Part shown: piece after piece, positions 1 through 32,000 of the stretch | How the letters are laid out: every line of letters begins with the position of its first letter | Position numbering within the stretch: the stretch's first letter is position 1 | Assembly: GCA_041494705.1 (NCBI GenBank) | Contig: JBGQBI010000001.1 | Coordinates: forward strand, 330,001 to 362,000 | Origin: Candidatus Methanoperedens sp. | GTDB taxonomy: Archaea; Halobacteriota; Methanosarcinia; Methanosarcinales; Methanoperedenaceae | DNA: 32,000 bases | Direction of reading: 5' to 3' | Position numbers and translations under genes: made by a program | The notes under the pieces: model-generated | Databases searched by the model: none | The model's input: only the letters and a program-made list of their open reading frames with translations | What the model was told of the DNA's origin: nothing

Positions 1-1964
<1,964 letters not shown>

Positions 1965-1976
1965 AGGAGAATAAGT

Positions 1977-2264
1977 ATGGAAACTGATATTAACAAAGTA
2001 TTAAGAAATGTTTTATCAACAGGAAAAGTAGTAATCGGCTCAAGGCAGACCACGGATGCTGTAAAGAACGGCAAAGCGCAGGTTGTTGTCGTGTCGTCCA
2101 ATTGCTTTGAAAAGACCATGAATGAAGTGAAGGACGTGCCTGTTATCAAATACGCGGGAACGAGCGTTGACCTTGGAGTTGCATGCGGCAAACCGTTTTC
2201 GATTGCTGCGCTTGCAGTGCTGGAACCGGGAGAGTCGGAAATACTCTCTTTCAAGGGAGAATGA
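1977..2264 (+). CDS. rpl30e: 50S ribosomal protein L30e
   Basis: 95 aa with GKVVIGSRQTTDAVKNGKAQVVVVSSNC...YAGTSVDLGVACGKPF, typical of the L30e/L7Ae fold. GGAG Shine-Dalgarno 8 nt upstream; conserved position after rpoA''. Confidence 0.9.
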   Translation: METDINKVLRNVLSTGKVVIGSRQTTDAVKNGKAQVVVVSSNCFEKTMNEVKDVPVIKYAGTSVDLGVACGKPFSIAALAVLEPGESEILSFKGE

Positions 2265-2265
2265 G

Positions 2266-2314
2266 TTTGACGAACCCCGTCTAAAAAGGAATGATAATCA
2301 ATGGGTTCATCAAA
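2266..2314 (+). repeat. Direct repeat copy 1 of the nusA translation-initiation region (hairpin arms + SD-like box + ATGGGTTCATCAAA)
   Basis: The 36-nt core GTCTAAAAAGGAATGATAATCAATGGGTTCATCAAA (2279-2314) is identical to 2402-2437. Flanking TTTGACGAACC matches TTTGATGAACC in copy 2. Period 124 nt. Confidence 0.9.
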
Positions 2315-2389
2315 AAACTTTAAGAAAGTTTTATCAAACGAGGGGTATGCTGCGCATACCCCAACACCGCATAAAGTGAGGTGTCGCTT

Positions 2390-2437
2390 TTTGATGAACC
2401 TGTCTAAAAAGGAATGATAATCAATGGGTTCATCAAA
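2390..2437 (+). repeat. Direct repeat copy 2, containing the real nusA start codon inside an 11-bp-stem hairpin
   Basis: 2390-2400 TTTGATGAACC is the perfect reverse complement of 2427-2437 GGTTCATCAAA. The 26-nt loop holds AAGGAATGATAATC (SD-like) and the ATG at 2424. Confidence 0.9.
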
Positions 2438-2867
2438 GAGTGAAGTCAAGTTAAGCACTGATGGAATACGGTATATAGCATTATTTGAAAACCTGACAGG
2501 TGCGAGGGCGAGAGATTGCTATGAGGATTCAGAGAACAACCGGTTGTTGTTTGTTGTCAAAAACGGCGATATGGGATTGGCAATCGGGAAAGGCGGGGAC
2601 AATATCAACCGCGTGAAGAAGGCAATCGGAAAACATATTGAAATTATCGAACATTCCGATGACCCGGCAGAGTTCGTGAAAAATGCATTTCATCCTATAT
2701 CCGTGAAAAATATAAGTATTTCAGTTACTGATGGCAAGCGTATAGCTTATGTAGAAGTTCCAACTAAAGAGAAGGGGCTTGCCATCGGGAGAGACGGCAA
2801 AAATATCGAAAAGGTAAAAAAGCTCTCCTTAAGGCACCACAATATAAACGATGTGATTATTCAGTAA
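2424..2867 (+). CDS. nusA: Archaeal NusA-like transcription termination/antitermination protein (two KH domains)
   Basis: 147 aa with two KH GXXG loops ([16 protein letters not shown] and [16 protein letters not shown]). Conserved position between L30e and S12. Confidence 0.88.
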
Positions 2868-2895
2868 TCAAAATTATTTGGAGGAAAAAAACTAC

Positions 2896-3324
2896 ATGGG
2901 AAAAGGAATATTCGCGGCTCGCAAACTAAAGAGCGATAGTAAAAATTTCAGATGGGCAGATGGTGATTATGCAAGACGGGCTCTTAACCTGGACGTAAAG
3001 GCAGACCCTCTCGGGGGAGCGCCCCAGGCACGAGGTATTGCGCTTGAAAAAGTCGGAATTGAGGCAAAACAACCAAATTCAGCTATACGAAAATGCATAC
3101 GCCTTCAGCTTATCAAGAACGGGAAACAAATATCGGCATTTTGCCCCGGTGACGGCGCGATCAATTTCATTGATGAACACGATGAAGTAATCGTGGAACG
3201 GATAGGCGGCAGAATGGGCGGTGCTATGGGAGATATCCCGGGCGTACGCTGGAAAGTGGTTGCTGTGAACAACGTGAACCTGAGAATGCTTGTTCTTGGC
3301 AAGAAGGAAAAACCGGTGAGATAA
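2896..3324 (+). CDS. rps12: 30S ribosomal protein S12 (uS12)
   Basis: [12 protein letters not shown]... with the conserved [31 protein letters not shown] prefer ATG 2896 (GGAGG at 2879-2883) over the TTG at 2878 given by the ORF track. Confidence 0.93.
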
Positions 3325-3325
3325 T

Positions 3326-3886
3326 ATGCAAAAATTATTCGGGAAATGGGATTTTACTGAAGTTGAGGTTAAAGACCCAAGCGTCAAAGGCTATATCAAT
3401 CTCTTACCGATCGTTATTCCGCACTCCGGCGGCAGGAATGCAAAACAGCAGTTCAGTAAATCGACATATAACATCGTTGAGCGGCTTGTCAATAAGATAA
3501 TGCGTGAAGAAAACAACACGGGGCAGAAGATAACGGTTATCAATAATATTAAGGAAGCTTTTGAAATCATCAATAAGAAAACGGGACAGAATCCCGTGCA
3601 GATGCTTGTGAATGCGATAATAAACGCAGGGCCAAGAGAGGAAACTGTACGATTGCAGTACGGCGGTATCGCAGTTCCGAAATCCGTGGACACAGCGCCC
3701 CAGCGCCGTGTGGATACGGCGTTGCGGCTCATAGCCGAGGGGGCGCAGAAGGCGTCTTTCGGCACAAAGAAGGCGCTTTCGAGCGCTCTTGCAGATGAGA
3801 TAATCGCAGCAGCCAACCATGACGTTAAAGGATACGCCATGGGCAAGAAGGACAATATCGAGAGAGTTGCGAAGGCGGCGCGGTAA
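3326..3886 (+). CDS. rps7: 30S ribosomal protein S7 (uS7)
   Basis: 186 aa. NAIINAGPREETVRLQYGGIAVPKSVDTAPQRRVDTALR is a typical archaeal S7 sequence. The gene starts 2 nt after the S12 stop. Confidence 0.93.
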   Translation: MQKLFGKWDFTEVEVKDPSVKGYINLLPIVIPHSGGRNAKQQFSKSTYNIVERLVNKIMREENNTGQKITVINNIKEAFEIINKKTGQNPVQMLVNAIINAGPREETVRLQYGGIAVPKSVDTAPQRRVDTALRLIAEGAQKASFGTKKALSSALADEIIAAANHDVKGYAMGKKDNIERVAKAAR

Positions 3887-3891
3887 AATCG

Positions 3892-3927
3892 CATAACCTC
3901 AGGGTTATGTGATACTTTTTTTTATTT
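3892..3927 (+). terminator. Hairpin plus oligo-T after rps7
   Basis: CATAACC (3892-3898) pairs with GGTTATG (3903-3909) around loop TCAG. A T8 run at about 3916-3923 and more T follow. Confidence 0.5.
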
Positions 3928-4062
3928 TCCCATCCGGTTCATACCGTACTCACTTATAAAAGCATTTTTCCTTATCCCGTAATGTTTTTCCGGTTTTCAA
4001 AGTGTTTATATAGGATAGAATAATAGAGAACCAAAATTTCCAATAAAAGAGGTAAATCATAT

Positions 4063-6252
4063 ATGGGCAGAAGAAAGAAAATGGTCGAGCGTGTGACGGT
4101 GCTGATGGATAAACCCGAGTTTATCCGCAACATCGGAACAGTGGCGCATATCGACCACGGTAAAACAACATTCTCAGATAACCTGCTCGCAGGAGCCGGC
4201 ATGATTTCAAAAGAGCTGGCAGGCGAGCAGTTATTCATGGACTTTGATGAAGAAGAACAGAGACGTGGAATTACCATTGATTCTGCAACGGTCTCAATGG
4301 TCCACGAATATGATGGCAAGGAATACCTTATCAACCTTATCGATACGCCGGGACACGTTGACTTCGGCGGCGACGTTACACGCGCGATGAGAGCCGTTGA
4401 TGGCGCGGTTGTGCTGGTTGACGCGGTGGAAGGACCGATGCCGCAGACCGAGACCGTATTGCGGCAGGCGCTTCGTGAGAACGTAAAGCCAATTCTTTTC
4501 ATTAACAAGGTTGACAGACTTATTAATGAGTTAAAGCTCACTCCGGAGGACATGCAAATGCGTCTGGGGCTTGTCATTGATAAAGTCAATAAGATAGTTA
4601 AAGGTCTGAAGCCTGATCAGTATGATGACCTGAAGCTGGACCCTGTAGTTGGAAAAGTTGCATTCGGGTCAGCCCTTAATAACTGGGCAATCAGCATTCC
4701 TTATATGAAGAAGACTGGCATCGGATTTAAGGAAATTATCGAATTATGCCAGGCTGAAAAGCAGAATGTACTTGCTGAAAAATGTCCGCTTCATGTTGTA
4801 ATGAATGACATGATCATACGATTCCTTCCAAGCCCAGTCCAGGCACAAAAAGAGCGAATAAAAGTCATCTGGCACGGCGATAAGGAGAGCGAAATCGGAA
4901 AATCCATGATAGAAGTGGACAGGAACGGCAAGGTAGCTCTTATGATAACCGATATCACCACCGACCCGCATGCAGGTGAAGTGGCAAGCGGAAGGCTTTT
5001 CTCCGGTACTCTTGAGAGGGGTAAGGAAATTTACATTTCAGGAATGCCCCATCCTAACAGGATACAGTCAGTAGGTCTCTTCATGGGTCCTGAGCGAATT
5101 GAGTGCGATAAAATCCCTGCCGGAAATATCGTAGCAGTAACCGGTTTGACTGATGCGATAGTGGGTTCGACAGCCTCTACAGATAAAAGCATGACGCCAT
5201 TTGAGAGCATAAGACATGTCAGCGAGCCCGTAATGACCGTAGCGGTCGAAGCAAAACACATGAAAGACCTGCCAAAACTGGTTGAAGTATTAAGGCAGGT
5301 CGCAAAAGAAGACCCCACACTTAAAGTAATGATAAACCAGGAAACAGGAGAGCATTTGCTGGCAGGAATGGGTGAACTTCATCTTGAGGTTGTTGCAGGC
5401 AGGATACAGCGCGACAAACATGTTGAGATTACAACATCAAAGCCGCTTGTAGTATACAGGGAAACAATCTCAACTCATGCCGGGCCTGTAGAAGGGAAAT
5501 CCCCTAACCGGCATAACAGGTTTTATATCGAAGTGGAACCGCTCGGGCAAAATGTTGTCGAACTTATCAAGAATAATGAAGTTTCAATGAGGCAACCTGA
5601 AGTTGAGCGCAGGGACATTCTCTTGAAAGTAGGTTTTACCAAGGATGAAGCGAAGGGAATTACCCATATCTATGAGACCAATATGTTTATCGATATGACA
5701 AAAGGTATCCAGTATTTAAATGAAACAATGGAACTCATACTCGAAGGCTTTGAAGAAGTCATGAAGGCCGGACCGCTGTCAAGAGAACCTGTAATGGGAG
5801 TCAAGGTAAAATTGATGGATGCCAAACTCCACGAAGATACAATCCACAGGGGACCGGCGCAGGTCATCCCGGCGTCAAGACAGGCAATCCAGGCTGCAAT
5901 GCTCATGGCAGGAGCTACGCTCCTTGAACCATTCCAGAAAGTATTCATCCATGTTCCCCAGGACCAGATGGGCGGCGCGATGCGTGAAATGCAGGGAAGG
6001 CGCGGTTCCATACTTGATATGAAATCAGAAGGCGATACCACAATTATCGAGGCCAAGGCGCCTGTTGCGCAGTTGTTCGGATTTTCCGGCGATATACGCT
6101 CTGCAACCGAAGGCAGGGCAATGTGGAGCACGGAATTTGTGGGATTTGAACCCATACCCGGGAACATGCTCAATGATATCGTGATGGATATCAGGAAACG
6201 CAAAGGATTGAAACTCGAATTGCCAAAACCGAGTGATTTCATCAGTCCCTGA
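4063..6252 (+). CDS. fusA: Translation elongation factor 2 (aEF-2)
   Basis: 729 aa with G-domain motifs [17 protein letters not shown] and NKVDR. The diphthamide-site context [15 protein letters not shown] is present. Confidence 0.97.
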
Positions 6253-6326
6253 ACAACGCAAAGTTTAAAAACAAAAACAACAATACGAACACAAAACATA
6301 TCCTAAAAAATTAAAGGAGAAATATT

Positions 6327-7595
6327 ATGGCAGAGAAACCACATTTAAATTTAGCAGTTATCGGGCATATTGACCATGGGAAATCAACTCTCGTAGGAAG
6401 ATTATTGTTTGAAACTGGCGCGGTACCACCGCATATTATAGAAAAGTATAGAGAAGAAGCAAAAGCGAAAGGAAAAGAATCCTTCGTCTTTGCATGGGTC
6501 ATGGACTCTCTTAAGGAAGAGAGGGACAGGGGTATCACAATCGACGTGGCTCACCAGCGATTCGATACCGCAAAATACTATTTCACGATAGTGGATTGTC
6601 CCGGTCACAGGGACTTCGTCAAGAACATGATCACAGGCGCCTCACAGGCGGACGCAGCCATTCTGGTATGCGCTGCTAAAGAGGGTGTCCAGTCACAGAC
6701 AAAAGAACACGTGTTTCTTGCAAGGACGCTGGGTATTACCCAGTTAATCATAGCAATCAACAAGATTGATGAAGTCAACTATGACAAGGCACGATATGAT
6801 GCGGTTAAAACCGAGGTCAGCACCCTTCTTAAAATGGTCGGCTATAAACCGGATGAAATGAACTTCATCCCTACGTCAGCTTTCAAAGGCGATAACCTTG
6901 CCAAGCCAAGCGAGAATACCAAATGGTATACAGGACCGACATTGCTGGCATCTCTTGATATGTTGAAAATGCCAGAGAAACCCACGACATTACCACTTCG
7001 CATTCCTGTCCAAGATGCTTACACCATATCAGGTATCGGAACAGTTCCGGTAGGTAGAGTTGAGACCGGAGTAATGAAGCCAGGTGATAAAATAATATTC
7101 ATGCCGGCAAAAGCTGTTGGTGAAGTAAAATCAATTGAAATGCATCACCAGGAGATCAAGGAAGCGGTACCTGGCGATAACATAGGATGGAACGTTAGAG
7201 GTGTTGAGAAGAAAGATATCAGGCGCGGAGACGTCTGCGGACATGTTAGCAAACCGCCAACAGTTGCGGAAGAATTCACTGCACAAATTGTAGTACTGCA
7301 GCACCCGTCAGCAATTACCATTGGTTATACGCCCGTCCTGCACTGCCATACAGCACAGGTTGCAGGCACGATCACAGCGATATTAAAGAAACTTGATCCA
7401 AAGACCGGCCAGACGGCTGCAGAAAATCCCGACTTCATAAAAGCCGGAGATGCCGCAATTGTGACGATCAAACCGGCAAAACCATTGTGTATCGAAAAAG
7501 TGAAAGATATTCCTCAGCTCGGTCGCTTTGCGATACGGGATATGGGAATGACCATTGCAGCAGGCATGGTTCAGGACATTAAGGCGAGAATTTAA
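6327..7595 (+). CDS. tuf: Translation elongation factor 1-alpha (aEF-1alpha)
   Basis: 422 aa with [17 protein letters not shown] and NKID. AGGAG SD upstream. Confidence 0.97.
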
Positions 7596-7629
7596 TTCTC
7601 GTTCTTTCTCTTTTTAAAACGGAGTTAAA

Positions 7630-7941
7630 ATGGTCCAAAAGGCAAGAATACGTTTATCAGGAACAAGTCCTGTTACACTTGATGGGATATGTTCCCAGGT
7701 AAAAGACATAGCAATAAAAACCGGAGTAAATATCTCCGGTCCGGTTCCCCTTCCAACCAAGAAACTGGTGGTTCCGTGCAGGAAAAGCCCGGATGGCGAG
7801 GGGAGCGCAACGTGGGACCACTGGGAGATGAGAGTGCACAAAAGGCTCATCGACCTTGATGCTGATGAGCGGGCTTTGCGCCAGTTAATGCGCATACAGG
7901 TGCCAAAAGATATCAGTATCGAAATAGTCCTGACGACTTAA
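7630..7941 (+). CDS. rps10: 30S ribosomal protein S10 (uS10)
   Basis: 103 aa, [18 protein letters not shown]...HKRLIDL. Conserved position after tuf. Confidence 0.93.
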
Positions 7942-7942
7942 A

Positions 7943-7980
7943 AATGGTTAGTTTTAACCATTTTCATATTTTTATTTTTT
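7943..7980 (+). terminator. Hairpin plus T-runs ending the rpoA-to-rps10 transcription unit
   Basis: AATGGTTA (7943-7950), loop GTTT, then TAACCATT (7955-7962), a perfect 8-bp stem. TTCATATTTTTATTTTTT follows. Confidence 0.55.
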
Positions 7981-7992
7981 AACATTCATAAG

Positions 7993-8003
7993 TTTTAATA
8001 TTA
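7993..8003 (+). promoter_or_regulatory. Candidate TATA box for the pilin-like operon (possibly a leaderless transcript)
   Basis: TTTTAATATTA is centred about 26 nt upstream of the GTG at 8024. No SD-like element lies in between. Confidence 0.3.
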
Positions 8004-8023
8004 TTGAACGCTTAATTAAAGTT

Positions 8024-8527
8024 GTGAAAAACGAGAAAAGCGATTCAGCCCAAGTAACTATAGATTATATCACAGGCATCGGGATATTTCTACTGGCTGT
8101 TATTTTTGTATTCCAGTTCGTTTATGGTTTGTTCGTGCCCTTCCAGTCGGGCTCGGATAAGGCGACGCTTGCCGCGGACAGGGCAGGAACCGTACTTGTT
8201 GAACGTATGCTTCATGCAGATAAAGCAAGTGAGTTGAATGTCATAGACCAGGGCAAATTATATTATTTCAATAATTCGAGATTGAATTATTACAACCCGA
8301 CTAACTATAATGCCGCGCTTCGGGAAATCGGGCTGTTCAGCAATGAATCCGTTTTTGATATGAATGTAACGGTTGCCAATCTTACTAATCTAAACAAACC
8401 GATGAACCAGAGCGGACCTGCGCTCCCCGAAACCACCGATATCGGGCAGACTAAACGCCTTGTATTGATCGTAAATTCCTCCACGGGCTATAATGAAACT
8501 GCTATCCTTTCAGTGAGGGTCTGGTAA
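8024..8527 (+). CDS. Pilin-like protein 1 (class III signal peptide-like N-terminus, secreted glycoprotein candidate)
   Basis: 167 aa, GTG start. The N-terminus MKNEKSDSA/QVTIDYITGIGIFLLAVIFVFQFVYGLF is a short charged leader, then Ala-Gln, then about 25 hydrophobic residues. About 7 N-X-S/T sequons. 1-nt overlap with the next gene. From memory it resembles the haloarchaeal DUF7287-type N-terminus; not searched. Confidence 0.6.
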   Translation: MKNEKSDSAQVTIDYITGIGIFLLAVIFVFQFVYGLFVPFQSGSDKATLAADRAGTVLVERMLHADKASELNVIDQGKLYYFNNSRLNYYNPTNYNAALREIGLFSNESVFDMNVTVANLTNLNKPMNQSGPALPETTDIGQTKRLVLIVNSSTGYNETAILSVRVW

Positions 8528-9108
8528 TGTTTGATGATAAAGCCCAGATGCATACCCTGGAGGGCGTGGCTGCTGCTACAATAATGCTTCTTGTCATAGT
8601 TTATGCCATAGACGCGACCTCGATGACGCCGCTTACTTCTTCAACCGCAAACGTGCATGTGGAAACCGAGCTTCAGGTGCTCGGGCAGGATATTTTAGGG
8701 GGGCTGGATTATGCCGAGCCTGGATATAATTCAAAGCTTAAGAATGATGTATTGAGGTGGAATGGTAGTGAATATACCTGGAATGGAACAAATTATACAG
8801 ATAAGTTAAATACTGCAAATCCTCCACTTAACAATAACCTGACAAACATCACGAACGCTATTTTAGTCACGCAGGGCATTGCCCATAATGTGGAGCTGAC
8901 CTTTCTTGCGAACAATGGGACTACTTATACAACCCAGCGAATGATATACAACGGCGACCCCTCAGAAAACGCTGTGATTGTGTCAAGGAAAATCGTATTG
9001 CATAGCAGTGATAATCCAAATAAGAATAATACTCTATTAACTGATATCAGTCCCTCAACCGACCTATACAATATCGTTGATGTAAAACTTATTTTATGGA
9101 GAATGTGA
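8527..9108 (+). CDS. Pilin-like protein 2
   Basis: 193 aa. MFDDKA/QMHTLEGVAAATIMLLVIVYAI recalls the AQ-HTLE-type motif of DUF7288-like proteins (from memory). About 7 sequons. Coupled to both neighbours. Confidence 0.6.
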   Translation: MFDDKAQMHTLEGVAAATIMLLVIVYAIDATSMTPLTSSTANVHVETELQVLGQDILGGLDYAEPGYNSKLKNDVLRWNGSEYTWNGTNYTDKLNTANPPLNNNLTNITNAILVTQGIAHNVELTFLANNGTTYTTQRMIYNGDPSENAVIVSRKIVLHSSDNPNKNNTLLTDISPSTDLYNIVDVKLILWRM

Positions 9109-9863
9109 TGGGAATAATAAAAAACGAGGATGCTCAGTTTATGCTGCTTGCAGGTTTCATTATTGCTATCGGACTTGTAATAACCACGGTAATGCTCAAT
9201 AATATCATATTCGAAAGCAATATGGCAGGGGAAGCAGGAGGAGACCCCATAAAATATGATATAGTGAACCTGATGCGTATCAGCGGGGATGAAATGAAAA
9301 GCGCTTACAGGAATGCAACTGCACTTGGGGGAAATGATACACAAAAGAGAAGTAATTTTATCAATCAGACACAAAATTTCAGCGCAAACCTGCCCAAGCT
9401 GTACGCGCTGCATGGGGAGGGTGTGAATGTGAGCTGGGATATAAGCAACTGGAACACCACTACTCCACGCTATGCGAATTTCACAGATAACGGGACTGCA
9501 AATGGCGCAACGAACTGGACAGTTGTGGAAAGTGTTAATAATGCAACGATAGCCGTCAATATAACTGCAATAACATCCCCCTTTAATATAAGTATTACAA
9601 ACGCAACAAAAACTTGGCAAATAAACTTCACTTCAATAGGGAATCGCACAATTAATAATGCTGATATCAAGGCAAATATAACATCAGCATATAATATCTC
9701 ATTCGTAAACGGTGCAAATGCGTATGGCAACTACAGCATCAACGGCACAGCATCAGGCAGAGGCTTCATCCGCGCCCGCGATTACATCCTTTACTCAACA
9801 GTAACCCTTTCCACCAGCATTATGCGCGCCAGTATCACAATTCCTGTTTCAGTGCCGTGGTGA
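9096..9863 (+). CDS. Pilin-like protein 3, extremely sequon-rich
   Basis: 255 aa; the start may instead be ATG 9108, overlapping the upstream TGA by 1 nt. N-terminus ...IIKNEDA/QFMLLAGFIIAIGLVITTVMLNNIIF. About 19 N-X-S/T sequons by hand count. Confidence 0.6.
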   Translation: MENVMGIIKNEDAQFMLLAGFIIAIGLVITTVMLNNIIFESNMAGEAGGDPIKYDIVNLMRISGDEMKSAYRNATALGGNDTQKRSNFINQTQNFSANLPKLYALHGEGVNVSWDISNWNTTTPRYANFTDNGTANGATNWTVVESVNNATIAVNITAITSPFNISITNATKTWQINFTSIGNRTINNADIKANITSAYNISFVNGANAYGNYSINGTASGRGFIRARDYILYSTVTLSTSIMRASITIPVSVPW

Positions 9864-10336
9864 AACCTATGAATCAAAAAAGTCTCCTGAAAAATGAGGA
9901 TGCAGTATCTATTACGCTAGGTTTCATTCTCATTTTATTCATTACAGTGCTGGTTTTCTCTGCAACCATTCTTTCTTTTTATACGCTCACTTTGAACTCC
10001 CAGAAGGCGGCAATGAGGGAAAGTTTTGATATCCTGGGAAGCGGATTTGCTGCAAGAGTAAACTCCATGGATACCCTCGTAAATATAACCAAATCAAACG
10101 GGGGCGCTGTGAACAAACTGGAATACGATTTTTCAATTCCCGCTTCCATTGCAAACGAGGAATATGGCATCAATATAACCAGGGAAAGGATATTTCTGGA
10201 TGCGGAAAATGATGCAAAAGCCTGGATACCTTTCAATTCTTCCTATAACATAACTGAGCAGATATACAGCAATGCGCAGGACTATACACTGAGGTACGAT
10301 AACAACAATAATTCAATGAAAATTAAACAGCAATGA
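9857..10336 (+). CDS. Pilin-like protein 4
   Basis: 159 aa; alternative start ATG 9869. N-terminus ...LLKNEDA/VSITLGFILILFITVLVFSATILSF. ATGA overlap with the next gene. Confidence 0.6.
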   Translation: MVKPMNQKSLLKNEDAVSITLGFILILFITVLVFSATILSFYTLTLNSQKAAMRESFDILGSGFAARVNSMDTLVNITKSNGGAVNKLEYDFSIPASIANEEYGINITRERIFLDAENDAKAWIPFNSSYNITEQIYSNAQDYTLRYDNNNNSMKIKQQ

Positions 10337-11079
10337 AATCCATTAAACTTCTTTCCTCGGAAGATGCAGTCTCTGAAGTAGTGGACTTTGTAACAATCCT
10401 CGGGTTACTGGTGTTATCCATCGGGATTATAGGAGTGGCAGGCTACCCGATAATAAAGAATGCGCAGGAGGCAAACCACATAGAAAATACCAAGCAGAGT
10501 TTTATCGTGCTGGCAAATAACGTCAATAAAGTTGTGATTGGGCAGGCGCCTTCACAGAGCGTTGAGCTGAAGATGTACGGCGGGTCGCTGAGTGTCACGG
10601 GAAGCAGCACGATAAACATTACAGCAAATAATTCAGCCGGTCTAAGAATACCCATTTTAAATGATACTCAAATGCGCAGTATTGAAAGTGTTGTAGGGGA
10701 AACTGTCGTAGCTTATGAGGGCACAGGAGTATGGGCCAAGTATCCGAACGGCAACACGATACTTGTTTCAAAGCCGCTTATTACCAACCAGAGCAATGTG
10801 CTCGTTATTCCTATCGTAACCATAGGAGGGATTTCATCAACAGGCGGCAGCGGCATGAGCAGGGTTACGGCTAAAGGTGTGCCGCGTGTGGTTTTCTATA
10901 AGAATGTAAGCAATATCATTGTAACAATCAACAGCACTTACTCAAAGGGATGGGAGAATTATTTTGGTAATGTGATGGCATGGAGTTTCTGTATATCCGG
11001 CGAATGCACCGCAAAACTTGATACTAAGAACATTGATGTATATATATTGAACATCCAATTAGACACGGAGGTCGAATGA
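10333..11079 (+). CDS. Pilin-like protein 5 (archaeal type IV pilin N-terminal domain-like; paralogue of protein 6)
   Basis: 248 aa. MKSIKLLSSEDA/VSEVVDFVTILGLLVLSIGIIG resembles the PF07790/DUF1628-type N-terminus. Shares the blocks VVAYEGTGVWAKYPNGNT and LVIPIVTIGGISSTGGSG with protein 6. Confidence 0.7.
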   Translation: MKSIKLLSSEDAVSEVVDFVTILGLLVLSIGIIGVAGYPIIKNAQEANHIENTKQSFIVLANNVNKVVIGQAPSQSVELKMYGGSLSVTGSSTINITANNSAGLRIPILNDTQMRSIESVVGETVVAYEGTGVWAKYPNGNTILVSKPLITNQSNVLVIPIVTIGGISSTGGSGMSRVTAKGVPRVVFYKNVSNIIVTINSTYSKGWENYFGNVMAWSFCISGECTAKLDTKNIDVYILNIQLDTEVE

Positions 11080-12371
11080 AGCTCCTAAGCTCAGAAACTG
11101 CAGCGTCTGAAGTCATAGGTCATCTCCTTATCCTGTTCATTACTATTCTCGGAGTTGGCATGATAGCCCTGTACGGCGTGCCTGCGATTTACAGTCTTGA
11201 GGATATGGCAAATTCCAAGAATTCGGAACAGGCATTTACTGTCCTTGACTCGCGGGCGAGCAGGGTAACGCTGGGTGAGTCGCCGCTTCAGGTAACAAAT
11301 ATTAATCTCGGAGGGGGCACGGTGACGGTTGAGCCGAACAGCCCAAACAATCCGAGTTTCATGGTCGTAAATATCAATAATACTCCAATCACCGTGCCAA
11401 TGGGACGGGTAAAATATACTCTTGGGGACAGGATAGTCGCTTACGAGGGCGGCGGGGTATGGGCGCAATATCCGGGCGGGGGAACCGTTATGCTTTCTCC
11501 ACCTGAAATACATTATAACGGCTGGACATTAACACTCCCTGTAATTAATATCAATGGCAGTGCGTCTGTCGGGGGAAAGGGGACTGCGGTAGTTTCTTTC
11601 AAGAAAGTGGCAACAATAATACAGTATCCTAATGCAAGTATCGCAGGAAGGATGAACCCCGTTAACGGCAGTAAAACTGGAAAAGTCAATCTAAATATCA
11701 CGAGTGATTATTATAAGGCATGGGCTGACTATGCGAGAACCCTCAGTTATACAAATGTTTCAGTCAATGATAAGAATAAGACTACTATTATCGAGCTTGA
11801 AGTGATATCCCCGATGGGGACTTTTGTTTCCATACCCGGTAAGATAACTATGAGGGATATCAATACGAGCAACCCGGACCCTTTAATTAAATTTTATTTT
11901 AATATTTCATTTGGTTCAGGTGAAGGTGATAGAAAATGGGAAATTGAGGCAACAAATGGAAACCAAAAACTCGAAATAAAAATTGATAAAGACCATTCTG
12001 ACACTTATATCATAATCGAGTATGATAATGGATCTAAAGAAGAGAAATGGAATCATAAATTATATGATGGTAATCCGCCACCCACAATAAATATTGATCT
12101 CCTAAATCCCAGCATGAATCTTACATACCAAGGCGATGTAACTTCATGTACATGGTCACAACCTTGCAATACAGGAAGTACCAATTATAGTATCAATGAT
12201 ATAATACAGCATTACATCGTGCTTATGGGTTCGGATATTACCTTTGACACTACAGAAAGTGAAAAATTAAATAGACCCTCGTCGTCATATACACTGTTCT
12301 ACGACCCCGGTCCCGGCGCCCTCACCTACCTGCACATCACGGAGAACAGGGCTGACGTGGGGATAAGCTGA
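11076..12371 (+). CDS. Pilin-like protein 6 with a large extra C-terminal region
   Basis: 431 aa. MKLLSSETA/ASEVIGHLLILFITILGVGMIALYG. Blocks IVAYEGGGVWAQYPGGGT and TLPVININGSASVGGKG are paralogous to protein 5. About 190 additional residues are encoded by an AT-rich segment, followed by a GC-rich tail. Confidence 0.7.
   Translation: MKLLSSETAASEVIGHLLILFITILGVGMIALYGVPAIYSLEDMANSKNSEQAFTVLDSRASRVTLGESPLQVTNINLGGGTVTVEPNSPNNPSFMVVNINNTPITVPMGRVKYTLGDRIVAYEGGGVWAQYPGGGTVMLSPPEIHYNGWTLTLPVININGSASVGGKGTAVVSFKKVATIIQYPNASIAGRMNPVNGSKTGKVNLNITSDYYKAWADYARTLSYTNVSVNDKNKTTIIELEVISPMGTFVSIPGKITMRDINTSNPDPLIKFYFNISFGSGEGDRKWEIEATNGNQKLEIKIDKDHSDTYIIIEYDNGSKEEKWNHKLYDGNPPPTINIDLLNPSMNLTYQGDVTSCTWSQPCNTGSTNYSINDIIQHYIVLMGSDITFDTTESEKLNRPSSSYTLFYDPGPGALTYLHITENRADVGIS
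12315..12371 (+). repeat. Direct repeat A: last 18 codons plus stop of pilin-like gene 6
   Basis: 53/57 nt identical to 13011-13067. Both copies translate to GALTYLHITENRADVGIS*. Confidence 0.95.
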
Positions 12372-12446
12372 GCATCTGAAAACTCGCAGGAAGAAGAATA
12401 AGTTACCTTTATAAGAAAATGAACTATTGGAGGGTAGAATGAAAAA

Positions 12447-12748
12447 ATGAACAATAAACAGGAGATAACCTTAAGGCTAAATAATCTCAAACATACAATT
12501 CATGCTCTAAAAGAGGAGGCTTCAGACGGCATAACGGCTGAACAGCTTGAGAATGCTTTAAAATCAGGATTTGAAGTAATCGAAGAATATCCTGACGACC
12601 CAAGAGGAATAAGCTGTTTGTTGCTTTGTTCAATAGCTGGCAAGCCTGTCCATGTTGTCTGCGCCCCCACGAAGATGCGCTGATAATAATCACCGTCTAT
12701 ATGCCAGATGCATCAAAATGGACTGACAATTATAAAAAGAGGAAATAA
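12447..12748 (+). pseudogene. DUF4258-like toxin, disrupted by a frameshift in a C5 run
   Basis: Frame 0 (12447-12683) gives ...EVIEEYPDDPRGISCLLLCSIAGKPVHVVCAPTKMR*. The -1 frame from 12668 continues HEDALIIITVYMPDASKWTDNYKKRK* (stop 12746-12748). That matches my recollection of the C-terminus of DUF4258-family toxins that pair with YgiT/MqsA zinc-finger antitoxins. Confidence 0.6.
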
Positions 12749-12749
12749 A

Positions 12750-12992
12750 ATGAAAACATGCTATATGTGCAAGGGAGAAGTCAAATTATCGCTTGTGGAC
12801 GTGGAGGTTAAGGGCATTGTGGTAAAAGATATACCTGCTGAAGTCTGCACTCGATGCGGAGAGAAATATTTTGATACCAAAACAGCGTCGTTTATTCAGG
12901 ATATAACTGGCTGTATAAATGAGAAAAAGAGAGGATATATCGTAGATATAGTTAGTTCTGCCCGCAGCGTAAAAGATGCGATTGAAGCATAA
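12750..12992 (+). CDS. YgiT/MqsA-type zinc-finger antitoxin-like protein
   Basis: MKTCYMCKGEVKLSLVDVEVKGIVVKDIPAEVCTRCGEKYFD has CxxC...CxxC. ATG 12750 lies 1 nt after the repaired toxin stop. The ORF-track start at 12708 is probably an artefactual extension. Confidence 0.7.
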   Translation: MKTCYMCKGEVKLSLVDVEVKGIVVKDIPAEVCTRCGEKYFDTKTASFIQDITGCINEKKRGYIVDIVSSARSVKDAIEA

Positions 12993-13010
12993 ATTTAAAG
13001 CTGTGCTACA

Positions 13011-13067
13011 GGCGCCCTCACCTACCTGCACATCACAGAGAACAGGGCTGATGTGGGAATTAGCTGA
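13011..13067 (+). repeat. Direct repeat B: orphan copy of the pilin gene 3' end
   Basis: Differs from copy A only at 13037, 13052, 13058 and 13061, all third-codon positions. A stop lies 5 codons upstream in the same frame, so it is not part of a long ORF. Confidence 0.95.
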
Positions 13068-13099
13068 TTAAAAAAAGTATATCCGTTGCAACAAAAAAA

Positions 13100-13582
13100 T
13101 TACAGCGGCTCGGAAAACTCCGAGTCGAATTTACCGCTATTAATAGCTACAATTGCTTCCTTGGGTTTTAAGCCCTCAAAAGTAATCCCAAGCGGGACGC
13201 ATGAGCCAACAACCTCTTTGACAACATTCTTCAATGACTTTGCGAGGGTGTCGTTCTTCTTCATGTGCGCAATCTTTACTGCCTGTTTCACAGTAATATT
13301 GCCCACAGTCTTCGTGTTCGGCGTCCCTGAGCCTGTCTCGATCCCTGCCTCTTTCTTTATGAGTGCTGAAGTCGGCGGGGTTCCAACCTGTATCGTGAAT
13401 TGTTTCTTATCATCCACGATGACTTTAACCGGGACTTGCATTCCGCTGAACGCTTTTGTTTGCTCATTTATCTTATCTATAATCGCTTTTACATTTACGC
13501 CAAGCGGACCGAGTGAAGGACCAAGTGGCGGACCCGGGGTGGCTGAACCGCCGGAGACTAATGCTTCTACAACGCTTACCAT
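13100..13582 (-). CDS. rpl11: 50S ribosomal protein L11 (uL11)
   Basis: 160 aa, VSGGSATPGPPLGPSLGPLGVNVKAIIDKINEQT...GTPPTSALIKKEAG. Confidence 0.95.
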   Translation of the reverse strand: MVSVVEALVSGGSATPGPPLGPSLGPLGVNVKAIIDKINEQTKAFSGMQVPVKVIVDDKKQFTIQVGTPPTSALIKKEAGIETGSGTPNTKTVGNITVKQAVKIAHMKKNDTLAKSLKNVVKEVVGSCVPLGITFEGLKPKEAIVAINSGKFDSEFSEPL

Positions 13583-13603
13583 TTTTGATTTCTCCTATTA
13601 ATA

Positions 13604-14074
13604 TTATTTCTCTGCTTCCTCACGTTTCAATATTCTCACATTATCCCCGCGAACTGTGACCGGAATGGGGACAATCGACTCGAACAGTTCTACGGTAATC
13701 TCTTCATGAGTAGTATCAATCCTTGTTACTTTTGCCTTTTCTCCCTTAAAAGGACCGGAAATAAGTTCCACTATACTTCCTTCGGTTATGCCGGTTACGG
13801 TAAGTTTTGGCACGAGAAAGTGCGCGATTTCGGTAAAACTTGACTGGCCTTTCACCAGGATCCTTGCATGCGGCACGTTCTGGATGACCTGGTCAACGAC
13901 TTCAGGACCTTCTGCCTCGACAAGAACATATCCTTTTAACTCGTCCGGCGCAAGGATGGCATGAATTCCAAGGTGTTCCTTTTTTGCCACTTTCTCCATA
14001 AGGTTGGCAACGGTTCTTTCCTGGTTTGCTGTTGTCTTTACAACATATATGGCTGTTGAGGCTTCTTCATTCAT
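13604..14074 (-). CDS. nusG: Transcription elongation factor Spt5 / NusG
   Basis: 156 aa with an NGN domain (IYVVKTTANQERTVANLM) and a KOW motif (GSIVELISGPFKGEKAKVTRID). Conserved secE-nusG-L11 order. Confidence 0.92.
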   Translation of the reverse strand: MNEEASTAIYVVKTTANQERTVANLMEKVAKKEHLGIHAILAPDELKGYVLVEAEGPEVVDQVIQNVPHARILVKGQSSFTEIAHFLVPKLTVTGITEGSIVELISGPFKGEKAKVTRIDTTHEEITVELFESIVPIPVTVRGDNVRILKREEAEK

Positions 14075-14268
14075 TTAAACCAGCCCGGCATTACGGTTAT
14101 TAGTATATATATGATAAACCCTATAAATCCGACCAATAATATACCTGCCCCGGCTACTTTTGCAATTACGGTAAACTCTTCTCTGGTTGGTTTCCTTGTC
14201 AGCTTCAGCACCCGGACATATTCACCCAATCTTAAGGGAACATTACCTGGTAATTCTTTATCTTCCAC
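14071..14268 (-). CDS. secE: Preprotein translocase subunit SecE / Sec61-gamma
   Basis: 65 aa, YVRVLKLTRKPTREEFTVIAKVAGAGILLVGFIGFIIYIL. 4-nt overlap with nusG. Confidence 0.88.
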   Translation of the reverse strand: MEDKELPGNVPLRLGEYVRVLKLTRKPTREEFTVIAKVAGAGILLVGFIGFIIYILITVMPGWFK

Positions 14269-14444
14269 TATATTTCACATCCGATTTAATTATTGTAATG
14301 ATTTATATAAAAGCTACCCTAAAATAATAGCAGTCTATAATTAGACTCAACGTAAAAATAGTTTTCGATTAAACAGCAGGTCAGGTTTCTTCATACTGCC
14401 TTTACCATATAATATTTAATATTCCCTGACAATAATACGGTTTT

Positions 14445-14795
14445 ATGAAAATCCCCGCGCTCCTGTTAATGATGCTTCTTGTTTCCGGCTGCATAAATGT
14501 AAAACATGAACCAGTTTCTAATAATGCCATCTTTCCAGAATCACCTGTGGTAGATATTGCAAGAGAAGACCTTGCGCATCGATTGAATATCACCACGGAT
14601 GAAATAAAATTGGTCAAACTGGAAGTTGTGAACTGGCGTGATAGCCGTCTTGGTTATCTGGAGATGGATACGACGTATGTCCCAGTGATCACGCCGGGAT
14701 TTCGTATAATACTTGAGGCGATGAACAAAACCTACGAATACCACAGCGACTATAAGCGGGTAGTCGGGCCAAAAGAAGTCAAGGAAGTTCAATAA
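14445..14795 (+). CDS. Hypothetical lipoprotein
   Basis: 116 aa. The signal peptide has a lipobox-like LLVSGC. I recognise no family. The 3' end overlaps the convergent rhomboid gene by 7 nt. Confidence 0.5.
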   Translation: MKIPALLLMMLLVSGCINVKHEPVSNNAIFPESPVVDIAREDLAHRLNITTDEIKLVKLEVVNWRDSRLGYLEMDTTYVPVITPGFRIILEAMNKTYEYHSDYKRVVGPKEVKEVQ

Positions 14796-15601
14796 CCTAT
14801 ATAGGTCCCGGTCTTTTTGATACGGTTGCCAATGATAAGTCCTGCGATTACCCCGCTTAAATGTGCGCTGCGGGCTATCGCATCTCCTGAGCCTATGAAC
14901 AGGAGGTCAAAAAGGGCAAAAAAGATTAACGCGTGTGTTATTTTCATCGGGATAAAATAAACGTAAAGCTGTATTTGCGGAGCGATTACTGCAAGGCAGG
15001 CAAATATCCCGAACAATGCACCGCTTGCCCCGACTGCGGATGCAAAAGGATCATTCAGGACAAACAGAGTCCATATCGAATAACCTATCGCGGCAACTAT
15101 TCCTGAAATAAAAAATACAGCAAGGAACCTTTTTCCGCCAATCCTGCGTTCAAGCTCGGGTCCGATAAAGAATAAAAACATCATGTTAAATAAGAGATGT
15201 ATTGCATTTGCATGGAGGAAAATGTGGGTGACAAGAATCCACGGACGTGCTGGTATATCCGCAGGGTAAAGAGCCAGGTATGAAGTATATCCCGGGATAA
15301 TATTCTGCAAAATGAACGATATGATAGCTAATGTTAAAATCGTCAGCGAATAGTTGCTTTTTATTACAGAAATCGCCCTGGAAAATGTATTAAAACTTTG
15401 CCCCTTTCGTCTCTTCTCAACTAATTGAGGTTCATATTGATACAATTTTCCACTGTCACGAACGCGCTCTTTGTAAGATGCAAGCCCCGGGCAATCATGC
15501 GATTCAGGCAGGCGGTGGTTATAACAGAATGTTCCGCCGCAAAACTTGCATGTAAACGGCAGCGGGTCACTGAAACCGCAATAATCGCATCCTTTTGTCA
15601 T
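14789..15601 (-). CDS. Rhomboid-family intramembrane serine protease with an N-terminal AN1-type zinc finger
   Basis: 270 aa. The AN1 finger is CDYCG...CKFCGGTFCYNHRLPESHDC. Rhomboid motifs are HIFLHANAIHLLFNM, GASGALFG (catalytic Ser) and AHLSGVIAGL (catalytic His). Confidence 0.85.
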   Translation of the reverse strand: MTKGCDYCGFSDPLPFTCKFCGGTFCYNHRLPESHDCPGLASYKERVRDSGKLYQYEPQLVEKRRKGQSFNTFSRAISVIKSNYSLTILTLAIISFILQNIIPGYTSYLALYPADIPARPWILVTHIFLHANAIHLLFNMMFLFFIGPELERRIGGKRFLAVFFISGIVAAIGYSIWTLFVLNDPFASAVGASGALFGIFACLAVIAPQIQLYVYFIPMKITHALIFFALFDLLFIGSGDAIARSAHLSGVIAGLIIGNRIKKTGTYIGY

Positions 15602-15634
15602 TGTGTATCCGCCTTAATTTGGTGTTCTTTTGTT

Positions 15635-16330
15635 TTACGGGTTAATAATGTGTTTGGAAATTATTTCTTTTTTAAAAGTTCCCCTGAAGAATACATAAAC
15701 CTCAATGTCTTTGCCCTGTGCATATTCTCTCATTTTCCTGTCATACATCTGCCGGCTTTGTTTGAGATTATGCTTTTTGAAGTGTTTTTCTATCTCGTGT
15801 ATGAACCCTGATTTTTGCCTCAGGAAATCCGACTCATATTTTTTTACGGATTTCAATATTTCTTTGCACGTTTCCTCGTCTATATCGTTATGGTATAATC
15901 CGTGCCTGTTTAAACCGCCTACCTGCCTGAATTCAATGTTTCCCTCTTCATCCGGTTCCCTGTGAAGCATATAAGGAAAAATTTTGCAAATATCAGGTCG
16001 AATCGCGTAATGTTCGCACTTGCCGCCTGTATAGAATATGCATTCGCCTCCCGGTTTATTTTTGAGGGCGTAACCCATTACATAAAACCTGCCAAGATTA
16101 TCGCAAAGTTCAAAATAAGGCGCAGGGCGAAGAAAGCCGCCGCCGCAATTCTTGATTAATCTTTCTGCATCGTCATCCAGGAGAAATACATGGTCGTTGA
16201 ACTCGCTGGTACAGCATTTTCCGCAGCAATCGCATTCGAATCCAACTTCGCGGATTATCTCCATGAATTTCTCATCAGGGAAGGATGCGATTGATTGTAT
16301 CTCCTTTTCAATTTCGTCGGTTTTCATCAT
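15635..16330 (-). CDS. YkgJ-family cysteine-cluster protein (CxxCxxCC type, putative Fe-S/zinc protein)
   Basis: ECDCCGKCCTSEF plus downstream Cys residues. I place the start at the ATGATG at 16330/16327 (MMKTDEIEKE). The 47-codon upstream extension to 16471 is AT-rich low-complexity and looks like promoter sequence. Confidence 0.65.
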   Translation of the reverse strand: MMKTDEIEKEIQSIASFPDEKFMEIIREVGFECDCCGKCCTSEFNDHVFLLDDDAERLIKNCGGGFLRPAPYFELCDNLGRFYVMGYALKNKPGGECIFYTGGKCEHYAIRPDICKIFPYMLHREPDEEGNIEFRQVGGLNRHGLYHNDIDEETCKEILKSVKKYESDFLRQKSGFIHEIEKHFKKHNLKQSRQMYDRKMREYAQGKDIEVYVFFRGTFKKEIISKHIINP

Positions 16331-16534
16331 AAATGCGATTAATTCAGGATACTTATCATTATTTAATTTATGGATATTCAACTTTCGCAAATGGCCGAAT
16401 GAACACATAAAATAATGATAAAAATAACGATAAATTATATAAAGTATCAGGTAAAAGAGTAATATAATCAAAAACGGGGCAAAAACGGATGTAATAAGGA
16501 TAGGAAAAAAAACATATCAGGCAAGGTATCTCAA

Positions 16535-17488
16535 ATGTTGTCCCCAGGAAAAAACCTGTATTTATTATTGAATAATAAATTTGTATTGATTTTAGTACTT
16601 TTAATCTCATTATTTACTTCGATTGGTTATGCACAAGAGGATATTTCATGCTATCATTGCCATACAAAGGTGGTATCCGAATTCAGGAATAATATACATT
16701 ATCAAAAAGGTTTCACATGCGCCGATTGTCACGGAGGGAATGACCAGTCGAACTCTTCTGTGATATCCTACAGCGTGATGTCAGGAAACTTTATCGGAAG
16801 ACCCAGCAGGAACAATATAACAAACGTCTGCTCTAAATGCCATCCTCAGGAAGCAAAGGATTACAAGACAAGCATTCACTGGGCACAGATCCAAAAAGGT
16901 CATCCTGAGGCTGCAACATGCACCGATTGTCATGGAGTTCATGAAATCCGGGCAATATCCGATCCAAATTCATCCTCGAACCACCAGAACAGCCCTGCAA
17001 CATGCGCAAAATGCCACTCGAACAAGGAAATGATGAGCGCGTGGTATTATGGTATTAAAACCGACAGATTTGATACCTATAAGGAATCGTTCCACTGGCG
17101 GGCACTAAGTAAAGGTTATACGATGGTCGCCACATGTTCCGACTGCCATGGCAACCACAACACAAAAGCAACTACAGACCCTACTTCCAGCACATACCCG
17201 GAAAACCTTCCCAAAACATGCGGCAAGCCGAATTGCCATCCAGGGGTCAATTTTGATGCCAAGATAGCCTCAGGACTGGTACATGACAAAGAGTCACTCC
17301 ATACAGGTGAACTTGTTTTCAACAAGACAAATATGGCGCAGATGAAAGATTATTTCCTCGGCCCTTTCGACCTTGCGTACTGGATAGCAATATTTTTCAA
17401 GGTATTAACGACCGGGGTCATCGGTATCTTTGCAGGGATGGTTATTCTGGATTTTCTCTCGCGGCTTAAAATCCACAAGAGATGGTAA
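16535..17488 (+). CDS. Multihaem c-type cytochrome (6 CXXCH + 1 CX4CH), N-terminal signal/anchor and C-terminal TM helix
   Basis: 317 aa. Motifs are CYHCH, CADCH, CSKCH, CTDCH, CAKCH, CSDCH and CGKPNCH. The repeated H...C.DCHG.H pattern resembles doubled-CXXCH domains. C-terminal YWIAIFFKVLTTGVIGIFAGMVILDFL. Confidence 0.85.
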   Translation: MLSPGKNLYLLLNNKFVLILVLLISLFTSIGYAQEDISCYHCHTKVVSEFRNNIHYQKGFTCADCHGGNDQSNSSVISYSVMSGNFIGRPSRNNITNVCSKCHPQEAKDYKTSIHWAQIQKGHPEAATCTDCHGVHEIRAISDPNSSSNHQNSPATCAKCHSNKEMMSAWYYGIKTDRFDTYKESFHWRALSKGYTMVATCSDCHGNHNTKATTDPTSSTYPENLPKTCGKPNCHPGVNFDAKIASGLVHDKESLHTGELVFNKTNMAQMKDYFLGPFDLAYWIAIFFKVLTTGVIGIFAGMVILDFLSRLKIHKRW

Positions 17489-18252
17489 AAATGCCCGGAC
17501 AAAAATTACTTGAGGTTTCTGATTCGGAAATAAGAGGAGATAATACTATGGGAGAAGTTTTTTTCAAAAGGTTCACTTTCAATCAACTTTTAGAACACTG
17601 GGTAATGATCGGGTCATTCATGCTCCTTGTGATAAGTGGAATGCCTCTTAAATTTCCTGACGCCTGGTGGTCTCCGGTAATCATAAATCTACTGGGCGGA
17701 TTTGAAATGAGGACTCTTATACACCATACTGCAGGCATTGGAATGGTTGTTCTGGGTGTCTATCATGTCGTTTACCATGTCTTTATTGATAGAGAATCGA
17801 TGCTTGAGCGCAAAGTGTGGCCTACTTTAAAAGATGTGCAGGATTTCTGGCAGACAATACTATTCTACATCGGGAAGTCAGAGCATCCGAAATTCGGAAG
17901 GTACAGCTGGAAGGAAAAATTCGATTACTGGGGCGCCTTCTGGGGTATGGTGATGCTCTGTGTTACCGGACTTATTATGATGTTTCCTTTTATGGCTATG
18001 GAATATATTCCATATGCATATGTGCACCTGTCAACCCTTATTCATACCGATGAGGCATTATTGGCAACCCTGTTTATTTTTATAGTCCACTGGTGGAATG
18101 TTCATTACAACCCTGAGGTTTTCCCGATGTCAAAAGCATGGATTACGGGTAACCTCTCAGAGGAACAGATGAAACATGAACATCCGCTTGAGTATGAAGA
18201 GATAATGAGACAGATGAATGAAAAAAGCGAGAAAATTACATTTAATAGATAA
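17482..18252 (+). CDS. Dihaem b-type cytochrome, membrane subunit (FdnI / Ni-Fe hydrogenase cytochrome b-like)
   Basis: About 5 predicted TM helices carry conserved His residues (LEHW, HHTAG, HTDEAL, HWWNVH). A more likely start is ATG 17548, preceded by GAGGAG. Overlaps or abuts the cytochrome c gene. Confidence 0.75.
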   Translation: MVKMPGQKLLEVSDSEIRGDNTMGEVFFKRFTFNQLLEHWVMIGSFMLLVISGMPLKFPDAWWSPVIINLLGGFEMRTLIHHTAGIGMVVLGVYHVVYHVFIDRESMLERKVWPTLKDVQDFWQTILFYIGKSEHPKFGRYSWKEKFDYWGAFWGMVMLCVTGLIMMFPFMAMEYIPYAYVHLSTLIHTDEALLATLFIFIVHWWNVHYNPEVFPMSKAWITGNLSEEQMKHEHPLEYEEIMRQMNEKSEKITFNR

Positions 18253-18259
18253 TTTTTTT
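18253..18259 (+). terminator. Oligo-T (T7) immediately after the cytochrome b stop
   Basis: TAATTTTTTTA. Archaeal intrinsic terminators are oligo-T tracts. Confidence 0.4.
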
Positions 18260-18421
18260 AAGTTTCATGTAGATGTGTAGATAGTATAAGTCGGAGATGT
18301 GATTCATTATTCGTGAGAATCTGTGTCATCCATGCGCTACGCGTGTTCTATTACCCGTTTCAAGACAATAGAATAGCTAACTCCGCTGAAAATCAATCCA
18401 AGGCTGCTTCCAAAACCAGTC

Positions 18422-18459
18422 AAAATAAAAAAGAAAAACGTACCCGCAAGAAAGGGTAC
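18422..18459 (-). terminator. Hairpin plus T-rich tract after the 13-haem cytochrome gene
   Basis: On the minus strand: GTACCC-tttcttgc-GGGTAC followed by GTTTTTCTTTTTTATTTT. Confidence 0.55.
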
Positions 18460-18470
18460 TGTTTTATCAA

Positions 18471-19580
18471 TTACTTTCCTGTTTTACCGCTGGCTACTCC
18501 AGTGGCATGGCAATCTGCGCAAAACTTGGGTTGATGGCAATCGCTGCATACTTTGCCTATCAAAACCTGCGTCTTATGTGTTTTTAACCAGTCCGTAGGA
18601 TGCTCTTTGCTGTGGCAGGTAGCGCATAGATTCTCCTTTATCGTGGGGGTATGCTTTACATCAGAATGGCAGTTATAACACGCGATCTTATTGTTCGTTA
18701 CATGAGTCTTATGCACGAATGCGAAATCGTCGTATTTGTCCACCCTTTCCCTGATATTATGGCATGAATAGCATTTATCCTTCGGGACTATGTCGTTAGC
18801 TCCTGTTGAAACATTTGTATGGCAGGTCATGCATACATAACCCCGGTCGAGATGGCTCGTATGATTAAAGTTTGTATAATTGCTTTGTGCCATTTCTTTT
18901 GGCGGCCCGTGACAGGATGGACATCCCGATATTGAGGTGTTACCGGACACGTCCCTGAAATGACAGGTAAAACAGGTTGAAGTGGTCACCACTATATGTC
19001 CAAGATCCGTTCGTGCAATGCCAGGATGGCACTGGTTGCACGATGGATCAGATACGGACTGGTGCTCTTTCATACCGATGACAAGCATGGAATGACAGCT
19101 TGTGCATGTCAAGCTTATACCTCTCTTGGGTTGAAGCAGATGGTTCTTGTGGCTGAAATTGATGCCAGTATACGGTACATCCGAGGAAAATATGCGCTTT
19201 TCATGGCAGATGAGACAATTATTATCCATTACCTTCGCATACAATTTCCCCGAATATTCTTCAACCGTGGTTTCATAACTGTAAAACTGCATAAGCCCGT
19301 TGATTTTACCTTTCAAATGTCCTATCAACCCCGGTTCATAATGGCATTCAACACATCGAACATCGCTATGGGAAGAAGTTCGCCATGAGTCGTAATACGG
19401 TCTCATTATATGGCAATTCTTTCCACAAAACGCAGGATTCTCTGTTATTTCCAGCATTTTTTCTGTGACAACTAACGTTGTAGTAACGAGGACAATCAAT
19501 ACAATTATGATTAATAACTTATTTCTTGAAATCCAGTTCTTGACTGCAGCCGTAATCGAAATCTTATCCATTGGCGTCAC
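18471..19580 (-). CDS. NapC/NirT/NrfH-like membrane-anchored multihaem cytochrome c (12 CXXCH + 1 CX3CH)
   Basis: 369 aa with an N-terminal TM helix (LLIIIVLIVLVTTTLVV). The first motif FCGKNCHIMRP sits where NapC-type proteins have their first haem site. Twelve further CXXCH motifs follow. Confidence 0.85.
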   Translation of the reverse strand: MTPMDKISITAAVKNWISRNKLLIIIVLIVLVTTTLVVTEKMLEITENPAFCGKNCHIMRPYYDSWRTSSHSDVRCVECHYEPGLIGHLKGKINGLMQFYSYETTVEEYSGKLYAKVMDNNCLICHEKRIFSSDVPYTGINFSHKNHLLQPKRGISLTCTSCHSMLVIGMKEHQSVSDPSCNQCHPGIARTDLGHIVVTTSTCFTCHFRDVSGNTSISGCPSCHGPPKEMAQSNYTNFNHTSHLDRGYVCMTCHTNVSTGANDIVPKDKCYSCHNIRERVDKYDDFAFVHKTHVTNNKIACYNCHSDVKHTPTIKENLCATCHSKEHPTDWLKTHKTQVLIGKVCSDCHQPKFCADCHATGVASGKTGK

Positions 19581-20558
19581 TCACCGTTTTCTGATTAAGT
19601 ATAACACTGCAAATATTCCGATTGCCATGACAATCCCAAAACCCGGCGTGCGCGGCGGTACGGTGGGTTCAACGCCAGAAGTTTTATATTCAGCTCTTTT
19701 GGCGGAATCAATCCCGCTCTGTACCTGACTGTCAAAATCCTTAAGATTAAACGCATGCCATAAAAAGGGAATATCGTTCATTACTGACGTTGCTTTATCC
19801 AGGTCAAGCTGTGCAGACGAGACATCTCTTCCACTTGCTTTTGCTTCCTCGACCGCTTTTCTAGCTTTAATTACTTCAGCCTGGAATTCATTGGCTTTTT
19901 CAAGGGCAAGTTTTGCATCCTTCGGAACACTCGCTGTAGCTATATTGTCTTTCTGGTTATGGCAAACACTGCACAGTGGAATGAGTTCGGACGCTTTAAG
20001 CACCTTGAATGTATGGGGTTTGTGGCATGTAATACACGAAGGGGCACGGGATTCTGCTCTCAGTCTCTGATAATGCATTGTATTCTTGAAATGGTCAAGT
20101 TCTTCGGCATGGCATTTTCCACAGGTGTCAGGAATATTTTTAAAATAAATAGAACTGTTTGGGTCATTTGGGCCTTTCATTGCGGCATGAGCACCGGCTT
20201 CAGTTTTTGCGGTAGGATCCCCGCCGTGGCATGCATCGCAGGTGACATAATATTCTGAATGGAGAGAATCAGACCACTGCTGGAAATTGTCAGAAGCTCT
20301 TTTACGGATGACATCTTCGTGGCATTCAAGCGAGCAGGAGATGTTTCTCTCGGTATGGTTAAGTCTTATTTCATTAAAACGGCTCTGCTCATCCGTAAAT
20401 GGAGATAGTTTTTTATGGCAATCCACGCAAGAATTATTAAGAGAGCCTGAGTTTGTAGCCCCGGTTGGAGCGATTAATATTGTGAAATATATAAAAAACA
20501 GAGATATAGCTATAAATCTATGCCAGCAGGGTTGTAATTTTTCATTTTTTGAAAACAT
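19581..20558 (-). CDS. Multihaem cytochrome c (5 CXXCH + 1 CX3CH) with a PGF-CTERM archaeosortase sorting signal
   Basis: 325 aa with a signal peptide. Motifs are CVDCH, CSLECH, CDACH, CGKCH, CITCH and CSVCH. The C-terminus is TSGVEPTVPPRT-PGF-GIVMAIGIFAVLYLI-RKR*. Its stop abuts the start of the downstream cytochrome gene. Confidence 0.85.
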   Translation of the reverse strand: MFSKNEKLQPCWHRFIAISLFFIYFTILIAPTGATNSGSLNNSCVDCHKKLSPFTDEQSRFNEIRLNHTERNISCSLECHEDVIRKRASDNFQQWSDSLHSEYYVTCDACHGGDPTAKTEAGAHAAMKGPNDPNSSIYFKNIPDTCGKCHAEELDHFKNTMHYQRLRAESRAPSCITCHKPHTFKVLKASELIPLCSVCHNQKDNIATASVPKDAKLALEKANEFQAEVIKARKAVEEAKASGRDVSSAQLDLDKATSVMNDIPFLWHAFNLKDFDSQVQSGIDSAKRAEYKTSGVEPTVPPRTPGFGIVMAIGIFAVLYLIRKR

Positions 20559-20737
20559 TTTTCGTTTTCCACCGTTGTTATTTTGATTAACCTATCCATC
20601 TCAAAGACAGAACAGAGTACCCGTTTTTTATTCTGGCCTTCTTAATAACGCTGATGATTTGATACAATAAATAGCTTGCTATTTTAATACGCCTATTGGG
20701 CAGATTATTAATAAAAGTTTAGCGTTTACACAAAAAC

Positions 20738-21628
20738 ATGAAATGCCAGAGATGCAGCAAAAGCGCCATCGTATACCAGAAATATTCAAATGCACACCTG
20801 TGTAAAGTTCATTTTATAGAGGATGTGGAAAGGAAAATAAAGCGCGATATCCGAAAGTTCAAAATGGTTGAGCGAAACGACAGGATAGCAGTGGCATTAA
20901 GCGGGGGAAAGGACAGCATTGCACTGCTCTATATATTGCACAAGATTTTCAAGAATCGACCAGATATTGAACTTTTAGCCATCACAATAGATGAAGGTAT
21001 CAGCGGATACAGGGAGCACACGATAAAACATGCTGAAAAGCTTGCGGACGAACTGGGAATTCCCCTTAAGGTCAGCTCGTTCGGCGACGGGTTTGGTATC
21101 ACGCTTGATGAACTTGCAGGGAAAAAAGAACATGCAGCATGCACATTGTGCGGAGTGCTTCGAAAAAACATTTTAAACAGGGTCGCCCGGGAACTCGGCG
21201 CGACCAAGCTCGCTACAGGTCACAATCTTGATGATGAATCCCAGACCATTTTGATGAATTACCTTCGGGGGGATGTGGACAGGATGAAAAGAATGCTTCC
21301 TGATGCAATCCAGCCCGGCATGGTTCTTCGAATAAAGCCCCTTCGAAGCATTCCTGAAAAAGAAGTGGCGCTTTACGGATTCCTGAATAACCTGCCTGTG
21401 AGTACGGATGAGTGCCCGTATTCGGGCGAAGCGCTCCGGAACGAGATACGTGAGATGATTAATAATTATGAGGTGAAACATCCGGGTACAAAATATTCCT
21501 TACTTCGCGGGTTTGAAGCCATATCGAAGGTATTGCAGCCTTCCGGCACACAGGTTTTGCAGTGCGAAAAATGCGGTGAGCCAAGCAGTGAAACGATATG
21601 CAAGACGTGCAGGCTGCTGTGTCGGTAA
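20738..21628 (+). CDS. tRNA 2-thiolation PP-loop ATPase (TtuA/Ncs6/NcsA family) with zinc-finger ends
   Basis: 296 aa. PP-loop ALSGGKDS, N-terminal CQRC...CKVH, central CTLCGVLRK, C-terminal CEKCG...CKTC. Confidence 0.85.
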   Translation: MKCQRCSKSAIVYQKYSNAHLCKVHFIEDVERKIKRDIRKFKMVERNDRIAVALSGGKDSIALLYILHKIFKNRPDIELLAITIDEGISGYREHTIKHAEKLADELGIPLKVSSFGDGFGITLDELAGKKEHAACTLCGVLRKNILNRVARELGATKLATGHNLDDESQTILMNYLRGDVDRMKRMLPDAIQPGMVLRIKPLRSIPEKEVALYGFLNNLPVSTDECPYSGEALRNEIREMINNYEVKHPGTKYSLLRGFEAISKVLQPSGTQVLQCEKCGEPSSETICKTCRLLCR

Positions 21629-21630
21629 TT

Positions 21631-21888
21631 TTATCCTATCATCAATATTACAATCCGCACAATTATCAGCACCCAGCCCACTGCCACAACAATCCATATC
21701 GCCTTTTTTGCCACTTCTGCTATTGCCAGGAATATCGTAAGTATTACGAGCATTCCGATGGCATCGACTATCGATTGGGGGATGATAATCCCTGCAACGG
21801 ATTGAACCAATCCTACTATCTTTTCACCTATCCAGTGCCCTATGGTGTAAATGAACGCCAGAACGTTTGTTAGTATATCTTCTGCCAT
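21631..21888 (-). CDS. Small hypothetical membrane protein
   Basis: 85 aa with 2-3 hydrophobic helices. No family recognised. Confidence 0.45.
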   Translation of the reverse strand: MAEDILTNVLAFIYTIGHWIGEKIVGLVQSVAGIIIPQSIVDAIGMLVILTIFLAIAEVAKKAIWIVVAVGWVLIIVRIVILMIG

Positions 21889-22193
21889 AATTCACCCGTC
21901 AATTCTGTTATATCTTCAATTGCTCCCGGCCATTATATACACTTCGCTAAGAATAGCTCTCAGAGTTTGCAGCTATAACAAAGCCATAAAAAGGCTGACA
22001 GGGATAAAGGGAAAATGGTATGTTGTAGAAAAAAACCTTTAACCCACCCTTTACCCCAATAATTCATACTTGACTACAAGTTAATAAATCTTTTGGTTTG
22101 ATCCTGTTTTGTAAAAATCTCTATCGGCCATCATTAGCTTTGAAGGCAAAAGGTTCATGCCGAAACCGCCGACTTTCAAATTCTGATGAATGA

Positions 22194-22562
22194 TCAATAT
22201 TTATAGGAATCAACCTCTTCTATAGGTTTTTTATCTTTTTTGAGAGGTTCGTCTTTGACATCGACATCATGAAAATTTGTTTCATTTATCTCTTTTACCC
22301 TGCCAACATTCTCGGCAATTTTTCGAAGGGATTCTTTGCTTTCTTTTGTTTGCGGTTTGGGCTTTGGTTTTGCTCTTCCTTTTTTCAGAATATAACCCGC
22401 AGGCTTTAATTCAGATTTCAAAAGTCCAAGTTCAACTTTTCGCTTGTTTATCAAATCAAGAATCGGCTTCCTTGCATTTTCAGGCAATTTCTCAAGCATC
22501 CGCTCAAGATTTTCAAGGGATTTATCCTTTTCCGGTTGTTTGTCTTTATTATCGTTTTCCAT
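22194..22562 (-). CDS. Hypothetical Lys/Glu-rich protein
   Basis: 122 aa, highly charged, with a KPKPKPQTK tract. Sits directly upstream of purD on the same strand. No family recognised. Confidence 0.45.
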   Translation of the reverse strand: MENDNKDKQPEKDKSLENLERMLEKLPENARKPILDLINKRKVELGLLKSELKPAGYILKKGRAKPKPKPQTKESKESLRKIAENVGRVKEINETNFHDVDVKDEPLKKDKKPIEEVDSYKY

Positions 22563-22579
22563 AATTTTTAAGTATATGC

Positions 22580-23881
22580 TTATTTAGCCCTTAATTGTTT
22601 CATATGCTGAATTCTTTTCCTGATAAGTTCTTCTGTACCTATATCACGCCTGCTGTGAAGTGCGCCTTTAAGAGCAGAGAGACCTTTTTGCGCTTTCTTT
22701 TCCGCTTCCCAGATACTATCTGCCATACCAAGGACGGCAATGGCCCTGGAACCTGTTGTGTAGATTTTATTATCCTTTTCATAAACGCTTGAATAGAAAA
22801 GAAACGCATCTTTTACTTCTGCGAGCTCCACAACCGAATCCTTCACAGGATTATCAGGATAGCCCGCAGGGACAGCATATTTGCATACTGTCGCCTGCTT
22901 CTTAAATGTGACCCTGGTTTTATCAAGCGTCCCATTGACAACAGCACCGCATACATCCAGGAAATCATTTTCAAGAATTGGAAGAACATTCATGGCTTCG
23001 GGGTCGCCAAAGCGAGCATTAAATTCGATGACCGAAATACCCTTTGCCGTCGCCATGAACTGGCCGTACAGGATGCCCTGATACGGCACACCTGTTTCTT
23101 TCTTAATGGCAAGAACAGTATCTTTCATTATTTTCTTTGCATCCGTGTAATCCGATTCTTTCATGAAGGGCAGGATATCTTTTGAATCATTGTATGAGCC
23201 CATGCCGCCTGTATTGGGTCCTTTATCTCCCTCATACGCACGCTTGTGGTCCTGGACCGAGGGAGCGTAGGCAAGGGTATTGCCATCTACAAATGCCTGC
23301 ACGGTGAACTCCTCGCCGATTAAACGCTCTTCAATGACAAGGTCATCATTTTTAAGGACTTCTCGCGCATAAACTTTGGCTCCATTTATGTCAAAATGGT
23401 CGCCCATAACACGGACGCCTTTGCCGCCTGTAAGACCCGCAGGTTTTATGACAACATCGCCAATTTCATCGATAAATTCATCAGTGCCGCTTTCCCCTTT
23501 CCTGAACACTTTGAATCCCGGGCATCCTGGAATTTTGTATTTTTTCATGAATTCTCGCGTCCAGGCTTTATCGAATTCGATTTGGGCAGCAAGCTTCCTA
23601 GGGCCGACAACTGGAATACCGGCATCCCAGAGGTGGTCGGAAATTCCGGCTGCAAGCGGGGCTTCGGGGCCGATGACTGCAAGTTCGATTTTATTTTTGA
23701 CGGCATAGTCAATTATAGAGGGTTCTGTTTCTTTTACAAGCATAAAATCTTTGCATAATCGCGCAATTCCCGGGTTTTTCTTGCTCATCGCTGCATAAAG
23801 TTCCGGGTTTTTCCGGCTTCGGATAATAGCGTCCGCGATGGCGTGTTCGCGCCCTCCGCCTCCGACTAAGAGTACTTTCAT
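22580..23881 (-). CDS. purD: Phosphoribosylamine-glycine ligase
   Basis: 433 aa with [16 protein letters not shown] at the N-terminus and ATP-grasp blocks ([26 protein letters not shown]). Confidence 0.95.
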
Positions 23882-23932
23882 AGGATATCCCAGAATGTGT
23901 TTAAAAATAAAAATGTTCTGGTTCTCTCACGT

Positions 23933-23956
23933 CTTTGCGAACTTTGCGCCTTTGCG
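23933..23956. repeat. Three tandem CTTTGCG heptamers (spacing 9 and 8 nt) upstream of purD
   Basis: tCTTTGCGaaCTTTGCGcCTTTGCGg. It lies just distal to the A/T-rich TATA-like tract (23900-23915) of the minus-strand purD promoter and downstream of tbp. Confidence 0.6.
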
Positions 23957-24004
23957 GTGAGTTAAACATTTACCCCCGCAGAGGTGCTGAAAAAAGGAAA
24001 ATGG

Positions 24005-24580
24005 CTATAATAGCCCCAATCCGTCAAGTTCCACTACAATCTTCTCAACTGCAGCTTCGGCATCCTCGGGTTTCTTCCCGCCGGTTACCACGAGTTTTCC
24101 CGAACCGAATAACAGCATTACCACTTTCGGATTGGATAACCGGTAAACAAGACCCGGGAACTGTTCCGGTTCATATTCTATGTTCTCAAGCCCAAGACCG
24201 ATAGCGATAGCATTCAGGTTCAGCACCCGTCCAAGATCCGCGGAAGCTACGATATTTTGTATTGTTATTTCAGGTTTCTTCGTGATATGAACACCCATGC
24301 CCTTGAGTTTTTCAAAAACCTTGGAAAGACCGACGCCCACATCCGCGATACTTTTGGCGCCTGTGCAAACAATCTTGCCACTTCCGAAAATAAGAGCCGC
24401 GGTTTTCGGGTTTGTTGTCCTGTAAACTACACCCGGGAATCTCTCTTTATTATAATCGGCGCCTTCAAGAACACTTATAACTTCATTAAGGTCGAGTTTT
24501 GCCCCGATAGCGGTCGATGCAACAACATTTTCTATTTTTATAGTCTTTTTTGCTTCGGTTGAATTTACCATACTCATCAC
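24005..24580 (-). CDS. tbp: TATA-box binding protein
   Basis: 191 aa with two imperfect repeats ([19 protein letters not shown]... / [19 protein letters not shown]...), each followed by [15 protein letters not shown] / [15 protein letters not shown]. Confidence 0.95.
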
Positions 24581-24788
24581 CTTTATATAGGGTATTTAAA
24601 GCTTTAAATACGTTGGGGTAAAAAATAAAAATTGTTTAAAAAGTATTGGAAAAATGAAAATGCCACAGTACTGTTTATAAGAAATCTTTAATTACAATGA
24701 CATTGTCTAAGCCAGCTAGCGGCGGGAGAATATCCCGCAGGGATGTGGCCTTATAAGGCTGAACCATAAAACAATAAAGGAGAATACA

Positions 24789-25376
24789 ATGAAATCAATG
24801 TACGCGTTCATCAGGGACGCATGGAAAAAACCCGGAGAATCCGATGTAGGGGAACTCATGTGGGAAAGGCTCCAGGAGTGGAGACGGGAACCCGCAGTAA
24901 CAAGATTAGACCATCCTACAAGACTTGACAGGGCAAGGTCACTTGGCTTCAAGGCAAAACAGGGGATTGTCGTCGCGCGGGTAAGAATAAGACGCGGCGG
25001 CAGGCGTAAATCAAGATGGCAGCGCGGGCGAAGGACAAAGCACATGGGTGTGAACAAGATAACCCCGGGAAAGAGTATCCAGAGCATTGCGGAAGAGCGC
25101 GCAGCACGGAGATTCCCGAATTTACAGGTATTGAACAGTTACTGGGTTGGACAGGACGGAAAGCACAAATGGTATGAAACCATTCTTGTGGATACAAGCC
25201 ATCCTGCAATTAAGAAGGATAAGAACCTGAAATGGATTTGCAATAACGACCAGAAAGGGCGTGTTTTCAGAGGGAAGACAAGCTCGGGCAGGAAAGGCAG
25301 GGGCCAGAGGCGAAAGGGCAAGGGAACCGAAAAAACAAGACCTAGCCTGCGTTCGCATCAGAATAAGGGTAAATGA
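24789..25376 (+). CDS. rpl15e: 50S ribosomal protein L15e
   Basis: 195 aa, [15 protein letters not shown]...[27 protein letters not shown]. Confidence 0.93.
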
Positions 25377-25792
25377 GTATCCATAATATATCACTTCGCG
25401 CCATAGTTTCGGCAACCGAAAGTGAGGACAGGGTAAAGACTGCCCTGTCGCTTTTTCTTTTTGATAATGAAATAGAATCTACGAGGACTGAAGGACATTA
25501 CGGGAATCCCATTACTATCCTCCAGGCGCAGCTCAAGGGAAAGGATTGCAAGCGATTTATTGAGCATTTAAAATCAAAACTGACAGAACCGGAACTTACG
25601 AAATTGAAATACGAAGTCTGTGAAAGGACTGATGATGAGTGTAGTCTTCATTTAAGGTTCGATAAGCAGGCGGCTTTTCAAGGGACAGTTCAACTTGCGA
25701 CAACAACCGATACCATTTCTGCAAGAATGAAGCTCAAGGCGTATCCCGCAAAACGTGAAAAAGCAATCGAGATTGCGGAAACGCTCTTTTGA
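25373..25792 (+). CDS. Predicted RNA-binding protein (DUF54 / COG1325-like)
   Basis: 139 aa. ATGA overlap with rpl15e. [19 protein letters not shown]...[10 protein letters not shown] resembles the archaeal DUF54 family as I remember it; not searched. Confidence 0.55.
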
Positions 25793-25827
25793 TTTCAGGA
25801 AATGATACGCTAAAACAATTTCATAAG

Positions 25828-25839
25828 CTTTTTATATCA
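25828..25839 (+). promoter_or_regulatory. Candidate TATA box for the fpo operon
   Basis: CTTTTTATATCA lies about 40 nt upstream of the fpoA ATG. Confidence 0.3.
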
Positions 25840-25874
25840 ATAATCCTTTTTTAAGTCGTAACACTGGTGTTCCA

Positions 25875-26249
25875 ATGGTCACAAATGAAATTTTTGATAA
25901 TTATTTACCTGTCGTAATTCTTACGATTGTAGGCGTGGTGTTTGTAGCCATCTCTTTATTCATGTCAAGAATGGTCAGGCCGAGCAATAAAACCAAGGAA
26001 AAATTATCAACGTACGAATGCGCGGAAGTGCCAATCGGGGATGCGCGGGTCCATTTCAACATACAATATTACCTTATAGTGATTGTTTTCCTGATATTTG
26101 ATGTCGAGGTTTTGTTCTTATACCCATGGGCCGTGCAATTCAAGAAGCTCGGGCCGCTTGGTTTCTTTGAGATGGTCATTTTTATTGAAATACTTATTAT
26201 CGGTCTTGCCTATGCATGGAGGAAGGAGGCTTTAGAGTGGATCCAGTAA
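25875..26249 (+). CDS. fpoA: F420H2 dehydrogenase (complex I-like) subunit A
   Basis: 124 aa with three TM helices. [44 protein letters not shown] is the NuoA signature. Confidence 0.9.
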
Positions 26250-26830
26250 CCATTGATACTACAAAAATCAAAACCGCCAAAAAGAAGCCGGTGACAGCAC
26301 TTGAGAAACTGGAAGATACCGGGCTAATAAATACTGTCCTGGCAGCCAGGGAAAGAGAAGGATTGATTCTCTTTTCAACAATAGACCAGGTTCTCAACTG
26401 GGCGCGTTTGAGTTCACTCTGGCCTGTAACGTCGGGTCTTGCCTGCTGCGCGATTGAAATGATGGGTGTGGCTATGGCTCACCATGATATTGCAAGATTC
26501 GGCATGGAGATTTTCAGGGCAAGCCCGAGACAGGCTGACCTCATGTTTGTTTCCGGGACTGTTACCAAAAAGATGGCGCCAAGAGTAAAACAACTTTATG
26601 AAATGATGCCCGACCCCAAATGGGTAATCGCAGTAGGAAGCTGTGCGTCAACAGGCGGGCCTTATCACGAGTCATATGCGGTCTTAAAAGGCGTGGACTT
26701 GATAATACCCGTGGATGTCTATATCCCTGGCTGCCCGCCCAGGCCTGAGGCATGGTTGTACGGGATTATCCAGTTAAGGGAAAAAATCAAGAACGAAGGA
26801 TACGGCGCAAAATGGGGGCTCAACAAATGA
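26237..26830 (+). CDS. fpoB: F420H2 dehydrogenase subunit B
   Basis: NuoB motifs [20 protein letters not shown] and [12 protein letters not shown] prefer GTG 26237 (GGAGG 7 nt upstream) over ATG 26216. Confidence 0.92.
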
Positions 26831-27330
26831 ACCCCGCTGACGAGTTAAAACAAAAGCTGCCTGCCGCTGTTATCAGTACAGGCATGCAGGTGAATAAGCC
26901 GATGGCTGTAATCAGGAAGGAGGAGCTTTTAAACGCCGCCAGAAAAGTGAAGGAAATGGGTTTTGACCATCTTTCTGTGATTACCGGTACCGATTATAAG
27001 GACCATTTTGAGGTTGTTTATAACTTCTTTTCTTACAGCAATAAACAGAATCTTGTATTGAAAGTTATTGCAGACCACGATAAGCCCGAAGTGGATTCGC
27101 TTACATCGCTCTGGAAAGGAGCGGACTGGCTTGAGCGGGAAACCTATGACCTTGTGGGAATTAGATTCAATGGGCATCCCAATCTTGTCCGAATCCTTTT
27201 AGCCGAAGGATGGATTGGGCACCCGCTTCAAAAGGATTATGACATGAACACAGAGCAATTCGTTACCATGGGGGAAAACGGGGAAGACATAGTCAGCACC
27301 GATGGGTCAAACCTGTTGAGGAGGAAGTAA
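26827..27330 (+). CDS. fpoC: F420H2 dehydrogenase subunit C
   Basis: NuoC signature [28 protein letters not shown] 26827 overlaps the fpoB stop (ATGA). The ORF-track start at 26752 lies inside fpoB. Confidence 0.9.
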
Positions 27331-27331
27331 C

Positions 27332-28480
27332 GTGGAGACCGATGAACTTATTGTAAACATGGGTCCGGTGCATCCCAGCACTCACGGTGTACTGCGCTTT
27401 AGATTAAGGATGGATGGCGAAATAATCAAGGAATGCACACCTGTCCTGGGTTATCTCCACAGGGGAACTGAAAAACTCGGTGAAATGAAAACGTATCTGC
27501 AATTTATACCATATACCGACAGGCTCGATTATCTCTCAGCTTTCCCCAACAATTATGCATTTGTCAAAGCGGTGGAAGAACTTGCAGGCATTGAAGTTCC
27601 GTTAAGGGCGGAATATATCCGCGTTATTGTCATGGAGCTTAACAGGATAGTGAACCATCTTGTATCTATCGGTTCCCTGCTGATGGATTTAGGTGCATCT
27701 ACAATGATGATGTGGGGATTCAGGGAAAGAGAGAATGCTCTCCAGCTATTCGAGAAGCTCTGCGGCGCAAGGATGACGTTCAATTATATCAAACCCGGCG
27801 GGGTAAGAGAAGACCTCCCCGAAGGCTTCATACCACAACTCAATGAGTTCCTGAAAGACATGGAAAAACGCATTGAGGATTATGAACAGCTTATCAACAG
27901 CAATGAAATATTCCTGATGAGAATGAAAAATATCGGTGTGATAAGCGCCGATGATGCCATAAATTACGGCATGACCGGTCCCACGCTTCGGGGTTCGGGC
28001 GTGAATTACGACCTTCGCAAATACGAGCCGTACTCGATATACCGTGACCTTGATTTCAGGGCATGTATGCGTAATGAATGCGACAGCTACGCAAGGTACA
28101 TGGTCAGGATAGACGAGATGAAAGAAAGCCTGCACATCCTGCGGCAGGTTGTTGATACCATGCCCGAAGCAAAGATTGTCAGCAGCGCAAAATACGGCAT
28201 AGCGCCGATGACAGGAGCCCCCTCTGCGGTATCGACATATTTCCCGAGGATTTTCGCACCGCCTGCAGGCGAAGTTTACAGCAGGATTGAGGCGCCCAAA
28301 GGAGAATTGGGTTTCTACATCATCAGTGACGGCACTACCAAACCGTATCGTGTAAAGATACGTTCTCCTTCTTTCTGCAATCTTACAGCAATACCCAAAA
28401 TGGTGCAGGGACTTAAAATCCCGGACCTGATAGCTGCTTTTGGAACTATTGATGTTGTGCTTGGCGACGTGGACAGGTGA
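27332..28480 (+). CDS. fpoD: F420H2 dehydrogenase subunit D
   Basis: 382 aa with NMGPVHPSTHGVLR, HRGTEKL and DVVLGDVDR, the NuoD signatures. Confidence 0.93.
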   Translation: METDELIVNMGPVHPSTHGVLRFRLRMDGEIIKECTPVLGYLHRGTEKLGEMKTYLQFIPYTDRLDYLSAFPNNYAFVKAVEELAGIEVPLRAEYIRVIVMELNRIVNHLVSIGSLLMDLGASTMMMWGFRERENALQLFEKLCGARMTFNYIKPGGVREDLPEGFIPQLNEFLKDMEKRIEDYEQLINSNEIFLMRMKNIGVISADDAINYGMTGPTLRGSGVNYDLRKYEPYSIYRDLDFRACMRNECDSYARYMVRIDEMKESLHILRQVVDTMPEAKIVSSAKYGIAPMTGAPSAVSTYFPRIFAPPAGEVYSRIEAPKGELGFYIISDGTTKPYRVKIRSPSFCNLTAIPKMVQGLKIPDLIAAFGTIDVVLGDVDR

Positions 28481-29592
28481 TGGGAATGATAGCAAACGCT
28501 TACGAACTGATTATTTATATATTGGAATTTTTTGGGGTTTACGGGCCAATCAAAAACATATTCCAGGTTCTCGGAATAGAGTTTGTTTTGAAAATCATAA
28601 TCGTACTGGTTGAGGTTGGTATTCTATTTGTTTTTGTGCTTCTCACTGTTATGTTCCTTACATGGATGGAACGAAAAGTCGTCGCCATGGTGCAGTCAAG
28701 GTACGGGCCCATGGTCACCGGACCGCGCGGCCTGCTCCAGCCGGTCATGGATGGCGTGAAACTCATCGGGAAAGAAGATATTATACCCGCAAAGGCTGAC
28801 AGGTGGATATTTACACTTGCTCCTTTTATCATATTTATCCCCGCGCTCCTTGTGTTCATTCCCCTTCCATTCGGCCAGTCGCTGATAATATCCGACCTGC
28901 GGGTAGGGTTGCTCTACATCATCGCGATTTCAGCGGTATCGCCCGTAGCTATACTGCTCGCAGGATGGGCCTCGAATAACAAATATTCGCTTATGGGCGC
29001 AATGAGGGCCGTGGCGCAGGATATCAGTTATACCATCCCGCTTGCCCTTGCAGCAATTGCCATTGTGTTATTTACAGGTTCTCTCAGCACCGTGGATATC
29101 GTGAATGCACAGAGCGGAACATGGTTCGGGATAATCCCCAAATGGTTCATATTCATACAGCCTCTCGGATTTATCCTGTTCCTTATCGCCTCTATCGCTG
29201 AAATGGGGAGAATACCGTTTGACTTCCAGGAATCCGAATCCGAGCTTGTCGCAGGGTTTTTCACAGAATATAGCGGAATGAAATTCGCAATGTTCTTCCT
29301 TGCAGAATATGCGCATCTGTTCGCAGTCTCAGGAATCGTTGTTACACTGTTCCTTGGAGGATGGACATTCCCCATTCTTCCCTTTGTCCCTCCAATGTTA
29401 GTTCCACTGGTATCGCTGGGAATCTTCCTGGTTAAAACTTACGCGGTAATATTCTTTGCAATGTGGCTCCGTGACACCGTGCCGAGGATGAGGATAGACC
29501 AGCTTCTTAATATCGGATGGAAAATAATGGTGCCGCTTGCACTTTTGAACCTGCTGCTTGCGGGATTCCTTATTACCGCGGGGGTGTTCTGA
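28477..29592 (+). CDS. fpoH: F420H2 dehydrogenase subunit H
   Basis: 371 aa polytopic protein. WMERKVVAMVQSRYGPMVTGPRGLLQPVMDGVKL and PFDFQESESELVAGFFTEYSG are NuoH signatures. Confidence 0.93.
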   Translation: MMGMIANAYELIIYILEFFGVYGPIKNIFQVLGIEFVLKIIIVLVEVGILFVFVLLTVMFLTWMERKVVAMVQSRYGPMVTGPRGLLQPVMDGVKLIGKEDIIPAKADRWIFTLAPFIIFIPALLVFIPLPFGQSLIISDLRVGLLYIIAISAVSPVAILLAGWASNNKYSLMGAMRAVAQDISYTIPLALAAIAIVLFTGSLSTVDIVNAQSGTWFGIIPKWFIFIQPLGFILFLIASIAEMGRIPFDFQESESELVAGFFTEYSGMKFAMFFLAEYAHLFAVSGIVVTLFLGGWTFPILPFVPPMLVPLVSLGIFLVKTYAVIFFAMWLRDTVPRMRIDQLLNIGWKIMVPLALLNLLLAGFLITAGVF

Positions 29593-30008
29593 TGGCCTGG
29601 ATAAGCAAGAACTGGGCAATGAGCGGTATAATAAAAGGACTCATTGTCACATTAAAACATGTTTTACACATCGGGAACAGGCCCACGGTTACAGTGCAGT
29701 ATCCATATGAAAGGATGAAGGTTTCACCGAGATTCAGGGGATTGCATGCAGTTGATGAAAATGCCTGCATCGGCTGCGGGATATGTGAAGTGAACTGCCC
29801 GAACGGAACTATCCGGATAGTCAAATATAATACAAGATGGTATCCTCAGGTCAATATCGGAATGTGCCTCTTCTGCGGAATATGCGTCGATGTCTGCCCG
29901 ATGAATGCCATGAAAATGACGGGCAATTACGAACTTGCAGACTATACCCGGCAAAGCCTTGTGTACGGTCCTGACAGGCTGTTGTTCAATAAAGAGGTGA
30001 AACAGTGA
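29592..30008 (+). CDS. fpoI: F420H2 dehydrogenase subunit I (2x[4Fe-4S] ferredoxin-type)
   Basis: CIGCGICEVNCP and CLFCGICVDVCP. ATG 29592 overlaps the fpoH stop by 1 nt. The ORF-track start at 29517 lies inside fpoH. Confidence 0.9.
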   Translation: MAWISKNWAMSGIIKGLIVTLKHVLHIGNRPTVTVQYPYERMKVSPRFRGLHAVDENACIGCGICEVNCPNGTIRIVKYNTRWYPQVNIGMCLFCGICVDVCPMNAMKMTGNYELADYTRQSLVYGPDRLLFNKEVKQ

Positions 30009-30250
30009 TAGACATTGTATTTGTGGTTATTTCAATCATCACGATTTTATCATCAATAATGGTGGTCCAGGCAAAAAAATTAGTCCATAGCGCCGTATAT
30101 CTTGCAGGCGCCCTTATCGGTACGGCCGGGCTTTTCATTCTGCTCAAGGCTGAGTTCATCGCATGGATACAGGTGCTCGTTTATGTGGGAGCAGTTGTAA
30201 CGCTGATACTGTTCACGATAATGCTAACAAGGAAGGGAGAGGAAGAATAA
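30005..30250 (+). CDS. fpoJ: F420H2 dehydrogenase subunit J, N-terminal half
   Basis: 81 aa with three TM helices (VHSAVYLAGALIGTAGLFILL...WIQVLVYVGAVVTLILFTIML), NuoJ-like. Ends at TAA 30248-30250. Confidence 0.8.
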   Translation: MIDIVFVVISIITILSSIMVVQAKKLVHSAVYLAGALIGTAGLFILLKAEFIAWIQVLVYVGAVVTLILFTIMLTRKGEEE

Positions 30251-30502
30251 ATGCTCAACAAACTCTTAAATTTACTGATTATATTGCTTTTATTTGCAGT
30301 ATTGTTCCTGGCAATCGATGACAGTACAAGGGTGTGGGCAGGAAAAGAAGAGGTAACTCCCATCAGTATAGAGGAAATCGCAGGAGGGCCGGCTGCCAGA
30401 GGCGGGATATTCAGTGATTATATTTTTTCTTTTGAACTGCTCTCACTGCTGCTGCTGGCTGCGTTAATCGGCGCCCTGTATATTGCAAAAAAGGAGGCGT
30501 AG
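30251..30502 (+). CDS. fpoJ: F420H2 dehydrogenase subunit J, C-terminal half
   Basis: 83 aa. The ATG follows the preceding TAA directly, in the same frame. [24 protein letters not shown] matches the NuoJ C-terminal helix. Confidence 0.8.
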
Positions 30503-30503
30503 C

Positions 30504-30803
30504 ATGTCCCTTTATACATATCTATTAATTTCTGCAATCATATTCGCAATCGGTTCATATGGAATAATTACACAGAGAAGTGGAATTAAAATCCTTATGT
30601 GCATAGAACTCCTGCTCAATTCTGCAAATCTTAACCTTGTCGCATTTTCAAGTTTCAATGGTAACGCCACAGGCCAGGTTTTCGCCATATTTTCAATCGC
30701 AATAGCAGCCGCGGAAGCGGCTATCGGATTTGCCATACTTGTAGCCCTTTTCAGGGTGCGGGATACGATAAATCTCGATGACATCAATATTCTGAGGTGG
30801 TAA
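30504..30803 (+). CDS. fpoK: F420H2 dehydrogenase subunit K
   Basis: 99 aa, NuoK-like ([18 protein letters not shown]...[17 protein letters not shown]). ATG 30504 is preceded by AAGGAGG. The ORF-track start at 30483 overlaps fpoJ. Confidence 0.9.
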
Positions 30804-30804
30804 T

Positions 30805-32000
30805 ATGTTCAGTGATTACGCAGCATTAATTGTGTTACTGCCTGTAATTGCGTTTGTACTGACGCTTTTCCTGGGTAAGAAACTGTATTCAGGCGGAGCA
30901 TTGCTACCAATTGCCGCCATTGCAGGCTCGTTTATCATCTCTTTGGGGACTTTCCTTGAGATTTACCCGACAAACGGGATAGTCCAGCAATCGTGGCCGT
31001 GGTTTGCAGGCATGAATATCGGCATACTCATCGACCCGCTTGCGGTCGTTATGCTGATGATGGTTTCATTCGTAAGCCTGCTCATCCATATCTACGCTGT
31101 GGGATACATGTCGCATGACCCTGCAAAACCGAGATATTTCGCAGAAACGTCGCTCTTTACAGCAGCAATGTTGAGCGTAGTCCTCTCTGATAATATTCTC
31201 CAGTTCTTCATATCATGGGAACTCGTGGGTCTTTGTTCGTTCCTGCTTATCGGGTTCTGGTACCATAAGCCGTCAGCAGCAGCGGCAGCAAAGAAAGCAT
31301 TCCTTGTGACAAGAGTGGGTGATGTGCTGTTCCTTGCAGGGATAGTCCTGCTCTATGTCAATATGAGCGAGATTATTGCAGGACGCGGTTTCAGCATAGC
31401 CCAGGGTAACTTTATGCTACAGTTCAAGACCATGTTCGAGGCAATACCACTCATCAATCCCACCCAACTGACCTATATCACTTTACTATTCTTCGGTGGC
31501 GCCATAGGCAAGAGCGGCCAGTTCCCGCTTCACGGGTGGCTGCCTGATGCCATGGAAGGCCCGACAACGGTTTCTGCTTTGATTCATGCCGCAACAATGG
31601 TTACCGCCGGCGTATATCTTGTCGCCCGGACGTTCCCCATGTTTGCGGCAACGCCCTCCACACTTTCACCAGGTGTACCGGATTCGCTACTCATCGTGGC
31701 TTATGTTGGAGGGTTCACCGCGCTATTCGCTGCTACAATGGGACTTGTAATGAACGATATTAAAAGGGTGCTTGCCTACTCGACCGTTAGCCAGCTCGGC
31801 TATATGATGCTCGCCCTGGGAACGGCGGGGGCGGTTGTAGGCTCCCAGGCTGTTGGAATATCCATGTTCCACCTGATAAGCCATGCCTTTTTCAAGGCGC
31901 TCCTCTTCCTCTGCGCCGGAAGCGTTATTCATGCAGTAGGCACAAACGACATTCGCGAGATGGGGGGTTTGTTTAGCAAGATGAAGATTACAGCCACAAC
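30805..32000 (+). CDS. fpoL: F420H2 dehydrogenase subunit L (N-terminal roughly 398 codons; continues past the window)
   Basis: My own translation from ATG 30805: MFSDYAALIVLLPVIAFVLTLFLGKK...ISWELVGLCSFLLIGFWYHKPSAAAAAKKAF...GKSGQFPLHGWLPDAMEGPTTVSALIHAATMVTAG, the NuoL/antiporter-like signature. No stop occurs before the window end, which is why it is absent from the ORF track. Confidence 0.9.
   Translation, partial: MFSDYAALIVLLPVIAFVLTLFLGKKLYSGGALLPIAAIAGSFIISLGTFLEIYPTNGIVQQSWPWFAGMNIGILIDPLAVVMLMMVSFVSLLIHIYAVGYMSHDPAKPRYFAETSLFTAAMLSVVLSDNILQFFISWELVGLCSFLLIGFWYHKPSAAAAAKKAFLVTRVGDVLFLAGIVLLYVNMSEIIAGRGFSIAQGNFMLQFKTMFEAIPLINPTQLTYITLLFFGGAIGKSGQFPLHGWLPDAMEGPTTVSALIHAATMVTAGVYLVARTFPMFAATPSTLSPGVPDSLLIVAYVGGFTALFAATMGLVMNDIKRVLAYSTVSQLGYMMLALGTAGAVVGSQAVGISMFHLISHAFFKALLFLCAGSVIHAVGTNDIREMGGLFSKMKITAT

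What the first reader, a model, noticed from the sequence alone, without database searches (positions are those of the whole stretch)
8024..12371. Orphan six-gene operon of pilin-like (class III signal peptide) proteins with no assembly machinery, wedged between two core informational operons
Seen:
- Six consecutive + strand ORFs are joined by 1-nt or 4-nt stop/start overlaps (8527, about 9108, about 9861, 10333-10336, 11076-11079), implying translational coupling and fixed stoichiometry.
- Every product begins with a short polar leader, a small residue, then a hydrophobic stretch of about 20-25 aa: SDSA/QVTIDYITGIGIFLL, DDKA/QMHTLEGVAAATIMLL, NEDA/QFMLLAGFIIAIGLV, NEDA/VSITLGFILILFI, SEDA/VSEVVDFVTILGLLVL, SETA/ASEVIGHLLILFITIL.
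- No PilB/ArlI-type ATPase, PilC/TadC-type platform protein or prepilin peptidase is visible within the window.

Inference:
- Six different pilin-like subunits in one coupled operon, the last one bearing a large extra domain, looks more like a minor-pilin / tip or pseudopilus complex than a major-filament gene set.
- The machinery must be encoded elsewhere, or the set forms a different, uncharacterised surface structure.
- As far as I can recall, such sets (haloarchaeal DUF7287/7288/7289-like families) have no experimentally defined function.
Basis: partly seen in the sequence, partly recalled or inferred. Interest (0 to 1): 0.72.

Follow-up and report, generated by a model that had tools for sequence, protein, structure and literature searches.

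The report
Detached pilin operon of archaeal pilus
This is a conserved six-gene operon for pilin-like surface proteins of a type IV pilus system in the methane-oxidising archaeon Methanoperedens; comparative genomics had already catalogued the set, and being encoded away from its assembly motor is normal, though nobody has tested its function.

Summary
The six overlapping + strand genes (8024-12371) are real. The window is from Candidatus Methanoperedens.

The same six genes, in the same order and with similar sizes, occur in Archaeoglobi (Geoglobus) directly beside a PilB3-type ATPase, a TadC platform protein and a KaiC-like ATPase. Halobacteria have a near-identical arrangement. Makarova et al. 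2016 list this arrangement in Archaeoglobus as the predicted pilin set of the euryarchaeal 'clade 2' type IV pilus system.

Each family keeps a class III signal-peptide signature. AlphaFold models of genes 2 and 5 have the long N-terminal helix plus globular domain expected of pilins. N-glycosylation sequons are about ten-fold enriched.

Lack of machinery nearby is ordinary: 0 of 80 related ATPase/TadC loci carried the core module, and Methanoperedens has at least two further unlinked paralogous sets.

Best reading: six prepilins assembled in trans, most likely as a low-copy priming or tip complex. That mechanistic step is inference.

Verdict: a new member of a known but experimentally uncharacterised kind; moderate-to-low interest.

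The parts
7941..7980 (+). Terminator-like element after the S10 stop codon: a 10-bp hairpin (7941-7964) followed by T-runs (7969-7980)
   Evidence: Sequence; RNA fold -8.7 kcal/mol, z = -4.15 against 200 shuffles. A termination role is inferred.
7993..8005 (+). AT-rich TATA-like stretch (TTTTAATATTATT) about 25 nt upstream of the gene 1 start; possible own promoter giving a leaderless or short-leader mRNA
   Evidence: Sequence only; inference from the usual archaeal TATA-to-start spacing, not tested.
8024..8527 (+). Gene 1, 167 aa, DUF7287 (position of arCOG06117); leader MKNEKSDSA then QVTIDY (Gln +1, Asp +5)
   Evidence: Pfam 115 bits, E 5e-33. The Q-x-S/T-x-D-F/Y signature is conserved in nine other loci. 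It matches the +1 Gln / +5 acidic pattern of EppA-processed methanococcal pilins.
8527..9108 (+). Gene 2, 193 aa, DUF7288 (position of arCOG04652); leader MFDDKA then QMHTLEG
   Evidence: Pfam 157 bits, E 7e-46. Gln7 is invariant and Glu12 nearly so. 137 of 149 family representatives carry [GA]Q..T.E, with Arg/Lys at -2 in 106. AF2 pLDDT 83.8: N-terminal helix, break at the conserved TPL, second helix, four-stranded sheet.
9096..9863 (+). Gene 3, 255 aa (251 aa from ATG 9108), DUF7261-like (position of arCOG07777); leader ...KNEDA then QFMLLAGF; 19 N-X-S/T sequons
   Evidence: The Pfam DUF7261 hit is below threshold (17.7 bits), but the gene at the same position in the haloarchaeal locus L018 is listed with DUF7261. 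[GA]-Gln plus a hydrophobic stretch is conserved. Sequons.
9857..10336 (+). Gene 4, 159 aa (155 aa from ATG 9869), DUF7266 (position of arCOG03926, 'Pilin, FlaG/FlaF/PilA family'); leader ...KNEDA then VSITLGF
   Evidence: Pfam 38.6 bits. Only product matching the reconstructed FlaFind motif at the expected site. The family N-terminus aligns with genuine Pilin_N proteins with cleavage motifs in register (hhalign probability 79%, E 1.6e-5).
10333..11079 (+). Gene 5, 248 aa, DUF7289 (position of arCOG02911); leader ...SSEDA then VSEVV (Glu +3)
   Evidence: Pfam 91.9 bits. AF2 pLDDT 88.6, pTM 0.81: a 59-residue N-terminal helix followed by an all-beta domain. Glu15 is invariant.
11076..12371 (+). 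Gene 6, 431 aa, DUF7289 plus a C-terminal DUF7308 domain (second arCOG02911 position); leader MKLLSSETA then ASEVIG
   Evidence: Pfam DUF7289 88 bits and DUF7308 27.5 bits; DUF7308 32 bits on the C-terminal 191 aa alone. Same position and size as the 448-aa protein in Geoglobus (L017) and the 446-aa protein in the haloarchaeal locus L018.

Best explanation
The six genes are the pilin-subunit operon of the euryarchaeal 'clade 2' type IV pilus system. This is the set Makarova et al. 2016 list as arCOG06117, arCOG04652, arCOG07777, arCOG03926 and two copies of arCOG02911; in Pfam terms it is DUF7287, DUF7288, DUF7261, DUF7266, DUF7289 and DUF7289+DUF7308. In this Methanoperedens genome the operon is detached from its motor and sits between the S10 and L11 gene clusters. 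Shown: family membership, conserved gene order, linkage to the ATPase/TadC pair in other lineages, conserved class III signal-peptide signatures, pilin-like predicted architecture for two subunits, and strong enrichment of glycosylation sequons. Inferred: each product inserts in the membrane through its N-terminal hydrophobic helix. A class III signal peptidase then removes the 6-16 aa leader after the Gly/Ala. A PilB3-type ATPase and a TadC platform encoded elsewhere extract and stack the subunits through their N-terminal helices. Because the genes are tightly overlapped (favouring roughly equal amounts) and the last subunit carries an extra domain, the most likely product is a low-copy initiation or tip complex. 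That complex would prime a filament of a separately encoded major pilin and present gene 6 as the distal, probably adhesive, head. I put about 0.85 on the identity of the set and about 0.45 on the priming/tip-complex mechanism.
For: Pfam assignments. In Geoglobus (L017) the same six genes, in the same order and with sizes 141/188/155/131/226/448 aa, lie next to a convergent T2SSF, a PilB3_N-T2SSE-PilB3_C ATPase and a KaiC-like gene. In the haloarchaeal locus L018 (from a Halalkalicoccus protein), five genes are in the same order and the large DUF7289 gene lies directly downstream of the ATPase and TadC genes on the opposite strand. In Methanophagales (L010) the ATPase, TadC, KaiC-like and MinD-like genes lie about 1.1 kb upstream of DUF7287-DUF7288-g3. 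Makarova Table S4 lists six overlapping 'clade_2' pilin genes of 135/171/159/130/217/422 aa beside TadC, FlaI-type ATPase and RAD55/KaiC genes in Archaeoglobus profundus, with similar sets in A. fulgidus and A. sulfaticallidus. Signal signatures are conserved per family. The DUF7266 N-terminus is homologous to Pilin_N. AF2 models show a helix plus a globular domain. Sequon density is 3.9 against 0.38 per 100 aa in cytoplasmic proteins of the same window, with 56 observed against about 24 expected. Encoding in trans is normal. For the tip-complex idea: paralogous modules are followed by 1500-2000 aa Big_1/VWA proteins that have Sec-type, not class III, signal peptides. From my own knowledge, this parallels bacterial PilY1 with the PilVWX minor pilins.
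Against: No ATPase, TadC or prepilin peptidase could be shown for this genome itself. The closest stand-alone PilB3-type pair I could place taxonomically (L027) belongs to an 'ANME-2 cluster archaeon', not a named Methanoperedens. The reconstructed FlaFind motif fits only one of the six products. Neither model has a significant Foldseek match to any solved pilin, and no PDB sequence relative exists. The equivalence of the arCOG and Pfam families rests on synteny, sizes and an Archaeoglobi homologue, not on direct alignment to arCOG members. The published model treats the gene-4 family as a major pilin, which would make this a complete filament set rather than a tip complex. Translational coupling and stoichiometry are inferred from the overlaps alone.
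Confidence: 0.7

Rival explanations
1. A self-sufficient filament set. Gene 4 (DUF7266/arCOG03926) would be the major pilin that forms the shaft and the other five would be accessory subunits of that same filament, as drawn in Makarova et al.'s model for the PilB4-type system.
For: Makarova et al. label arCOG03926 'predicted major pilin' and argue that this system does not depend on PilA. Gene 4 is the smallest product, the only one matching the reconstructed FlaFind motif at the expected site, and the one whose N-terminus is detectably homologous to Pilin_N.
Against: Gene 4 sits mid-operon with overlapping or near-abutting neighbours, which does not suit a subunit needed in vast excess. Its counterparts are 595 aa with a Big_7 domain in another Methanoperedens set and 959 aa in A. 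fulgidus, which are atypical sizes for a shaft subunit. Separate PilA-like Pilin_N genes exist in Methanoperedens (L004).
Confidence: 0.22
2. Not a filament at all. The six would form a membrane-anchored surface complex (a short pseudopilus, or an anchor or stator like FlaF/FlaG, or a scaffold for surface proteins). Alternatively the N-terminal segments act as uncleaved signal anchors.
For: Five of the six products do not fit the reconstructed FlaFind motif at the expected site. The globular domains resemble no solved pilin. In gene 2 the N-terminal helix is broken after the membrane segment rather than continuous. arCOG names the gene-4 family 'FlaG/FlaF/PilA'.
Against: Gly/Ala at -1 with an invariant +1 residue is conserved from Halobacteria to Archaeoglobi, which is hard to explain without cleavage. 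The set recurs next to a T2SSE ATPase and TadC. Gene 5 has a canonical continuous 59-residue helix.
Confidence: 0.07
3. An evolutionary leftover: a pilin operon stranded after loss or relocation of its machinery, no longer functional.
For: No machinery lies within 32 kb. A toxin-antitoxin-like cassette has been inserted at the 3' end of gene 6.
Against: All six reading frames are intact. Hundreds of Methanoperedens orthologues at 46-100% identity keep the motifs. NCBI locus tags place gene 2 and gene 5 exactly three genes apart in eight MAGs. The insertion duplicated the last 57 nt, so gene 6 keeps its full C-terminus and stop codon.
Confidence: 0.02

Closest known systems
Pilin set of the euryarchaeal clade 2 type IV pilus system (Makarova et al. 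2016, Fig. 4B / Table S4), e.g. Archaeoglobus profundus NC_013741 611520-615190
   Same: Six consecutive overlapping pilin-family genes of matching order and sizes (135/171/159/130/217/422 aa against 167/193/255/159/248/431 aa); two copies of the last family, the second about twice as long; class III signal peptides. A Geoglobus locus with that architecture carries the same Pfam families as the window.
   Different: In Archaeoglobus and Geoglobus the set abuts TadC, a FlaI/PilB3-type ATPase and a KaiC/RAD55-like gene. Here it is detached and lies between the S10 and L11 clusters. Gene 3 is larger and heavily sequon-rich.
Haloarchaeal PilB4-type locus (Haloferax volcanii pilB4/pilC4 region; L018 from a Halalkalicoccus protein)
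   Same: DUF7287-DUF7288-DUF7261-DUF7266-DUF7289 in the same order, plus a large DUF7289 protein. Function is unknown there too.
   Different: The large DUF7289 gene lies directly downstream of the ATPase and TadC genes on the opposite strand. The ATPase is enlarged (753 aa). The cleavage motif is typically RGQ/RGV rather than the [NS]EDA of this window.
Methanococcus maripaludis Epd pili (EpdA/B/C minor pilins, MMP1685 major pilin, EppA peptidase)
   Same: Several pilin-like genes in an operon apart from the ATPase/TadC locus and from the major pilin gene; leaders of 5-13 aa, +1 Gln, +5 acidic residue, as in genes 1-3 here.
   Different: A different ATPase clade (clade 1) and different pilin families (DUF361). 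No homology was detected. The Epd pilins have been shown experimentally to be needed for piliation; these have not.
Bacterial minor-pilin priming/tip complexes (FimU-PilVWXE with PilY1; GspH-I-J-K of type II secretion) - comparison from my own knowledge
   Same: Four to six different low-abundance pilins from one operon, one enlarged subunit, and (in the paralogous archaeal modules) an associated non-pilin VWA-domain adhesin with a Sec signal peptide.
   Different: No sequence or fold similarity was detected. Functional analogy only.
Haloferax volcanii PilA1-6 adhesion pilins with PilB3/PilC3
   Same: Pilins encoded in trans to a clade 2 ATPase/TadC. A PilA-like Pilin_N gene also exists in Methanoperedens.
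   Different: PilA pilins are single, dispersed, interchangeable major pilins with a Pilin_N domain, not a six-family coupled operon.

Membership tests
Class III signal peptide (type IV prepilin-like) proteins | Short polar or charged leader, Gly/Ala at -1, then an uninterrupted hydrophobic stretch of about 20 aa at the extreme N-terminus | tested here: met
   All six products: leaders of 6-16 aa ending in Ala, and a single hydrophobic segment (KD 2.1-2.8) only at the N-terminus.
Class III signal peptide (type IV prepilin-like) proteins | Match to the FlaFind motif [KRDE][GA][ALIFQMVED][ILMVTAS]x3 (reconstructed from memory) | tested here: inconclusive
   Matches at the expected site only in gene 4; off-register match in gene 2; the others fail at -2 (S, T) or at +2/+3 (F, H, E). 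FlaFind itself was not run.
Class III signal peptide (type IV prepilin-like) proteins | Cleavage-site residues conserved across the family | tested here: met
   DUF7288: Gln +1 invariant; 137/149 representatives have [GA]Q..T.E; Arg/Lys at -2 in 106. The other five families keep Gly/Ala at -1 and family-specific +1 to +6 residues from Methanoperedens to Archaeoglobi and Halobacteria.
Class III signal peptide (type IV prepilin-like) proteins | Processing by an A24-family prepilin peptidase (PibD/FlaK/EppA) | not testable with these tools
Methanoperedens expresses an archaellin, flaB, which implies such a peptidase exists.
Class III signal peptide (type IV prepilin-like) proteins | Pilin architecture: protruding N-terminal alpha-helix plus a beta-rich globular domain | tested here: met
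   AF2 gene 5: helix 10-68 plus an all-beta domain (pLDDT 88.6). Gene 2: helix 4-31, break, helix 38-61, four-stranded sheet (pLDDT 83.8). The globular domains match no solved pilin. Genes 1, 3, 4 and 6 were not modelled.
Euryarchaeal clade 2 T4P pilin set (Makarova 2016, variant B) | Six-gene order arCOG06117-04652-07777/06552-03926-02911-02911 with overlapping genes | tested here: met
   Order, sizes and overlaps match Table S4 entries for three Archaeoglobus species. An Archaeoglobi (Geoglobus) locus with that architecture has the same Pfam families as the window. Direct alignment to arCOG members was not possible.
Euryarchaeal clade 2 T4P pilin set (Makarova 2016, variant B) | Genomic association with a clade 2 (PilB3/PilB4-like) ATPase and TadC | tested here: not met
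   Absent from this window, but present for homologous sets in L010, L017 and L018. Makarova et al. state that these modules also work in trans, so adjacency is typical in some lineages but not defining.
Pfam DUF7287 / DUF7288 / DUF7266 / DUF7289 / DUF7308 | Score at or above the Pfam gathering threshold | tested here: met
   115.2, 157.4, 38.6, 91.9 and 88.2 bits against cut-offs of 27-27.6; DUF7308 27.5 against 27 and 32.2 on the isolated domain.
Pfam DUF7261 (gene 3) | Score at or above the Pfam gathering threshold | tested here: not met
   17.7 bits against 27. Only positional support: the third gene of the haloarchaeal set L018 is listed with DUF7261.
Bacterial minor-pilin complexes (GspHIJK / PilVWX-PilY1) | Detectable sequence or fold homology to those subunits | tested here: not met
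   No Foldseek PDB hit at E <= 0.001 for genes 2 or 5, and no PDB sequence hit. Resemblance is in organisation only.

The most novel reading that the evidence does not exclude
Methanoperedens keeps several machinery-less, mutually paralogous pilin modules. I found the S10-adjacent set; a second six-gene set with greatly enlarged third and fourth subunits, the fourth carrying Ig-like (Big_7) domains; a five-gene set followed by a 1500-2000 aa VWA/Big_1 adhesin; and possibly one on a Borg-like low-GC element. These could act as interchangeable 'heads' that plug into one shared ATPase/TadC motor, giving the cell a combinatorial adhesin-display system for aggregate formation or partner and mineral contact. 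The S10-adjacent set would be the housekeeping version.
Probability: 0.2. Interest if true: 0.55.

Novelty: new member of a known kind. Interest (0 to 1): 0.3.

Why it matters
This pilin module is conserved from Halobacteria through Archaeoglobi to the methane-oxidising ANME lineages, yet none of its families has been tested experimentally. Methanoperedens lives in aggregates and transfers electrons outside the cell, so its surface appendages are physiologically relevant, and it carries several copies of the module with different putative adhesive heads. The practical value of this result is annotation: six 'hypothetical proteins' next to the ribosomal genes can be labelled as clade 2 type IV pilin-like subunits, and Pfam DUF7287/7288/7261/7266/7289 can be tied to the arCOG pilin families and to a PilB3-type motor. 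It does not reveal a new kind of system.

Full report
OBSERVATION. Window 8024-12371 holds six consecutive + strand ORFs of 167, 193, 255, 159, 248 and 431 aa. Stop and start codons overlap by 1 nt (g1/g2) and by 4 nt (g4/g5, g5/g6). The g2/g3 overlap is 1 or 13 nt depending on which ATG is used. The g3/g4 junction is a 7-nt overlap or a 5-nt gap; public gene calls differ on those two starts. Each product has one strongly hydrophobic segment, at the N-terminus only, after a 6-16 aa polar leader ending in Ala. Pfam scans of 36 ORFs across the window found no T2SSE ATPase, no T2SSF/TadC and no A24 peptidase. The flanks are RpoA, NusA, S12, S7, EF-2, EF-1alpha and S10 upstream, and L11, NusG and SecE downstream on the minus strand.

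ORGANISM AND FAMILIES. The gene 2 product is identical to a protein on public contigs, one of them about 2.07 Mb long, and its close relatives are named Candidatus Methanoperedens. The multihaem cytochromes and Fpo genes in the window fit that assignment. The six products score as DUF7287 (115 bits), DUF7288 (157), DUF7261 (17.7, below threshold), DUF7266 (38.6), DUF7289 (91.9) and DUF7289 plus DUF7308 (88.2 and 27.5). NCBIfam has no model for any of them.

WHAT THE SET IS. I looked up the neighbourhoods of homologues.
- In a Geoglobus (Archaeoglobi) contig, L017, the same six genes occur in the same order with the same Pfam labels and sizes of 141/188/155/131/226/448 aa. A convergent T2SSF gene (640 aa), a PilB3_N-T2SSE-PilB3_C ATPase gene (560 aa) and a KaiC-like gene follow directly.
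- In a haloarchaeal contig, L018, found through a Halalkalicoccus protein, the order is DUF7287-DUF7288-DUF7261-DUF7266-DUF7289. The 446-aa DUF7289 gene lies directly downstream of the ATPase and TadC genes on the opposite strand.
- In a Methanophagales contig, L010, the ATPase, TadC, two KaiC-like genes and a MinD/ParA-like gene lie about 1.1 kb upstream of DUF7287-DUF7288-g3.

This is the arrangement that Makarova et al. 2016 tabulate for Archaeoglobus profundus. There, six overlapping 'clade_2' predicted pilin genes (arCOG06117, 04652, 07777, 03926, 02911, 02911; 135/171/159/130/217/422 aa) sit beside TadC, a FlaI-type ATPase and a RAD55/KaiC gene. A. fulgidus and A. sulfaticallidus have similar sets. 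Their text describes it as the second type of clade 2 system, typified by the Haloferax volcanii PilB4 locus, with its own pilin set and a duplication-prone minor pilin of 250-550 aa, arCOG02911. The families occur in about 42 of their genomes. The arCOG-to-Pfam mapping is inferred from order, sizes and the Archaeoglobi homologue; I could not align arCOG members directly.

ARE THEY PILINS? Across loci from Methanoperedens, Methanophagales, Archaeoglobi and Halobacteria, every family keeps Gly or Ala at -1, charged residues just before it, and about 20 hydrophobic residues after it. Each family also has its own signature:
- DUF7287: [GA]-Q-x-S/T-x-D-F/Y, with Asp at +5.
- DUF7288: [GA]-Q-x-x-T-L-E-G, with Glu at +6.
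- Gene 3 family: [GA]-Q followed by the hydrophobic stretch.
- DUF7266: [GA]-V-S-T.
- DUF7289: [GA]-V/A-S-E-V/T-I-G, with Glu at +3.

In DUF7288 the +1 Gln is invariant. Of 149 representatives at 50% identity, 137 carry the motif, and 106 of those have Arg or Lys at -2. The +1 Gln with a +5 acidic residue is the pattern of EppA-processed pilins in Methanococcus maripaludis. The DUF7266 N-terminus aligns with genuine Pilin_N proteins with the cleavage motifs in register (hhalign 79%, E 1.6e-5). DUF7289 aligns only weakly.

The AlphaFold2 model of gene 5 is a 59-residue helix plus an all-beta domain (pLDDT 88.6, pTM 0.81). The model of gene 2 has a helix, a break at the nearly invariant Pro35, a second helix and a four-stranded sheet (pLDDT 83.8). 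N-X-S/T sequons number 56 in 1445 aa, against 15 in 3930 aa of cytoplasmic proteins from the same window and about 24 expected from composition.

Caveats: the FlaFind motif, as I reconstructed it from memory, matches only gene 4 at the expected site. The globular domains match nothing in the PDB by Foldseek or by sequence.

IS 'ORPHAN' UNUSUAL? No.
- Makarova et al. state that clade 2 ATPase/TadC modules act on pilins encoded in trans.
- The Halobacterium pil-1 locus has no prepilin gene within about 100 kb.
- Methanococcus pilus genes lie in at least four separate places on the chromosome.
- A metagenome scan with an alignment of the three ATPases returned 80 loci with 638 kb of flanking sequence, 45 of them with at least 5 kb on one side. 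None carried DUF7287, DUF7288, the gene 3 family or DUF7266; five had a single DUF7289-like gene. These ATPases are only 44-57% identical to the query, and some probably belong to the PilA-type variant.
- Methanoperedens itself has further unlinked sets. One six-gene set (172/189/554/595/239/453 aa, the fourth with a Big_7 domain) lies among housekeeping genes. A five-gene variant with a long DUF7287 is followed by a 1544-1559 aa Big_1/VWA protein. The same variant occurs in other Halobacteriota contigs. A pair of DUF7289 genes also occurs on its own.

I could not show the motor for this genome. A stand-alone MinD, PilB3-type ATPase and TadC locus with Methanoperedens-like composition (L027) belongs to ANME-2 cluster / Methanosarcinales MAGs.

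MECHANISM. Shown: family identity, synteny with the motor in other lineages, conserved signal signatures, and pilin-like architecture for two subunits. Inferred: cleavage by a class III peptidase, and assembly by a PilB3-type ATPase and TadC encoded elsewhere.

I favour a low-copy priming or tip complex with gene 6 as the distal head, for three reasons. The overlaps suggest coupled, similar expression. The gene 4 counterparts can be 595-959 aa long. The paralogous modules are followed by giant VWA/Big_1 proteins with Sec-type signal peptides, an organisation that resembles bacterial PilVWX-PilY1 (my own knowledge). The published alternative, with gene 4 as the major pilin of a dedicated filament, remains live.

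EXPRESSION SIGNALS. After the S10 stop codon there is a 10-bp hairpin (z = -4.15) and two T-runs. A TATA-like stretch then lies about 25 nt before the GTG start at 8024. This suggests the set has its own promoter, but it is inference only.

VERDICT. The set is a catalogued, widespread and experimentally untested pilin module, and its separation from the motor is ordinary. It is a new member of a known kind. Interest 0.3.

Noticed in passing
window 12315-13067: The last 57 nt of gene 6, including its stop codon (12315-12371), recur at 93% identity at 13011-13067. The two copies flank a 639-nt insert that encodes a DUF4258 protein (12447-12683) and a YgiT-type zinc-finger, MqsA-like protein (12708-12992). 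This looks like a small toxin-antitoxin cassette inserted at the 3' end of gene 6 with duplication of the target. The cassette is present in all three contigs that carry the window's gene 2 protein.
   Followed up: partly
L012:7203-11661 (whole locus 1-16319): A six-gene set of the same type (125/189/316/141/229/489 aa, the last with DUF7305) lies on a 34.9% GC contig. That contig is coded mostly on one strand and is full of small ORFs with no family, plus a UvrD helicase, a dCTP deaminase, an AAA+HNH protein and a subtilisin. This profile resembles the Borg elements (32-35% GC, single-strand coding) or the HMp plasmids of Methanoperedens, so an extrachromosomal element may carry its own pilin set.
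   Followed up: partly
L004:10947-15581, L006:12344-17086, L016:2355-8381, L008:12667-18789: The five-gene paralogous module (long DUF7287, DUF7288, a roughly 165-aa protein, DUF7266, DUF7289) is regularly followed by a 1500-2040 aa protein with Big_1 and VWA domains and a Sec-type, not class III, signal peptide. This is a candidate pilus-associated adhesin.
   Followed up: partly
L027:8056-13549 and L028:1179-5778: In ANME-2 cluster / Methanosarcinales MAG contigs, a MinD gene directly precedes a PilB3-type ATPase whose N-terminus carries a long acidic extension with ETTPEKE-like repeats. The extension is longer in L028 than in L027. A 675-aa TadC follows. The MinD link fits Makarova et al.'s prediction for clade 2 systems.
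   Followed up: partly
L017:2345-9503: The Geoglobus locus carries a second type IV pilus gene cluster directly upstream of the six-gene set: a Pilin_N gene, DUF5371, a GvpD/KaiC-like ATPase, a response regulator, a T2SSE ATPase, two split T2SSF genes and a 404-aa protein with a faint DUF7289 match. The DUF5371 + Pilin_N pair also occurs next to the Methanoperedens five-gene module in L004.
   Followed up: no
Archaeoglobus fulgidus NC_000917 678040-684847 (Makarova Table S4): In A. fulgidus the six-gene pilin set is divergently adjacent to the ribosomal protein genes L7Ae, S28e and L24e. That is a second case of this set sitting beside translation genes; probably coincidence, not examined further.
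   Followed up: no
window 16535-20558: Three multihaem c-type cytochrome genes, one with a PGF-CTERM sorting signal, and a cytochrome b gene lie 4-8 kb downstream of the pilin set. These are typical of extracellular electron transfer in Methanoperedens. No link to the pilin set was tested.
   Followed up: no

Follow-up and report, generated by a model that had tools for sequence, protein, structure and literature searches.

How a small toxin–antitoxin (TA) module came to stand between two copies of the end of one protein-coding gene, copies that differ at silent positions only, is the question raised by the 32-kb stretch of Candidatus Methanoperedens DNA analysed here (the window). We conclude that this locus belongs, as one unit, to a cassette array of a kind not described before in methane-oxidising Methanoperedens, and that the last 18 codons plus the stop codon of a pilin-like gene (the target gene; Table 1) are its recombination site. 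No published account of such arrays in Methanoperedens was found in the literature searched.

The duplicated gene end and the module between its copies

The upstream copy (A) and the downstream copy (B) form a 57-nt direct repeat, the longest in the window, in which 53 of the 57 bases are identical. Both copies translate to GALTYLHITENRADVGIS*, copy A in frame with the target gene, and the four mismatches (12341/13037 G/A, 12356/13052 C/T, 12362/13058 G/A and 12365/13061 A/T) all fall on third codon positions and are silent; as only 24% of all conceivable single-base changes here would be synonymous, four out of four would be expected by chance with a probability of ~0.003. A 900-bp segment across both copies is identical at every base in two further assemblies, one from JGI (L017) and one from Logan for another run (L018), and since the repeat structure is the same in three assemblies an assembly artefact is rejected. 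An earlier sequence-only reading of this DNA had described the repeat, its common peptide and its silent mismatches, together with the 18 nt that separate the antitoxin stop from copy B and the odd composition of positions 12301–12360 (41/60 G+C vs 44% in the whole window; the cassette has 39%), and all of this was reproduced by our analysis.

The 18 tail codons have a GC3 of 0.89 vs 0.41 in the remainder of the gene, and the tail region shows the highest GC3 (17/18) among 8169 sliding 18-codon segments from the 36 genes of the window. The tail also ranks first within the gene in synonymous-codon identity (0.80 vs a mean of 0.61), but with a second 18-codon segment at 0.79 this measure was indecisive as a sign of nucleotide-level constraint. 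Selection for a recognition sequence may account for the extreme GC3 of the tail, and also for the fixed orientation of the copies and the restriction of the arrays to one site. At the protein level, the homologues of the target gene (n = 404) have a conserved C-terminal tail (..LTYLHITENRADVGIS), and the DUF7308 middle domain is hypervariable and flanked by the conserved ends of the protein. Short natural forms (P0093 and P0106) correspond to residues 1–243 joined to residues 413–431 of the target protein.

Table 1. Coordinates of the features at the cassette locus, with the basis or reading of each.
Feature	Position	Strand	Basis or reading
Five upstream genes of an archaeal type IV pilin-like operon (DUF7287, DUF7288, DUF7261-like, DUF7266, DUF7289)	8024..11079	+	Pfam matches
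Target gene, 431 aa, DUF7289 core with variable DUF7308 insert	11076..12371	+	Pfam
Repeat copy A	12315..12371	+	Present functional gene end, attL-like
Cassette alpha, 639 bp, self-contained type II TA module	12372..13010	+	Four-way alignment
DUF4258 toxin gene, inactivated	12447..12748	+	Frame-repaired protein vs PF14076, 2e-20
YgiT-type zinc-finger antitoxin, 80 aa, intact	12750..12992	+	TIGR03831, 6.7e-9
Cassette right-end extension	12993..13010	+	Related right ends in L021
Repeat copy B	13011..13067	+	Apparent displaced resident gene tail, attR-like, no longer translated
A-rich spacer from gene stop to convergent L11 gene, ancestral	13068..13099	.	Comparison with empty sites
Ribosomal protein L11 gene, bounding the insertion site downstream in this lineage	13100..13582	-	tblastn/ORF analysis; Pfam annotation of L017

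The cassette between the copies (alpha) contains a broken DUF4258 toxin gene and a YgiT antitoxin gene only, with no integrase of its own. These two adjacent genes form a type II TA pair as predicted from sequence, the toxin being a pseudogene; the earlier designation as a TA cassette thus holds for the antitoxin, which is intact and has a homologue (P0121, 94% identical) named YgiT-type zinc finger protein, but not for a working toxin. Relative to the homologous cassettes of L005, L028 and L021, all of which encode intact 100-aa toxins, a single nucleotide has been deleted at ~12667/12668, so that the toxin ORF (12447–12683) stops early and the rest of the C-terminal codons (12665–12748) are in another frame; the frameshift is repeated in L017 and L018. 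At the nucleotide level, the cassette is 95.8% identical to its counterpart in L005, 94.2% in L028 and 87% in L021, and the same repeat flanks it in each. The left end (GCATCTGAAAAC), which adjoins copy A, is also present after repeat 2 of L005, and a conserved TATA-like TTTATAA (12408–12414) probably acts as a promoter element. The right-end extension appears to be a shortened relic of the gene sequence upstream of the core that moves with the cassette, longer right ends in L005 and L028 being readable in frame as ..STMLLNYTT... The weak similarity previously suspected upstream of the repeat (CTGTGCTAC) is real, although it is linked to the cassette, since the L021 copy of alpha has a related right end.

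Arrays, empty sites and the origin of the two copies

The gene tail recurs two to six times 3′ of the orthologous DUF7289/DUF7308 gene in at least seven other Methanoperedens genomes, always in the orientation of the gene (on the gene strand, six copies in L021, five in L005, four in both L022 and L028, three in L034, and two in L024 and in the window). Each interval holds one type II TA cassette (DUF4258 with YgiT, PIN, BrnT, TumE or MazE-like); the same pilin-like operon lies upstream of every array, and the architecture is consistent in eight genomes from different projects. Seven cassette families are common to several arrays and their order differs between arrays. Cassettes are 91–98% identical where the flanking operon is 78–90% identical, and those of L028 reach 92%, 94% and 80–84% where the flanks are 64–68% identical. 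Loci L034 and L028, with flanks 94–95% identical, differ by exactly one cassette and one repeat, the junction being inside the repeat unit. Judged from these alignments, recombination at copies of the last 57 bases of the gene appears to bring small TA modules in, rearrange them and remove them.

In about ten genomes the site is empty: the gene stop is followed by an A-rich spacer of 20–40 nt and then by the L11 stop. The same A-rich spacer lies directly 3′ of the gene stop in the empty sites L002–L004, L006–L008, L011 and L014, and also after the last repeat of the L021 array. A different downstream neighbour is found in L024 and in L028/L034, where the arrays are still directly 3′ of the target gene; arrays thus track the target gene even without L11, which indicates that the site matters and not the neighbourhood. 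In all fetched loci and in a metagenome scan, the repeat motif occurs solely at the end of the target gene or in arrays directly 3′ of it. The scan itself, with a degenerate 38-nt pattern, yielded seven single-copy gene ends only, most arrays having been located by protein look-ups.

Copy B and its downstream flank match the empty-site junction, and the copy B variants GGA ATT and ACA are alleles of the gene ends in L011/L015 and L001. The 3′ part of copy A adjoins the cassette and carries alleles differing from those of copy B. On these alignments, copy B with its downstream flank would be the resident gene end and most of copy A would have been imported with the cassette; the 5′ side of copy A and the sequence upstream of it seem to be resident, the cassette-borne allele being present from repeat position 27 at the latest. 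In the proposal of the sequence-only reading, both copies go back to functional gene ends, and the cassette came by recombination with a homologous locus that had a gene end of its own, not by in situ duplication followed by decay; that reading had also pointed to empty sites in relatives as the place to look. This proposal is upheld by the presence of the same repeat-flanked cassette in L005, L028 and L021, by the empty sites and by the match of the copy B alleles to the gene ends of other genomes.

A second array family (L019 and L037), at a paralogous locus, has as its boundary an unrelated terminator-like repeat of ~40–80 nt, and no cassettes common to the two boundary families were found; the existence of two unrelated boundary sequences speaks against a single sequence-specific enzyme. 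Two loci unrelated to the arrays (L032 and L033) contain more distant DUF4258/YgiT pairs, and these are not flanked by direct repeats. Elsewhere in the window, at 2276–2437, there is a second small case of a gene-boundary sequence duplicated around an insert.

Exchange within the repeat and the agent behind it

The two sides of a repeat follow different cassettes: its 3′ end (AGT or AGC, TAA or TGA) co-varies with the cassette downstream and its upstream extension with the one upstream, which places the crossover inside the site. Across genomes, the upstream extensions of internal repeats are cassette-linked, and hosts of type 1 (L005) have foreign extensions, of type 2. At the window locus, the variants of copy B are resident ones from repeat position 27 on, and repeat 4 of L022 changes from standard to L028 type somewhere within positions 33–42. 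Most of the core accompanies the cassette downstream of it, both in the window and in L028 vs L034, and the switch points differ (before 27; 33–42), unlike in integrons, where the crossover is fixed in the R′ box and the entire site goes with the upstream cassette; the position of the crossover therefore seems to vary between events. Few crossover points were identified, and gene conversion at a later stage may have obscured their positions. All repeat copies of L028 and L034 have the tail variant of their own lineage, and some cores appear to have been homogenised to the resident tail by concerted evolution. Internal copies show 31 synonymous vs 22 non-synonymous differences (24% synonymous expected if neutral), with damage in some of them (stop loss, Y>C and L>Q). 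A minimal core of ~44 nt is conserved in all copies and contains a 7-nt inverted pair, CACATCA..TGATGTG.

The sequence-only reading had likened the locus to an integrative element lacking its integrase, and this holds: no recombinase or transposase domain was found in the sizeable ORFs of the window, nor any such domain among the called genes within 8–10 kb of seven arrays (including L017, L021, L022, L024, L028 and L034). An attC-like hairpin was rejected, as 12 folds (extension plus core, both strands) gave z values of −1.4 to +1.1 vs shuffles, with no excess stability; the pairings formed were short only (CTCAAC/GTTGAG in some copies, and CACATCA/TGATGTG), the outer one being missing from the window copies. 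Positions 12000–13300 had no match in Rfam, and no bacterial-type terminator was detected at 12250–13150 by a scan that is ill-suited to archaea. A tRNA target was likewise rejected: there is no tRNA in the window, and the tRNA-Glu located 37 nt beyond the L028 array is outside the repeat. Viral contigs gave no match to the repeat pattern or to the alpha toxin or beta PIN proteins, and PLSDB plasmids none to an alpha-cassette query from L005 (repeat 2, cassette and repeat 3).

The two 57-nt copies probably mark the two ends, left and right, at which a small mobile TA cassette joins the chromosome, within an array built by Campbell-type exchange. The last 18 codons and stop of the gene, highly conserved and rich in G/C-ending codons, would act as a shared attachment or homology site, and a cassette unit would comprise a left end of its own, a TA pair with its own promoter and a right end that bears the gene-sequence relic, followed by a site copy. 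A putative circular form, or a looped-out cassette, would recombine with the resident tail through one Campbell-type crossover within the site; the product would have an intact reading frame restored through copy A, and the resident tail would be moved downstream as the silent copy B. The reverse reaction between the two copies would delete the cassette, unequal exchange between arrays would stack and reorder cassettes, and conversion would keep the copies like the resident tail. Because every copy would be, or would recently have been, a functional gene end of some lineage, their differences would mostly be pre-existing synonymous alleles, hence the four silent mismatches out of four. The TA-only content suggests a filter based on addiction, in which modules of other kinds are lost by deletion between the direct repeats. 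As catalyst we lean, with modest confidence, towards general homologous recombination (RadA-type) on 44–93 nt of shared sequence as the most likely candidate. Single-crossover integration through only 44–57 bp of homology is inefficient in most organisms, which counts against a Campbell-type event.

The main alternative enzyme is a dedicated recombinase encoded elsewhere. A site-specific enzyme of this sort (integron-integrase-like, Xer-like or another tyrosine or serine recombinase), acting in trans on the gene tail as for CALIN or IMEX/pdif modules, is conceivable but not what we expect. It would agree with arrays that occur at the target site only and copies that all share one orientation, with the ~44-nt core and its inverted pair in all copies, and with the extreme GC3 and top synonymous-codon identity of the tail; moreover, integrons are known from Archaea, and CALIN-type arrays with no integrase beside them are common (PMC9668308). 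Against it stand the lack of any such gene in the window or within 8–10 kb of seven arrays, the lack of a stable hairpin, crossover positions that appear to differ between events, the homogenisation of the L028/L034 cores to the resident tail, which is unexpected from fixed-point exchange, the second array type with its unrelated boundary, and the other 18-codon segment of nearly equal synonymous identity (0.79). It is similarly doubtful that the locus is a dedicated cassette-capture platform, an integron analogue in which the coding 3′ end of a surface-protein gene serves as universal site for an unlinked recombinase, DNA-level selection explains the GC3, and TA or defence cassettes are stored and exchanged across species. 

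Insertion with long target duplication, where the entry of each cassette would have made an in situ duplicate of 57–93 bp from the gene end of the recipient itself, seems unlikely. This process was described for restriction–modification units in Helicobacter, Haemophilus and Neisseria and is recognised by an addiction-type unit, direct repeats of > 30 bp that are single-copy in empty alleles, and no mobility genes (PMC2853133). The window locus has the corresponding 57-nt repeats, empty sites and absence of mobility genes, the window contains the further small boundary duplication noted above, and the L028/L034 repeats all carry the resident tail variant, although conversion explains the latter equally well. 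However, in situ duplication with neutral decay of copy B does not predict window copies that differ, always silently, by alleles of other genomes; nor does it lead one to expect cassette-linked extensions of internal repeats, foreign type-2 sequence in the type-1 host L005 or the mosaic core of L022 repeat 4. It is very improbable that the downstream copies are silent donors for gene conversion of the pilin-like C-terminus, in the logic of antigenic variation. The hypervariable DUF7308 domain between conserved ends and the conversion that does occur between copies would fit such a role, which the sequence-only reading had offered as an alternative, but the 18 residues encoded by the copies are those of the gene end and so offer no variation, some copies are damaged, none contains any of the variable domain, and their number tracks that of the TA cassettes. 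An assembly artefact, or a generic genome-wide repeat without a link to the gene, can practically be dismissed: contigs L001 and L020 do end shortly past the gene end, as repeats often cause, but three assemblies are identical, eight genomes are consistent and the motif is confined to the gene end or the arrays directly downstream.

Significance and relation to known systems

The arrays point to a route by which TA modules may pass between archaeal chromosomes without an element-encoded integrase or transposase, and to a natural, gene-preserving landing pad in a core translation-gene neighbourhood of an environmentally important, not yet genetically tractable methane oxidiser. The 57-nt site is a possible insertion target for genetic tools. 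The locus would also be a concrete case in which silent-only divergence of a repeat stems from allele import and not from selection on a silent copy. The arrays would represent a new class of cassette platform should a dedicated recombinase exist; should homologous recombination be enough, a cassette array could be seeded by any short, highly conserved sequence beside a variable locus.

Like integrons and CALINs, the Methanoperedens loci are ordered arrays of 0.4–0.9 kb cassettes in fixed orientation, each with one conserved site on its 3′ side, with the first site at a fixed chromosomal anchor, TA modules prominent, the same cassettes in differing orders between genomes and repeats that are homogeneous within a lineage (compare the VCRs of Vibrio). 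They differ in having no IntI nearby, although it may be absent from CALINs too, and in a site that is the coding 3′ end of a host gene, whereas the integron attC is non-coding with a stable imperfect hairpin (here z is ~0); in addition, the cassettes have promoter-like elements of their own and every cassette seen is a TA module. Cores that are mosaic or converted point to homology-driven exchange, again unlike integrons.

Elements that restore the 3′ end of their target (tRNA-targeting elements; phage 21 and e14 at icd of E. coli) carry a surrogate 3′ end, so that the target gene stays intact. The same features were found here, namely direct repeats of the gene end flanking the insert, an intact gene and empty sites in relatives, and in both cases the displaced original end stays downstream and the two ends differ mainly at silent sites; the Methanoperedens cassette, in contrast, is only ~0.7 kb, has no integrase and occurs as units stacked in series and shuffled. 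The pdif modules of Acinetobacter and IMEX, which use host Xer, and the minimal mobile elements of Neisseria are moved by host machinery or homologous recombination. These too are small modules, often of TA or resistance genes, without their own recombinase and bounded by repeated sites or conserved flanks, but the Methanoperedens repeats are direct and coding, and their location is chromosomal and archaeal. A dif-like site has two inverted arms of ~11 nt around a 6-nt spacer; no such 11-6-11 site is present here, the sole inverted pair in the core being of 7 nt with a 13-nt gap.

With the long target duplication of restriction–modification units (Nobusato/Furuta/Kobayashi; PMC2853133), the arrays share an addiction-type unit, the absence of a mobility gene, repeats of > 30 bp and sites that are polymorphic between relatives. 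The insertions in Methanoperedens nevertheless recur at one site (up to six repeats), in an archaeal host and with TA cargo, and since the window copies are different alleles at least one was probably imported, unlike in that process. Three ideas usually kept apart, integron-like arrays, long target duplication and 3′-end-restoring integration, are thereby linked at a single gene end.

The repeated gene end and its surroundings

The window belongs to the core chromosome of a Candidatus Methanoperedens species, its nearest relative being L001 (a homologous locus from another assembly; 93% protein identity). It runs from RNA polymerase A'/A'', L30e, NusA, S12, S7, EF-2, EF-1alpha and S10 to six pilin-like genes (DUF7287, DUF7288, DUF7261-like, DUF7266, DUF7289 and DUF7289+DUF7308), followed by toxin-antitoxin (TA) cassette alpha, the convergent L11, Spt5 and SecE and, farther along, a rhomboid protease, multihaem cytochromes, TtuA, PurD, TBP and Fpo subunits. 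Domain analysis found the 32-kb window free of integrase, transposase and any further recombinase domains, bearing out the absence of an integrase noted in the sequence-only reading.

The end of the pilin-like gene (copy A) and the stretch behind the cassette (copy B) form the longest direct repeat of the window (57 nt, 53/57 identity). Copy A is in frame with its gene, and both copies translate to GALTYLHITENRADVGIS followed by the stop. Direct comparison reproduced the coordinates and identity of this duplication as first described, the placement of all four differences at silent third-codon positions, the 18 nt between the antitoxin stop and copy B, and the G+C content of 12301-12360 (41/60). 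Since only 24% of all single-nucleotide changes that could occur here would be synonymous, four silent differences out of four have a chance of ~0.003. The 900 bp covering both copies are identical in two further assemblies (L017, JGI; L018, Logan), so the repeat pair is not the assembly artefact against which the earlier reading had advised a check. Both assemblies also carry the frameshift that makes the toxin a pseudogene, a 1-nt deletion at ~12667/12668 in a C-run relative to three intact homologous cassettes; the antitoxin is intact.

Elsewhere in the window, the start of a NusA-like gene is duplicated (39 nt, 97% identical) around ~84 nt that include a GGGGTATGC..GCATACCCC hairpin, and in L023 the two copies adjoin without this insert. 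Here, too, a short insert is flanked by a duplicated gene boundary.

Coordinates of features in the window and in homologous loci (L) from other assemblies
Locus	Position	Strand	Feature
Window	2276-2314, 2399-2437		Duplicated ribosome-binding region and first codons of NusA-like gene
Window	11076-12371		Pilin-like gene
Window	12315-12371		Copy A
Window	12372-13010	+	Cassette alpha (DUF4258 toxin, YgiT-type zinc-finger antitoxin)
Window	12447-12748		DUF4258 toxin pseudogene
Window	13011-13067		Copy B
L005	11462-11877		Zeta, last cassette, truncated
L013	8367-8436		Extra non-coding sequence
L019	11402-12825		Second boundary family
L021	11006-12523		Fused double cassette beta+eta
L022	9399-10624		Fused double cassette, PIN/AF2212-like pair and part of beta
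L022	10682-11104		Epsilon, internal deletion
L024	5649-6066		Gamma (TumE cassette), internal deletion
L028	8378-8451	opposite	tRNA-Glu
L037	9402-10962		Second boundary family

Cassette arrays behind the orthologous gene

The orthologous pilin-like gene was retrieved from other genomes and its downstream sequence checked for tail copies; the window locus proved to be a single unit of an array that recurs among them. Six tail copies were found in L021, five in L005, four each in L022 and L028, three in L034 and two in L024, while in L001 a cassette start is seen before the contig ends. In all arrays the copies lie on the gene strand, and each interval between them holds a type II TA module of small size (DUF4258+YgiT, PIN with a small partner, BrnT, TumE or MazE/AbrB-like). 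The operon of L024 and of L028/L034 lies in other chromosomal contexts with the array still 3' of the gene, so it is the gene tail, not the L11 spacer, that the arrays accompany. Empty sites, which the sequence-only reading had proposed to seek, are present in ~10 genomes, where an A-rich spacer of 20-40 nt and then the L11 stop come immediately after the stop codon. In L013, ~70 nt of additional non-coding sequence separate the gene stop from the usual A-rich spacer; cassette and second repeat are both missing, and the stretch may be either a scar or some small insert. The tRNA-Glu found 37 nt past the last repeat of L028 was rejected as a repeat component, the gene lying outside the repeat.

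All-against-all comparison grouped the cassettes into seven shared families (alpha to eta) whose order differs between arrays (e.g. epsilon-alpha-gamma-beta-zeta in L005; alpha-zeta-beta+eta-delta-gamma in L021; beta-gamma-alpha in L028). Identity is consistently higher in the cassettes than in the operon beside them: beta is 96.7% identical between L005 and L024 (flanks 78-86%), alpha 95.8% between the window and L005 (flanks 85-90%), and in L028 beta (92%), alpha (94%) and gamma (80-84%) resemble their counterparts despite flanks of only 64-68%. L034 and L028, with flanks 94-95% identical, are distinguished by precisely one alpha cassette and one repeat, the indel junction lying inside the repeat unit. 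The cassettes are thus mobile. Decay is seen in L022 epsilon, where an internal deletion removed the BrnT start, in L024 gamma, and in L005 zeta, which lacks a terminal repeat and the PIN toxin present in L021 zeta; such repeated toxin inactivation, including the window frameshift, is consistent with a selfish life cycle. Both fused double cassettes (L021, L022) have lost the intervening repeat.

Origin of the copies and mode of exchange

Internal copies reach 25-36 nt farther upstream than the 57-nt core, reading in frame as ..STMLLNYTT(I)GALTY... A second allelic class of the gene, type 2 (e.g. homologous proteins P0022, P0023, P0026 and P0029), has this extension as its tail, the genes of the window and L005 being type 1 (..YTLFYDPGPGALTY..). 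In different genomes the extension remains linked to the cassette upstream of it, one example being beta's CTATGCTCYCCTCAAC in L005, L022, L024, L028 and L034. The last repeat bases stay with the downstream cassette, AGT TAA preceding gamma and delta in most arrays and AGC TAA in L021; these cassettes start with GGCGCAAAA, or with GGTGTAAAA in L024 and GTAGCAAAA in L028/L034. Exchange therefore takes place within the repeat, in the manner of a Campbell-type or integron-type reaction.

Behind copy B comes the spacer common to all empty sites, and this copy carries GGA ATT, as in the empty sites L011/L015, and ACA, as in L001; copy A carries other alleles and is followed by the cassette left end. 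Copy B would thus be the displaced resident tail, which bears on the earlier question of which copy is ancestral, and most of copy A probably arrived with the cassette, the alleles switching on the 5' side of position 27 in the repeat. A cassette right end in shortened form makes up the 18 nt preceding copy B, with a related end on the alpha cassette of L021. At least one window copy would have been imported, in line with the original proposal that the cassette came by recombination with its own gene-end copy rather than by in-situ duplication.

Across 31 copies, substitutions numbered 45 synonymous and 16 non-synonymous in gene ends and 31 and 22 in internal copies, against a neutral expectation of only 24% synonymous. 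Given this excess, together with stop loss, Y>C and L>Q in internal copies, the latter carry variation handed down from functional gene ends, with some decay in place. Natural short forms (P0093 and P0106, 261-266 aa) join residues 1-243 directly to 413-431 without the entire DUF7308 domain (window residues 244-412), so that the tail belongs to the DUF7289 core; it is structurally important, with DUF7308 a hypervariable insert between conserved ends. Among homologues P0019, P0061, P0077, P0082, P0098 and P0109, one has the tail in a shifted frame (..DYDPALALSLSCTSRRTGLMWG) and several more reach lengths of 590-700 aa; sequencing errors, read-through or enlarged variable domains may account for them. 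By hand count from tail sequences, GC3 of the tail is lower in distant lineages (~0.39 in L008, ~0.61 in L028).

A dedicated site-specific enzyme, integron-like or other, is kept alive as mover of the cassettes by the strict location and orientation of the arrays and by the tail itself. In the window, 16 of its 18 codons (12315-12368) end in G or C, against 0.41 in the rest of the gene, making it the most extreme GC3 stretch of 8169 sliding windows over 36 genes; its synonymous-codon identity among orthologues is the highest (0.80, mean 0.61), though not uniquely so (another window, 0.79). The GC3 could also be explained by GC-biased conversion at a recombination hotspot. Against an enzyme, no recombinase was found within 8-10 kb of the arrays or in the window, and extension plus core show no folding beyond that of shuffled controls for both strands (z -1.4 to +1.1). 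The switch point also varies between events: in L022 repeat 4 the change from a standard 5' half to a 3' half of L028 type falls between positions 33 and 42. In L028/L034 every copy has the variant of its own lineage (GALSYLHISDNRADVTIS) though the cassettes are common to other lineages, which argues for conversion to the resident sequence. Finally, L019 and L037 represent another boundary family, built on like array logic, in a paralogous pilin-like operon adjoining PilB/PilC genes. Their boundary is an unrelated terminator-like repeat of ~40-80 nt (AAAAAAAGGAAAATTGCCCCCCTGAAAAAAGGAAAGGGG) starting ~25 nt past the gene stop, and their TA and other small cassettes (ParE and BrnT pairs in L019; MJ0235-like and others in L037) include none in common with the tail-repeat arrays. 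On these grounds we favour homology-driven exchange as the probable mechanism. As cassettes between direct repeats are readily deleted, enrichment would be expected there for modules whose loss is penalized.

Relation to known systems

A search of a literature collection found no description of such arrays; integrons have been reported in archaea, in a paper from which Methanoperedens is absent (PMC9668308). The closest architecture is that of chromosomal integron arrays or CALINs, from which the present arrays differ in lacking IntI, attC structure and a fixed crossover. The locus fits the description of an insertion with long target duplication (PMC2853133), but differs in that at least one window copy was probably imported, not duplicated in place. 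Although the cassette has no integrase, its logic is that of elements restoring the 3' end of their target gene, as the sequence-only reading had recognized.

Follow-up and report, generated by a model that had tools for sequence, protein, structure and literature searches.

Do four cytochrome genes clustered in a genome of the methane-oxidizing archaeon Candidatus Methanoperedens encode one electron conduit linking membrane quinols to the cell surface, or do they encode separate systems that happen to be neighbors? The genes lie within a 32,000-nucleotide stretch of DNA (the window) that an initial annotation, made from the sequence, read as a single membrane-to-surface module. The source genome (2.06 Mb, 99.5% complete) contains mcrA.

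A four-gene cytochrome locus

All four ORFs were confirmed (Table 1), as was the claim of 26 c-haem sites plus a b-type cytochrome: a script-based count yielded 7 motifs in A, 13 in C, and 6 in D, with B as the b-type protein. Multihaem ORFs are rare, with 29 in the entire genome carrying at least two CxxCH motifs, which argues that the motif set of the four genes is not due to chance. The GC-rich hairpin between the convergent B and C genes is probably a bidirectional terminator; an oligo-T run (18254-18260) directly follows the B stop codon.

Table 1 Features of the cytochrome locus and its context in the window.
Feature	Position	Strand	Length and basis
A, heptahaem c-type cytochrome	16535..17488	+	317 aa; ORF, motifs, hydrophobic segments
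B, FdnI-like dihaem cytochrome b	17482..18252	+	256 aa; PF01292, FdnI alignment
GC-rich hairpin between B and C	18440..18459	.	T-runs flanking on both strands
C, 13-haem membrane cytochrome	18471..19580	-	369 aa; ORF, profiles, PDB matches
NrfH-like head of C (residues 23-164)	19089..19514	-	TIGR03153 coverage
D, hexahaem cytochrome	19581..20558	-	325 aa; ORF, motifs, PF18204
PGF-CTERM signal of D (residues 304-325)	19584..19649	-	PF18204
Complex I-like F420H2:quinone oxidoreductase genes (context only)	25875..32000	+	Subunits A, B, C, D, H, I ...

Genes for Fpo/Fqo subunits A, B, C, D, H, and I begin at 25875, 5.3 kb from D, in agreement with the 5 kb given earlier. Housekeeping genes for TtuA, PurD, TBP, L15e, and an RNA-binding protein intervene, and the cytochrome genes lie close to Fpo because of a lineage-specific rearrangement described below.

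A heptahaem cytochrome paired with an FdnI-like cytochrome b

The plus-strand genes are, as described, a seven-haem cytochrome overlapping a cytochrome b; the overlap is 7 nt. Six of the motifs in A are CxxCH and one is CX4CH (CGKPNCH), and its Pfam matches are to cytochrome c7/c3. Hydrophobic segments at residues 8-26 and 290-308 correspond to a predicted N-terminal Sec-type signal peptide and C-terminal TM anchor, and A is the predicted periplasm-side partner of B.

B has no haem c motifs. It matches PF01292 (44.1 bits; cut-off 30.1) and also the formate dehydrogenase gamma profile TIGR01583, at 61.8 bits and thus under the 115.85 cut-off. In the alignment with E. coli FdnI (1KQF_C, E = 2.4e-10), His39, His81, His188, and His203 of B pair with His18, His57, His155, and His169, all four haem-ligand histidines. 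The earlier description of a His-rich cytochrome b with about five TM helices was right about the protein type but not the helix count; there are four hydrophobic helices, as in FdnI. We regard B as a putative menaquinol-binding membrane subunit. A search of the whole genome for molybdopterin proteins found no formate dehydrogenase catalytic subunit. In the structure of Fdh-N the quinone site of FdnI is on the cytoplasmic side, so the energetics of running B in reverse are questionable.

In every Methanoperedens genome examined, the gene for A immediately precedes that for B. The same order is found in Methanoperedenaceae GB50 and on two further metagenome contigs with distant B homologues, one of them Zixiibacteriota according to its source. 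The ANME-2d orthologue of A is 75% identical, and likewise contains six CxxCH motifs and one CX4CH; the next gene encodes a cytochrome b of 250 aa.

A 13-haem cytochrome with an NrfH-like head and its hexahaem partner

C has 12 CxxCH motifs and one CX3CH (CGKNCH). Its N-terminal TM helix is followed by a tetrahaem head resembling NrfH/NapC (residues ~23-164) and then by an extension with nine more haems. Several comparisons uphold the proposal that its first haem site (CGKNCHIM) lies in a NapC/NrfH-like context. C scores 47.8 bits against NapC/NirT PF03264 (cut-off 24.1) and 67.8 bits against the NrfH profile TIGR03153 (E = 9.6e-19, under the 134.2 cut-off), where residues 23-164 cover positions 2-134 of 138. 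Its PDB matches include NrfH (2J7A_C), and NrfH chains were the sole Foldseek matches. Confidence in the AF2 models is low (pLDDT 65.7 and 54.8). Residues 171-350 match ActA, the pentahaem subunit of alternative complex III (6LOD_A, E = 2.8e-8; 8K9E_A; 6F0K_A).

Met59 of C aligns with NrfH Met49 and Lys92 with Lys82, and both are conserved; the position of NrfH Asp89 is occupied by an invariant Gln (Gln98). Across 16 C homologues (53-89% identity), the 13 motifs, 12 non-motif His residues, and Met59 are invariant, a set that matches the axial-ligand count of one Met-type plus twelve bis-His haems. These features make quinol oxidation by C plausible, but the change of Asp89 to Gln, the CX3CH first site, and the score below the NrfH equivalog cut-off mean that oxidation of menaquinol is not assured. 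Because its C-terminal half resembles ActA, which is fed from FeS clusters in alternative complex III, C may instead depend on an NrfD/FeS module. C is present in 21 of the 24 genus genomes searched (77-93% identity). Some relatives also have a D-less NrfH-like copy of C (71-72% identity), and a 7-haem NrfH-like paralogue stands alone in the window genome and others.

D carries five CxxCH motifs and one CX3CH (CSLECH). In addition to a signal peptide, it has helices within residues 213-294 (the only part for which its AF2 model is confident) and a PGF-CTERM lipid-anchor signal at residues 304-325, TPGFGIVMAIGIFAVLYLIRKR, that scores 19.7 bits against PF18204 (cut-off 18.8). PGF-CTERM signals mark archaeosortase A substrates for lipid anchoring on the cytoplasmic membrane, not for sorting beyond it to the cell surface. 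The surface-sorting signal noted in D is thus real as a PGF-CTERM signal, but it points to the cytoplasmic membrane. The genome encodes archaeosortase A itself (TIGR04125, 245.5 bits; G000:C1:178842-179630).

D is translationally coupled to C and lies upstream of it in nearly all orthologous loci. The abutting stop and start reported for this pair hold for the ORFs as called; the true start of C, however, is most likely not the GTG that abuts the D stop but an ATG at 19571 that is conserved and preceded by the ribosome-binding motif GGTGA. Three D paralogues occur in the genome, each within another quinol-oxidoreductase cluster.

The two pairs are conserved separately

The notion of one four-gene module fails on synteny: A-B and D-C are conserved as separate pairs, adjoining in 15 of 43 orthologous loci. 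They are on different contigs in five genus genomes checked and ~230 kb apart in Ca. M. nitroreducens ANME-2d; both pairs are kept at 77-95% identity to relatives. Most Methanoperedens genomes have D-C at the end of a six-gene cluster. In 28 loci, including those of Ca. M. nitroreducens ANME-2d, BLZ2, Mnv1, and FeB_1, the order is D'-tetrahaem-FeS-NrfD-D-C, with D-C co-directional and directly after NrfD. Loci with the window-type order form a single clade (support 100/98) that nests among those of the six-gene type. Here, the missing half (hexahaem-tetrahaem-FeS-NrfD) is on another contig (G000:C3:100291-103741), which is why it was outside the initial view; its NrfD subunit matches PF03916 (E = 1.4e-46), and it is the only NrfD cluster in the genome. 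Departure of the NrfD half, which left D-C beside A-B, is confined to this one well-supported clade, of which the window genome is a member. D-C also occurs without a nearby NrfD in at least five further loci with at least 5 kb of upstream sequence (L058, L060, L061, L081, L090).

Electron flow and competing explanations

We think it fairly probable that the locus consists of two independent menaquinol:cytochrome c oxidoreductase modules, brought tail to tail by the lineage-specific rearrangement. Gene anatomy, conservation, synteny, and the partner genes present or absent are the observations behind this model; it predicts that the proteins oxidize quinol, pass electrons outward, and contact their partners. 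Two MqnA/D-family genes indicate that the genome makes menaquinone. The pairs most likely take electrons from membrane quinols and hand them to haem proteins that are tethered to the exterior side of the cytoplasmic membrane. In the bc-type module, the four-helix dihaem B would bind menaquinol, and A, held beside B by its C-terminal helix in the place that the FdnGH catalytic subunits occupy in formate dehydrogenase-N, would receive its electrons on the outer face. In the cytochrome c-only module, the NrfH-like head of C could oxidize menaquinol at the outer face and its nine extra haems would wire electrons to D, which archaeosortase A would lipid-anchor to the same membrane; C-D probably doubles as the cytochrome arm of the NrfD/FeS complex, whose genes are here on contig C3. 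Electrons from both modules would enter the pseudoperiplasm. Because all four proteins are membrane-tethered, the pairs account for the quinol-to-pseudoperiplasm step but do not extend along the route to the surface. The proposed link from the quinol pool to the outside therefore survives as an outward-facing quinol:cytochrome c oxidoreductase anatomy whose reach ends at a membrane tether, and a membrane-to-surface conduit overstates it.

That the four genes act as one unit, a single conduit to the surface, strikes us as improbable. The window genome shares the contiguous arrangement with its closest relatives (L049-L055), 8 further loci have a larger eight-gene version, and the convergent pairs share the hairpin terminator; yet the pairs are on opposite strands with terminator signals for each, most orthologous loci keep them apart, each has its own putative quinol-binding subunit, and none of the products reaches past a membrane tether. 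Somewhat less unlikely is that C and D serve only as the cytochrome c arm of the NrfD/FeS complex, a role like that of ActA in alternative complex III, working in trans with the contig C3 genes. The position of D-C behind NrfD in 28 loci, the ActA match, the retention of exactly one NrfD cluster, and the published treatment of the six genes together as a single "group 1" cluster (PMC10542353, Supplementary Data 6) all fit this possibility. ActA, however, lacks an NrfH-like head, whereas the N-terminal third of C is a nearly full-length one with the CHxM Met and Lys82 equivalent invariant; moreover, D-C persists away from NrfD in the window's clade and elsewhere, and NrfH-like paralogues of C stand alone, both the D-less and the 7-haem copies.

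In our preferred model of two modules, other cytochromes of the genome would pass electrons on to an extracellular acceptor. We favor such an acceptor because the 99.5%-complete genome has no match to NarG, no match to NrfA above the cut-off, and no molybdopterin enzymes beyond two formylmethanofuran dehydrogenase B subunits (FwdB/FmdB). A partner reductase encoded elsewhere, which would have undercut the initial proposal, was thus not found. Delivery of electrons to one particular pseudoperiplasmic enzyme, for instance nitrate reductase or the nitrite reductase NrfA, is very improbable. In its favor, the head of C is NrfH-like, and Ca. M. nitroreducens MPEBLZ grown on nitrate expresses the putative orthologues strongly, with Arshad et al. 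suggesting transport to nitrate reductase there (PMC4683180). Against it, both pairs are kept here in a genome where neither enzyme was found.

Relation to known systems

In described architecture, though not by sequence comparison, A-B resembles CbcBA of Geobacter sulfurreducens, a proposed menaquinol oxidase for extracellular electron transfer that combines a seven-haem cytochrome with a C-terminal TM anchor and a four-helix dihaem cytochrome b (10.1101/2021.04.15.440034). CbcBA is bacterial and sigma-54 regulated, and CbcB reportedly has three b-haem histidines with the fourth on CbcA; the archaeal B carries all four, like FdnI. In ANME-2a/2b, extracellular electron transfer is proposed to start with Mco, a methanophenazine:cytochrome c oxidoreductase that also joins a cytochrome b gene to a 7-11-haem cytochrome (Chadwick et al, 2022, PMC9012536). 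In Mco a VhtC-like b subunit comes before the cytochrome c, whereas B is FdnI-like (just 19.2 bits against TIGR02125) and comes after it; unlike in Mco, the substrate of A-B is likely menaquinol rather than methanophenazine.

C shares its N-terminal TM helix, tetrahaem head, CHxM first-haem context, and Lys82 equivalent with Desulfovibrio vulgaris NrfH (2J7A/2VR0) and the NapC/NirT/CymA family. It differs in having 13 haems rather than 4, a CX3CH first site, Gln for Asp89, no NrfA partner in the genome, and a score under the NrfH equivalog cut-off. Among archaea, Archaeoglobales that reduce Fe(III) also have extended NapC/NirT-type proteins in which numerous haems are added (Ferp_1270, GACE_1341, and the decahaem GAH_01256), and these are proposed quinol dehydrogenases for iron reduction (PMC4683180 Table 2; PMC8280799); their published identity to the Methanoperedens protein is only 31-34%. 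Term searches within the papers covered in full text found no description of the NrfH-like head of the 13-haem protein.

Both modules are already catalogued (PMC7327174, PMC4683180, PMC10542353), in clusters that Leu et al (2020, mBio) define as putative MK:cytochrome c oxidoreductases (PMC7327174); published locus tags were assigned to the window genes from the number of haem motifs, predicted signal peptides, and the order of genes rather than from sequence. A-B fits group 3 (PMC7327174; Methanoperedens_02529, Zhang et al, 2023, PMC10542353), in which a b-type cytochrome adjoins a multihaem cytochrome that, like A, has a signal peptide and 6 CxxCH; there is no substantive difference, the group 3 genes being an orthologue in another species whose tag was matched by motif count and signal peptide. 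D and C correspond to the 5-CxxCH and 12-CxxCH members of group 1 (Methanoperedens_02260-02265 in the numbering of Zhang et al, who credit Leu et al; PMC10542353), which is probably also ANME2D_00599-00604 and MPEBLZ_04299/04300 (PMC4683180). The D-C family is 77% identical in Ca. M. nitroreducens; in the window clade the cluster is split, with D-C beside A-B and, in the window genome, the other four genes on contig C3.

Published transcriptomes indicate that these putative orthologues are expressed under the nitrate, Fe(III), and electrode conditions named in the initial annotation. The pair with 5 and 12 CxxCH motifs and N-terminal helices reached RPKM values of 993/907 under nitrate (PMC4683180), expression of group 1 cytochromes is highest with soluble Fe(III), and the group 3 cytochrome is up 2-fold on an electrode (PMC10542353). 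The group numbering is inconsistent within Leu et al (PMC7327174).

Gene layout of the cytochrome locus

The initial annotation described four cytochrome genes as one module with 26 c-haem motifs. All four open reading frames lie exactly where it placed them (Table), and a motif count over A, C and D returns the same total. A is a heptahaem c-type cytochrome and B an FdnI-like cytochrome b, while C carries thirteen haem motifs behind an NrfH-like head and D is a hexahaem PGF-CTERM cytochrome; the A-B and D-C pairs are convergent. The A and B genes overlap by 7 nt, and an oligo-T run lies directly 3' of the stop codon of B. B had been read as having roughly five transmembrane helices, and we find four hydrophobic segments. 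C had been described as directly abutting D. A GTG does adjoin the TGA of D, but the C orthologues start 9 nt beyond it, at an ATG that a GGTGA motif precedes. Judging from these orthologues and the Shine-Dalgarno-like GGTGA, C probably starts at this ATG, at 19571 (window 19569-19586, - strand), giving a protein of 366 aa, not 369.

Table. Features of the window and of the genome that contains it (G000; C1, C2, C3 and C6 are its contigs)
Feature	Position	Strand	Description
A	16535-17488	+	317 aa; 6 CxxCH + CGKPNCH; signal-like N-terminal segment; hydrophobic C-terminal helix
B	17482-18252	+	256 aa; 0 c-haem motifs; 12 His; four hydrophobic helices
GC-rich hairpin	18440-18459		T-runs on both strands; between the convergent B and C genes
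C	18471-19580	-	369 aa; 12 CxxCH + CGKNCH; single N-terminal helix
D	19581-20558	-	325 aa; 5 CxxCH + CSLECH; signal-like N-terminus; C-terminal end TPGFGIVMAIGIFAVLYLIRKR
eL15 ribosomal-protein leader	24723-24770		Rfam RF03144, 44.8 bits
Complex I-like operon	from 25875		subunits A, B, C, D, H, I
Archaeosortase A	G000:C1:178842-179630		TIGR04125
Second PF01292 cytochrome b	G000:C1:263452-264096		214 aa
Paralogue of C	G000:C2:447284-448030		248 aa; 7 haem motifs
NrfD half-cluster	G000:C3:100291-103741		PGF-CTERM hexahaem; 149-aa tetrahaem; Tat-signal FeS protein; NrfD
NapC-like cytochrome	G000:C3:109201-110400		399 aa; 15 CxxCH
Two paralogues of D	G000:C6:184094-187816		PGF-CTERM hexahaem

The remainder of the window holds housekeeping genes and a pilin-like operon; the eL15 leader sits just 5' of the L15e gene. 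The complex I-like operon reported nearby is indeed present. We nonetheless reject a functional link to Fpo drawn from this proximity, because five housekeeping genes lie in between and this neighbourhood is specific to the lineage.

Conservation of the two pairs

We located each of the eight relevant proteins in 57 named Methanoperedenaceae loci. A-B and D-C are adjacent in only 15 of 43 orthologous loci, so the idea of a single four-gene module does not hold; the conserved units are the pairs. In the largest class (Class I, 28 loci, including Ca. M. nitroreducens ANME-2d, BLZ2, Mnv1 and FeB_1), the order is hexahaem (D', a D-like gene), tetrahaem, FeS, NrfD, D and C, all co-directional, and in eight of them a convergent B-A follows downstream. 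Class II comprises the window and seven further loci, two of them cut at D, with the order TtuA / D-C / B-A / CxxCxxCC protein / rhomboid, while up to eight loci contain D-C alone (Class III). A and B are paired in every case, and their rhomboid and CxxCxxCC neighbours are usually kept even where D-C lies elsewhere. The two pairs are on different contigs in five genomes of the genus and about 230 kb apart in ANME-2d.

C occurs in 21 of the 24 genus genomes searched (77-93% identity), the three without it being 72-87% complete. One genome from another family of the order has C too; in four other families of the order, represented by 15 genomes, it was not found. A related-locus search with a narrower alignment returned only Methanoperedenaceae loci.

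In the window, TtuA and not NrfD precedes D, and the adjacency of NrfD-like and 4Fe-4S subunits to cytochromes that marks the published 'group 1' clusters is not seen there. The NrfD half of the cluster is intact on another contig of the same genome (Table). In a maximum-likelihood tree of C, rooted only at the midpoint, the loci with the window-type arrangement fall into one clade (support 100/98) embedded in the six-gene loci, and the layout of the window therefore looks derived. Two loci differ in detail. A close relative (L053, CABMII010000114.1) carries an insertion of about 6 kb between its convergent C and B genes. In L068 (CAYXIP010000086.1), C follows NrfD and D is undetected between the two, which may reflect a loss of D there.

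A and B as a multihaem cytochrome and cytochrome b pair

B passes the prokaryotic cytochrome b561 / FdnI-type model PF01292 (44.1 bits against a gathering cut-off of 30.1). His39, His81, His188 and His203 of B align with His18, His57, His155 and His169 of E. coli FdnI (1KQF_C, E 2.4e-10), which we take to be the four b-haem ligands in the Fdh-N structure. This kinship raises the possibility that B is a formate dehydrogenase subunit, and the formate dehydrogenase gamma model TIGR01583 does give 61.8 bits on B. We reject this reading because that score is under the equivalog cut-off of 115.85 and the genome has no FdhA; nor does it encode an FdnG/FdnH partner. A-B is also analogous to Mco of ANME-2a/2b, but the b subunit of Mco is VhtC-type; given that the corresponding hydrogenase cytochrome b model, TIGR02125, reaches only 19.2 bits on B (cut-off 121.5) and FdnI models fit far better, we do not count A-B as a member of Mco. 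A-B has the same architecture as Geobacter CbcBA, a likeness drawn from the published description.

A and D are both cytochromes of the c7/c3 type, distantly related to each other; a PDB sequence search returned nothing significant for either (best E = 0.0026 for A and 0.039 for D). ANME-2d has an A-B pair that is 75% identical, with identical motif counts. A multihaem gene followed by a cytochrome b gene is also found in Methanoperedenaceae GB50, and the same order recurs on two metagenome contigs with distant homologues of B, one cluster being Zixiibacteriota according to its source.

A second PF01292 cytochrome b (59.4 bits) is encoded on the contig of the window. On the other of the two metagenome contigs (L107, ENA contig_70828, 794 kb), the pair shares a cluster with a NapC/NirT-type protein of 505 aa and a cytochrome b-cytochrome c fusion of 653 aa; this cluster has two multihaem cytochromes and a B-like cytochrome b, and its layout is reminiscent of Geobacter ImcH, CbcBA and CbcL placed next to one another.

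C has a recognisable NrfH-like, putative quinol head

The initial annotation had noted a NapC/NrfH-like context at the first haem of C. C passes the NapC/NirT model PF03264 over residues 22-166 (47.8 bits against a cut-off of 24.1), with its transmembrane helix at residues 22-40. Aligned with D. vulgaris NrfH, Met59 corresponds to Met49, the methionine in CHxM, and Lys92 to Lys82, and both the Met and the Lys equivalents are invariant. The first haem site reads CX3CHxM where NrfH has CxxCHxM, and an invariant Gln98 stands in place of Asp89. For the NrfH profile, against which the annotation had suggested placement, TIGR03153 covers residues 23-164 (E 9.6e-19), but its score of 67.8 bits falls short of the equivalog cut-off of 134.2. 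C has 13 haem motifs compared to the four expected for NrfH, and over residues 171-350 it matches ActA, the pentahaem subunit of alternative complex III.

All 13 motifs, twelve further His and Met59 are invariant in 16 homologues of C (53-89% identity). Together, the invariant His and Met59 add up to as many candidate axial ligands as thirteen functional haems would need. The AF2 model of C is of moderate confidence (pLDDT 65.7; its nine-haem part scores under 50), and Foldseek with this model returned only NrfH chains, weakly (E about 7e-3). In the papers covered by full-text term searches, no description of an NrfH-like head on the 13-haem protein was found.

The genome also encodes a shorter paralogue of C that has the CGKNCH head and a matching C-terminal end, the middle being absent; short C-like forms of 217-243 aa are found in other Methanoperedens genomes as well. 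A NapC-like cytochrome lies beside the NrfD half-cluster.

D and its paralogues

The sorting motif of D, TPGFGIVMAIGIFAVLYLIRKR, is directly readable as P-G-F, a hydrophobic helix and a basic tail. D passes the PGF-CTERM model PF18204 (19.7 against a cut-off of 18.8) and scores 13.6 with NCBIfam TIGR04126, under its cut-off of 24.5. The genome also codes for archaeosortase A (245.5 bits; cut-off 75). A helical region before the anchor, residues 213-294, is confidently predicted; the AF2 model as a whole has a pLDDT of 54.8 and its haem domain is unreliable.

D has three paralogues in the genome. One heads the NrfD cluster, and the other two (41-45% identity) lie just 5' of the only bc1/b6f-type cytochrome b. 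Given these placements, a PGF-CTERM hexahaem cytochrome is a recurring partner: within one genome, three distinct quinol modules each have such a protein with them.

Electron acceptor and proposed electron path

Methanoperedens oxidizes methane with nitrate, metal oxides or electrodes. Proteins homologous to C carry the name Candidatus Methanoperedens. The genome analyzed here is 99.5% complete (2.06 Mb, 6 contigs, mcrA present), with only 29 open reading frames containing two or more CxxCH motifs and two menaquinone genes of the MqnA/D family. Searching it gave no match for NarG and none above the cut-off for NrfA (PF02335), and its only molybdopterin-family proteins are two formylmethanofuran dehydrogenase B subunits (FwdB/FmdB; TIGR03129, 617 and 612 bits). 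The genome thus lacks any recognisable reductase for nitrate, nitrite, arsenate, selenate or similar substrates, and it lacks a formate dehydrogenase; from its gene content, this lineage looks unable to respire nitrate.

These searches bear on the alternative, raised in the initial annotation, that the cytochromes are partners of a specific reductase encoded elsewhere. We reject it for this genome because searches for NarG, NrfA and any molybdopterin enzyme turned up nothing beyond FwdB/FmdB. With no reductase for a soluble substrate, an extracellular acceptor is the likeliest destination of the electrons. The anatomy that we propose is one of quinol oxidation, in keeping with one end of the membrane-to-surface conduit that had been suggested, but all four products are tethered to the cytoplasmic membrane, so the step through the S-layer and beyond would fall to other cytochromes. 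The original observation is confirmed, and its interpretation is partly supported.

In the first module, F420H2:quinone oxidoreductase would make menaquinol, which B would oxidize; the electrons would pass via its two b haems to A, with its seven c haems on the outer face. In the second, menaquinol would be oxidized at the NrfH-like head of C on the outer face, and the thirteen haems of C would carry electrons to D, lipid-anchored nearby. C-D probably also takes electrons from the NrfD/FeS complex. A bolder reading, which we consider rather unlikely, is that C-D makes up a third type of archaeal menaquinol dehydrogenase able to act autonomously, with an NrfH head fused to an ActA-like nine-haem wire and with a lipid-anchored hexahaem acceptor. 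It would ancestrally dock onto the NrfD/FeS complex as a hybrid with two quinol sites, and the unlinked halves in the clade of the window, without a soluble-substrate reductase, would be a natural experiment on each half working alone.

Published counterparts

The system is already catalogued, and the window does not add a new type. For this family, five gene clusters were defined as putative menaquinone:cytochrome c oxidoreductases by Leu et al. 2020, including pairs of a b-type cytochrome with a 6-haem cytochrome and NrfD/FeS/MHC clusters (PMC7327174). What is added here is that one clade has its six-gene cluster split, together with the dissection of C into NrfH and ActA parts, the tally of haem ligands and a genome background free of such reductases. 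Since the genome is small, lacks a soluble-substrate reductase and has one copy of each module type, its lineage offers an uncomplicated setting in which to ask which module serves extracellular electron transfer.

A-B fits the 'group 3' cluster of a b-type cytochrome with a multihaem cytochrome, the tag Methanoperedens_02529 being matched to it by motif count and signal peptide; this protein has 6 CxxCH and a signal peptide (Zhang et al. 2023, PMC10542353). Published tags were assigned to D and C from motif counts, helices and gene order and not from sequence comparison. Operon structure is read here from sequence signals, and expression from published data on other species. Group 1 includes Methanoperedens_02260 (12 CxxCH), 02261 (5), 02264 (3) and 02265 (5) (Zhang et al. 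2023, PMC10542353). Its cytochromes were highest with soluble Fe(III), and the group 3 cytochrome was 2-fold up on an electrode (PMC10542353). Under nitrate, MPEBLZ_04299 (5 CxxCH) reached an RPKM of 993 and MPEBLZ_04300 (12 CxxCH + CX3CH, N-terminal helix) an RPKM of 907 (Arshad et al. 2015, PMC4683180); Ferp_1270 and GACE_1341 are weak homologues (PMC4683180).
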